In this document: piece after piece, positions 1 to 64,000 of the stretch | How positions within the stretch are numbered: the stretch's first letter is position 1 | Layout of the letters: each line of letters opens with the position of its first letter | From: Malacoraja senta | Taxonomy: Eukaryota | NCBI GenBank assembly: GCA_038087875.1 | Contig: JAXLNO010000548.1 | Location: forward strand, 1 to 64,000 | DNA length: 64,000 nucleotides | Direction of reading: 5' to 3' | Translations under genes and position numbers: made by a program | Notes under the pieces: generated by a model | The model's database searches: none | Seen by the model: only the letters and a program-made list of their open reading frames with translations | What the model was told of the DNA's origin: nothing

Positions 1-13
1 GAGGGAGGGAGAG

Positions 14-80
<67 letters not shown>

Positions 81-180
81 GGGGGGTTAGGAATTTTGGA
101 GTTTTGAGTAATGTCGGACTCCTTTCCTCTCTCCCTCCTTCCCTCTAGAGAGAGAGGGAGAGGGAGATAGAGAGAGAGAA
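1..180 (+). repeat. (GA)n / purine-rich microsatellite
   Basis: Long perfect (GA)n run at ~20-75 plus GA-rich flanks. Confidence 0.95.
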
Positions 181-232
181 GCAGGTAGTGAGAAAGACAG
201 AGAGAGAAGTATCCACCTCTCCCTCTCTCTCT

Positions 233-560
233 GGTCGTCACGGTGACCCAGCGGTAGAGTTGCCACCTCACGGTGCCAGAGACCCCAGTTCCATCCCGAC
301 CACGGGTGTTGTCTGTGCGGTGTTTACACGTTCTCTCCCCGTGACCTGCGTGGGTTTTCTCCGGGCGCTCTGGTTTCCTATCACACTCCAAAGATGTGCG
401 GGTTTGTATGTTAATTGGTTTCTGGTAAAGTTTGTAAATTGTCCCCCTGTGTGTGTTTAGGATAGTGTTAGTGTGCGGGGATCGCTGGTCGGCACGGACG
501 CGGTGGGGCCGAAGGGCCTGTTTCCGTACTATATCACTAAACAAAACTGGACTAAACTGG
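233..560 (+). mobile_element. tRNA-derived SINE (V-SINE/HE1-like)
   Basis: A-box-like 'ggtgacccagcggtagag', B-box-like 'agttccatccc', central 'ctccgggcgctctggtttcctatcacactccaaaga', 3' 'gggccgaagggcctgtttcc' and (actaa)n tail; the same body recurs more than 10 times in the window. Confidence 0.8.
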
Positions 561-650
561 TTGAAGAACATAATTCAAACATCAAGGTGTCCACAAAGTG
601 TAAAATATGTTTTCATTTTATTTGGAAAGGCCACTAAAGAAAACAGAGAA

Positions 651-742
651 AGAGTTGAGTATTGGAGCAAAGAGGTCCTTCTGCAGTTGTACAGGGCCCT
701 GGTGAGACCACACCTGGAGTATTGTGTGCAGTTTTGGCCTGT
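651..742 (+). repeat. CR1 RT-derived fragment (copy 1 of a ~110-bp unit repeated at 2103-2299)
   Basis: Encodes [27 protein letters not shown], a CR1 ORF2 motif; near-identical to 2110-2203. Confidence 0.85.
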
Positions 743-2102
743 TCGCCTTCATAATCCACCATCATTCCTGTGCCCAAGTCTAACACAACATCCTGCCTCA
801 ATGACTACAGACCGATTGCCCTTACATCTGTGGCCATGAAGTCATTTGAGCGCATTATTCTCGCTCACCTCAAAACCAGCACTTCATCCAACATGGACCC
901 ACATCAATTCGCATATAGAGCAAACAGGTCAGTAGAAGACACAGTCAACCTGGCCATCCATCACACTCTGCAACACCTGGAAACCGCCAACACTTACGCC
1001 CGCATCCTGTTCATGGACTACAGTTCGGCATTCAACTCCATCAACCCGGTTAAACTTTTCCATAAATTAACGGACATGAACATTGACCCCTGCGTCTGTC
1101 ATTGGATCTATAGCTTCCTTTGGAACAGACAACAGAGGGTGAAGATACATAACACCATATCTCACCCTCTGCACCTCAGTACAGGAGCCCCTCAGGGCTG
1201 CGTCTTGTCACCCTGGTTATTCTCACTCTACACAAATCAACTCACATCCCAGTATAGTTCAGTCAAAATATATAAATACGCAGATGACACAACCATTATA
1301 GGTCTCATCTCTAACAACAACGAAACAGAATACCGCACTCAAACAAACAAAGCAGATAATAACCTCCTACTCAATACATCAAAAACACATGAACTTATCA
1401 TTGATCTCAGACGGAAGGCACAACCCAAGACCCCCCTACTCATCTCTGGCAAACCCATATCCACCACTGACTCATTCAAATTTCTTGGCACTCACATAAG
1501 CAATAACCTCAAATGGAAAATCAATTCAGATCACATTTATAAAAAAGCCAACCAAAGACTTTTCTTTCTCCGTCAGCTCAAGAAGTTCAGAGTGAGGAAA
1601 CATCTCCTAATCCGATTTTACACAGCCATCATCCAAAGCATGCTCACTTCATCAATAACAGTTTGGTACAGCAGTTTAGACACTCACTCCCGTAATAAAC
1701 TACAGCGCATTGTCAACAAAGCATCCAAAATCATCAGCACTTCCCTCCCATCAATAGAATCACTCAATCTCAAACGGTCTGTGTCAAGGGTGAATAAAAT
1801 CATTTCTGATCCCTCCCACCCAGCTCACCACATCTTCCACCTGCTGCCGTCAGGAAGGCGCTACAGCTCACTGCCCACCAAAACATCACGATTTAAAAAC
1901 AGTTTCTACCCATATGCAATTCGAAATCTGAACACTCTATGACAACATCACATAGCCACCTCGTGCATGTACTGTATACTGTATGTTGTTGTGTTTTATG
2001 TTATGTTTGACGGGAATCAGCCTATTGTGTAACATCCTGTACTGAACATGAATTCCACCAGCTTGACTGTGTGGTCATTAAATAATCTGAATCTGAATCT
2101 GA
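743..2102 (+). mobile_element. 5'-truncated Rex1/Babar-type LINE
   Basis: STIIPVPK...LNDYRPIALTSVAMKSFER...DPHQFAYRANRS...LFMDYSSAFN...YADD; 3' UTR ends in a (tctgaa)3 tail at ~2086-2102. Confidence 0.85.
770..1942 (+). CDS. Reverse transcriptase ORF of the Rex1-type LINE (no endonuclease; small in-frame deletion after YADD)
   Basis: 390-aa ORF with RT motifs; the usual L..WC..NNL segment is shortened to TNKADNNL. Confidence 0.75.
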   Translation: MPKSNTTSCLNDYRPIALTSVAMKSFERIILAHLKTSTSSNMDPHQFAYRANRSVEDTVNLAIHHTLQHLETANTYARILFMDYSSAFNSINPVKLFHKLTDMNIDPCVCHWIYSFLWNRQQRVKIHNTISHPLHLSTGAPQGCVLSPWLFSLYTNQLTSQYSSVKIYKYADDTTIIGLISNNNETEYRTQTNKADNNLLLNTSKTHELIIDLRRKAQPKTPLLISGKPISTTDSFKFLGTHISNNLKWKINSDHIYKKANQRLFFLRQLKKFRVRKHLLIRFYTAIIQSMLTSSITVWYSSLDTHSRNKLQRIVNKASKIISTSLPSIESLNLKRSVSRVNKIISDPSHPAHHIFHLLPSGRRYSSLPTKTSRFKNSFYPYAIRNLNTL

Positions 2103-2299
2103 ATAACAAGAGGAGTTGAGTATTGGAGCAAAGAGGTCCTTCTGCAGTTGTACAGGGCCCTGGTGAGACCACACCTGGAGTATTGTGTGCAGTTTTGGCC
2201 TGTTGGCCTTTATAACAAGAGGAGTTGAGTATAGGAGCAAAGAGGTCCTTCTGCAGTTGTACAGGGCCCCGGTGAGACCACACCTGGAGTATTGTGTGC
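2103..2299 (+). repeat. Tandem ~110-bp CR1-derived unit (1.8 copies)
   Basis: 'ataacaagaggagttgagta...' starts at 2103 and again at 2213. Confidence 0.85.
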
Positions 2300-2343
2300 C
2301 CACACACACGCACGCCCTCCACCCGCGCGTGTGTGAACGGGCG

Positions 2344-2722
2344 ATTCATCCCCAACAACACTGCTCCGGATGGGTCAGTGTCAAGAGCCCTAGCAGGTCT
2401 CACCTCTCTGTCTATCGAATTGGCTGAGAACTCTGGAGTAGACAACTCCTGGACTGGGTTTCTAGAATCCTGGTTTGGGAAATGGAAGCACTGCTTTACC
2501 TCAGCTCTAACATCAGTGGTAGTCATGGTGGGGTTACTGTGTTTGTTCGGATGTTGTATCATTCCCTGCGTACGGGGATTGGCTCAGCGATTGATAGAAA
2601 CAGCCCTGACAAAGAACAGCGCTGCCACCATGATGGCCTTCAGAACACAGTATAACCAACGAGAGGGGGATAGGGAGGCGAAGAATCTGCTGCTAGCATT
2701 AGAAAAGGAGGATATAGTATAA
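2344..2722 (+). pseudogene. env: env TM 3' fragment (copy 1): FIPNNTAPDGS...membrane anchor...cytoplasmic tail
   Basis: In ORF 2294-2722; near-identical to 4886-5263 but with the tail frame intact. Confidence 0.85.
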
Positions 2723-2758
2723 ATCAAAGGTTGCGTAGCAAAAAAGAAAAGGGTGGAT

Positions 2759-3049
2759 TGTGAGGAAAGAGTTAACAGACATGGTTGATTTAGACTAGGG
2801 ATAGAGAAATGGCTTGGGGTGTCAGCAGAAGCCAGACTGCTGGTAAAATAGAAAATAACGATATATAGAACAGAGAGAAATTCTAGATAAAAAGTAGCAA
2901 ATTCAGCAGAAGATTTGAGGAGTAAGTAGAAAGAGAGAAAGTACATAAGGTCAAACATATCTGCGCATGCCTAATGAACTTACATGAATATGTACACACA
3001 CCCACTATGACAAGATGCCTAATTTAAATGCACATGCGATGCATGATAT
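2759..3049 (+). repeat. Truncated LTR (U3 part only)
   Basis: Begins tgtgagg after the PPT 'aaaaaagaaaagggtgga'; matches 5300-5590 and breaks at 'gcatgatat' into pol sequence. Confidence 0.85.
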
Positions 3050-3410
3050 AGAACTAAAAATTAAAGGATTGCTGGCCCAGAGCCCACCACTGGACTTCCC
3101 GATACACTCAGTCAAGGCTGGAGACTGGGTATTAATAAAAACGTGGAAAGAAGAAAAGCTGCAACCTAAGTGGACTGGACCCTACCTGGTGTTACTAATC
3201 ACCGAGACGGCAGTACGGACAAAAGAGAAAGGGTGGACACACGCAAGTCGAGTTAAGGGTCCTGTGGAGGCCCCACCAGACAATATCAGCCCGTGGACTG
3301 TGCGCAAAGGAGAGGAACCATTGACTTTAATATTTACCAAGAACCCGCGGGAAAATGAAGATTTTGTGTTGGTGGGTCGTGTGTTGGGTGGTTACCCAAC
3401 TCGTGAGTAA
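3050..3410 (+). pseudogene. pol: Retroviral pol 3' end (integrase C-terminal GPY/F region)
   Basis: HSVKAGDWVLIKTWKEEKLQPKWTGPYLVLLITETAVRTKEKGWTHASRVK; overlaps the env start by ~56 nt. Confidence 0.85.
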
Positions 3411-4590
3411 TATAACATGTATAAAAATCACAATACCACAGAATAGAAGGCCCACCACCATCCCATTTAATGTATGTAAAAGAAAATGGTGGTGCGGCTA
3501 TAGAATGTATGTATGCACCCATCCCTGTAGAAATTGGCACGCGGTGTTTACTTCATCAAAATATGGGTGGCATCAGCCCACCTATCAAACTGATAGGTGG
3601 AAAATATATCAAAACCCGAACGAGAAATTGCCAGGACGTATATATGTGAGCATACAGAGTGTTCAAATGCAGGAAAGTGGTAGGTATTGGATATGTGCAG
3701 ATAAAACAGGGAAGGACACGTGTCTGAAGTTTGAGATAGAAGTGAAGCGGGATGGGGAGATGGTAAGATACGAGGATAGGGGAAAGGTGTTGAAGATAGA
3801 TGACAGTCAGAATAGGGATCCCGGGGCAACACCAGCACCACCGGTAGTCAGCAAAGTCACCAGGGAGAATGAGTCTAAGGATCTGAAGATAATGATAGTA
3901 GAAGGAGAAACAGGATTAATGCAGTTATATGAGAAGGGAATACCAACAGGGGGAAAAGGAGCCAACACCTGGCTTGCCTGGATGATGTACACAGCCAGAC
4001 ATATGCAACAAACCAATTGTTACACCTGCGCCGGAGCTAGGCCTCAGCTGGTCCCAGTACCATTTCCCCTGAATTGGAATAGAACACCTAGGGCTATGTC
4101 ATGTATACTACAGCTATTCACGAATCCCCTCTTACCAAAGAATGTGATATGCCAGAATTATCATTACCTATTTCCAACCAGCAACAACAATACGAAGGGC
4201 CGAAGGGAAGACCCTCGACCTCCTCCATTTACCAGTCCTCTTGGGGAGGAGGGGTTTGAGTGCTATACAAGAAATAACCCAGAGGGACAGGATATGGGGA
4301 AGGTGCTCAAATGCAATCAGACGTATAACATAACGGCTGAGGAACAGGGACCACTGTTCAATAGCTCCTGGCTGAAAAAGCAGATAGTCAGTAGAGCCGA
4401 TGTCTGGTGGTGGTGCGGGGAGAATACCCTGTGGCCCCGGTTACCGGGGTCATGGACGGGAACCTGTACCCTCACACAACTGATGATGCCCTTCACCATA
4501 GCAGTAGAACATGCTGTAGAACTCAATGACGGAAGCCAACGACAAAAGAGAGGGGTGAAAGGATCATTCGACACACACATATATATATAG
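3355..4590 (+). CDS. env: Env signal peptide + putative Ig-V domain + SU + furin site; stops just after RQKR (411 aa)
   Basis: Hydrophobic N-terminus; N.WLAWMMYTAR..TNCYTCAGARP.L.PVPFPL with a CxxC motif at 4018-4029; RQKR at 4540-4551; TAG at 4588-4590 caused by an extra AT. Confidence 0.85.
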   Translation: MKILCWWVVCWVVTQLVSNITCIKITIPQNRRPTTIPFNVCKRKWWCGYRMYVCTHPCRNWHAVFTSSKYGWHQPTYQTDRWKIYQNPNEKLPGRIYVSIQSVQMQESGRYWICADKTGKDTCLKFEIEVKRDGEMVRYEDRGKVLKIDDSQNRDPGATPAPPVVSKVTRENESKDLKIMIVEGETGLMQLYEKGIPTGGKGANTWLAWMMYTARHMQQTNCYTCAGARPQLVPVPFPLNWNRTPRAMSCILQLFTNPLLPKNVICQNYHYLFPTSNNNTKGRREDPRPPPFTSPLGEEGFECYTRNNPEGQDMGKVLKCNQTYNITAEEQGPLFNSSWLKKQIVSRADVWWWCGENTLWPRLPGSWTGTCTLTQLMMPFTIAVEHAVELNDGSQRQKRGVKGSFDTHIYI

Positions 4591-5263
4591 ATGCGATAGG
4601 GCTGACAAGAGGGGTACCCGATGAATTCAAAGCCAGAAACCAGATAGCTGCGGGCTTTGAGTCCATGCTCTTCTGGTGGTCCACAATTAATAAAAATGTG
4701 GACTGGATCAACTACCTATACTACAATCAACAACGCTTTATAAATTACACTCGAGATGCAGTTGAAGGATTACGGGAACAACTGACAGCTACCAGCCAAA
4801 TAGCCTGGCAAAATCGCATGGCCTTGGACATGCTACCGGCTGAGAAGGGAGGGGTATGTGTAATGTTTGGCGAACAATGTTGCACATTCATCCCCAACAA
4901 CACTGCTCCGGATGGGTCAGTGTCAAGAGCCCTAGCAGGTCTCACCTCTCTGACTATCGAATTGGCTGAGAACTCTGGAGTAGACAACTCCTGGACTGGG
5001 TTTCTAGACTCCTGGTTTGGGAAATGGAAGCACATCTTTACCTCAGCTCTAACAGCAGTGGTAGTCATGGTGGAGTTTCTGTGTTTGTTCGGATGTTGTA
5101 TCATTCCCTGCGTCCGGGGATTGGCTCAGCGATTGATAGAAACAGCCCTGACAAAGAACAGCGTGCCACCATGATGGCCTTCAGAACACAGTATAACCAA
5201 CGAGAGTGGGATAGGGAGGCGAAGAATCTGCTGCTAGCATTAGAAAAGGAAGATATAGTATAA
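4591..5263 (+). pseudogene. env: Env TM subunit in shifted frame (ISD, CX6CC, membrane anchor; further 1-nt deletion near 5163)
   Basis: DAIGLTRGVPDEFKARNQIAAGFES...QNRMALDMLPAEKGGVCVMFGEQCC; copy 1 reads agcgctgcc where this copy reads agcgtgcc. Confidence 0.85.
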
Positions 5264-5299
5264 ATCAAAGGTTGCGTAGCAAAAAAGAAAAGGGTAGAT

Positions 5300-5857
5300 T
5301 GTGAGGAAAGAGTTAACAGACATGGTTGATTTAGACTAGGGATAGAAAAATGGCTTGTGGTGTCAGCAGAAGCCAGACTGCTGGTAAAATAGAAAATAAT
5401 GACATATAGAACAGAGGGAGAAATTCTAGATAAAAAGTAGCAAATTCAGCAGAAGATTTGAGAAGTAAGTAGAAAGGGAGAAAGTACATAAGGTCAAACA
5501 TATCTGCGCATGCCTAATGAACTTACATGAATATGTACACACAGCCACTATGACAAGATGCCTAATTTAAATGCACATGCGATGCATGATATGGGAGGTG
5601 TCTTTGATGTCGGGTGGACGTTCCAGGACGTTCTCGTGGGAATGTGGGCTTTATGTTATGATTGGAAGAAGCACAATGGGGAGGGATGAGGGTGTGACAA
5701 TGATACCCATGAAATGTATAAAGATAGAAGACATCCCGATCCTCGGTGTGCCTCTAGGGGACATCAGAGGAGGCACCTATTCTGCAGAATATGATTTAAA
5801 TAAAAAGCTTCTTTGCCGACTTTGTCTCTAAAAGCGTTTGTGATTTTGCATCTCACA
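5300..5857 (+). repeat. Complete 3' LTR (558 bp)
   Basis: tgtgag...ctcaca 6-bp terminal inverted repeat; PPT immediately upstream; TATA-like 'gtataaag' ~5716; aataaa ~5798. Confidence 0.85.
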
Positions 5858-6809
5858 ATTATGTATGGCTTAATTGTATTCATGCATAGTATGATTTGGC
5901 TGAATGCCACGCAAAGGGGTTTTCACTGTATCTAGTTACCCGTGTCAATAATAAACCAACACGTTGTATCTATCGATTGCAGCACCCAGTGTTTATTTTA
6001 AGCAGGTAGCAAGGTTGTATTAAAATTTCCTTTTTGCCTTTGACTACGTGGTGAATGTAAAGATGGGTCATAATGCACTGTATCTTTACTACTGTTTATT
6101 CATAATACACATACTTTGCTGCCCTAGCTGTCCGTGGTCTGTCACTGGAACCAGAGAGAGAGAGAACTGGGTGGGAAGGTTGTAATTATACCAGTGATGT
6201 GGGGAGTGGTTAGTAGTGGTGAGGTCACTATGTTAAAGGTACATGCACATTTCATCTACGTGGTGAAGAGCCATCCTTTTTTCCACCGCTGAAGACCTCC
6301 ATGCGCCAGTACAATATTCTGTCGGCGTGGGGCGATTCGGCATTTGCAATACTGAGGATCAGGACATATTTCCAAATCAGAATGGCGGTCAATTTGGATC
6401 TTGATCTGCAGGTGCTATTTTTACACGGTAGATTTCAAAGGGAGAACAGCACTAATTGCCCGCTTGGAAAGCGAAAGGGTGTTGATTCAACCGTCCAGAG
6501 GAAAATGATTATAATCTTCCATTCAGTGGCCAAAAGTAACACCAGTCCAAATTAGTCATTTTCCCTGCAGCTTCCAAGTTCACGCGAGTCCTACTGTCTG
6601 GTCAAAAAGACGGTGATTCAATTATTATTTGAACAGAGATTGATGGCGGAGGAGTTAGCTTGGTAATGTTATTGAATGTCAAGGCAGTTTACATCTTGCC
6701 TAATACTACACCTGCAAACAACTTTGCTGACATTCACACATTTCCTAAACATGGAACTCATATCTATACCAACATCTTTGATTTAAATCAGAAAATACAA
6801 ACAAAATTC

Positions 6810-6978
6810 GCAGCAGTCGAACGGATGCCTCGCAGCGTCAGAGACCCGGGTTTGATCCCGACTACGGATGCTGTCTGTGTGAACGTCGTACGTGGGTTTT
6901 CTCCGGGCGCTGGTCTCCACCCACATTCCAAACTCGTGCAGGTTTATCGGTTAATTGCCCCCTGTAAATTGCCCCTAG
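6810..6978 (+). mobile_element. V-SINE fragment
   Basis: 'gagacccgggtttgatcccgactacggatgctgtctgtg...ttctccgggcgctgg'. Confidence 0.7.
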
Positions 6979-6989
6979 TAAGACTGCGT

Positions 6990-7660
6990 CGAAACGGGCT
7001 TTTCGGCACAGCATGCCCCATCTACATTAGTCCCAACTCCCCACGCTTGGCTCATAACCCTCTAAACCTATCCTATGCATGTACCTGTCCAATTGTATAT
7101 TTATTGTTATGATAGTACCTGTCTCAACCTCCTCTTCTGGCAGCTCGTTCCATATACCCACCACTCTTTGTGTAAAAATGTTATCCCCAGGTTCCTATTA
7201 AATCTCCACACTCACCCACCTCTCACCGTAAATCTATATCCTCTGGTTCTCGAGTCCCCTATTGTGGGCAAAAAACTCAAGCGCATTTACCTGATTGATT
7301 GCTCACATAATTTTGTAAACCTCTTTCAGATCACCCCATCCTCCTGCACTCTAAGGAATGAAATCCAGAACCAGGGGCCACATTTCCAGAACCAGGGACC
7401 ACAGTTTAAGAATAAGGAGTAAGCCATTTAGAACGGAGACGAGGAAACACTTTTTCTCACAGAGAGTGGTGAGTCTGTGAAATTCTCTGCCTCAGAGGGC
7501 AGTGGATGCTTTCAAGAGAGAGCTAGATAGGGCTCTTAAAAATAGCGGAGTCAGGGGATATGGGGAGAAGGCAGGAACGGGGTACTGATTGGGGATGATC
7601 AGCCATGATCACATTGAATGGCGGTGCTGGCTCGAAGGATCAAATGGCCTACTCCTGCAC
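6990..7660. mobile_element. CR1 3'-end fragments (minus strand 6990-7370, plus strand 7370-7660)
   Basis: 'cagagagtggtgagtctgtgaaattctctgcc...ggagaaggcaggaacggggtactgatt' matches the 3' end of the CR1 at 32.7 kb. Confidence 0.7.
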
Positions 7661-9794
7661 CTATTTTCTATTGAAATCAGAGCCTTCTCAACCTCACCCT
7701 CCCTGAACATAGACTCAGTGACTTGCAGAACAGTTCAGCATAGGAACAGGCCCTTGGGGCCACACCTTCTGTTCCAAAGGTGATGCCAAGTTGAACTAAT
7801 CTCGTCCACCAACACATGTTCCATATCCCTCCTTTCCCTGCATATCTATGCCTTTCTAAAGACTTCAAATGCCACTATCAAGTCTCCTTGTAAATCTTCT
7901 CTGGACTCTTTCCAGCTGGTGTGTTAAAAACAAAGTGCATGAAGAATTCAGTGGGTCAGGCAGCATCTGTGGTGGGAATCGACTGACAACGTTTTGAAGT
8001 CACCAGTCTGAACAAGAGTTCCAGCCTGAATTGTCGTTGGTTCATTCCATCCCACAGATGTTGCCTGACCCACTGTGTTCCTCCAACAGTTTTGCTCAAC
8101 GATCCAACATCTGCAGTTTCTAGTATCCCCAGAGATCTGTTAACTGTTACCATTTAATTGCCCTATTTTATTACATTTTGTATTACATTTCTGTTAAATT
8201 ATGTTGCAGTCTTGGAAATGTTTTCACCTCAGCTGCGAACCTGCATTCCTAGTGTACATTGCTACTTTAATCATGCTAAATTATGATCACTGCCATCAAA
8301 ACACCTCATCACTATCACTACAATACTACTCCCATCTTGCTGCCAAGCAATACCCACCATTTTCTATACAGTCGCCTTAATACTATTTCTTAAATTAATT
8401 TGAGAACCTCTGCACTCTGCTTCAGTGACAGATAATATTAAGTGTAAATTCACAACTATTTATTGTTCTGGGGTGGGTTATTTTGCACCATATAAACAGG
8501 CCAAAATATTTCTCCTTCCGTATCCCTAAGTTTATTTGATATACGATGATAAATACAAAACAATGGATCATTTAAATGTTTACTGTGCTGATGGAGACCA
8601 TTCATCCTATCAGGCCAATGCCACCTCTCTACTGGAGAAAATCACTTGTTCAACCCCAGCCCTTCGACTGTAGTTTTGCGTGTTTTTGCTCACAATTAGT
8701 TTATCCAATTCTCTCTTTGTGATGAAACATAAATAGGGTTTGGATCAATGAACGGAGAAAGAAAATTTCAAGGGTACAAATGACTATCTTTATTATGTCA
8801 AATTACAAGATAAAGCATTAAAAAAGCAACGAATCTCATGGCTTTCAGAATGTGTTAAATGATAGAAGCCGTGGCAAATACCTTCAAGTCTCACAGTCTT
8901 CTGCCCATTGGAGACTCCTATTTATGATGGCTGGTGTGGAGATCTTGCGGGCCCAGCCACTGTCCTTCAAAGATTCTGCATTAAATCAAGCACCGAGCTA
9001 TTCTTGCATGTCTCGGAGAAAAGAAAGGTTTAACTTATCCTTTAGCTACAATAAATATCCTTGTAGGCTGCTCCATAATTTCCCAGTTATTCTAAGTGAG
9101 CCCTCAATCATCTAATTGTTTCCCAAAGCCAGCCTACTTGCTTACCATAAAGTGCAGTTAGCAGAAAATGTAATCTTAGGTGAAAACCCCGTTTACCTTT
9201 TCCAATGCACTAAGGGCATAATGGAGCCAATTACACAACATCTACGTGCCATACACTTGAAATTCCAAACGCACGTTGCATAGAATTCCTTGTCCGCTCT
9301 CAAACCCTCCAGCAAAGTGAGCAGCCTCCCTATCCATTCTTCCATTCAAAGATTGATAATTTTCCAGAGCTCCAAGAACTTAATATGTGATTCACCACCC
9401 TCTGACTCTTGAGATTCCTCCTTATCCCTTTCTAAAGATACATCATGTTATTCTGAGAAATGTGCTTGCCAAGACCATGGCATCTGCAGTTTTATTCTCC
9501 TGATCTTAAGAAGAATGTTCTTGTTATAGAGGGAGTGCTGTGAAGGTTCATCAGATTTCAGGTATGGGAGGACTAATGTATGAAGGGCGATTTGGGCGAT
9601 TAGTTTTACATTGTGATTAGGACCATTCAAAATTAACTACAACATTCTTATGGGTCTGTACAGATTCAAGAGAGTCAAGAGTGTTTTATTGTCATATGTC
9701 CCAGATAGTACAATGAAATTCTTACTCACTGCAGCACAATGGAATATGTAAACATAGTACAAACGAGAAAAGAGAAAAACAAAATCAGTGTGCA

Positions 9795-9837
9795 CATATA
9801 CATATATATATATATATACACACACATACTCACAGGT

Positions 9838-9873
<36 letters not shown>

Positions 9874-9900
9874 GTGTATATATGTACGCATACATATATT
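9795..9900 (+). repeat. Compound (TA)n/(CA)n microsatellite
   Basis: Direct inspection. Confidence 0.9.
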
Positions 9901-12454
9901 CAAGAGGGAAATCCGGTCAGATCAGGACCCAGTGGTCACAATGTGATGATCAGGCTTCAAGTTGAGATGAAGAGCGATTACTTCTCCCACAGAATGATGA
10001 AGGTGTGGAATGTTATACCACTGGAAGCAGTTGAACACAGATCATTGAATTTATACAAAGAGTTATATGTTATTTGTATGGTCAAAGGATCAGAGAAATA
10101 AAAGGATCAAGGTATAAATTTTAGGTCACAATTGATCACATGGAATAATAGTTGAGGCTCAAATGCCTGAATTCCTATTACTTTTATATTCTGCATTTCA
10201 ACATTTTTGTATTTATCGTGGCCACATTTCCTCTGCATCGAAGAACATGATAACTGGGATGCTTAAAAGGAACCGAGACCCTGGTGCCAATGCCTTTTTG
10301 CAGCTGCATACATTGGTTTGGTGTTCACAAAGCGAGGACAAATCAGAAATAATTTTCTGAACACGCCATCCATTTCTATTTCAATGTGCTTACCCAAGAT
10401 ACAAAAAAAAATACTATATTAATCTATATTAAAAAATGTTTGGATAAAATAAACAAAACACGGTCATCAAATGTCCCTGGGTAAGTCGTCCACCCCCTGC
10501 CCTCCACCCCTTTGAGAAGTGGCTGAAGGGAGATATTAAAATACATAAAGCTTTTAAATGAATCACTATGGTGAAAACATTTCCACCATAAAATCCAGCA
10601 GGGAATTCTACAGAGAATGCTCCCTCTCCTCCCCTCCCACCCAATACAGGTGAGAATGAGGATCCAGATCAATGAATTGCATTTAGGGGAAGGCTGGGCA
10701 AACACAAAAGAGAAAAGAACAGTCGGTTCTACATTGGAGAATCCAGCATAGACTTGCCAACCATGTTGCAGATCGCATAAGGTGGGAAGAGGGTCATGTG
10801 GACTATATGCAGCAGTATTGGCAGGATCGGCAGAGTGGCCTGTTCCTACACACTTGTCTCCACTACAACCTTGTATTACTTTGACTGCCAATTCATTTTT
10901 GATCATTTTGTTCCCATTCATTCTTTAAAAAATACAAAATCAACTTTGACGTAAGATAACTGTGATTGATGCTGTTGCAAATAAATGGAGGCCCTACATT
11001 TTCTTAACAACAATTTAATTTTGCGCCTTGCATATTATATCTTTCATATTGTATCTTGCACATTCCATATATCTTGCCTTTACTTCGCAACATGAAGCCA
11101 CTATAACAACAGGGTGCAATCCAATGTGTTTACTTGGATTTCATGCCAATCTATTTCCAAAAATCTTATACGCAATGGTCTATTCATCAAGCACATTCTA
11201 CAGGCAACTATTATTAGGTGAAATCTCAAGAGCAGAACTTGTACCAAATGAGCCACATAAAATGTACTTGATCTCTGTACCACCAATCACCGTGGAAAAT
11301 TTTATATTCTTATGGATGATAAATTCTCTGCATTAGATTAGAAATGTACAAAGTACAAACAATCAAGACTTTTGACATCATCAAATAACCAAGCGTTATG
11401 TAACAACATTTATTGGTGCTGTGTCTCAGACTAAATGCAGTGTTAAAACAAAATATATTCTATCCAATAATGACTGTAGCTAATGGAATCTGCAACTAAA
11501 AACAGAAGACTGAAAGCATTCAATGGCTCAAGCAAAATTATTGGGACAAATGGTTGATGTCACAAATAGGGTCAAGAACCTGCACCAGGCCTGTGAGGGA
11601 AGAGGATGAGTTGCCAATATATAGCAATCAGGGAGGGATAGGACAGAGGCTGGTAGATCAAACGTAGAACCAGATGGGGAGAGGATAATGGGTAGATGGA
11701 AACAGGTAGGAGAGGAGGAGGAAGAGATGAAGAACAGGAGAATAAACTGTTCAAATGAGTCAGAGGTTCACTTGCACCTCTTTCAACTTTCTCTACTGCA
11801 TTCATTACTCACACTGTGGAGAAACTAGCTTAGATGTCAACCATTTTGTAGAGCACATCCCTTTGAAGTAAAGATCATCCTGAGATCTGTTGTATGGTAT
11901 TTTAATACCCCTTCCCACTCTCACACTGACCCATCTGTCGTTAACCTTGGGCACAGAAGGTTTTAAGTAAAATATATGATAATCCACCTGGGTAACTTAC
12001 AAGCCGATGGTATGAATATAAAGTTTTCACATTTCAGCTTATCCATACCACTGCTGTTCATTTGTTCTCCCACAACCACCCATACACCAACTTTGCTCCA
12101 TCTGCCCATCATCCCCTCCCCAGCTGATTCCACCTGCCACTTACCAGCCTCTGCCCCATTCCTCCTTCAAACTGTTAGAATCTTCCCATCCTCTCCTTCA
12201 ATTCTAATGCAGTGCCTTGCCTTGAAATGTTGGTATATGTCATTTGCCTCCACAGATGCTGTTTGACCAAGTACTTCCACTGGCCTTTCTTTAGTCTAAA
12301 ATTCTTGTTGGAAATAACCACAAAGTCTTACTCTATCTATAATTGAAACCATTTAATTGGTGCTTAGAGAGCTTTCTAAAATCATGAGGGCGATTGATCA
12401 GGATTTATTTTACCCAGGGTAGGGTAATTAAGAACCAGCAAAAACAGGTTTAAG

Positions 12455-13099
12455 CAGTGTTCAATGCTAATTTTTTAGGTGTCGGAGCTGTCAAACAGGG
12501 GCATTTCAGATTTTGCTGGAGAGGGGGGGGGCAAGCTAGTCTCCCTAGAGGGTCAAACAAGATTATAGCCTATTACTACATCCCAGTGTATAGCTAGTAC
12601 ATTAAAACATATAATACTTAATTTAATTATGACAAAATATTGCACGGTTGCACTCACTGATTATCATGAAATATAATTATGAAGCAAGTAAAGAAAAAGA
12701 CAGTTATCATGTATTTTTACAGAGGTGCCGGCAAGACACCGACTCGCCCTGACTATCCCACAGCTCTGGGCCTTCACACACACACACACACACTCTCACC
12801 CTCACACCCATTCACCTACACACACACCCACCCACTCACCCACCCACCAAAGTTCCAGGCTCAGTTCCAGGCCCACAACCACAAACGATGCACACATCAC
12901 ATGGTCTGTCTCTGCTGTATCATAGTGTTCCCCTCCTCCTACAGGGAACCTCAGTAGTGATGGATCTTCCCCATACCCCTCTTTTAATCAGGTTACCCCG
13001 ACCACATATCCGCTAGTTAAAATTCCACCCTGTTTATTTTTTCTTTAACAGAGGTGCCGGATCGGTGCTCAGGTGAGCTCCGGCAGCACTGCACCCCTG
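12455..13099. mobile_element. Non-autonomous hAT-type element inserted in a CR1 3' fragment
   Basis: Termini cagtgttcaatgct / agcactgcacccctg; perfect 8-bp TSD ggtttaag at 12447-12454 and 13100-13107. Confidence 0.75.
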
Positions 13100-14257
13100 G
13101 GTTTAAGGTGAGGAGGAAGATTTAGTAGGAACCTGAGAGGCAACCTTTTCTACTAAGAGGTTACTGGGTGTATGGAATGAGCTGCCAGCGAAGGCAGAAT
13201 AACAACATTGAAAAGACACTTGGACAGGTACATGGATAGAACATGTTGAGAGGAAAGTGGGCCAAACGCTGGCAAATGTGACTAACCTAGATGTAGCATC
13301 TTGTTCAGCTTGGAGCATTAGGCTGAACTACCTGCTTCCATGCTATATGGCTCTATGACTCTTTGTTAGATGAACATAAACATGGCAAATGGAGTTTAAT
13401 GATGGAAAATATGTGCTCACACACTCTGGTAAGAGCAATTCAAAGAAGCTATTATCTAAATGGAGTGAGATAGCAAATGAGTGGAGTACAAGAGATTCAA
13501 GTGCTTAAAGTGCAAAACAAAAAGCCAGCAGGTAGATGCAGCACGCAACGCAGAAGGTGAGTAGCATATTGGCGTTCAAAGTAGGTTACTATTGTAATTA
13601 TGGTACATGATGTTGCTAAGGACAAACCAGGAGCACTGTGCGCAGCTTGGTCCTCAAATTTAAGAAAGGATATATTAATATTTGATATCAGCTAGAAGAG
13701 ATTTCTGGAATAAGCAAGTGTTGCCTAACCATGAATGGCTGAAATCACTGGTTCTGTGTCCCTTGGAGATGACAAGAAACAGAGTTAACCTTATGAATGT
13801 ATTAAAGAGGCATGATGTGGTGGTGAATTGATGGATAATGCGTGGATATATTCTAAAAGAACAGGGAATTGTGTCTTATGTGGAATAAGCACAGTAAAGG
13901 AGTTGAGGCCTCAGTTATATCAGCTGTTATCAACATAAATTGCTAGATAGCTCTAATTTGTACAAATGCAGGGCAGACTATTGAGAATTTCTGTCATGTT
14001 TGATAAACTTAATTTAACTTTTTCCATTTATTTCAGTTCCTGCATTTTAATCACATCCATGAAATCTTCTACTCAGCGATTGGTTAGCAGTGCACGTTCT
14101 GCTTTGGTTGAATATTTTGATAATCTGAGGAGGGAAATTAAATATTAGACAACAAAGAAATGGCATAGCAGAGAACAGAACTCAGAAAGATGCAACTAGT
14201 TTATTCGCTTTAACTGTTGATTCATCCCACATAACATCTTCCTTCCAGATATAGAGG

Positions 14258-14505
14258 CACAGCGCCAGACACCTGGGTTTGATCCTGACCACGGGTGATG
14301 TCTGTATGGAATTTGTACCTTCTCCCTGTGACTGCATAGGTTTTCTCCAGGTGCTCCAGTTTCCTCCCACATTCCAAAGACAGATGTGCAGGTTTGTAGG
14401 TTAATTGACTTGTGTTCCTAGCTTATGTGGGTGATCATTGGTTGGTGCGGACTCAGTGGGGCCGAAGTGTCTGTTTCAATGCTCTCTCTCTAAACTAAAC
14501 AAAAA
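14258..14505 (+). mobile_element. V-SINE
   Basis: Same body as 233-560, with (ctaaa)n tail. Confidence 0.7.
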
Positions 14506-15644
14506 ACTCAATACTCCTTCAAATAGTTTCGTTCACACAAGTTCTATGTTATCTAACTTTCGCTTCCACACTAGGGTCAAATTACAGAGACCAATTAACC
14601 CATAAACCTGGCATCTTTAGTATGTGTGTGAAAACTGGAGGACAGTGGAAACCCATGCGGTCATAGGGAATACATGCAAACTTCACACAGCAGACAACCG
14701 AGGTTATGATTGAACTGACGTCTATGACGCACTGAGGCAGCAGCTCTATGAGCAGCGCCACTCTGCCTCAGGTTGCGTCATGTTCAGCACAAACGTTGTT
14801 GGACAAAGGACCTGTTCCTCTATTACAGGGGCATTCCCATTCATCGTAAAATTCAGCGAACTCAGCACCATTGGGTCACTGGAAATATTCCCTGCCTGAC
14901 CATCAGATCCCTCCAGATGAGTCGGACAGACACCAGTTAGGCAGCATCTGCCTGCAAATGATTCATGTCCCTCAAACCCCTGCATCTCCATGCACCCACG
15001 AAGGTGCACGCCAGACGCCACCATCCCTGGCAGTGCTTTCCAGGCACACACTGTCCTTCCTGTATATATTGTCCTTCGTACGATATTGTCTGTATTATTT
15101 ATTATTTATTGTGGTGTATGTGGTGGATGTATTGTACTGAATTGTATTTGTCTGAGAGCGAACCAAGACACATTCCTATCAACTTGTTGACATGGCAATA
15201 AACTTCTTGAACTTGAACTTGAACACACCACATAGTATGTAATTAAAACTTGCCCTTTTAAAAAACTGCAGCTTCTACCCTGCACTGAATATAATGCAAT
15301 AAGTTAAATGCCATAGTAGGCATTTAGTTAATTGGGATAATTTTAGTCAATTTGGAGGTGTGATTGCAAATCTTGTACAATATCATAAACCAAGTAAAAT
15401 GTGACAAAGTCAAAATGGCCAGGCACAAAGAACAGAATAATCATGAACATCAATAACATGTCAATAACTAGACTCTCCTTGTGTAAGGCAGCATGCTGTA
15501 AGGTTGCAAACTCGTTTGCTCCCTTAACTTTTAACTTCCACTGACCACTCTTTCAATGTTACTGGTGACTATTTGACTTCAAGACACCGTCTAACTGTTC
15601 ATAAAGTGTTGATAACACTTTTACACGCCTTAATCGTGAAAAGG

Positions 15645-15845
15645 ATGGAGACAAGAAGGAAAGGAGGATCCCCAAAGAAGGAACTGGGGAAAAGCCACAA
15701 CCACAGCTGCAGCTTCTGATTCCAGCATCATAGAAGCAATATCGAAAATGAACGATGAATTGAAAAATGAGCTGAAAAATGAAATGAAAACAAGATTTGG
15801 CAGTTTGGAAGAAATGGTGAAAGGAGTTTCGACCAAATTAGAAAC
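15645..15845 (+). pseudogene. N-terminus of L1/Tx1 ORF1, separated from the rest by a CR1 insertion
   Basis: ATG at 15645; coiled-coil ...ISKMNDELKNELKNEMKTRFGSLEEMVKGVSTKLE joins in sequence to 'actttgaaggaagtcc' at 18405. Confidence 0.65.
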
Positions 15846-18407
15846 ATAGAAACATAGAAAATAGGTGCAGGAGTAGGCTATTCGGCCCTTCGAGCCTGCA
15901 CCGCCATTCAATATGATCATGGCTGATCATCCAACTCAGTATCCTGTACCTGCCTTCTCTCCATACCGCCTGATCCCTTTAGCCACAAGGGCCACATCTA
16001 ACTCCCTCTTAAATATAGCCAATGAACTGGCCTCAACTACCTTCTGTGGCAGAGAGTTCCAGAGATTCACCACTCTCTGTGTGAAAAAAAAATTCTCATC
16101 TCGGTCCTAAAGGATTTCCCCTTAATCCTTAAACTGTGACCCCTTGTCCTGGACTTCCCCAACATTGGGAACAATCTTCCTGCATCTAGCCTGTCCAACC
16201 CCTTAAGAATTTTGTACGTTTCTATAAGATCCCCCCTCAATCTTCTAAATTCTAGCGAGTACAAACCGAGTCTATCCAGTCTTTCTTCATATGAAAGTCC
16301 TGACATCCCAGGAATCAGTCTGGTGAACCTTCTCTGTACTCCCTCTATGGCAAGAATGTATTTCCTCAGATTAGGAGACCAAAACTGTACGCAATACTCC
16401 AGGTGTGGTCTCACCAAGACCCGGTACAACTGCAGTAGAACCTCCCTGCTCCTATACTCAAATCCTTTTGCTATGAATGCTAACATACCATTCGCCTTCT
16501 TCACTGCCTGCTGCACCTGTATGCCTACTTTTAATGACTGGTGTACCATGACACCCAGGTCTCGTTGCATCTCCCCTTTTCCTAATCAGCCACCATTCTG
16601 ATAATAGTCTACTTTCCTGTTTTTGCCGCCAAAGTGGACAACCTCACATTTATTCACATTATACTGCATCTGCCATGCATTTTCCCACTCAACCAGCCTA
16701 TCCAAGTCACCTTGCAGCCTCCGAGCATCCTCCTCACAGCTAACACTGCCCCCCAGCGATGTGTCATCCGCAAACTTGGAGATGTTGCATTCAATTCCCT
16801 CGTCCAAATCATTAATATATATCGTAAATAGCTGGGGTCCCAGCACTGAGCCATAGCGGTACCCCACTAATCACTGCCTGCCATTGTGTAAAGGACCCGT
16901 TTACTCCTACGCTTTGCTTCCTGTATGCCAGCCAGTTCTCTATCCACATCAATACTGAACCCCCAATACCGTGTGCTTTAAGTTTGTATACTAATCTCTT
17001 ATGTGGGACCTAGTCGAAAGCCTTCTGAAAGTCCAGATATAACACATCCACTCGTTCTCCCTTATCCACTCTACTAGTTACATCCTCGAAAAATTCTATA
17101 AGATTCGTCAGACATGATTTACCTTTCATAAATCCATGCTGACTTTGTCCAATGATTTCACCACTTTCCAAATGTGCTGCTATCCCATCTTTAATAACTG
17201 ATTCTAGCAGTTTCCCCACTACCGACGTTAGACTAACTGGTCTGTAATTCCCCGTTTTCTCTCTCCCTCCCTATTTAAAAAGTGGGGTTACATTAGCTAC
17301 CCTCCAATCCTCAGGAACTACTCCAGAATCTAAAGAGTTTTGAAAAATTATCACTAATGCATTCACTATTTCTGGGGCTACTTCCTTAAGTACTCTGGGA
17401 TGCAGCCTATCTGGCCCTGGGGATTTATCGGCCTTTAATCCATTCAATTTACCTAACACCACTTCCCGGCTAACCTGGATTTCACTCAGTTCCTCCATCT
17501 CATTTGACCCCCAGTCCCCTGCTATTTCCGGCAGATTATTTATGTCTTCCTTATTGAAGACAGAACCAAAGTTGTTATTCAATTGGTCTGCCATGTCCTT
17601 GTTCCCCATGATCAATTCACCTGTTTCTGACTGCAAGGGACCTACATTTGTTTTAACTAATCTTTTTCTCTTCACATATCTATAAAAGCTTTTGCAGTCA
17701 GTTTTTATGTTCCCTGCCAGTTTTCTTTCATAATCTATTTTCGCTTTCCTAATTAAGCCCTTTGTCCTCCTCTGCCGGACTCTGAATTTCTCCCAGTCCT
17801 CTGGTAGGCTGCTTTTTCTGGCTAATTTGTACGCTTCATCTTTTGTTTTGATACTATCCCTGATTTCCCTTGTTATCCACGGATGCACTACCTTCCCTGA
17901 TTTATTTTTTTGCCAAACTGGGATGAACAATTGTTGTAGTTCATCCATGCAGTCTTTAAATGCCTTCCATTGCATATCTACCGTCAACCCATTAATAATC
18001 AATTGCCAGTCTATCTTGGCCAATTCACTTCTCATACCCTCAAAGTTACCTTTCTTTAAGTTCAGGACCTTTGTTTCTGAATTAACAATGTCACTCTCCA
18101 TCCTAATGAAGAACTCAACCATATTATGGTCACTCTTGCCCAAGGGGCCACGCACAACAAGACTGCTAATTATCCCTTCCTCATTACTCAATACCCAATC
18201 TAGAATAGCCTGCTCTCTCGTTGGTTCCTCTACATGTTGGTTTAGAAAACTATCCCGCATACATTCCAAGAAATCCTCTTCCTCAGCACCCCTGCCAATT
18301 TGATTCACCCAATCTATATGTAGATTGAAGTCACCCATTATAACTGTTTTACCTTTGTTGCACGCATTTCTAATTTCCTGTTTGATGCCATCCCCAACTC
18401 CACTACT
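15846..18407 (-). mobile_element. 5'-truncated, disabled CR1 LINE
   Basis: APE C-terminus and RT split over ORFs 17271-18422, 17010-17219, 16586-16867, 16067-16570; (ctatgttt)n tail at 15840-15860. Confidence 0.92.
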
Positions 18408-21400
18408 TTGAAGGAAGTCCAAGGAAAACTCTTTGTTACAAGATGAACTTCGTGAACAAAAGGATCAAATTGATATCTTGCGCACCCTCGGACAGGAGAG
18501 AGATTTGAAGATTGAAAAATTGGAACGGAGAATGAATGAAAACACTTCAGCAATACAAGTCTAAAAATATGGACTTAGAAAACAGAAGCCGTCATTTGAA
18601 TTTACGAATTGTTGGTTTGCTGGAAGGCCAAGAAGGAAATAACGTTATAAAATATGCTTCTAAAATGATAAAGGAAACATTCAACATTGAGCACAATGAA
18701 AACCTTCCGTTCATGGATAAGGCACACAGGATTGGGAAGAAATCCGGTAATAAACCGAGACACTTGATCATTCGGTTTCATTTTTTTCAAATGAAGAAGA
18801 ATATTCTCCAGGCAACAAAAAAGTTGGGTGTGGTTGAATATGAAGGATATAAGTTTCGGGTTGTACCTGATTATAGTTACGAGCTTTTGGAAATAAGAAA
18901 GACTTTTTATAATGTAATGTCTGATTTGTATAAGAAAAAACTGCGCCCAGCTCTATTATTTCCAGCTAGATTGCGTATTCGGCTTTTCAATGGTAACTTT
19001 CGATTTTTTAACAGTCCTCAAGACGCCTCCAGCTGCGTCTGAAGAGCTACGACGAGGAAGGGGAGTAATTGATAGCTGATTAAGTTATAATTGGAGATTT
19101 ACTGTTCCTATTTTGACAACATTTCGTTTGGTAATGATTAAGAATTTAACTGGACGAGTTGTTTTTCTTTTATATATATTCTTTTAAGAATTTCTTTGTT
19201 AATTCGTGTTCCCCTGTCGTTAGACAAACTAAGAGAACGCAGTTCTTGTTTTTCATATTTTGACCTTGGATAATAAAAAGCAGCATTCCATGCCAGTCTG
19301 TATTTTTTTTCCTTCTCTCTCAAAGAGATAATAACAAATGTGTTATGACGTAGTGGTTAAATATTATTCATTTTATGCTGAGCGCTGTTACTGGGAGAGA
19401 TGGGATTGGGGAGGGGATTAGGTAGTTTGCTGACTGTCTTTTGGTCAGTTTGGGGTTCTACAGGGGTGGGAGGGGGGAGGGGGGAGGGGTCTTTTGTTCC
19501 CTATTTTGTGATCTCCATTTGTGCAAATTCTGAACTACAAAATTGGCTGAAATGTCGTCACTTCCGGCTCCACCCTAGATTTTTCTTCTTCCAGTATTAT
19601 GAACTTTTAGGCTTCAAGAAATTAACCCATTACATCCCACATGATTTTTTACAAGCAATATGGATAAAGTTACTCATTTCCTTTCATGGAATGTGAATGG
19701 CTTGAACCATCCCATTAAGAGGACATTTATTTTTAAAGTTCTTCACGGACTAATTGCTCAGATTATCTTTGTTCAGGAAACTCATGTAAGGCAAGATGAC
19801 AAGTCACGATTTTTCAAGTTTTGGAGAGGACAGCAGTTTCATTCAAATTCACAGGCTAAGGTGAAAGGAGTCTCTATTTTTATTGACTCCTCAATTCCGT
19901 TTGTTCACCATGAAACAATTTCTGATCCATATGGCAGATTCTTGGTGATTACCAGTGTCCTTTATAGGCAAAATGTCATATGGTGAATGTCTATGCACCA
20001 AATATTGATCACCCTGAGTTTTTTAAACAGTTAATTGCATCCTTTCCTAATTTAAATGAACACTTTTTAATAATGGGTGGAGACTTCAATTGTTGTTTGA
20101 ATCCCTCGATTGATAGGTTTACATCTGATCATGTGCTTCCAAATAAATCAGCTAATTTTATTAATTCTTTTTTACTTGACTCGGGAATGTTAGAAATTTG
20201 GAGATTCTTACACGCAAATGACAAAGAATTTTCATTTTTCTCTCATGTATATCATAGTTATTCTAGAATCGACTATTTTATACTAGATTCTCGGCTAGTT
20301 CCATCGGTCATTGCATGTGAGTATGATGCAATTGCTATTTCTGATCATGCACCAGTGAAACTATTGATCAAACTACCTGATTCCAAGTTTAGTGCTAAAC
20401 AATGGCGATTTAATGCTACTTTGCTTCAAGACTTAAACTTTATTAAGTTTATGAAAGATCAGATTGCTTTTTACTTCTTGACAAACTCTAATGAAGAGAT
20501 ATCCAATGGTATAGTTTGGGATGCTTTTAAGGCATATATTCGTGGACAAATTATTTCATACTCCGCGGGATTAAAAAAACAAACACAAAAAGAAATACGC
20601 ACATTGGCTGACGAGATTAAAGAAATTGATACAAAATATTCAAAAGCTCCTAGTTTAGAGCTCTATAAGAATAGAGTTGAACTTCAATTGAGATATGATT
20701 TGTTATTAGTATCACCGATTGAGAACCAGTTACTTAAAACCAAAAGTCAATTTTATATAAATGGCGAAAAATCTGGTAAATTACTTGCTAATCAATTGAA
20801 GCAGTGTTGGCCAAGCGTCAGATTACTAAAGTGTGTAAACGGGATGGTACAGTAACTGTAGACCATGACGAAATTAATAAATCCTTTCAGGAGTTTTATA
20901 CCTCCCTATACCAATCAGATTTTCCTACTGATTCCAATATAATGCATGAGTTTTTAAAGAAACTGAACTTACCAAATTTACCATACAATGAGTCTCTGTT
21001 GTTAGATGAACCCATCACGGAAGAAGAAATACAGAAAGCAATTTTTTCAATGAATTCTGGTAAAGCTCCCGGTTTAGATGGGTTTACAGTAGAATTTTTA
21101 AAGCATTTCTCAAATTTATTGTCTCCATGGCTATGCAAGGTATTTAAAGAAGCCTTTTTAAGGAATAGATTACCACAATCTTTTTATGAAGCTTCTATTT
21201 CTTTAATTTAAAAAAAAGATAAAGCCCCTACTGAAGTGACATCATATAGACCTATATCACTGTTAAAAGTAGATTTTAAAATTCTTTCCAAAATATTAGC
21301 TATGAGATTGGAAAAGATTTTACTGCAAATTATCTCTGAAGATCAGACAGGTTTTATTAAAAATCGTTACTCATTCTTTAATGTTAGGAGATTAATAAAT

Positions 21401-23888
21401 ATTGTATATACAGCGTCTAATAAAACCCCAGAAAGTGTCATCTCACTTGATGCCGAGAAGGCTATTGATAGAGTAGAATGGAATACTTATTCAATATACT
21501 TGAAAAAGTTAAGATTGGTCCAAAATTTATCTCTTGGATCAAACTGCTATATCTTATACCTCAGGCTTCTGTATTTACTGATAATCAGAGATCCCCCTTT
21601 TTCAGGCTCTTTCAAGGTACGAGACAGGGCTGTCCCTTAAGTCCTTTACTATTTGATATTGCTTTGGAAACCTTAGCCACTGCTATTAGGGAATCCCCTA
21701 ATATTTTTGGTATTGTCCGCGGGAATAAGACACATAAGCTATCTCTTTATGCAGATGATCTGTTATTATTTATTTCTAACCCTGAGAAATCTATTCCGGC
21801 AATAGTAGCATTACTTAATCAATTCAGTAGTTTTTCTGGTTATAAACTAAATCTTAGTAAGAGTGAGCTTTCCCATTATATAATTTTGTTTCGAGTTATG
21901 GACAGTTTCCATTTAGATTGACTACCGAAAGTTTTACTTATTTAGGTATTAAGATCACCAAGAAACACAAGGATTTATTTAAAGCTAATTTTATTCCTTT
22001 AATTGACCATATTAAACATCAGTTCACTAAATGGTCACCAATGTCCTTATCCTTAATTGGCCGAATCAATACTATTAAAATGTTCATTTTACCTAAATTT
22101 CTGTATTTATTTCAGACGATACCAATTTTTATTGCCAAATCTTTCTTTGATATTATAGATCTAAAATTTCTTCATATATATGGCAGAATAAAAATGCCAG
22201 ACTAGGTAAAAAATACCTACAGAAATCAAAAAAAGTTGGTGGTTTGGCATTGCCGAACCGTAGACTATACTATTGGTCAGTCAATGTTCGTTATTTAACA
22301 TTTTGGACAAAAGATTTAGAAGATACCCAATGCCCTGGATGGATAAACCTAGAACGTGATTCCTTACAAGGGCTATAATTGGCTTCTATTCTAGGGACCT
22401 CGTTACCTTTTACAATTACGAGATTGAATAAATATATGACGAACCCAATAATAAGACATACGTTCCGAATACGGTTTCAATTTCATAAGTTTTTTGGACT
22501 ATCTGATGTTATCCAAATTTCTCTTCCAACCATCTAGTACTGATCAAGTTTTTTTGTTATGGAAGAGGAAGGGATTAGTAGCTTTTCGTGATTTGTTTTT
22601 GGAGGGTTGTTTTATGTCTTTCGAACAACTCTCCAATAAATATAACTTACCTAATTCACACTTTTTTAGATATTTACAAATTAGACAAAAGGAACTACCT
22701 CTTTTTCCGCTACCACATCAACCCGAAATTTTGGATTTTTTTTTACAGTTGAACCCTTATCAGAAAGGATTAATAACGACTATTCATGAGTTGATTTTAA
22801 AATTACAAATAGATACATTTGATAAAATTAAGAATGACTGGGAAAGAGAACTCCAAATTTCTTTATCTATAGAGAAATGGGAGAGGATCCTTCAATTAGT
22901 TAATACCTCTTCAATGTGTGCAAGACACACTTTGATACAATTGAAGGTGGTTCACAGAGCTCATATGTCAAAAGATAAGTTAGCTCGTTTTTATGGTCAT
23001 ATAAATCCTACCTGTGACAGATGTAACTCTGAAGTGGCATCACTGACCCATATGTTTTGGTCCTGCCCTCTTTTGGAAAAATATTGGAAATAAATTTTTG
23101 ATACTATTTCGGTAGTCTTAGGTATAGATTTACAACCTCATCCTATTACTGCAATTTTTGGGTTACCAATGTTAGATTCTATTCATTTGTCCCACTCCAC
23201 CCATCGGTTGATTGCTTTTACCACATTAATTGCCAGAAGATTTATTTTCATTAAATGGAAAGATTCCAACCCTCCGACCACACTCCAGTGGTATTCTGAA
23301 ACGATATCATGTTTAAATTTAGAAAAAATCAGGTGACATTGTTGAACCCTTGGTTAAATTTGATAAGACTTGGGGAAAATTTATTGAACACTTTCATACA
23401 ACATAAATTGTTCCCTCTTTAACCGTTATAAAAATTACTTTACCTTCATAGAGTGGAACGGACTTGACGACAAACAGACTTAAATTGTTGAATTTCTCAG
23501 TTCAGATTCGGGTTTGCTCTGTTTTGTTTTTATTTATTTATTTTATTTTTATTCTTATTTTATTATTATCCAATTTTTTAAATTTTTTTTTAGTTTAGGG
23601 GGGTTTTGTTTTTTGTTTTTCTTTTTGTCTTTTTATCTTTGCTTTTTTTTTACATTTATGTTTCCTTTTAAAGATTTAACTATATTTACATAGAGATGGA
23701 GAGGTCTATATTCATTGGGTATTTTGACACTGGTCTCATATTAGTTTATACCTGTTATTAATGTAATCCTGATCCCTATGTATCAATACCATTGTTATGT
23801 TTATCATTATTCTTTTTGCTCTGTTTTTTATGTTTTATTTTTGTTTTTGTTTTTTGGAAAAAAAACAATAAAAAGATTTTAAAAGAAA
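18405..23888 (+). mobile_element. Near full-length, multiply frameshifted L1/Tx1-type LINE
   Basis: ORF1 (ENRSRHLNLRIVGL, HRIG, PRHLIIRF) to 19042; ORF2 from 19660 (SWNVNGLN APE; SLDAEKA; GTRQGCPLSP; YADD; CDRC..LTHMFWSCP zinc knuckle); T-rich 3' UTR and A-rich tail. Confidence 0.9.
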
Positions 23889-24420
23889 GGTACTGAATAA
23901 AAAAGTTGGGATGTTCTGCTACAGTTGTACAAGATGTTGGTGAGGTCACATTTGGAGTATTGTGTTAAGTTTTGGTCACTCCACTATCGGAAGGATGTCA
24001 TTAACAGGGCCTGTGATTCAGGGAGAGGATGAGAATGCTTGGACTTTAGTCCTTGGCACGCAAGAGGCTGAGGGGTGATCTTATAGAAATTTATAAAATC
24101 AAGGAGCATAGTTAGATTGAATGCACAGAATCTTTTAACCAGCCTTATGTAATCAAGAACCAGAGGACTTAGGTTTAAGGTGAGAAGGAAACGAGTTACT
24201 TGGAACCAGAGGAAGTGGAAATATGGAAGAACATTCCAGGGGAAGGAGTTGAGGCAGGTATTAAAAAACATTTTAGAACACACTTGGACAGGTACATACT
24301 GTAGATAGGAAAGGTTCAGTGAGATATGGGTCAATTGCAGGAAAGTAGTAGTTCAAACATGGCATCTTGGTTGACATGGCCAAGTTGAGGCAATGGGCCC
24401 ATTTCCATGCCGTATGACTC
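23889..24420 (+). mobile_element. Degenerate CR1 3' fragment
   Basis: 'gatgttctgctacagttgtacaagatgttggtgaggtcacatttggagtattgtg' (VLLQLYKMLVRSHLEYC). Confidence 0.75.
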
Positions 24421-26271
24421 TATGGCTCCGTGGGCTTGAAAAGCCAATGCTTTTCCGTTTCACTGCTAAATGACAGTTAATCACCCTCACTAATAGTGAC
24501 CACAATGGCAGACCCATGACCATGACTGGTTTACAGTGATAATAAGCTAACCATTGCCTCAGTTCAAATATGCATGTCGTTGATGTTCAATGACTAAATT
24601 GTTGCTGCATTCTTAGTTTTGGCAAGGTGAGAAATGACTTGGTTCTGATCTGGGTGCTGGAGCTGTTAGGCATCTTGATACCATGAAAGCAGAACCTCCG
24701 TTTCAGGAAATATACTTGCTGAATGGTGTCTCAGACCAGCAATGCCAGGGAACATTGTATTTTGAAGAGGAAATATTACACAACCAAGGCCAAGTGCTCG
24801 AGAAAGCAGCACGTCTGTTATTTCAATGAAAACTCTGCTCTTCATCCATCTTGACATTTTGATCACCCAGTTTAGTTTATAATATTGTATAACATTTGCA
24901 ATCAATTCTCAGTTTATGACATTTACAGCTGGCGTGAAGATGCATCAGTCAATACCTTCTGTCTTCCAATATAGTTTATTTAATAGAAAGATAGAAACAT
25001 AAAAAAATAGGTGCAGGAATAGGCTATTCGGCCCTTTGAGCCAGCACCGCCATTCAATACAATCATGGCTGATCATCTAAAATTAGTACTCCGATCTGGC
25101 TTTTCCCCCATATCCCTTGATTCGTTTAGCCCTAAGAGCTAAATCTAACTCTCTCTTGAAAACAGTGATACAGTGTGTAAACAGGCCATTTGTGCCGCCA
25201 AATCCATACTAACCAGCAATCACCCATTCATAATAGATTTCCCATCCACCCCCTACACTGTCAGGGTGACTTACCGAGGATGATTACCTGCACACCTGTG
25301 CAAACTCCACGTAGACAGTGCCCGAGGTCCAGATTGAACCTGGGTCTCAGGCGTTGTGAGGCAGTTCTACCAGCTGCACTACCATGCTGCATTACATACA
25401 AACTCTAAATCCTACACTGACTTTCCCTTCCACTTGTTATATTCAACACAATAACTCCTTTACACAGGAGGAAAGTGAACTGCAATTCATCACCAGAATA
25501 TATCTTACAACAGTGTGATCACAGGCAAGAAACCAGTGATATAGATGACTGAATTTACACTAAAACCCTGATCATCCAGCTCTCTTGGGATTTAGGAAAT
25601 TGTAGATTTTAAGGACTGCTGCATGTTACTCCAAACATACTTTAATTCAACTCATTGGGGCACTTGTTGAGCACGTCAGTGGTCGAGGTGCATCTGTGCA
25701 CTACTTTCAGACTTAAGCGGAGGAATACCCATTGTAATTTGCATGAAGTGTCTCGAACCAGAATGTCACCTATATGTTGCCTGACCTGCTGAGTTACTCT
25801 AGCACCATCCCTCACAGTCTTTTCCAATCTTATAATTAAAAAATAGTCAGCATCTACATCATAAAGAGTCATGGAAATATATAAACATGGCCTTTGTCCC
25901 ACTGACCTGCACCAACCATTCATGTACACTAATCCTACATTTGTCCTACATTCTCATCAGCTCTCCCCACATTGTATCATGCACAATCCAGGGGACAACT
26001 AACCTCCAAACCATGTTTTGGGGATGTGGGAGGAAACCAGAGCACCTGGGGAAACGCACATGGTCACAGGAACTACATGCAAACTCCACAGATGTCGGTA
26101 TTTAATTAAGGTCTCTGACTCAGTGCTGCCCTGTTTCACATTGTCGTCCACCTGTCATGTTGTTGCTCATTCATTCGACTTTCCACTTTGAACCATTTCT
26201 CCCACTACTCACAATCCCACTTAATTTTGAGTCATAGAAACATAGAGTCTTCCAGCAACAGCGGCCTTGGT

Positions 26272-26965
26272 GGCAGCTACTGTGTGCAGCAGTAGAGTTG
26301 CTGCCTTACAGCGCTTGCAGCACCGGAGACCCGGGTTCGATCCCGACTACTGATGCTGTCTGTACAGAGTTTGTACGTTCTCCCCATGACCGCGTGTGTT
26401 TTCTCCGAGATCTAAGGTTTCCTCCCACACTCCAAAGACGTACAGGTATGTAGGTTAATTGGCATGGTGTGTGTGTGTGTGTAGGATAGTGTTAATGTGC
26501 GGGGATCACTGGTCAGCGCAGACTCGATGGGCCGAAGGGCCTGTTTCGTCACTGTATCTCTAAATTAAACTAAACAAAACTAGTAAATGTTAAACTGCAA
26601 CCAATCTGCCTCGTAACTGACTTGGATCATGAACAGTGCGAGCCCCCAACAGAGCAGCACAGTGTCACAACTGGTAGAGCTGCTGCCTCACTGCGACACA
26701 GACCCGGGTTCAATTTTGACCTTGAGTGCCATCTATGTGGAGTTTGCACGTTCTCCGTGTAACCGCATTGGATCCCTCCAGGGGCTCCGGTTTCCTCACA
26801 CATCCTAAGATGTGTCAGTTTATAGTTTAATTGGCCACTGTAAATTGCCCCTAGTGGGTGGGTGACTGGATGAGAAGGTGCAATGAGATAGAATTCATGA
26901 GAACAGGTGGTTGGTGGTTGGCATGGACACGGTGGGCCGAAAGGACTGCTTCCATGCTGTACTTT
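26272..26965 (+). mobile_element. Two adjacent V-SINE copies (~26272-26585 and ~26655-26965)
   Basis: Both carry 'agtagagttgctgcct...gacccgggttc' and the 'gggccgaaggg' 3' part. Confidence 0.75.
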
Positions 26966-27218
26966 TTAATGACTCAATGATATCTCTAGGATTTGGTGCA
27001 GTGAATCCATAACGTTTAACTTTTTTTTTTACACTGAATTCACAATTTTCAAATATCTGATCATCAGAAACATTTAACAACAGCACAAAGGCTAGTTGAC
27101 AGTGGTGACTGTCGAGGCATTTCAGGTGTAGCTGCTGCCTTATCCTACTTGAGATCGATCATTTCTTCAAGCCCAATACCTTTACTAGCAACAGTTCATC
27201 ACAATTTTTCCATCTTAC

Positions 27219-27326
27219 CTCTCCTCTTTTTTCTCCACCAAACAATTACTGCCAAGACAATAGCCAGCAATATCAGCACACACACGGCAATAAGGCCTAT
27301 GTGCCTGTCTTTCTTCCCATTTCCTT
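27219..27326 (-). CDS. MHC class I connecting-peptide/transmembrane exon
   Basis: ttatttttcag|AA GGA...AGG AGA G|gtaaga; (E)GNGKKDRHIGLIAVCVLILLAIVLAVIVWWRKKRR; 108 nt. Confidence 0.85.
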
Positions 27327-28509
27327 CTGAAAAATAAGAATGCATAATTTTACATATCATTTGTTAAGCTGTGCAGCTAAATAGATTGGCACTGTCTGAA
27401 GACTTCAGGGTGAAGAAGGGTCTCGACCCGAAATGCCTCCTATTTCTTTTCTCAAGAGATGCTACCTGACCACTGAGTTACTCCAGCATTTTGTGTCTAT
27501 CTTTGGCACTTTTCAACATATATAAATATGTTGTTTTGAATCATGGAGTTCTGCAACATGGCAAAGGGACAATATATGTTCTGTACAACTCTATGATCTA
27601 TGGCACCATCACAGCCACAACTTAATTCAAGAAAGAAGGTGAATTGAAAGCAGAAAGCTTTAACCCTATATAAACTATCATCTGTTTTGGGGAAAATGTT
27701 GGATTCCTTTCAGTAATGGCAGAACATTTAAGTAATAACAAAACAATAAAGTGCATTAACAGGAAAATTGTAGAAAGAAAGAGATGCAGATACTGATTTA
27801 TACAAAAGCTTTAGTTTAGTTTATTGTCACGAGTACTGAGGTGCAGTGAAAAGCTTTTGTTTCATGCTAACCAGTCAGTGGAAAGAATATACATGATAGA
27901 CACAAAATGCTGGAGTAACTGAGCGGAATAGGCAACATCTCTGGCGAACATGGACTCAGTCAGAAGGATCGTGACCCGAAACATCACCTATTCCTTTTCT
28001 CCAGAAATGCTGCCTGACCAGCTGAGTTATTCCAGCAATTTGTGTCCATCTTCGGTGTATACCAGCATTTGCAATTTCTCCCTACACATGGACAGGTGAC
28101 ATTTCGTTTACGGACCCTTCTTCAAACTTTGTTTGAGAAATTGATTAGAATTCTTTGAAAATGCAACAGGAACCCGTAGACAATGTATATTTGAGCAGCA
28201 GTAGTTTGCAGGTGTGCACAGCCTAAAATTTAAAAACAAAATGATGGAAAAGCAGAATAGGTAACAAAATTGAAATGAGAAACAAAAGAAATACAATATA
28301 TTGTAGAGATCCAAGCGTCGTGAACAAATCAATGTTTTTTTAAGAAATACAGTTTTGGCCCACTCGCGTTTAGTAAGGACTTGAGCAAAGTTCCCACCGT
28401 TATAATCGGGCGCACCAGTTGACTGGCGATTAACTCATCACCAACTCCCACCAAAACCCTGTCACATGATAGTCCCTGCTCCCCTGACGAGGGTTCTAGC
28501 AATAAGTGG

Positions 28510-28880
28510 CCTGACCACCAGATGTCGCCAGAATATCTGGATTTTCATAAGATATCTGATCAAGTGATGCAAAGGCAAATGGCTTATGACATTGGGGGTA
28601 ATAATTAGCATGAATGGAAAAACAATTAAGAGCAAGCAGAGAGTTGTCTTAAAGGAGTGTTTAAGTTGGGAAACTGCAACTGCAGGATGGGAATCAATGC
28701 AAGAAAGTGAACTACTTATCGTTAGTATTAAGAGCAGATGAAGGGACTGATGGCGCTGTAGCCTAGATTGCTGATGATACATAGATAGGTTGAAAATTAA
28801 GTTCTGGAGTATGTCAACAGTCTTCAGAGTGAAACATCAGATTCCTTATTTGTGCATTGTTCGAGGGAATCTTCAAAAGT
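28510..28880 (+). mobile_element. Highly degenerate CR1 RT fragment
   Basis: Remnants of YLDF.K..D, HGI.G, KQRV and ADDT.IG motifs with many stops. Confidence 0.5.
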
Positions 28881-29019
28881 GAACATTTGTGTGAGTTAGT
28901 GCAGCATACCTGGAATCAAACTACTACGATCGCTGTTTGTCAGGCAGTTATATTTTTTTGTTGCTGAAGCTGTAACTTGCGTCACAGAACTTACTTCATT
29001 AGGTTTAGTTTTATTAATG

Positions 29020-29710
29020 CCAGATGTTTCAAGATAGTGCAAAGGTTTGTTTTGTATGCTATCCAAACAAATTAGATAATACTATAGATAAATAAAAAAC
29101 TAAAAAACAATAGATAGAGCAAAGAGGAGGATACAGAGTACAGAATATAGTTCTCAGCATTGTAACGCATCAGTTCCATAGACAATGTTCAATGTGCAAT
29201 GAGGTTGAGGTGAATCGGGCATTAAACCTACATTATGGAAGGACCCTTCTGAAGCCTGATAAGAGATGGAAAGGGGGTGTTCCTGAGTCTGGCAGTGCAT
29301 ATTTTCAATTTTCTGTACCTATTGCCTGATGGGAGCAGGAAGGAGGAATGACCGGGGTGGGATACGTCTCGGTTTCCAAGGCAACCATCAATAGTGGGAA
29401 GTCTGGCCTGTGTGATGATCTTTAACTCTTTGTATATTCTTGCAGTCTTGGGCAGTGCAGTTCCCAAATCAAGATGTGATGCAACCCAACAACATGCTGT
29501 CTCTAGCAGCATCTATAGATGTTTGCTGGAGTCACCAGAGACATGATGAATATTCTCAGTCTCCTGAGGAAGTAGAGGTGTCGGTGTGCCCCCTTGGCTA
29601 TGTGGCCAGTCCATGACCGAATATTGGATATATTCATGCCAAGGAACACAAAGCTCTCAATCATTTCCACTTTGGACCACTGATTCGCATTGGGGCATGT
29701 ACTCCCCCAG
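29020..29710 (-). mobile_element. Rex1-type LINE 3' fragment
   Basis: DVSHPGHSSFLLPSGNRYRKLKICTARLRNTPFP, homologous to the C-terminus of ORF 770-1942. Confidence 0.75.
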
Positions 29711-30027
29711 TGCCTTGCTGTTAATCACATCATGAGGAAAGATTCATTTATTATTTAAGCATACCTTTCATGGATTTCAGTTCCACCACTGAGAATCTCA
29801 AATACTCCTTCCTTGTATATTAGTTATTTATTTATTTTTGATAAATGTTCTGTTGACAAAGTCTTCTGCTCATGTGGAGAGTGGGTGCTGATTATGTGAT
29901 TGCTTAGAGCAAAACCACTAAACAAAGAAAGTTTAAGCATCTTGGAATATGGGATGTAGTCACAATGGTTAAAATGGATACAACAGAAGATAATGATTAT
30001 CTATGAAAGAATATTTAACGTTCTTAC

Positions 30028-30294
30028 CCCAGATGATGGTCTTCCCACCGGGCAGGCTCCTGTGATCGACATGACAGGAATACTGTTTCCCATCATACGG
30101 ATCATACTGAAGGACAGACTTTAGATGATATGTTCCATCGTTGTTGGGTATGACCCCAGAAGATTTGGTCTCAGAGACATGTTGACCATTCTGCAACCAG
30201 CTGACATTGATGGCCGGTTGGTAAAATCCAAACACAGTGCAGTACAGGACTGAATGATCATCAGGGCGGGCAGCGAGAGTGACCTCAGGGGAAA
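30028..30294 (-). CDS. MHC class I alpha3 (C1-set Ig) exon
   Basis: ttgtag|TT TCC CCT...ATC TGG G|gtaaga; VSPEVTL...LYCTVFGFYQPAINVSW...VIPNNDGTYH...YSCHVDHRSL...IIW; 267 nt. Confidence 0.92.
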
Positions 30295-30339
30295 CTACAA
30301 GACAGTAAGATGGTTATTTTCATCTTCAGTAAAACTTGC

Positions 30340-30815
30340 ACAGTCACCCACCACAAAATATTCTTCAGTCTACTACAACCACCAAGTTACTGTCTACATC
30401 TGCCCCATTTTGCCTCTTTCGTCACCATCAACCAACCACGTGGTTTAAAAGGGATTGTACGCTCCCTGTTAAGACAGTACACAAGAAAGTTTGAAAGCAC
30501 GTACCATTAAATTCAGGAACAGCTTCTTCCCCGCTGTTATTGGACTACTGGATGATTCTCATGTAAGATAAGATGTTGCCCTGATCTTCCAACCAATCTC
30601 ATTGTGATCCTTGCAACTCTTTTTGATCTGCACTTTCTCTGTAACTGTAATGCTATGATATTGTAACCCGATATTCTGCACTCTGAGTATTTTTTTCTTG
30701 GCACTGTTCTACTTGTGGATGGCTTGATTGCACATGTGTAGTATGATCTGATTGGATAACACAGACACACTTTTGACTATATCTCAGTTCACGTGACAAT
30801 AATAAACTAATACCA
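30340..30815 (+). mobile_element. Rex1-type LINE 3' end
   Basis: 'aaattcaggaacagcttcttccccgctgttattggactactg' (FRNSFFPAVIGLL) and 'gtgacaataataaac' tail. Confidence 0.7.
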
Positions 30816-31582
30816 ACGGCAAATCTTTTCACTATGGCATATTATTGACAATAATAAATAATTGACAAGTTACGAAATGAGGGTCAATTGGGGAGGGGAC
30901 AAGCTTAAAATTGGCAGTATTTTCTCTCCTCTTCAATAAGAGATAAAAGAGACCAGTCATTTGTTTACAAAATCTCTTTTTGCAGAGTGTGGTCATTCTC
31001 TGGCGCTCTTGACCCCAGAGATTTGTGAAGACAAAATCATTGGAAGTATTTAATGTGGCGGTAGTTAAACTTTTGAAAGATTGGAGAATTGAGTGCAATG
31101 AGGAACTGGCACCGATCAGGAGTTGATGCCTGAGGAACGTCAGCCATGGTCATATTGAATGGTGGGCAGGTTAGAGGACCAAATGGCTTACTCGGAAACT
31201 TGATAACCGAGGAGAAAATCAGGCTTCTGAATGATCGTTCCATAAGCTAGGGTTCTGTCCAATTGACCACTACCCCATTACAGACAGTGGACTTTGTTTA
31301 TGGAACTATGCAGGAAGGAACTGTAGATGCTGGTTTAAACCGCAGATAGACACAAAATACTAGAGTAACTCAACGGGTCAGGCAGCATCTCTGGAGAGAA
31401 GGAATGTGTTACGTTTTGAGTCGAAACTCATATCTAATGGAACTGGTGTGCTACATTGCTGAGAACTATATGCCACAGTCTGTACCTTCCCCTTTGCTCT
31501 ACCTACAGTACTTGAGTTGACTTGATCATATATATGTATGTCGTTATCTCATCCAATTGGATATCATGGAACTGTACCTGGA

Positions 31583-31850
31583 AAGTTGCTGCCTTACAGT
31601 ACTACAGACCAAAGTTCAATCCTGACAATGGGTGCTGTCTATATAGAGTTCATATATTCTCCCTGTGACCATGCGAGTTATCTCCGGGTGCTACAGTTCC
31701 GTCACATTCAAAGACGTGCAGGTTTGTAAGTTTTTTGGCTTCTGTAAATTGTCCCTAGTGTGTAGGATAGAACTAATATTTGGGTGGTCGTTAGTCAGCA
31801 CAGGTTCAGTGGGCCAAAGGGCCTATTTCCATGCTGTACCTCGAAACTAA
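31583..31850 (+). mobile_element. V-SINE
   Basis: Same body and tail as the other copies. Confidence 0.7.
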
Positions 31851-31890
31851 ACGTGACAATAATAAACCGCAACTTATCCCTGTGCCTATC

Positions 31891-32080
31891 TGTAGATTAG
31901 TGTCACTCATACTGTGGCTCCGCCCACAGGCTTATTAGACAGCTCTCTCTCTATCTCTCTCTCTGGTAGACTGGTAGTAAGCATGCTGAGAAAAAAGCAC
32001 CTTGTGTTTCCTCTGCAGAGTTACTAATAAAAGACTATGGATTTTAACCACTATGTGTGAGTTTGATCATTCTTCCAACA
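31891..32080 (+). mobile_element. Short solo LTR (~190 bp)
   Basis: TG...CA termini, internal aataaa; 5-bp TSD ctatc at 31886-31890 and 37618-37622 once the intervening DNA transposon is removed. Confidence 0.6.
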
Positions 32081-32618
32081 CAGGGCTCGAAATTAGCGGT
32101 TGCCCGGTGCCAATGGCAACCTAAAAGCCATGCCATTTTGCCCGGCTTGGCAAGCAACCGGGACACCTGCCCGCCCGCCATCCGTGTCCAGGTCTCGGGT
32201 TCCGCTCAGCAAGGCCGGCCGCCGAGCCCTGCACATGCGCACTGCCACGGCAACTGGTCGGCGTCGGCCACTTTCTCCCTCCCTTTGCATTGTGGGAGTT
32301 CTGGCCGCCATTGCTGTCCGGTCGCTGCATCAGCTGGAGTAAGTCTTGCTTCTTGGTTTCCAGGTCCTCCTAAAATATTCGAAATGGAATTTAAACTGGT
32401 GGACCCACCACCACCAAACTCAAAACTGAAAAATAACAGCCTATTGCATTTTATCCGTTTATTTATTGTGTATATATATGGTCTATAGTATAGAGACACA
32501 CTGAACTTTTATCTCCTGTTCTGTATTATGTTTACATATTCTGTTGTGCTGCAGCAAGCAAGAATTTCATTGTCCTATCTGGGACACATGACAATAAAAC
32601 TCTCTTGACTCTTGACTT

Positions 32619-35600
32619 ACATAGATACATAGATACATAGAAATTAGTTGCAGGAGTAGGCCATTCGGCCCTTCGAGCCTGCACCGCCATTCAATACGAT
32701 CATGGCTGATCATCCAACTCAGTATCCCGTACCTGCCTTCTCTCCATACCCCCTGATCCCTTTAGCCACAAGGGCCACATCTAATTCCCTCTTAAATATA
32801 GCCAATGAACTGGCCTCAACTACCCTCTGTGGCAGAGAGTTCCTGAGATTCACCACTCTCTGTGTGAAAAAGTTTTTCCTCATCTCGGTCTTAAAGGATT
32901 TTCCCCTTATCCTTAAGCTGTGACCCCTTGTCCTGGACTTCCCCAACATCGGGAACAATCTTCCTGCATCTAGCCTGTCCAACCCCATTAGAATCTTGTA
33001 CGTTTCTATAAGATCCCCTCTCAATCTCCTAAATTCTAGCGAGTATAAGCCAAGTCTATCCAGTCTTTCTTCATATGAGAGTCCTGACATCCCAGGAATC
33101 AGTCTGGTGAACCTTCTCTGCACTCCCTCTATGGCTATAATGTCCTTCCTCAGATTTGGAGACCAAAACTGTACGCAATACTCCAGGTGTGGTCTCACCA
33201 AGACCCTGTACAACTGCAGTAGAACCTCACTGCTCCTATACTCAAATCCTCTTGCTATGAAGGCCAACATACCATTCGCTTTCTTCACTGCCTGCTGCAC
33301 CTGCATGCCTACTTTCAATGACTGGTGTACCATGACACCCAGGTCTCGCTGCATCTCCCCATTTCCTAATCGGCCACCATTTAGATAATAGTCTGCCTTC
33401 CCGTTTTTGCTACCAAAGTGGATAACCTCACATTTATCCACATTATACTGCATCTGCCAAACATTTGCCCACTCACCCAGCCTATCCAAGTCACCTTGCA
33501 GTCTCCTAGCATCCTCCTCACAGCTAACACTGCCCCCCAGCTTAGTGTCATCCGCAAACTTGGAGATGTTGCTTTCAATTCCCTCGTCCAGATCATTAAT
33601 ATAAATTGTAAATAGCTGGGGTCCCAGCACTGAGCCTTGTGGTACCCCACTAGTCACTGCCTGCCATTGTGAAAAGGACCCGTTTACTCCTACTCTTTGC
33701 TTCCTGTTTGCCAGCCAGTTCTCTATCCACATCAATACTGAACCCCCAATACCGTGTGATTTAAGTTTGTATCCTAATCTCTTATGTGGTACCTTGTCGA
33801 AAGCCTTCTGAAAGTCCAGATACAACACATCCACTGGTTCTCCCCTATCCACTCTACTAGTTACATCCTCGAAAAATTCTATAAGATTCGTCAGACACGA
33901 TTTACCTTTCGTAAATCCATGCTGACTTTGTCCAATGATTTCACCACTTTCCAAATGTGCTGCTATCCCATCTTTAATAACTGACTCTAGCAGTTTCCCC
34001 ACTACCGATGTTAGACTAACTGGTCTGTAATTCCCCGTTTTCTCTCTCCCTCCCTTCTTAAAAAGTGGGGTTACGTTTGCTACCCTCCAATCCTCAGGAA
34101 CTACTCCAGAATCTAAAGAGTTTTGAAAAATTATCACTAATGCATCCACTATTTCTGGAGCTACTTCCTTAAGTACTCTGGGATGCAGCCTATCTGGCCC
34201 TGGTGATTTATCGGCCTTTAATCCATTCAATTTACCCAACACCACTTCCCGACTAACCTGGATTTCACTCAGTTCCTCCATCTCCTTTGACCCGCGGCCC
34301 CCTGCTATTTCCGGCAGATTATTTATGTCTTCCTTAGTGAAGACGGAACCAAAGTAGTTATTCAATTGGTCTGCCATATCCTTGTTCCCCATGATCAATT
34401 CACCTGTTTCTGACTGCAAGGGACCTACATTTGATTTAACTAATCTCTTTCTCTTCACATATCTATAAAAACTTTTGCAGTCAGTTTTTATGTTCCCTGC
34501 CAGTTCCCTTTCATAATCTATTTTCCCTTTCCTAATTAAGCCCTTTGTCCTCCTCTGCTGGTCTCTGAATTTCTCCCAGTCCTCTGGTATGCTGCTTTTT
34601 CTGGCTAATTTGTACGCATCATCTTTTGCTTTGATACTATCCCTGATTTCCCTTGTTATCCACGGATGCACTACCTTCCTTGATTTATTCTTTTGCCAAA
34701 CTGGGATGAACAATTTTTGTAGTTCATCCATGCAGTCTTTAAATGCCTTCCATTGCATATCCACCGTCAACCCTTTTAGAACTAATTGCCAGTCAATCTT
34801 GGCCAATTCATGTCTCATACCCTCAAAGTTACCTTTCTTTAAGTTCAGAACCGTTGTTTCTGAATTAACAATGTCACTCTCCATCCTAATGAAGAACTCA
34901 ACCATATTATGATCACTCTTGCCCAAGGGGGCACGCACAACGAGTCTGCTAACTAACCCTTCCTCATTACTCAATACCCAGTCTAGAATAGCCTGCTCTC
35001 TCGTTGGTTCCTCTACATGTTGGTTTAGATAACTATCCCTCATACATTCCAAGAAATCCTCTTCCTCAGCACCCCTGCCAATTTGATTCACCCAATCTAT
35101 ATGTAGATTGAAGTCACCCATTATAACTGTTTTGCCTTTGTTGCACGCATTTCTAATTTCCTGTTTGATGCCATCCCCAACTTCACTACTACTGCTAGGT
35201 GGCCTGTACACAACGCCCAGCAGCGTTTTCTGCCCCTTAGTGTTTCGCAGCTCTACCCATACCGATTCCACATCCTCCAAGCTAATGTCCTTCCTTTCCA
35301 CTGCGTTAATCTCCTCTCTAACCAGCAACGCCACCCCACCTCCTTTTCCTTTCTCTCTATCCCTCCTGAATATTGAATATCCCTGGATGTTCAGCTCCCA
35401 GCCTTGGTCACCTTGGAGCCATGTCTCCGTGATCCCAACTATATCATAATCATTAATTGCTATCTGCACGTTCAACTCATCCACCTTATTACGAATGCTC
35501 CTTGCATTGAGACACAAAGCCTTCAGACTTGTTTTTACAACGCTCTTACCCCTTATACAATTATGTTGAAAAGTGGCTCTTTTTGATTTTTGTCCTGGAT

Positions 35601-35895
35601 TTGTCTGCCTGCCACTTTTACCTTTCACCTTGCTACCTATTGCTTCCGCCCGCATTTTACACCCCTCTGTTTCTCTGCTCACCCATTTAAGAACCCCACC
35701 ACCTCTTATTCTCTGTTTATTATTGTTTTCTTCTTTCCCCCCTACATGTTGGGTCTGAGTGCTTTCCTTCTCTGCCTCCTGCCTCACACACTGTCTAATA
35801 GCATTCTCTATTTGAGTCCCTCCCCCCAACCATTCTAGTTTAAAGTCTCCCCAGTAGCCTTTGCAGATCTCCCCGCCAGGATATCGGTCCCCCTC
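32619..35895 (-). mobile_element. Young CR1 LINE, 5'-truncated in the last codons of ORF1
   Basis: (ctatgtat)n tail at 32619-32640; ORF1 C-terminus GTDILAGRSAKATGETLN* near 35840-35895; uninterrupted ORF2. Confidence 0.95.
32719..35655 (-). CDS. Intact CR1 ORF2 (APE endonuclease + reverse transcriptase)
   Basis: No stop over 1064 codons; first ATG at 35655; LNARSIRNK, VGITETW, MGDFN, SDHN, YLDFQKAFD, GVPQGSVLGP, FADD. Confidence 0.9.
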   Translation of the reverse strand: MRAEAIGSKVKGKSGRQTNPGQKSKRATFQHNCIRGKSVVKTSLKALCLNARSIRNKVDELNVQIAINDYDIVGITETWLQGDQGWELNIQGYSIFRRDREKGKGGGVALLVREEINAVERKDISLEDVESVWVELRNTKGQKTLLGVVYRPPSSSSEVGDGIKQEIRNACNKGKTVIMGDFNLHIDWVNQIGRGAEEEDFLECMRDSYLNQHVEEPTREQAILDWVLSNEEGLVSRLVVRAPLGKSDHNMVEFFIRMESDIVNSETTVLNLKKGNFEGMRHELAKIDWQLVLKGLTVDMQWKAFKDCMDELQKLFIPVWQKNKSRKVVHPWITREIRDSIKAKDDAYKLARKSSIPEDWEKFRDQQRRTKGLIRKGKIDYERELAGNIKTDCKSFYRYVKRKRLVKSNVGPLQSETGELIMGNKDMADQLNNYFGSVFTKEDINNLPEIAGGRGSKEMEELSEIQVSREVVLGKLNGLKADKSPGPDRLHPRVLKEVAPEIVDALVIIFQNSLDSGVVPEDWRVANVTPLFKKGGREKTGNYRPVSLTSVVGKLLESVIKDGIAAHLESGEIIGQSQHGFTKGKSCLTNLIEFFEDVTSRVDRGEPVDVLYLDFQKAFDKVPHKRLGYKLKSHGIGGSVLMWIENWLANRKQRVGVNGSFSQWQAVTSGVPQGSVLGPQLFTIYINDLDEGIESNISKFADDTKLGGSVSCEEDARRLQGDLDRLGEWANVWQMQYNVDKCEVIHFGSKNGKADYYLNGGRLGNGEMQRDLGVMVHQSLKVGMQVQQAVKKANGMLAFIARGFEYRSSEVLLQLYRVLVRPHLEYCVQFWSPNLRKDIIAIEGVQRRFTRLIPGMSGLSYEERLDRLGLYSLEFRRLRGDLIETYKILMGLDRLDAGRLFPMLGKSRTRGHSLRIRGKSFKTEMRKNFFTQRVVNLRNSLPQRVVEASSLAIFKRELDVALVAKGIRGYGEKAGTGY

Positions 35896-36574
35896 AGACT
35901 TGGACTTAAGCAAAAAAGGGTTCTTGGGGGAAAAAAACTACCTTAAATTTAGTTGCGTCTGGTTGGGTACCTATAGTAGGGTGACAACTATTCCATGCTT
36001 TAATTGTGCGGGGGAACTCCATGGAGCAGCCAGCATCTCTGGATAGAAAAAATTGGGTGACATTTCTGGTAGAAACCCTTCTTTACATTTCCTCTGGTTT
36101 TAGTGTGTTTAGTTTAATTTAAAGATACAGTGTGGAAGCAGGCCCTTCGGCCCACTGAGTCCACGCCGACCACCGATCACCCGTACTCTAGTTCTATCCC
36201 ACACATCAGCAACGTAAGTCAAGACTGTTTTATTCTCTCACGTCCCAGTTAGAACAATGAAATCCTCACTTGCAGCAGCACAACAGAATATGTAAACATA
36301 GTACTCTGTAAACAATGTTATAAACGAGAAAACAAAACTCCACACAGACAGCACCCATATTCAGGATCAATTCTGGGTCTCTGGCAATATTAGGCAGCCA
36401 ATTTATGGGCAATGTACTGCCCCAATATCCTTGAACTGATTTAAGCATACAGTAGCTGTAAAGTGGGACATAGCGTCACTTAGAGATTTAAGACTGAAAA
36501 TGGATAGTTTCTTTTTTTTAGTAACCAAAGTTATCAACGTATAATTTTTTGTGTGTTGGAAAATAAAATATAAT

Positions 36575-36795
36575 GGCACAGCTGGTGGACTTGCTGCCTC
36601 ACACGCCAGAGACCTGTGTTCGATCCTGTTCTCGGGCACTGTCTGTGTTGAATTTGCACATTCTCCCTGCAATCATGTGGGTTCCCTCCCACATCCCAAA
36701 GACGCATTGGCTTTGTAGGTTAACTTGTCTCTGTAAAATTGCCCCTAATGTGCAGGAGTGGGTGAGGAAAGTGGGATAACAGAACTTGTGTGAAT
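36575..36795 (+). mobile_element. V-SINE
   Basis: 'tggcacagctggtggacttgctgcctcacacgccagagacctgtgttcgatcc'. Confidence 0.7.
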
Positions 36796-36798
36796 GGG

Positions 36799-37247
36799 TA
36801 GACACAAATGCTGGAAAAACTCAGCAGGTGAGGCAGCATCTATGGAGCAAAGGAAAAAGGTGACGTTTCGGGTCGAGACCCTTCTTCAGACTGATGTCGG
36901 GAGGGGTGGGGGGCGAAAAAGAAAGGAAGAGGCAGAGACAGTAGGGTGTGGGAGAGCTGAGAATGGGAGGCAGGGGGAGGGAGAAAGCAAGGACTATCTG
37001 AAATTGGAGAAGCCAATGTTCATACCGCTGGGGTGTAAACTACCCAAGCAAAATATGAGGTGCTGTTCCTCCAATTTGCGGTGGGCCTCACTCTGGCCAT
37101 GGAGGAGGCCCAGAACAGAAAGGTCGGATTCGGAATGGGAGGGGGAGTTGAAGTGCTGAGCCACCAGGAGATCAAGTTGGTTATTGCGAACTGAGTGGAG
37201 GTGTTGTGCGAAGCGATCGCCATGCCTGCGCTTGGTCTCACCGAGGT
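36799..37247 (-). mobile_element. Penelope-like element 3' fragment (GIY-YIG C-terminus + terminal repeat)
   Basis: GETKRRHGDRFAQHLHSVR...VAQHFNSPSHS...KLEEQHLIFCLGSLHPSGMN. Confidence 0.85.
36858..36896 (-). ncRNA. Minimal hammerhead ribozyme motif in the Penelope terminal repeat
   Basis: cagu-CUGAAGA-a-GGGUC-uc-GACCC-GAAA-C-GUC-acc: intact core, perfect stem II, palindromic ACGU stem III. Confidence 0.7.
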
Positions 37248-38559
37248 TGATCATACGCTGAATAACCATATTTTTGTTTGGAAGTGGAAAGAGATAATAT
37301 AAATTGCATTCATTGCAACGTGTAAACAGAGATGAGATACTGTATTGTAATTTTGATGCATGTCATTGTGGTATATATCATGTCTTCATTGGTGAATATG
37401 TTTAGTTTGTGACTTTATTTGAAGCAGAAATAATATGTGAATGTTTCATTGACCATAATTCTGACTGGTATCTACGCACTTCATCCGAGCACATTATCGC
37501 ACGCGTCATGCAAGCCATCTTAAATGACCACCTAAGCTGTCATTTGGCAACCTAAAAAGCTGCCGAGGTTGCCCGGCTGGCAACAGGGAAAAAAAGTTAA
37601 GCGAGAGCCCTGCAACACTATCTCTTGTGTTGTTACGTCTCTGGAACTAAGTGGTAGCTGCGCTTAACTGTTGTAGCATAACTGTTTATGCTGAACAATT
37701 CATGAAAAAAGTCTAAAAAGGATTAAAAAACAAGTGATTCCAGCATGTTGAAAGATAATTGGGACTGATACGTAATGGGTGGCACTGCGACACAATTCCA
37801 GTGACGAGGGTTCGATCACATCTTGAAACAGAAAATCTTAAACTGAGGCAGGCGCCTCTACTTCATCAATCCAGTGCTGTTATGACACTGGGCCTTAACA
37901 TGAGAATATGAGAAATTGGGTATTTCCTTGGGGCAAAATCAGACTTTTCAGAGACTTGGAAGCTGCAAGATAGTCCTGAAATGTGGTGGATCTCTGCGTG
38001 CTTTTCCAGAAGAGGACGAATTGTACTTATGTACAGTATGACTTGACTGGAGAGAATGCAGAACAACCATTTCACTGCAGATAGACACAAAAAGCTGGAG
38101 TAACTCAGCGGGACAGGCAGCATCTCTGGAGAGAAGGGACGGGGTGTCCAGCATCTGCTGTTCCATCCGAACCATTTCACTGCATCTCTGCATGCATGAA
38201 ATTAAACAGAGTTATATAAAATGCAGACATACTGCAGTACTCAAGTAGGTCAGGCTGTCCTGATTTGGCAGGTGGATAACTTAACTGTAATTAAAAAAAA
38301 CACAAAAACGTGCAGGTGTAACTCAGTGGTTCAGGCAGCATCTGGAAGACATGGTTACGTAATGTTTCAGCTTGGGATCCTGCTTCATACTTCTTGCATC
38401 TTGTCTTTCTGTCTTCAACTTAACAGTTGAAATGACCAGTTCTTTTATCGACAGGGAATGCAACTCGTTGAATGTGGAATTGAGTTTGAAAGGCTGCAAC
38501 ATGTCCAGACAGAAGCTGAGTTGTTGGTCCTCAAGGCTACTTTCACCCTTGTTATCCTA

Positions 38560-39030
38560 GTGTAAGAGGTACAGATGGATGGATCATGGTGGGTGTTGAA
38601 TGGAGAATTAGAGTGGCAGGAATTAGGAATCTTAGAAAGTCCCATGGATTGAATGCGGGTTCTCCAGAAAGCAGCCATTCTATTTGTTTCATTGATGCGT
38701 TGTGGAAGATTACGTAATGAAAACTAAATGTAGTAGATTTGACTGGAAGTGCTTGTGTTTCACGCTGTTTCACTTTGAAGAACTGCCTGGGTCTATGGAA
38801 AGTGGTAAATGGATGGATGTTGCTTGCACCAAGACAGGAAAGTAGAGGAAAGTTGTGGGGATAGTAGACAGACCAGGGAGCGAAAAAGGGAATGACTACT
38901 TCAAAATATAGAATGGGGATCAGGGCAGGAGGGGAGGGAGAAATGGATTGACTAATTGAATCAGATTTAAACTGGGAGGAAGTATTCAACATGGAGGCTG
39001 GAGGAGTGGAAAACATATCCCTCCCCTGTC
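38560..39030 (-). mobile_element. Degenerate Penelope-like fragment
   Basis: Remnant FHRPRQFFKVKQR and GMN-type motifs resembling the copies at 37.0 and 43.5 kb. Confidence 0.45.
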
Positions 39031-39127
39031 CAATGAGAATATATAGAACATAGAACAGTACAAGAACAGGACTTTCAGCCTGCAATGTCCATGTGGAACA
39101 GGATACCAAGTTAAACTGAGGCAAAAC

Positions 39128-39400
39128 AGAGGCACAGTGATAGAATGGCTGTCTTACAGCATTAGAGACCCGGGTTCGAGCCTGACTAGAGTGCTGTCTG
39201 GACGGAGTTTGTACGTTCTCTCTGTCACCCTGTGGGTTTTCTCTGGGGGCTCCGGTTTCCTCCCAAATACAAAAGACATGCAGGTTAATTGGCTTCTGTA
39301 AATTGTCCCTAGCGTGTAGGACAGAAATAGTGAATGGGCAATTGCTGGTCAGTGTGGACTCAGTGGCCCAAGGTTCCTGTTTCTCTAAACTAAACCAAAA
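39128..39400 (+). mobile_element. V-SINE
   Basis: Same body and (ctaaa)n tail. Confidence 0.7.
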
Positions 39401-39689
39401 CTAATCTCCACTGCCTGCATGTGATCCATATCCTTGTATTCCCTGCATACCCACGAGCCTGTCCAAAACTTTCTTAAGCACCATTATCATTTCCTCCTCT
39501 ACCACCACTCCTGGTAGCGCATTCTAGGTATCAAGCTCTCTCTGTGCAAAAAAACACTTGACCTGCACATCTCGTGTAAATTTTGCCCTTCGAAGCTTAA
39601 CGCTGTGCTCTTTTGAGATGTGTGATAGACATGCAATCCCATTAGGGGCTGTCAACTGTGGTCAAGAAAATCCATGGTTAACTAATATG

Positions 39690-41680
39690 AAAGACATCAA
39701 TTGCATTTTCTCCCTGTCAAACAGGGATGTAATGCTGAGGTTCTATAAGGCACCAGTCAAGCCACATTTGGAGCATTGTGAGCAATTTTGGGCACCATAT
39801 CTGAGGAAGGATGTGCTGGCTCTGGAGAGGGTCCAGAGGAGTACAAGAATGATCCCAGGAATGAATGGGTTAACATATGATGACCATTTGATGTCAGTGG
39901 GCCTGTACTTGCTGGAGTTTAGAAGCATAAGGGGGGACCTCATTGAATCATACAAAATAGTGAAAGACTGTTTGCTTTTGAAATTGGTTCGATTATGTTT
40001 GCTCCCACAAAATTGCATTAAAAAACCTATAGTGAAAATCATATAATATATAGTGGTATACGAATTTGGAAACAATTAAAAAATACTTTAAAATTGGATA
40101 ATTTATCACTCTGTCTCCCCATTATAAACAACCCTTTATTCAAACCTTCCATGTTGGATAAAGGCTTTACACAATGGAAAAATTATGGCATTAAAAAGAT
40201 GGGTCATCTTTATAGGAAAGGCACTTTTCTTTCATTTCAGGAGTTACAACAGATTTACGGACTACACTCAAATAACTTTTTCAGATATTTACAACTTAGA
40301 GATTACATTAAATCAAATACACAAGATTACAGAACTAGGGAACCAGAAATCCTTGATGAATGTTTGAATAAACATCCTAATACAGAAAAATTAATATCTC
40401 ATATTTATAATACCCTCTTAGATAGTGAGGTCCTGCCAACGGATTTATATAGACACACATGGGAAAATGAATTAGGCCAACCCATAACGAAAGATATTTG
40501 GGACGAAAGTCTACAATATATACATCAATGCTCGTTAAATGCCAGACATGCCTTAATACAATTTAAAGTATTACATAGATTACATTATTCTTAAACAAAA
40601 TTAAATAGAATCTTCCCACATATCTCTCCTATTTGTGATAAATGCCAGCATTTAGAGGCTAACCTTTGTAAATTGTACAAAAATCAAAAATTTCTGGAAG
40701 GACATTTTCAGAATAATTTCTGAAGTAGTCAATACCCAATTGGATCCCGACTCAAAACTAATAATATTAGGAATATCAGAACAAAGCCTAAGACTTACAA
40801 TAAACCAAAGAAGCTTTCTTGATTATAGTATAATAATTGGGAAAAAATTAATATTAAAATTTTGGAAAGGTCCTATAAACCCCACAATTAAAATGTGGAT
40901 TATGGAAATGTCAGAGACCTTACATTTGGAAAGAACTAGACTTGTCTTAATTGACAAACATGAATTATTTAATGGAATATGGTCTCCATGTATTGATTTT
41001 TTGAAAGGGTAAATTGGTTCAGCATGGGAATCTGACTGAAATCCAAGCTCAGGATTAGATGAATAGTTATGCTTTATAACCTACGGACCTATCTCCAAAG
41101 TTGTATTATTGGTAAATTATTCCATTCTTCTTTATCATGCTTTTAAATTTCTCACTTTCTATCTATAAAACAAAACTAAATAGAAGCTGATTTAATATAC
41201 AATTGATAAAGGAGGACCACTATTATTTTGATAGCTGGACTCCCACCTATTAGCAAAGTAGGATTGATATATAAGAAATGTTTGTATTATGATATGCACA
41301 TGCTTCTAATAAAAATATTTAAAATAAATTTAAAAAATAGTGAAAGGCTTGGATAGATGTGGATGTGGAGAGGATGTCTCCAATGGTGGGAGAGTCTACG
41401 ATGAGAGGTCATAGTCTCAATATTAAAGGACATTCCTTTAGGAAAGAGATGAGGAGGAATTTATTTTGTCAGAGGGTGGTGATTCTGTGGAATTATTTGC
41501 CACAGAAGGCTGTGGAGTCCGTCAATGGATATTTTGAATTCTTGATTAGTATGCACGTCAGGGGTTATGGGGAGAAGGCAGGAGAATGGGGTTAGGAGGG
41601 AGAGATAGATCAGCCATGATTGACGGGCGAAGTCGACTTGATGGGCCGAATGTTCTAATGCTGCAGCCATCACTTATGAC
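39690..41680 (+). mobile_element. CR1 3' fragment interrupted by an L1 insertion
   Basis: VMLRFYKAPVKPHLEHCEQFW...GDLIESYKIVK resumes as 'gtgaaaggcttggatag' at 41340. Confidence 0.8.
39967..41333 (+). mobile_element. 5'-truncated L1/Tx1-type LINE (ORF2 C-terminus + 3' UTR)
   Basis: FRYLQLR, NARHALIQFKVLHR, CDKC; A-rich tail; 13-bp TSD aaaatagtgaaag at 39954-39966 and 41334-41346. Confidence 0.85.
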
Positions 41681-42000
41681 CTTATGACTCAGTTGGCTTC
41701 CTCCATGTGCTCCAATTTTGTCCCATATACCAAAGACGTGCCAGTGAGTTAGTTGGACATTGCAAATTATCCGTCGTGGAGCTGAATGTAAGGAGAATCC
41801 GAGGGAGCTGAGTGCAAGTTGTGAGAGAGAGCAGTGGAACGGTTTGTCGACATTGCATAGAAAACTAGCATAGAATCAATGGGCCGAATGACCTTTCCCT
41901 CTGTCATGATTGGGTCAGAGATAATATTACTCATTGCCTCAGAGTGAAATATTACTCATTGCCTACCATCACAAAACAACATCCTTTGTTCTGAACTCAC

Positions 42001-42274
42001 CTTTTCTGGTCAGGTATGTCTTTCCAATTGCATAGTATGTAAGCCATAGATCCACACAGTCATGTTCTAACAAGCTCTTGAAATAACGCTTCATTTTTTC
42101 ATTCTTGTCCCATTTCTCTTTGAAGCTCAGCTATTGGATCATGCACCGTCCACTTTAGTTTGTCCTTATCAAAACTAAATGCATATCTTCCATCAAAAGC
42201 CAACTTCAATATCCCTACAGTGGGACTGTGATCGTCCACCTCACAACCAAACTGTCCTTGAACGTAGTGATAAT
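42001..42274 (-). CDS. MHC class I alpha2 exon with a 2-nt frameshift near 42122
   Basis: tttcag|AT TAT CAC...AGA AAA G|gtgagt; YHYVQGQFGC...AFDGR...KWTVHDPIAEL[c]KEKWDKNE...LLEHDCVDLWLTYYAIGKTYLTRK; 274 nt versus the usual 276. Confidence 0.9.
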
Positions 42275-42439
42275 CTGAAATAAAAATAAAAATCATTATT
42301 TGATTAATTGTTATGACTGGGTAATTTCTGAACACCAGGGTACAAGTTATTTATATATGTCACAAGTAGCAAGGGTCACAGCATAGATCCCTGTGACAAC
42401 TCTACTTGTCACTGAACTACAGCCTGAATATTTGGCCTT

Positions 42440-42890
42440 CCGTACAACTGTAGAGACCATATTATTGTATGGGTGTGATGCATGGACTCTCACTCCAGCA
42501 CTGTCCTAGTCTCTTGATGGTACCTACACCCGAATGCTCGGAAAAGTTTAAAATGTCAGATGGAGGGACCACATCACCAACGCCCAGCTCTATGGGGAGA
42601 ATCCACCTCTGACCGAGAAGATCACGTTGAGAAGGATGAGGCTCGCAGGTCACTGGCTCCGTTACCCAGAAATGCCAGCGAACAAGGTTGTGCTGTGGGA
42701 ACCCACCCATGGAAGACTTGACCCAGGATGGCCAATCAAGATGATGGTGAAGACGTTGATGGAAGACGCATGTGTAGAGATAAAAAAGGCGCTTGCCAGT
42801 TGCATGAAGGAGAGATGTGTGGTGCATCCGTCACCGTGCTCGTCGGAAACCAGCACGGCACTAATGTTTTCAATGATTATTATTATCATC
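42440..42890 (+). mobile_element. RTE-type LINE 3' fragment
   Basis: LLYGCDAWTLT...LDGTYTRML...W.DHITN..LY...RRMRLAGHW; (att)n tail. Confidence 0.75.
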
Positions 42891-43014
42891 CACTACACCC
42901 CTCTGTCCTGAGGATTTATCCACATTTCTCTTCAAGTGATCCAACATCTCCTTCTTGCTTAACTTCAAAGTGTCCCTGCATGTTAGCATTCTCCACATTG
43001 ATTCTCCATGTGTA

Positions 43015-43830
43015 AGAAAGAACTGCAGATGCTGCAGATGTTAAAATCGAAGAGAGACACAAAATGCTGGCGTAACTCAGCGGGTCAGGCAGCTTCCCTG
43101 GAGAGATGGAATGGGCATCGTTTTGGGTCGAGACCCTTCTTCATACTGATGTCAGGGGAGGGACAAAGATAGAATGTCGGCGGAGACAGTAAGACTGGTG
43201 GGAGAATTGGGAAGGGGGAGGGGATGGAGAGAGAAATCAAGGGCTATCGAAAGTTATAGAAGTCAATGTTCATACCGCTGGAGTATAGGCTACCAAAGCG
43301 AAATATGAGGTGCTGTTCCTCCAATTTGTGCTGGGCCACACTCTGACAATGGAGGAGGCCCAGAACAGAAAGGTCAGATTGGGAATGGGAGGGGGAGTTG
43401 AAGTGCTGAGCCACCGGGAGATCGGGTAGGGTAAGACGGACTGAGGGGAAGTGTTCAGCAAAACGATCGCCGAGCCTGCGCTTGGTCTCACTGATGTAGA
43501 GAAGTTGACAACTGAAACAGTGGATACAGTAGATGAGGTTGGAAGAGGTGCAAGTGAACTTCTGCCTCACCTGGAAAGACTTTTGGTCCTTGGACGGAGT
43601 CGAGGGGGGACGTAAAGGGACAGGTGTTGCATCTCCGGCGGTTGCAGGGGAAAGTAGCCGGGGAGCGGGTGGTTTGGGTGTGAAGGGACAAGTTGACATG
43701 GGAGTTTCGGAGGGAACGGTCTCTGCGGAAAGCAGAAAGGGGTGGAGATGGGAAGATGTGATCAGTAGTGGGATCCCGTTGGAGGTGGCAAAAATGATGG
43801 AGGATTTTATGATGTACGTACTATTAATAG
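43015..43830 (-). mobile_element. Penelope-like element 3' portion (GIY-YIG endonuclease + terminal repeat)
   Basis: QKFTCTSSNLIYCIHCFSCQLLYISETKRRLGDRFAEH...HFNSPSH...KLEEQHLIFRFGSL. Confidence 0.88.
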
Positions 43831-44099
43831 TCCTTACTATTCTCCATGTCTTCCTTGGTGAAACCAAACCTCGCCTATATCCACAAACTCCAAGCACATA
43901 TTCCCTTCTATATCCTTAAGCAATCCACCTTTTGCTGCAATGGTTGCCTCGCCAACAGTATGTCTGTCCCTTCCTTCTTTGTGTCCATTTTGTATGTGTT
44001 AAATGTATATTCTTTCGTGTTCTTTTGCTTGTTTTGGGGGGGGGGGGGTTGGGGGAGTTGTGGGAAACTTTTCCTAATCTCTTACCTCGACGTTGATGC

Positions 44100-44630
44100 G
44101 ATATTTTCTGTATCGTATCTCCGTCCACAATGCGGCCTAACATTGAGGAATGGCGGCCTTTGCTAGAGATCGACCGGGAGATCCATCGCAGGAGCCTGTG
44201 GACTTACCATCATGGAGCTCGCGATCCCTGTCGGGGATCGACTTTAGGGCTCCAACTGTGAGAGCCTGCAAGACTTTAACATCGCGGAGCCCGCGGTCCC
44301 AGGTCGAGACCGACATCCGGGACCTCCAAGCCGCAGGAGTTTCGACCGCTCCGACCGCTCCGATGTGGGAGTTTCGATTCCCCAATGGGGGTTTCGACCA
44401 CCGACTGCAGATTGTTTGACTGCCCCGACCGCAGGAGATAAAGAGGAAGGAGATTAGACTTTATTGCCTTCCATCACAGTGAGGAACGTGCGGGCTCCTC
44501 TGTTGTGGATGTTTATGTTAACTTTTATGTTATTGTGTGTCTTGTTGCTTTTTTTAGTATGGTGTATGGTAGTCTGCATTTCAATGTACCTTAATTGGTA
44601 TATGTGACAATAAACTAACCATGAAACCTT
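44100..44630 (+). mobile_element. Unclassified CpG-rich non-autonomous retroelement with a Rex-type 3' tail
   Basis: Shares gtggacttaccatc, gggacctccaagccgcag and ttgccttc..cacagtga with 47190-47665; ends gtgacaataaa...ttgaa. Confidence 0.55.
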
Positions 44631-44839
44631 GAAAAAGATGTGGGATTTTCTGTAATCCGACTCACTAAAGCCACTTTGTGGCCTTTATTAGCCCCTTTAA
44701 TTTTAAGCTTTAGAGCAGTTGTTCTTAATCTTTTTGGCCCCACGACCCCATCGGGCATTCTTGATCAGTACCATGACCTCTGAAACAAAATTTGAAAAAA
44801 AACAGCCCGATTTATTAAAACATGTCTGCCAATGCTCAG

Positions 44840-46578
44840 TCAATGGGATGGCTGAAATTGCTTCCCAGTCATCAGGCAATCAAAACATGGACGAATGCTC
44901 GACAGGCAGCATCTCATGTCAGTGTCGATCACAAGCCTATTGCGTACCTTCGTTTTCAGAGTTACCATAGTTGAGAATCCACCCTCACAGTGAGAGGTTG
45001 AGGGGGACTGGACCAATAGGGTCAGGGCCCTCTTCGAAAGAGCAGGACAGTCCTTCACTTTCAGCCAAAACGTGGCGAGCTCTTGTTCCATGAAGTCACT
45101 CTTGAGCTGCGCATCTTCACAAATTCGGTAAAATTCAACCTTTGCTGTCACATCAGTATCACTGATGCCACCGCCTTCAACGGAAAAGGGTCGGAAGATC
45201 CACTGATCACGAGAGCGGTCGTCCAGTCCGGGGAAATAACGTTCGATGGCTTCACTAATTGCCAGAAGGTGGGTTGAGATCTCCTCATGGAAGTGGCATT
45301 CAGCATCAGGCGTAGCATCCAGGAGAGTCATCATCTCAGGGAAGATATCCGTGTCACCGTCCTGGAATCTTCTCTGGTAAAGGTTCCTCCTGAATGCTGT
45401 CACTTTGCCATTGGGAGGTTTCCTTGAAGTGACAGGTTCAAGGAATTCACCTCAGCGAAGAAGTCAGCCAAGTAAGCAACCTTCATCACGAACAGTTCAA
45501 CCTGCATCTTTTCATGAAGCTGATTCTCCTTCTCAGTACCCCTTCTCTCCAAGAACAGCGCTATTTCCTCTCAACGTTGAATCACATGATTGAGAAATTT
45601 ACCAGTGCGAAAGCCAGCGCACCTCTGTGTGGAATAACAGAATAGTGAAATCGGCGCCCATTTCTTCACACATCGCTTTGAAGATTCTTGAGTTTGTTGC
45701 ACTCTCTCGGATGTGGTTCACAATCTTCACCACATCTGAAAGCACTTCTCGAAGACCAAGAGGGAGAGTCTTCATCACTAAAGCATGGTGATGTATCATG
45801 CAGTGGGTGAAGGAGACATGGGGAGCGACATCCTTCACGAAGGCTTGGAAACCGGATCTGCAGCTGACCATGGAAGGTGCCCCAACTGTACACATCCCGA
45901 CAAGGCATTCCCACCAAGCTCATGTTTGATGAGGAAGGCTTCCAGCATTCTGAACACATCTTCTCCCCGAGTGGTAGTAGCCAATGGGTCCGAGAACAGG
46001 TACTCCTCCGCATGGCTTCTCCATTGAGGTAATGAACGTAGACTAGCAGTTGGGAACATGAGGCAACATCTGTTGACTCTCCCAGTTGCAGTGAATACAC
46101 TGGACTGCTCGTCACAGCCCTCACTACTTGTAGCAGAATATCATTACTCATATCCGAGATTCAACTTTTGACTGTGTCATTCAAAAGGGAAATCTGCCTG
46201 AACTTGTTTGACTGCTCTTCCCCCAGCACCAACTTCGCTGTTTCGAGAAGGCGTGGCTTGATAAGCTCTGTGCGATTCGATAAGCAATCCGGTATGAAGC
46301 CTCCAACGCTGCTTCATTTTGATGAGCACAGTTACCCATTGAATAGATGTGGGATCCCTTGAGTACGGCTTCTTTTCGTTTGAAATAGTCCCCGCTCTTC
46401 CCCGCCAGGTTACTGTGACAAGACTCCAAATGGATCTTCAGTTTGCTGGGCTTCATGCTCTCGTGACTCAAAACCTTGGCACAGAGAACACATCGCGGCT
46501 TGACCACGGATTTTGAACAATGCTTGTGAAGCCCAACTTGAGAAATGTTTCACTATACGTGCGCGTCTTGGAAGACAT
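44840..46578 (-). pseudogene. Frameshifted Charlie/ZBED5-like hAT transposase
   Basis: MSSKTRTYSETFLKLGF, PRCVLC...MKPSKLKIHL (BED finger), LQLGESTD, THCMIHHHAL, FHTEVRWLS, CEGGFS; split across 4 or more frames. Confidence 0.88.
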
Positions 46579-47189
46579 GGTTCACAACACACACTGTTTG
46601 TGCGTGTATACGCAGGGCCTCACAGGAATTTTATCAGTGGGTACAAAGTTTATTTTGGGCCTCATTCCCTTCTCCATTAGTCATCCTGTTTTTATCCACT
46701 ATGCTACAGTTTTATGCCATGAGCTGGAGCCTGCACGGCAAAAAGGGGTATGGAAGATGAGAGAGGGGTGGGATGGGGCGCTCTGTTGATTTTCTGCATT
46801 TGAGGCCTTATGTCCCTATACACCCTCCATGATAAATATAAATAAGTATAAATAACATAAAAGGATCAGAAAGCTCATTGGTTTTCCTTCACTCTATTGA
46901 TGCTGCCTCACCCGTTGAGTTTCTCCAGCATTTAATCTAGCTTTGTTTTGAACATCTTTGTTTATGCTACAATACAGATAAGGAGAAAGAATTCACATTG
47001 AAACATCTTTTTATGTTTCAATGCAGTTCATATCAACAAAAGACATAATTATTTGTAAAAAGTAAAAGATTTATTATATAAATTTATTTTATATAAAGAG
47101 GTTTCCTGGCCTTTTTTTGTGAAAAATGTCAAATCACAGCATAAAAATGTATTGTTCTGGCAATGTATGATTCAATACTATTGATTCAA

Positions 47190-47665
47190 TACGTTGACAC
47201 CGTGGAGCTGTGGTCTGCGGAGCTTCTAACCGCGGGCGTGGCGTGGACTTACCATCCGGATCCTGGGATCCCTCGCCGGGGATCACCAGAGACGAGCTCG
47301 AACCGCTGGCTCACATCCTGAAGCTGCGGTCTCCAGCAGGAAAGTGCCGAGTCGGGACCTCCAAGCCGCAGAGTGTGTTTGTCCGTCCCAACGTCGGAGT
47401 TTGGATCATCCCGACGAGAGGGCCTTGTACATCGGGCCGTCCCTGGATGCGACTACGGAGGGGTTATGGCTCCGAACACGGGTGAACAAAGGAGGAAGAC
47501 TGGCTGAAACTTGTTGCCTTCTACCACAGTGAAAAATGCTGTAGTGGATGTTTGTGTTCAATTTTATTGTGTATTGTGTGTTCTTTTTACGTGTATCACT
47601 GCTGGCAAATTCACTTCACTGCACCTTCGGGTGTATGTGATGAATAAAACTGACTTTAACTTTGA
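47190..47665 (+). mobile_element. Second copy of the CpG-rich retroelement family
   Basis: Motifs shared with 44100-44630; tail 'gaataaaactgactttaactttgaa'. Confidence 0.55.
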
Positions 47666-48336
47666 ATACTTAGCCTGGCCAAATCCACAAGACGTTCATG
47701 AGACATTGTCGACCTTAATCAGCTTGAGTTTGCTAAATGACCTCTCTGCAGAAGCTACTGTTGCTGGAATTGTTAATAGTATTCTGAAGCTAACACAAAC
47801 ATTTGGAAACAGGTTACCAAGTCAATAGTCTGTTAACAAGTTCAACAGATCTAATGGTTTTAACTTCATTTATAAAATACACCCTCCCACTAACACACAC
47901 ATACACTCAGACACACACTCACTCACCTACTCACATACACCCACACACATACACACACCCTCACCCACGCACTCAGCCACACACATCCACACACATACAC
48001 ACACCCTCACCCACTCACTCACACACACCCATCCACACACTGACCCAAACCCAGGCCCGGACCACTGAAACAGACGCGGCTGCCGACTCTCACCACCTCC
48101 CCGGGCGAGGCCACCGCAGCCACTGTCGCCGACCTTCACTGTCTTCAGAAAGCCAATGATGCTGCTGCCCATATCTCTACTCCAGCTCCCCACGGGCCTC
48201 CACCAGCGACTCTGCCGACCCTCGCCTCTCCACCGGCCACCAGCGGGCCAGACCCAGTCACCTCACCAGAGTTCCCAGCATAGCACCAGGCCCACAACCT
48301 AAACCATGCAGACAGCACATGGTCTGATTGCTGGCT

Positions 48337-48580
48337 CCTAGTGCTCCCCCCCTCCCTCCCTCCTACAGGGAAGACCCATCAATAGTGATGACTCTGCTGG
48401 GTCCTAGTGCTCTCCCCCCTCCTTCTCCTACAGGGAAGATCCATCAGTAGTGATGACTCTGCTGGGTCCTAGTGCTCTCCCCCCTCCTTGTCCTACAGGG
48501 AAGATCCATCAGTAGTGATGACTCTGTTGGGTCCTAGTGCTCTCCCTCCTCCTACAGGGAAGACCCATGAGTAGTGATGG
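48337..48580 (+). repeat. ~65-bp minisatellite (about 3.7 copies)
   Basis: Unit cctagtgctc...cctacagggaagatccatcagtagtgatgactctgctgggt starting at 48337, 48403, 48468, 48533. Confidence 0.9.
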
Positions 48581-49602
48581 TTCTTCCCCTTCCCCCTCTT
48601 TTAATCAGGTTACCCCGACCACACACCCGCCAGTTAAAATTCCCTGCTATATTATGGATCACAATTTCTACGAATTACGATATATAAAACTCTGAAGGCA
48701 CAAAATGTGAATGCTAGTCTTCACAAAATATATGCAAACATTTTCTGAGATTTCACGAAATTCCCACCCCCCCTCCTTCAGCTCCCGGGCTCCTATTGGA
48801 CTCTGGGCCCGGGTACGATGTACCCCCTGCACCCCCCTCTCATAGGCCCTGTGTATACGTACGCGCATTCGTGAACAAAATACTGTGTGTGGTATGTACC
48901 TTTGTTAGGTTCCTCAAAATAGGCTCAACAAATTGATGTTCTTTACAACCCCTTCATGACCCCCGGAAAACCCCCAAGTGACCCCCATGGGGGTCATGAC
49001 CCCCAGGTTAAGAACCACTGCTTTGGAGATACATTGCTGAAACAGGCCCTTCAGCCCATACTAGGGACAATTTACAATTATACCAAGCCAATTTACCTAC
49101 ATCTCAGAGAAAAGCCACACAGGTTACGGGGAGAACATGCAAACTCCGTACAGTCACCACTCGTAGTCAGGTTCAAACCCGGGTCTCAGGTGCTGCAAGG
49201 CAGCAACTCGTGTAAGGCCACGATCTCTTGGCTTTGCTTATAGTTATTATCATGTTTTATCTTCTATTGTGTTCTTTTTGCTTATTGCATATAAACAAAT
49301 GTAAAGCTGCACATAAGGTTGGATCTTTTCGAGGCCCGAGCTGCCCCATCTTTTACCACAAAAGTGCTTCCTATATTTAGAGAAACATAGATATAATAAG
49401 GCTCACCCCTCATGGGCATTGAAGGCTTTCTCTAAAATATGGAGACCATTAAGCTGTTCACTGCCAAGTTTATTTTTCACTATTGGCCATGATCCTTAGT
49501 GTACTCGGCGGTGGCATTGAACAGGTTAAAGATATCCAGTGATTGAACAGGTTAAAGATATCCAGTGATGTGTAGCTGCGCTACCCTTCCTTGGTATTTT
49601 TA

Positions 49603-50284
49603 AGGGCCTGTCCCACTTACGTGTCCTTGGCACACAAATTATGCGACCTCGTGGTCGCGTTGAGGCTCACGGGCATCGTATGGCCGCGCGGGACCGGTCT
49701 CACTGAGAAGCGCGGAGGGGTATGTAGTTGTGCGCGACATCGCGCGGGGCTCCAATAATTTTGTAGTGAACGAAATCTTCGCGCGCCAACGGCCTGTCGC
49801 GGAACTGACGGCCAAAGTGGGACAGGCCCAAGACCCTGGCGCGACGCAAAGTCTCACTTTCAACAGGAGCAGAAGCAGGCAAACGATCGCCGAACTCGGC
49901 CTGGGGCTCACGGCCGTTGCGGTCCAGATCCGCCCCCACTTCTACTCCCAGAGCGGGGCCAAGAAAATTGAAGATAGACACGAAATGCAGGAGTAACTCA
50001 GCGGGACCGGCAGCATCTCTGGAGAGAAGCAATGGGTGATGTTTCGAGTCAAGACCCTTCTTTTCAGACTGAAGAAGAGTCTCGACATGAAACGTCATCT
50101 ATTCCTTCTCTCCAGAGATGCTGCCGATCCTGCTGAGTTACTCCAGCTTTGTGTCCATCTTCAAATGACGTCACGCGCTCCAGACGGCTGTACGTACGCA
50201 TGTAATCGCGCCCGACCTTCGCCGGACCATCGTGGCTCAACGCGTAATATGCGTGCCAAGGACACGTAAGTGGGACAGGCCCCT
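49603..50284. mobile_element. PIF/Harbinger-type MITE
   Basis: ~30-bp near-perfect TIR agggcctgtcccacttacgtgtccttggcac; 3-bp TSD TTA on both sides. Confidence 0.75.
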
Positions 50285-50882
50285 TTACTTAGATGATTCA
50301 TTCCCTCTGGCATTGATTGATGAATCAAAGTGGGGGGGGGGGGGGGGTGATGGAATTTGTAAGGATTTGCTGAAGTCAGTTTGCTTAAAACTGCTCACTC
50401 CTTGAAAAGGAGAGTCTGTGAACTTTAGCCCAGACAAAGAACAGTTTGTGAACTCAAGGTTATAACTGATAAAAACCTAGGCACAACTGTGAACAACAAC
50501 CCTTTATTAGGATGAAGGTAATGAGCTAATGCCAACCATTCCCCTGGGACCAGGAGTAACAAGGAAGGGTCAAAACTTGGATGATGTTTTCATTCCAATA
50601 AGAAACTCTACAAACAATGATAGCTGAATAAAACATACTTATGTTGTATAGATGAAGAGCCTCCTTTTCAAGCTGCTTTCTGCAGTCTTTTAGTTGTTCT
50701 GCAGATCCTTTACATTCTCTCATTTTCGTGTTTTCAAGAAACACCACAATTAGCCGAATGTATACTAATTATAGAAACATAGAAAAATAGGCACAGGAAT
50801 AGGCCATTCGGCCATTTGAGCCAGCACCGCCATTCAATATGATCATGCCTGCATCTAGAATCAGTAACCCATTCCTGCTTTT

Positions 50883-52076
50883 AGAAACATAGAAACACAG
50901 AATATAGTTGCAGGAGAAGGCCATTCGGCCCTTCGAGCCTGCACCGCCATTCAATATGATCATGGCTGATCATCCAACTCAGTATCCCGTACCTGCCTTC
51001 TCTCCATACCCCCTGATCCCTTTAGCCACAAGGGCCACATCTAATTCCCTCTTAAATATAGCCAATGAACTGGCCTCAACTACCCTCTGTGGCAGAGAGT
51101 TCCAGAGATTCACCACTCTCTGTGTGAAAAAGTTTTTCCTCATCTCGGTCTTAAAGGATTTCCCCCTTATCCTTAAGCTGTGACCCCTTGTCCTGGACTT
51201 CCCCAACATCGGGAACAATCTTCCTGCATCTAGCCTGTCCAACCCCATAAGAATTTTGTACGTTTCTATAAGATCCCCTCTCAATCTCCTAAATTCTAGC
51301 GAGTATAAGCCAAGTCTATCCAGTCTTTCTTCATATGAAAGTCCTGACATCCCAGGAATCAGTCTGGTGAACCTTCTCTGCACTCCCTCTATGGCTATAA
51401 TGTCCTTCCTCAGATTTGGAGACCAAAACTGTACGCAATACTCCAGGTGTGGTCTCACCAAGACCCTGTACAACTGCAGTAGAACCTCCCTGCTCCTATA
51501 CTCAAATCCTCTTGCTATGAAGGCCAACATACCATTCGCTTTCTTCACTGCCTGCTGCACCTGCATGCCTACTTTCAATGACTGGTGTACCATGACACCC
51601 AGGTCTCGCTGCATCTCCCCATTTCCTAATCGGCCACCATTTAGATAATAGTCTGCCTTCCCGTTTTTGCTACCAAAGTGGATAACCTCACATTTATCCA
51701 CATTATACTGCATCTGCCAAACATTTGCCCACTCACCCAGCCTATCCAAGTCACCTTGCAATCTCCTAGCATCCTCCTCACAGCTAACACTGCCCCCCAG
51801 CTTAGTGTCATCCGCAAACTTGGAGATGTTGCTTTCAATTCCCTCGTCCAGATCATTAATATAAATTGTAAATAGCTGGGGTCCCAGCACTGAGCCTTGC
51901 GGTACCCCACTAGTCACTGCCTGCCATTGTGAAAAGGACCCGTTTACTCCTACTCTTTGCTTCCTGTTTGCCAGCCAGTTCTCTATCCACATCAATACTG
52001 AACCCCCAATACCGTGTGATTTAAGTTTGTATCCTAATCTCTTATGTGGTACCTTGTCGAAAGCCTTCTGAAAGTC
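50883..52076 (-). mobile_element. CR1 3' fragment, near-identical to the 32.6-kb copy
   Basis: ORF 50979-52118 matches the C-terminal ~360 aa of ORF 32719-35913 almost exactly; (ctatgttt) tail. Confidence 0.92.
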
Positions 52077-53820
52077 TTCGAGCCTGCACCGCCATTCAAT
52101 ATGATCATGGCTGATCATCCAACTCAGTATCCTGTACCTGCCTTCTCTCCATAACCCCTGATCCCTTTAGCCACAAGGGCCACATCTAACTCCCTCTTAA
52201 GTATAGCCAATGAACGGGCCTCAACTACATTCCGTGGCAGAGAATTCCAGAGATTCACCACTCTCTGTGTAAAAAATGTTTTTCTCATCTCAGTCCTAAA
52301 AGATTTCCCCTTTATCCTTAAACTGTGACCCCTTGTTCTGGACTTCCCCAAAATCGGGAACAATGTTCCTGCATCTAGCCTGTCCAACCCCTTAAGAATT
52401 TTGTAAGTTTCTATAAGATCCCCCCTCAATCTTCTAAATTCTAGCGAGTACAAGCCGAGTCTATCCAGTCTTTCTTCATATGAAAGTCCTGACATCCCAG
52501 GAATCAGTCTGGTGAACCTTCTCTGTACTCCCTCTATGGCAAGAATGTCCTTCCTCAGATTAGGAGACCAAAACAGTAGGCAATACTCCAGGTGTGGTCT
52601 CACCAAGACCCTGAACAACTGCAGTAGAACCTCCCTGCTCCTCAAATCCTTTTGCTATGAATGCTAACATACCATTCGCTTTCTTCACTGCCTGCTGCAC
52701 CTGCATGCCTACTTTCAATGACTGGTGTACCATGACACCCAGGTCTCGTTGCATCTCCCGTTTTCCTAATCGGCCACCATTCAGGTAATAGTCTACTTTC
52801 CTGTTCTTGCCACCAAAGTGGATAACCACACATTTATCCACATTATACTGCATCTGCCATGCATTTGCCCACTCACCCAGGCTATCCAAGTCACCTTGCA
52901 GCCTCCTAGTACCCTCCTCACAGCTAACACTGCCCCCCAGCTTCGTGTCATCCGCAAACTTGGAGATGTTGCATTCAATTCCCTCGTCCAAATCATTAAT
53001 ATATATTGTAAATAGCTGGGGTCCCAGCACTGAGCCTTGCGGTACCCCACTAGTCACTGCCTGCCATTCTGAACCCGTTTACTCCTACTCTTTGCTTCCT
53101 GTCTGCCAGCCAGTTCTCTATCCACATCAATACTGAACCCCCAATACCGTGTGCTTTAAGTTTGTATATTAATCTCTTATGTGGGACCTTGTCGAAAGTC
53201 TTCTGAAAGTCCAGATATAACACATCCACTGGTTCTCCCTTATCCACTCTACTAGTTACATCCTCGAAATTTTTTATAAGATTCGTCAGACATGATTTAC
53301 CTTTCATAAATCCATGCTGACTTTGTCCAATGATTTCACCATTTTCCTAATGTGCTGCTATCCCATCTTTAATAACTGACTAGCAGTTTCCCACTACCGA
53401 TGTTAGACTAACTGGTCTGTAATTCCCCGTTTTCTCTCTCCCTCCCTTTTTAAAAAGTGGGGTTACATTAGGTACCCTCCAATCCTCAGGAACTACTCCA
53501 GAATCTAAAGAGTTTTGAAAAATTATCATTAATGCATCCACTATTTCTGGGGCTACTTCCTTAAGTACTCTGGGATGCAGCCTATCTGGCCCTGGGGATT
53601 TATCGGCCTTTAATCCATTCAATTTACCTAACACCACTTCCCGGCTAACTTGGATTTCACTCAGTTCCTCCATCTCATTTGAGCCCCGGTCCCCTGCTAT
53701 TTTCGGCAGTTAATTAAGTCTTCCTTAGTGAAGACAGAACCAAAGTAGTTATTCAATTGTTCTGCCATGACCTTGTTCCCCATGATCAATTCAACTGTTT
53801 CTGACTGCAAGGGACCTACA
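52077..53820 (-). mobile_element. Older, internally deleted CR1 fragment abutting the younger copy
   Basis: RT split over ORFs 53380-53673, 53050-53307, 52560-53057, 52124-52645. Confidence 0.88.
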
Positions 53821-54751
53821 TTTGTTTTAACTAATCTTTTCCCCCATATCCCTTGATTCCTTTAGCCTTAAGAGCTAAATCTAACTCTCTCTTGAAAGTA
53901 CGTTGTTTAGATAAGAGCCTTCTTTTCAAGCTTCTTTCTGCGGTCTTTTAGTTGTGTTTTGCAGGTGCTTTAGTTTGTCTCGTCTTCTCTCTGCTGAATA
54001 TGTAACAACTACAAGCTGTGAATAACAAAAAATCCTTGAAAACTAACACTGGACTGCGAGTGTGAGTACAAAGCATGTTCTAATGTGACCCAACTTCAGT
54101 CTGAAGTAGGATCCTCACGCGGAATATCTGCCTTCCCATGTTCTCCAAAGATGCCACTTGACCCGTTGAGTTCCTTAGCACTTTGTGTGTGGAGGAAAGC
54201 AGCCTCTGCTCTTCCTTTCATCTACAATTGTTAAATAGTTCAATCCAGACAATTACTTCAATTTTACACTGTTGACTAAAATGAGAAAGAAGGCAGTTCA
54301 AGGATAAATAACTGCCCATCAATCCATGTGACAGAGAAAGAGGCCTTTCAGCCTCCTGAGCCCACTCTAGCCCAGAGAACAAAACTATTCCACCACTAAT
54401 TTTCCCCAAAACGGATCTTCCTAATTTCTATCAATGCCACAAATCCACCTATTTGCAGCGGTGGCTTAATCTACTAAATCAGCACATTTTGGTATGTGGG
54501 AGGAAACTGGAGAACAAACATTGTCACAGGGAGAATGCTTATACTCCACACAGACTGCACTGGAGATGATTGAACACGGATCACTGGAGCTGTGAGGCAT
54601 CAGCGCTCTTTGCTATAAGCAGTCATAGAGAGTCACACAGCAGGGAAACAAGCCCTTTGGCCCAACGTATCCAAGCTAATCAAGATACCCCATTTAAGCT
54701 AGTCCCATTTACCCTGCAATGGGTAGACATCATTCAAAACATTTCTCTCTA

Positions 54752-55225
54752 GATGTCAGCTGCTCTACATCGGTGAGACCAAGCGCAGGCTTGGCGATCG
54801 TTTCGCCGAACGCCTCCGCTCGGTTCGCAACAACCAACCTGATCTCCCGGTGGATCAGGACTTCAACTCCCCCCTCCCATTCCAAATCCGACCTTTCTGC
54901 CCTCAGCCACCTCCATGGCCAGAGTGAGGACCACCGTAAATTGGAGGAGCAGCACCTCATATTTCGCTTGGGCAGTTTGCACCCCAACGGTATGAACATT
55001 GACTTCTTTAATTTCAGGTAGTCCTTACTTTCTCCTCCCCTACTCAGCTCTCCCTCAGCCCACTGGCTCCACCTTTTCCTTTCTTCTTCCTGCGCCCCAC
55101 CCCCCCCCCCTCCCACCCACCCTCACATCAGTCTGAAGAAGGGTTTTCGGCCCGAAACGTTGCCTATTTCCTTCGCTCCATAGATGCTGCCTCACCCGCT
55201 GAGTTTCTCCAGCACTTTTATCTAC
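54752..55225 (+). mobile_element. Penelope-like 3' fragment with hammerhead motif at 55133-55160
   Basis: LYIGETKRRLGDRFAERLRSVR...KLEEQHLIFRLGSLHPNGMNIDF; ctgaaga-a-gggtt-ttc-ggccc-gaaacgtt. Confidence 0.85.
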
Positions 55226-57326
55226 CTATGCATGTCCCTGTCCATGTGTCTTTTAAATATTGTTATTGTACCTGCCGCAACTCCATTCTCTGGCAGGTCA
55301 TTCCATATGCTGACCACTCTCTGAGCACAAAGATCGCCCCCAAGTTCCAATTAAATCTTCCCCCTCTCACATTAAACCCATGTCCTCTGGTTATTTGATT
55401 CCCCTTCTCTGGGTAAAAGGCTCTGGGCATACATCTATCAATTCCCCTCATGATTTTAAGCACCACTATATGATCACCCCTCAGCCTCCTGTGCTCCATG
55501 TTCACACCCTTGAGCCCCGACAATATGCTCATAAATCTCATAAACATAACAATGTTGCAGATAATATGTGCACCATAAATAATGCAAATAAAAAAAATAT
55601 TTTTGAAGGCAATATGATTCAATAAACATGGTTCAATGAATCAGATGATAATGTAATAAACGTCATTCACATGTATTCACATATAATTTGAAAATAATAA
55701 TAAATATTGCAAGATGTGGAAAATTGATAGAAATTATGCCCAGTGCATAATATTTTGACGTATTGTTCCCTGTTTGTACCCTCACCCTGTTTTAGTCCAG
55801 TTAAAGATTAATAATATAATGTGTTTAATGTGTAACCGAAGAGGTAACAAAAAGCAATGTTTTCAGCAATAATTAATCATGAATGAATGATACTTTATTG
55901 TGACATGTGACAAGTCACAGTGAAAGTCTTTGTTTTGTAAACCCAACGTATGTCAAGATTCTTCACATAAAGGGCACCGACAAAGTTATAAAGTCTCCCA
56001 CACCAGGTCCTCCTTTGTCCACCCCCCCCCCACCTCACCATGGTTCCCCCACGCCTGGTCCTGCTTTGTTCAATGGTACACTACGAATGTCATTGAATTA
56101 ACACAGTAATGGTGATAGGACTTATTGATTTACAATACAAAACATGTCCAATTGCAAATTATATGGATATACAAGTGTGGTGCAGATGGATTTGGACAGC
56201 TTACTTTACAATTGGTGCCCAAGATAATTTAGAGATATAGCACGAAAACAGCCCTTAGAGTCCACAGTGACCAGTGATCCACTTTGGCATACAGGCTTGG
56301 AGTGTGGGAGGAAACTGGAGCACCCGGGGAAAGCCCACGCAGGTCACGGGGAGTACGTACAAACTATGTACAGACAGCACCTGAGGCCAGGATCAACCCT
56401 GGGTCTCTGGCACTACGGCACCATCACTACGGCTGAACCACAATGACATTTAGGTTATCCTTTAAATATTTCACACAACTTTTCTTTCAAAATTTGTCAA
56501 TAAAAGTAAAAACAATTGGTGAGGTACACAAGGGATTTTAACCATTCAAAAAGCCACCAACATTTCAATGATTTGTAAAATGCTGGAAGCACAGCAAGTT
56601 CAACAGAACCTATGGAAAGAGAAACAAAATTAATGCTTCAGAATTGTGAGAATGTGTAAGTTACAGACAGGAGTGGGAGGCATGGTTGGACATAGGGAGT
56701 ATCACTGATAAGGTAATGACAGGTTTCCATGGTGATAAACTGACAATGAAGCCATCAGACAATGGCATTTTTGGTTTTTATTTCACATTTGCAGCATCTG
56801 CAGTTCTTAGGTTAGTGACTCAGCATGGAAACGGGCCATTCTGCCCACCAATTCCATGCCAACCATCGATCATCTTTCACACTAGTTCTATGTTATCCCA
56901 AAATGGACACAAAATGCTGGAGTAAGTCAGGGGAAACACTCTGTCTGAGGAAGGGTCTTGACCTGAAAAGTCATCCATTCCTTGTATCCAGAGATGCTGC
57001 CTGTCCCGCTGAGTTACTCCAGCACATTGTGCCTATCTTTGCTGTAAACCAGCATCTTCAGTTCCTTCCTACACATCTATGTAATCCCACTTTCCTCACC
57101 CATTCTCAGCACACAAGAGTAATTTACAGAGCCCAATTAACGTACAAACTCTCACATTTTCAAGATATGGGATGAAACCGGAGCACCTGGAGGAAATATC
57201 TGTGTTCACAGGGAGAACGTGTAGTCAGGATCAAACCTGGGTCTCTGGCACAGCGAGAAATTTCTTTGAGATGTTTTTTTATGAACATTGATCACACTCC
57301 AAATGTATTGAAATGAATGAACTAAC

Positions 57327-57587
57327 TTGCTGTTTCGTTCTGCCTCCGCATCCATTCATCGACTTGCCCTTTGATGATTCCATGGAAACCAGTTTCACAG
57401 ACCGTATTTGTTACCCAGTAATTCCTGTCAAATGCAGCCGCCATCCATTTCTGTCTTGGAACTGTAATGACCATGTTTTTGTCATAATACTGTATCTCAC
57501 AACCATCCAGTTCACCCACGACACTATATTCTGGTAGATGAGTACTCCCGTGGTTCAGGGTGTAGTAGTAGATCAGTGTGTGAGGCC
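57327..57587 (-). CDS. MHC class I alpha1 exon
   Basis: tgtctag|GG CCT CAC...ACA GCA A|gttagt; GPHTLIYYYT...LPEYSVVGELDG...YYD...VPRQKWM...YW...RRQNETA; 261 nt. Confidence 0.92.
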
Positions 57588-57957
57588 CTAGACACAAATA
57601 AAATAATACAATTATTGTCAAGTAATAGAAATTTCTATGGATAGGAAAGGTTTGGAGGGAAATTGGCAAAACACCAATTGGATTTACATTGCACTAAACA
57701 TGATATCCTTTACCCTGTATCTATAGATTGTGAACGGCTTCATTGTAATGTAGTCTTTTCACTGACTGGATAGCACACAAGAAACATTTTCACTGCAAAA
57801 CAGTACACGTGACATTAATAATAAGTTAAACTAAGGTAAAATATAGATGGGTGGGTCAAGGGTAGATGGGGCATCTTGGCTGGCATAGATAAGCTGGGCT
57901 GCAGGGCCTGTTTCTATGCTGTACATGATTCTAAATGTCAAGCTTACTTAGATTATT

Positions 57958-58245
57958 TTAGTTTAGTTTAGAGATACAGTGTGGAAACAGGCCCTTCAGC
58001 ACGAGTCCGTACAGATCCCCCCACATTAACACTATCCTACACACGAAGGACAATTTACATTTATATCAAGCCTATTAACTTACAAACCTGTACGTCTTTG
58101 GAGTGTGGGAGGAAACCGAAGATCTTGGCGAAAACCCACTGGTCATGGGGAGAATGTACAAACTCCGTACAGACAGCACCCATAGTCAGGATCGGACCCG
58201 GGGCTCTGGCACTTTAAGGCAGCAACTCTATCGCTGCCCCACCAT
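57958..58245 (-). mobile_element. V-SINE (reverse orientation)
   Basis: Reverse complement of the SINE body, with (tttag)n tail at the left end. Confidence 0.72.
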
Positions 58246-58714
58246 GTCGCCCTTACTGATCAACATTTGGAAATATGATATTCAGATATTCCACCCACAA
58301 AGGGAAGTCACGGCAGTTATTTGGTTCACAGGCCACCATTTATTGCTCCGTGTGTCGTTAAAGAGTAAATTCTAGGGGTAGGTATTGGAAATATCAGGAA
58401 GATAAAAAGAGATCAGGTCCCAAAATAGTTAGTATGGACTTGATGGGTCAAAGGGCTTGTTTCTGTGCTGCACTCTCTATGCTGCACTCTCAATTAGTTG
58501 CATCACATCATATTTATAAGTCGTAACCTTCAGTTAATTAGTCTAACAAGGGTTCATTCGCTCGTGTGTCAGACGAGGTGTAGCTCACTGTTGGCTTCTG
58601 TCGTCGTCCAACATGTTGACAGAATTGGTCGCCCGACGCGTCACAGAGTGCATCGTGTCATCGGTTCTGTGGATCGCCACGAGGAGGCTTCTGCATGATC
58701 CCCCACAAAAGGGT

Positions 58715-59000
58715 GACATGGTGGAACAGCGGTAGAGTTACTGCCTTACAGCTCAAGAGACCGCCAGGTTCAATCCTGACCATGGGTGCTGTCTGTATGG
58801 AGTTTTTACATTCTACCTGTGGGATTTCCCTGGGTGCTCCAGCTTCCTCCCACACTCCAAAGATGAGTTTGTAGTTTAATAGGGTTTGGTAAAGATTATA
58901 AATTGTTGCTAGTCTATAGGATATTGCTACTGTATGGGGATCGCTGTTCAGCGTGGACTTGGTGGGCTGAAGAGCCTGTTCCAATGCTATATCTCTATAC
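58715..59000 (+). mobile_element. V-SINE
   Basis: 'tggaacagcggtagagttactgccttacag...ggttcaatcctgacc'. Confidence 0.7.
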
Positions 59001-59687
59001 CATCTTGAGCTGCAATATACAGTAAGTTGTCCAAATCGGATTGCACCATGCCAGTACATCAAGAGCAGACTCTAAATATCAATGTAACATTTAACTTCTG
59101 CTTTGATGTGACCTCCTGGTGACTTGTTCCCCACATCTCCCTTTGTCAGGGAGTTCCCCAATCATCTCACTGGAGAGGCCCCACATTCACACTTACTCAA
59201 ATACCACACATTTCCTGCTAGACTAGTTTTTCAACTGTTTACTCTCACAGTCTGCCCTGTGAACATGCAGAAATTAACATCACAAAACATCAGGATTGAA
59301 CAACTCATTATCAACCTTAGACACAGAGTGGTAAAGTAACTCAGCGAGACCAGCAGCATCTCTGGAGAAAAAGGCTGGATGACACTTCGTGTCAGGACCC
59401 TACTTCAGTCTCAAGCAGGGTTAGTCTGAAGAAGGGTCCCAACCCGATACATCAGTCTGAAGAAGGATCCCAACCTGAAGCTTCACCCAGCATCACCCAT
59501 CCTTTTTCTACAGAGATGCTGTAGCACACCTCTGACCCGTTGAGTTACTCCAGCACTTTGTGACACTCTTTGGTACAAACCAGCATCTGCAGTTCATTGT
59601 TTCTACATCATTATCTATCTCTTTGAGAAAGCGTTCCCATAGAATTTGCATCATAACAAAATAAGATCACACAAAGTTACCAATAAG

Positions 59688-60010
59688 GGCGGCACAGTGG
59701 CACAGTGGTAGAGTTGCTGCCTTACAGTGTTTGCAGTGCCAGAGACCCGGTTTCAATCCTGACTATGGGTGCTGTCTGTACAGAGTTAGTACGTTCTCCC
59801 CGTGACCTGTGTGGATTTTCGCTGAGATCTTCGATTTCCTCCCACTCCAAAGACGTGCAGGAATGTAGGTTAATTGACTTGATGCATGTGTCAAATTGTC
59901 CCTCGTGTGCATAGGATGGTATTAGTGTGCGGGTTAGTCGCTGGTCGGTGCAGACTTGGTGGGCTGAAAGGCCTGTTTCCGCGCTGTGTATCTAAATTAA
60001 AAAACTAAAG
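59688..60010 (+). mobile_element. V-SINE
   Basis: 'gggcggcacagtggcacagtggtagagttgctgcc...' with (ctaaa) tail. Confidence 0.75.
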
Positions 60011-61084
60011 AACCTATTTTACATATCTCACTTCCTTTGGTTCACGCTGTGTTCTCTCTGGTGTAGACTGCTTGAGCCATTTTTAGTGATTATTCTGGCT
60101 AATAGAGATAGCAACATGAAAACCACAGAAAGAATCTTAAAATAAACTGAATCCTGCAGCATATAAACAGGCCCTTTTGCCCAATCTTGTCTATGCTGAC
60201 CGAGATGTTTATCTACAATTACATGAATTACGCCCTTATCCCTCCCTGACTTTCCTACCAAAAGTCCAAATGCTTTATAGACATTGTGATTATGTCTGCC
60301 TCTACCATCTCCCCTGCAGCTCATTCCAGATAACTACTGTGGTGAGAAACGTCTGCTCAGATCCCCTTGACATTTCTCTCCCATCACCTTAAACCTCCAG
60401 TTCTAGTCCCCACTGCCCCGGGAAAGAGACAGTTACTCTCTATCCTATCTATACCCCAATGATAGACACAAAATGCTGGAGTAACTCAGCAGGGCAGGCA
60501 GTATTTATGGAGAGAAGGAATGGATGATGTTTAGAAACGTCACTCATTCCTTCCCTCCAAAGATGCTGCCTGTCCTGCTGAGTTACTCCAGCATTTTATG
60601 TCTGTCTTCGGTGTAAACCAACATCTGTTAATCCTTCCTGAAGAAGCGTTTCGACCCGAAAAGGTCTCGACCCGAAATATCACCCATTCCTTCTCTCCAA
60701 TGATGCTGCCTGTCCCACTGAGTTACTCCAGCTTTTTGTGTCTTTCTTCAGTTTAAACCTGCATCTGCAGATCCTTCCGACACAATCTATAGCCCTCATT
60801 ATTTCACTCCTGCATTCTAGTGAGAATAAATGCAGCCTATCCAATCTCTTCACATAACACCAGACCTCTATTCCAGGCAACAACCTGGCAAAACCCTTCT
60901 GCACTACTTTTTATGCCATCACATCCTTTTTAGTTTAGAGATACATTGCAGAAACAGGCCCTTCGGCCCACGCCAACCAGTGATCCCCGCACAGTAACGT
61001 TAGTAGAGGAGCGACCAGAACTCTACACAATACTCCATGTGCAGCCTAACCAATGTTTTGTTTGATTTCTCAACTCATATACTT

Positions 61085-61690
61085 GATGCCAGAGTCTATT
61101 CAGTTATACAGGGCCCTGGTGAGACTGCACCTGGAGTATTTTGTGCAGTCTTGGTCACCTAGTTTGAAGAAGGACGTTCTTGCTATTGAAGGAGTGCAGC
61201 AAAGTTCACCAGGTTAATTCCCAGGATGGCAGGACTGACATAAAATAAAAGAATGAATCGACTGGGATTATATTCACTGGAATTCAGAAGGATGAGAGGG
61301 AATCAGATAGAAACCGAATACTAACAAGGGATTTGACAGACTAGATGCAGGAAAAATATTCTCAATGTTGGGGGAGTCCAGAACCAGGGGTCACAGTTTA
61401 CAAATAAGCGGTAGGCCATTTAGGATTGAGATGGGGAAAACCTTTTCACCCAGAGTGTTGTGAATCTGTGGAATTCTCGGTCACAGAAGGCAGCGGAGAC
61501 CAATTCACTGAATGTATTCAAGAGAGAGTTAGCTCCTAGGGTTAACGGAATCAAGGGATATGGGGAGAAAGCAGGAACAGGGTACTGATTCTGGTTGATC
61601 ACCCATGACCAGATTGAATGGTGGTGCTGGCTTGAAGGGCCAAATGGCCTACTCCTGCACCAATTTTATATGTTGCTATGTCTAAGTGGA
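61085..61690 (+). mobile_element. CR1 3' fragment
   Basis: [13 protein letters not shown]...LAIEGVQ...; CR1 3' UTR ending 'ggcctactcctgcacc'. Confidence 0.82.
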
Positions 61691-62368
61691 CAAACATGCC
61701 AAAGTGCATTTTTTGCTTTCCTGTCTCCCCTTGTCGGCATTTTCACGTATCAATGAACTTGCAACCCAAGGACACTCTGTATATTAACACCCCTCAGGTT
61801 CTTACCGTTTATGTCCTACCAGAACATGACATGCCGACACGCATAACTTCACACATCTCTGGATTACATTCCTTCTGCTATTGCTCCATCCAGCTCTCTA
61901 GCTAATCTGTATCCCACTGGATCCATAGACAACCTTCTTCAATGTACATGTCATCTGCAAACCTACTAATCAAACCACCAATATTCACATCCACATCATA
62001 TATACTATTCACTGCAAAACACAAAGGGCTGCAGAGACTCAGCAGGTCAGGTAATATCTGGAGGGATTTTATCCCAGCCAAAAATAAACATTATTCAGAA
62101 TAATGAAATATATACAAAACAAGAACAGTGCAAACAACATTTCTGCCATTCTCGGTGTCCACACATGGATTAATTACAGTTATTTTTGGTTGTGTTCACA
62201 AACTATCCTTATCTCAAGCACCCTTGCCACTTGTATAGCCCTCCTGGGTTAATAGCCCTTCCCTTGTTTGAGGGGCGTCTTCACCAGTTGCAGCCCCCCA
62301 ATGTATTGCCACGAAGGACCCTAGACTGTAGACCTCCACTGAGCCTTGGTGTTGGCTGCAACAAGCTC

Positions 62369-63059
62369 CAGTGAGTCCCTCAGCACATACTCCTGCAGTC
62401 TGGAATGGACAGATGATGTTTTGGGTCAGACACTTCTTCAGACTGATTGTAATAGAAAGCTGAAAAAGAGTTGTGGGGCTGGGACAAAGCCTGGCAAGTG
62501 ATACAGGTGATAAGACATAAAAAGCTGGAGTAACTCAGTGGGACAGGCAGCATCTCTGGAGAGAAGGAATGGGTGACTTTTGAGGTCGAGATTCTTCTTC
62601 AGACTAGTTGAGGATAAGGGAAACAAGAGATATAGAAAAGGATGTAGAGAGATAAAGAACAATGAATGAAAGATATGCAAAAAAGTAACGATGATAAAGG
62701 AAACAGGCCATTGTAAGTTATTTGTTGGGTGAAAACGAGAAGCTGGTGCGACTAGAGAACGGATTTAGATAAATAGATGGGTGGAGTAAGTGGCAATGGC
62801 TAGAGGTGAAAAGGAGACAAAGTGTCTGAAGAAGGGTCTCGACCAGAAACATCACCCATTCCTTCTCTCCAGAGATGCTGCCTGTCCCGCTGAGTTACTC
62901 TAGCTTTTTGTGTCTTATCACCTGTATCACTTGCCAGGCTTTGTCCCAGCCCCACATCTCTTTTTCAGCTTTCTATTACAATCAGTCTGAAGAAGCGTCT
63001 GACCCAAAACATCATCTGTCCATTCCAGACTGCAGGAGTACGTGCTGAGGGACTCACTG
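62369..63059. repeat. Long inverted repeat (236-bp arms, 219-bp spacer) built from Penelope terminal-repeat sequence
   Basis: 62369-62604 is the reverse complement of 62824-63059, with about 6 mismatches in the outer ~200 bp. Confidence 0.9.
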
Positions 63060-63469
63060 AAGAGTTTTAACCAGCATCAGCAGTTCCTTCCTGTACATCC
63101 TGCCTTGTGCAGCATTGTTCTGTGTTTACAAATAGAGTGTAAATAAAACTTGGCATCCTGTGTGCCATTTAAATCATTTATGATTGATGTATATTTTTAT
63201 TCCATGCAATCCTACAAAGTATCCCACAAATACACCACTCGGCAGCATTCAGTGGATGGTGCCTGAGGCAAGGCAGCTCTTTGAACTAGTTCATGGATCA
63301 CATGTGTATTCTTTTTACATTGTCTTTTACAATTTAGTTGACCAATTAGTTTAAATCTTTTTCCCCCAAGTCACTGAACTTTTTCCACAGGAAGTACTTT
63401 TTTATGGCCCATTCTAGTGAGAATATTGATGACTGAAAAACAAGAAAACTGTTCTTCTGTACTCACTCT

Positions 63470-64000
63470 AAACTCATGACTGCGCAGCCAGACATAATCC
63501 GAACTCCATCATCAAGTTCGCCGACAACACCACTGTTGTGGGACGAAACACTGATGGTGATGAGTCAGAGTATATTAGTGAGATCGACCGATTGACCAAA
63601 TGGTGCCAGCACAATAACCCGGCCCTCAACACCAGTAAAACCAAGGAACTGATTGTGGACTTTGGAAGAGGTAGGATATGAACCCACAATCCCGTTTATA
63701 TCCCGGGACGATGGTGGAAAGGGTCAAGAACTTCAAATTCCTGGGCGTGCATATTTCCGAAGATCTTTCCAGGTCCCAGCACACTGATGCAATTATAAAG
63801 AAGGCACATCAGCGCCTCTACTTCCTGAGAAGATTACGGAGAGTTGGTATGTCAAGGAGGTCTCTCTCGGACTTGTACAGGTGCACAGTAGAGAGCATGC
63901 TGACTGGTTGCATCGTGGCTTGGTTCGGCAACTTGAACGTCCAGGAGCGGAAAAGAATCCAGAAAGTTTGTAACTACTGCCCAGTCCATCTTCGGCTCTG
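63470..64000 (+). mobile_element. 5'-truncated Rex1-type LINE running off the window
   Basis: THDC...SIIKFADNTTVVG...EIDRLTKWCQHNN.ALNTSKTKELIVDF. Confidence 0.85.

Follow-up and report, generated by a model that had tools for sequence, protein, structure and literature searches.

The env gene and its proviral surroundings

The window, the whole stretch of 64,000 nucleotides analysed here (Malacoraja senta, contig JAXLNO010000548.1), carries a broken env gene of a gamma-type endogenous retrovirus (ERV), whose features are listed in Table 1. Translation from the ATG at 3355 on the + strand yields the Env residues quoted in the initial annotation. The N-terminal domain (aa ~19–133) comprises ~115 residues, is Cys-rich and probably all-β, and has cysteines at positions 22, 41, 47, 54, 58, 114 and 123. 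A Pro-rich hinge and a gamma-type SU with a CXXC motif follow it, as the annotation had stated. The stretch that the annotation singled out, 3421–3744, falls within the receptor-binding domain (RBD).

Table 1. Features of the env gene and of the rearranged provirus around it
Feature	Position	Strand	Basis or remark
706-bp direct repeat, upstream copy	2344–3049	+	adjoins the pol remnant
pol remnant, integrase C-terminal domain only	3050–3410	+	overlaps the env start; Pfam MLVIN_C, 42.6 bits
env of a gamma-type ERV (broken)	3355–5263	+	translations, Pfam TLV_coat, count of breaks relative to P0003
Putative signal peptide	3355–3408	+	hydrophobicity and position
RBD	3409–3753	+	putative compact IgV-like sandwich of the EnvP(b)1 type; sequence features as in CD300/CMRF35
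C-x3-C pair (Env C54, C58) after strand C	3514–3528	+	alignments A1, A2 and A3
F-G hairpin with conserved D..GKD loop, closed by the family-specific C114/C123 pair	3694–3723	+	
Hinge between RBD and C-domain	3754–4017	+	includes a short Pro-rich stretch, 3817–3849
CXXC, start of the SU C-domain	4018–4029	+	aligns with the CXXC of related Envs
Furin-type SU/TM cleavage motif R-x-K-R	4540–4551	+	the intact relative P0003 has it at the equivalent position
TM ectodomain core	4809–4883	+	ISD-like motif 4809–4835; CX6CC 4857–4883
TM membrane anchor	5046–5105	+	
706-bp direct repeat, downstream copy	4886–5592	+	96–97% identical to the upstream copy

The protein has the marks of a gamma-type Env, namely the CXXC of SU, the CX6CC and ISD-like motif of TM and the furin-type site, all of which align with the corresponding motifs of its relatives. 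Its TM scores 42.9 bits against Pfam TLV_coat (PF00429; curated cut-off 22.5) and is ~59% identical to the human protein P0024 of the same Env clade. The env of the window is 91–92% identical to XP_055496023.1 of Leucoraja erinacea, and the Env is assigned on this similarity to an endogenous retrovirus family of skates.

Between the start codon and the end of the furin-type site, the reading frame of SU is uninterrupted. Two frameshifts relative to the intact P0003 fall in the region that codes for TM and break what would be a single SU–TM frame; the aligned pieces are free of in-frame stops. Because of these frameshifts, and because the env lies in a rearranged fragment without gag and most of pol, the window copy is unable to make a full Env, and only its SU part is still open.

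The window has no gag, and of pol only the integrase remnant. A family member whose pol is open over 975 aa (L015) is homologous to the window from exactly 3050 onwards, directly after the upstream copy of a 706-bp direct repeat. This upstream copy contains the C-terminal half of TM, the TM tail, a purine tract (2740–2753) and ~300 bp of LTR-like sequence. The downstream copy likewise contains the C-terminal half of TM, the tail, a purine tract (5281–5294) and LTR-like sequence, with the similarity stopping at 5592. The env of the window is a degraded skate ERV fragment in a rearranged provirus, and the domain flagged in it is its ordinary RBD.

Likeness to fish CD300/CMRF35-like V domains

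The N-terminal domain had been described initially as V-type Ig-like and specifically as CD300/CMRF35-like, and the searches bear this description out. An exhaustive phmmer search of 1.84 billion representatives matched the domain in a single stretch to a V-set protein of rainbow trout (E 1.6e-4, 37.5 bits, with 35% identity across 82 aa), close relatives of which carry the annotation CMRF35-like molecule 1/2, and the named cellular matches are all CD300/CMRF35-like. The teleost V domains chosen for comparison, those of P0007 (O. mykiss), CMRF35-like molecule 2 (Salmo trutta) and CMRF35-like molecule 3 (Silurus), share with the skate domain 35% identity over strands C–G, the C-x3-C pair, the E-strand/DSG.Y motif and the D..G.D FG loop. 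The columns C38, C42, D100 and D105 (domain numbering) are common to the skate domain and the salmonid proteins.

A host-only profile of 14 teleost CD300-like V domains, which were picked by the search itself, gives 41 bits for the window domain, while the best of 5000 shuffles reaches 13. The window domain exceeds 30 bits with each of two independent host groups of teleosts, and the RBD of Lucifuga (L008), which was found through TM homology, scores 30 bits against the teleost CD300-like profile. In hhalign comparisons with host V domains, the window domain together with L008 reaches 98.2% and an Env alignment without the window family 87.6%. These scores indicate that chance alone does not account for the resemblance of the skate domain to CD300/CMRF35-like V domains.

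Several matches of the same phmmer search were set aside. Three bacterial Reg_prop propeller proteins with similar E-values are artefacts, as their scores are sums of 6–9 repeats of which the best has 16.8 bits, and two multi-domain fish proteins reach similar E-values only through the summing of many weak repeats. Because of this repeat-sum effect, little weight is given to P0005 and P0006 taken alone.

The region that aligns with host V domains is limited to aa ~48–133, strands C to G, and strands A and B, which make up the initial ~30 residues, are not alignable with them. The comparison with Pfam V-set (PF07686; cut-off 26 bits), which had been proposed as a check of the Ig assignment, gave no match for the window domain alone even at E ≤ 10, and a PDB search with the domain alone also gave no match. 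The Lucifuga RBD reaches 16.7 bits (E 0.0084) against the same Pfam cut-off of 26 bits. The canonical F-strand Cys column is occupied in the skate domain by Ile113, with a Cys one residue later, so that the canonical disulfide between strands B and F is missing; the other Env RBDs also have no F-strand Cys. The teleost proteins, in contrast, reach Pfam V-set and retain the B–F disulfide. They also continue into a stalk, a membrane anchor and a signalling tail, whereas the skate domain has neither this receptor architecture nor a host gene context: it is followed by the viral SU C-domain in one env frame, downstream of the pol remnant.

In the initial annotation both canonical cysteines seemed to be replaced, at F38 and I113. 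The Ile at the F-strand position is confirmed, but the B-strand Cys is probably kept as C47, as judged from alignment A3. F38 was rejected as the position of the B-strand Cys, since the alignment of Env RBDs favours C47, with C41 as its conserved partner. The compensating Cys pairs that had been suggested are plausible: C41/C47, like C54/C58, is conserved across related Env RBDs, while C114/C123 occurs together only in the skate family of the window and is kept in every copy.

No chondrichthyan protein is among the phmmer matches from the 1.84 billion representatives, and the best cellular ones are teleost proteins with ~35% identity. For an ERV of a skate, this argues against capture from the present host.

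The AlphaFold model made without an alignment had a pLDDT of 39 and was unusable. With alignment A4, which consists of the window sequence and the proteins returned by the searches and is dominated by host V domains, AlphaFold2 gave a low-confidence model (pLDDT 52), where strands C–G are placed as in a V domain and the N-terminal 32 residues are unmodelled. The structure search, another of the checks proposed at the outset, did match this model to CD300lf and TREM2 structures (E 7e-3, TM-score 0.47–0.65), but these matches are partly circular because the alignment behind the model is host-dominated. The BFVD matches obtained with Foldseek are all generic Ig-like proteins of DNA viruses, with no retroviral Env among them.

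Relationship to the RBD of EnvP(b)1

The core of the EnvP(b)1 RBD resembles the V-type Ig fold, with a scaffold common to the RBDs of FrMLV and FeLV (PMC7683403), and IgV topology has been assigned to both 6W5Y and 1AOL (PMC12051499). Gamma RBDs possess a conserved 8-residue loop between the last two strands (PMC7683403), and their variable regions VRA and VRB are the BC and DE loops, respectively (PMC7683403, PMC12051499). These published structures contradict the premise of the initial annotation that gamma-type RBDs are not Ig V-folds.

The Envs of Lucifuga (L008), of a Logan provirus (L004) and of Gymnodraco (L010), retrieved by TM homology alone, carry the same N-terminal skeleton as the skate domain. 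RBD profile A2, which includes L004, matches the human EnvP(b)1 RBD (PDB 6W5Y) with E 1.7e-18; without L004 the profile reaches only E 0.053, and the window domain alone gives no match. The links among the Env RBDs were compared with 2000 shuffles, all of which they exceed: that of L008 to the window has 22.9 bits (best shuffle 12.7), that of window+L008 to L004 29.3 bits (best shuffle 16.1) and that of L004+L010 to L008 16.2 bits (best shuffle 10.9). The L004+L010 profile misses the window domain (5.5 bits, below the shuffles) and has no CD300-like signal (0.8% in hhalign); the link between CD300 and EnvP(b)1 is therefore transitive. Apart from 6W5Y and from repeat artefacts, among which matches to designed TIM barrels were rejected, the compact-RBD profile matches only V-set domains in the PDB.

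The C-x3-C pair is invariant across all Env RBDs compared, and L004 and 6W5Y retain the same Cys pair and FG-loop skeleton. All three Env lineages share the Env-specific residues W45, V48, G55-W56, K104 and F110 (domain numbering), which are located within the host-like segment; this indicates that the RBDs are one family and not separate captures.

The skate domain shares with the EnvP(b)1 RBD its placement at the N-terminus of a gamma-type SU, between the signal peptide and the hinge with the CXXC domain, as well as the skeleton of conserved Cys, Trp and FG loop and, probably, the V-type Ig-like sandwich core. It differs in being shorter (~115 versus ~150 aa) with minimal BC and DE loops, in the extra Cys pair that closes the FG hairpin, and in keeping the CD300-like similarity that is undetected in the EnvP(b)1-like L004 and L010. 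In L004, L008 and L010 these two segments are much longer; the skate domain does not show the VRA/VRB decoration of the core, and a central helix is absent from the low-confidence model, which contains no helix of at least 4 residues.

According to the literature, the RBDs of FrMLV and FeLV-B (1AOL, 1LCS) are similar in their IgV-topology scaffold and in the conserved loop between the last two strands, but they have long VRA and VRB insertions and an extra N-terminal strand, and none of the searches run gave a sequence match to them. By TM distance the window family is equally close to the L004-type Envs and to L008, and the neighbour-joining tree of TM does not settle whether the window family and Lucifuga are sisters. 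No relative was detected when metagenomes were scanned with the RBD profile. The comparisons of sequence taken together suggest that the skate domain is the normal RBD of its Env lineage, homologous to the EnvP(b)1-type RBD.

Copies of the domain in the skate family

The same domain is present in at least 19 ORF fragments of the family, with all its cysteines kept, and five family ORFs from Logan assemblies have the same start Met. The fraction of residues common to the copies is 0.89 in the domain and 0.86 in the rest of SU, that is, both diverge at the same rate. The dN/dS between copies is 0.43–0.5 in the domain and 0.8–1.5 elsewhere, from 16–20 changes per comparison, with just 2–9 changes between two Logan copies; the ratios are uninformative because the changes are so few.

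Origin of the domain

The domain is probably a compact, slowly evolving EnvP(b)1-type RBD of a skate ERV, with a trace of an ancient host V-set origin. The initial annotation had regarded it as a host-derived module captured by the provirus, a claim that does not hold against the presence of the same RBD in Envs found by their TM and the match of profile A2 to 6W5Y. That the provirus or its immediate family took a CD300/pIgR-like V domain from its host, replacing a non-Ig RBD, is very improbable; beyond the likeness in sequence and the small size of the domain, nothing speaks for such an event. Against it stand the same skeleton in the Envs of teleost ERVs and in human EnvP(b)1, the IgV-like nature that gamma-type RBDs already have, the lack of any skate or shark protein among the matches, whose best identity is ~35%, and a divergence between copies that equals that of the rest of SU. 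A re-acquisition within a sub-lineage is an unlikely explanation as well. Here the EnvP(b)1-type RBD would be ancestral, and strands C–G would have been replaced or gene-converted by a CD300/CMRF35-like V exon of a teleost-like host, leaving a mosaic in the lineage of the skate and Lucifuga Envs. The restriction of the host-like signal to aa ~48–133, with an N-terminal part that matches only other Env RBDs, is in line with this, as are the lack of a CD300 signal in L004 and L010, the teleost best matches despite the skate host, and the greater proximity of the window domain to the trout V domain (37 bits, 35%) than to any Env RBD (L008 22.9 bits; L004 not significant). However, Env-specific residues shared with L004 sit within the supposedly replaced segment, the Cys pair and the FG-loop skeleton are found in L004 and 6W5Y too, the TM distances place the window family as near to the L004-type Envs as to L008, and 35% identity is low for a recent exchange.

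It is likewise unlikely that the domain has no specific kinship with CD300, being an ordinary diverged RBD of IgV topology whose likeness reflects convergence or a generic V-set signal drawn from a huge database. The failure to reach Pfam V-set and the loss of the canonical disulfide agree with this explanation, as do the PDB matches to CLM-1, Siglec-7, TCR and light-chain V domains, which are all weak and alike (E 0.02–0.3), and the repeat-sum artefacts that gave comparable E-values in the same search. Yet the E-value of the single-stretch match already accounts for the 1.84 billion targets, each of the two independent teleost host groups exceeds 30 bits, and every named cellular match is CD300/CMRF35-like, even though V domains of Ig and TCR are much more abundant. 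Moreover, L008, which was found blind to Ig similarity, reaches 30 bits and is the only Env RBD with any Pfam V-set match, and the columns of the family-specific C-x3-C pair and FG loop correspond one to one. The EnvP(b)1-type RBD with a remnant of host V-set ancestry is preferred over these alternatives, and the domain is unusual only in its retained sequence likeness to fish CD300-type immune receptors.

By analogy with the family to which it belongs, the RBD would occupy the membrane-distal end of SU and be connected through a flexible hinge to the CXXC-bearing C-domain, which in a working Env would be disulfide-bonded to TM. Once the RBD binds its receptor, CXXC/CX6CC isomerisation and TM-driven fusion would be triggered. 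The equivalents of the variable loops (BC for VRA, DE for VRB) are very short in the skate RBD. The ligand or decoy functions that had been proposed for the domain are pure speculation.

The C-x3-C pair and the FG loop may be read as a trace of common ancestry, in which case the whole RBD family would derive from a host V-set domain of the CD300/pIgR type; the skate and Lucifuga RBDs would have diverged least, and the EnvP(b)1-like RBDs would have gained loop insertions and lost the CD300 signal. It is tentatively proposed, with somewhat more doubt than confidence, that the RBD of type-C gamma Envs (EnvP(b)1, and MLV and FeLV by their scaffold) began as one captured CD300/pIgR-type V-set domain of a fish-like host, of which the skate and Lucifuga RBDs are slowly evolved relics. 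If so, these two would be the first RBDs to reveal the V-set origin at the level of sequence, with the Cys pair and the FG loop intact, and VRA and VRB would be expanded loops equivalent to CDR1 and HV4. The question bears on the origin of the modular RBD of gamma-type Envs, the IgV-like topology of which is known from structures; the literature searched reports no sequence link of this RBD to any cellular family. With compact RBDs that score against one host V-set family, likeness to Ig by shape becomes a testable hypothesis of descent, and such RBDs offer a minimal scaffold for understanding the variable receptor-binding loops of MLV-like viruses.

Comparison with other retroviral elements

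The crocodilian element CrocERV31 with a captured nectin3 (Chong et al. 2014, PMC4299795) is similar in that a retroviral element carries host immunoglobulin-superfamily domains in the place of env. There, env gave way to an entire host mRNA that encodes three Ig domains and has ~76% identity to the host gene (PMC4299795), whereas the single V-like domain of the skate element is an old, integral part of a functional-type Env, and its identity to any host protein is only ~35%. Gamma-type Envs without an RBD, such as the percomORF-like ones and that of Channa striata (L009), belong to the same TM/C-domain family; in these the signal peptide leads directly to the CXXC domain, while the Env of the window carries a modular N-terminal RBD.

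Organization of the env locus

The translation of the env gene (feature coordinates are collected in the table) begins with a hydrophobic signal peptide, followed by a Cys-rich N-terminal domain with cysteines at Env residues 22, 41, 47, 54, 58, 114 and 123, a hinge with a short Pro-rich stretch, and the remainder of SU. The Env residues quoted in the initial annotation were reproduced by this translation, confirming the N-terminal Cys-rich domain. The TM part contains an ISD-like motif, CX6CC and a membrane anchor, and matches Pfam TLV_coat with 42.9 bits (cut-off 22.5); the gene encodes a gamma-type Env. Compared with P0003, an intact natural relative, its reading frame shifts twice, each time in the TM-coding part, and the aligned pieces contain no in-frame stops. 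The SU part, including the N-terminal domain, is open, while the full Env cannot be produced from this copy.

Features of the window, with the basis of each assignment
Feature	Position (nt)	Strand	Basis or remark
LINE-type RT, RVT_1 and ALKBH8_N-like tail	770-2343		directly upstream of truncated TM copy
706-bp direct repeat, two copies	2344-3049, 4886-5592	+	96-97% identical
pol remnant, last ~120 codons, integrase C-terminal domain	3050-3410	+	Pfam MLVIN_C
env gene start	3355	+	translation
N-terminal domain, ~115 residues, aa 19-133	3409-3753	+	env translation
CXXC motif	4018-4029	+	motif location; remaining SU C-domain follows
Furin-type site	4540-4551	+	motif location, after SU C-domain
ORF with zf-RVT match	22494-23093		within AT-rich stretch 20001-24000
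LINE ORF2, open, 1063 aa, endonuclease and RT domains	32719-35913	minus	in one copy of the repeated LINE family
Direct repeat, two copies, 6.25 kb apart	36948-37247, 43198-43497		83% identical

Upstream of env, only the integrase C-terminal domain of pol is present. The segment comprising the pol remnant, SU and the N-terminal part of TM is flanked on both sides by the 706-bp direct repeat, which holds the TM C-half together with a purine tract and LTR-like sequence of ~300 bp. A family member from Logan assembly SRR13269309 (L015, 3-2930), which shares ~95% identity with the window, has an open pol of 975 aa that covers RT, RNase H and integrase and leads into env. The homology of the window to L015 starts exactly at 3050 (junction 3049/3050). 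The env locus is therefore a proviral fragment that has been rearranged and in part duplicated, and that lacks gag and most of pol. Its layout would fit a partial tandem duplication or, alternatively, a proviral pair with an internal deletion and a shared LTR. Since L015 keeps its open pol, some copies of this skate ERV family are far less degraded than the one in the window. The fragment adjoins LINE sequence, which the upstream 706-bp copy abuts.

XP_055496023.1 from Leucoraja erinacea, which clusters with P0003 at 90% identity, shares 91-92% identity with the C-terminal part of SU and with TM of the window, which places the window in this skate or a close relative. The same SU is found in at least 19 ORF fragments in Logan assemblies, and five Logan fragments start at the same Met. 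All cysteines of the N-terminal domain are kept in every family fragment covering them, and this domain and the remaining SU are equally conserved between copies (shared residues 0.89 and 0.86, respectively).

Resemblance to CD300-like V domains

The domain had been proposed to be a CD300/pIgR-like V domain. Direct searches did not recover an Ig fold: the domain gave no Pfam V-set match at E<=10 and, used alone, no match in a PDB sequence search. An exhaustive phmmer search against 1.84 billion representatives returned, besides its own family, three fish V-set proteins. P0007, a single-V rainbow-trout protein with close relatives annotated as CMRF35-like molecule 1/2, matches in one stretch (37.5 bits, E 1.6e-4, 35% identity over 82 aa). 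The scores of P0006 (CMRF35-like molecule 3 of Silurus) and P0005, a wrasse protein with five domains, are summed over repeats. Three bacterial propeller proteins with similar E-values were rejected as sums of 6-9 weak repeats (best single 16.8 bits). P0007 is thus the real statistical anchor.

A host-only profile of 14 teleost V domains matched the domain with 41 bits (best of 5000 shuffles, 13), and its non-salmonid and salmonid sub-profiles gave 37.5 and 33 bits. The alignment covers strands C to G (aa ~48-133), including the C-x3-C pair, the E-strand/"SG.Y" motif and the D..G.D FG loop, and the first ~30 residues do not align with host V domains.

From the single sequence, AlphaFold reached a pLDDT of 39, too low to be of use. 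Supplying an alignment, in which the domain was joined by two fragments of its family and by six host proteins of salmonids, raised this to 52 (pTM 0.50). The resulting model contains strands C, C', C'', D, E, F and G, with the N-terminus unmodelled. In a Foldseek search of the PDB, CD300lf ranked first (E 7e-3) and TREM2 gave TM 0.57-0.65, with no match at E<=0.001. Because the alignment was dominated by host proteins, this agreement offers weak, partly circular support.

Relatives found through TM

With TM from an intact member of the family as query, a search made without reference to Ig similarity returned 617 Env fragments, spread over sharks, teleosts, frogs, birds and human, and the upstream DNA was then taken for several. 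The 120 matches listed have TM identities of 50-73% and include horn shark, geese and other birds, many teleosts, frogs and a human protein. Such a host spread is unusually wide for a single Env clade.

The Lucifuga dentata ERV (L008, GCA_014773175.1, 804-2885) has an intact gamma-type env of 693 aa. Its N-terminal domain has the same skeleton as that of the window, scores 30 bits with the host profile (best shuffle 7.9), and gives the sole Pfam V-set match among the Env proteins analysed, a sub-threshold 16.7 bits. This env of a cave brotula may have integrated recently or been co-opted. A Logan provirus (L004) and a Gymnodraco ERV (L010) share the Cys/Trp/FG-loop skeleton, with loops that are longer, and their domains show no CD300-like score with the host profile. 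A related env in Channa striata (L009, 3788-5363) lacks the N-terminal domain altogether; its signal peptide leads directly into the CXXC domain, resembling the percomORF-type Envs without RBD (receptor-binding domain) described by others.

The domains of the window, L002, L008 and L004 share 17 invariant columns. In chained profile tests, L008 found the window with 22.9 bits (best shuffle 12.7), window and L008 found L004 with 29.3 (16.1), and L004 and L010 found L008 with 16.2 (10.9) and the window with a non-significant 5.5 bits. The first three links support homology of the Env domains to one another.

Origin of the domain

The initial annotation had assumed that gamma-type RBDs are not Ig V-folds, which is contradicted by published structures. 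The human EnvP(b)1 RBD has a beta-sandwich core similar to the V-type Ig fold, a scaffold that it shares with the RBDs of FrMLV and FeLV, and a loop of 8 residues joining the last two strands is conserved in gamma RBDs (McCarthy et al. 2020, PMC7683403). IgV topology is given for 6W5Y (EnvP(b)1) and 1AOL, with VRA as the BC loop and VRB as the DE loop (PMC12051499). In our RBD alignments, length variation falls exactly on BC and DE, and the skate domain has the shortest of these segments. The domain is the ordinary RBD of its lineage, most likely a new, compact member of a known family, and by that membership the putative receptor-binding head of SU. Lipid or immunoglobulin binding, as raised in the initial annotation, is speculative.

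Against the PDB, the RBD profile matched 6W5Y at E 1.7e-18, a match partly carried by L004, followed by V-set chains including CMRF35-like molecule 1 (E 0.09-0.4). Without L004, E-values were 0.02 for Siglec-7, 0.053 for 6W5Y and 0.07 for CLM-1, and all non-artefact matches were V-set domains or 6W5Y. With hhalign against the host V alignment, window and L008 reached 98.2%, L008 alone 96.5%, the Env alignment without the window family 87.6%, and L004 and L010 0.8%. Convergence or a generic V-set signal is an unlikely explanation of the CD300-like resemblance.

Env-specific residues common to all three Env lineages lie within the host-like segment, which argues that compact and EnvP(b)1-like RBDs form one family rather than independent captures. 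Among cellular proteins the best matches come from teleosts, at ~35% identity, and the phmmer search brought up no chondrichthyan one although the host is a skate; the domain thus appears to have travelled with the virus rather than to have been taken from the present host. Both observations, and the shared skeleton in L008, L004 and L010, make the proposed recent private capture by this provirus highly improbable. Crocodilian ERVs carrying nectin3 (PMC4299795) provide a precedent for host Ig-superfamily sequence in ERVs. Re-acquisition of a host V domain later, in a sub-lineage, is a minor candidate of about the same standing as convergence. On the simplest account, the RBD family would descend from an ancestral CD300/pIgR-type V-set domain, of which the skate and Lucifuga RBDs probably retain a trace. 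The literature search turned up no report tying these RBDs to CD300/pIgR-type domains by sequence. The evolutionary implication, of moderate interest, calls for confirmation by structure and phylogeny. The initial annotation was thus correct in its observation and partly so in its interpretation.

Remainder of the window

The rest of the window is LINE-rich. One LINE family has several copies (15839-17511, 32622-35913 and 50882-53686), 81-100% identical over most 300-nt blocks and 64% in one, which suggests that LINEs were recently active in this part of the genome. The LINE-type RT at 770-2343, which sits just before the truncated TM copy, may be what disrupted an older env. The stretch 20001-24000 is AT-rich, with a GC content of 0.31-0.32 compared with ~0.44 elsewhere in the window.
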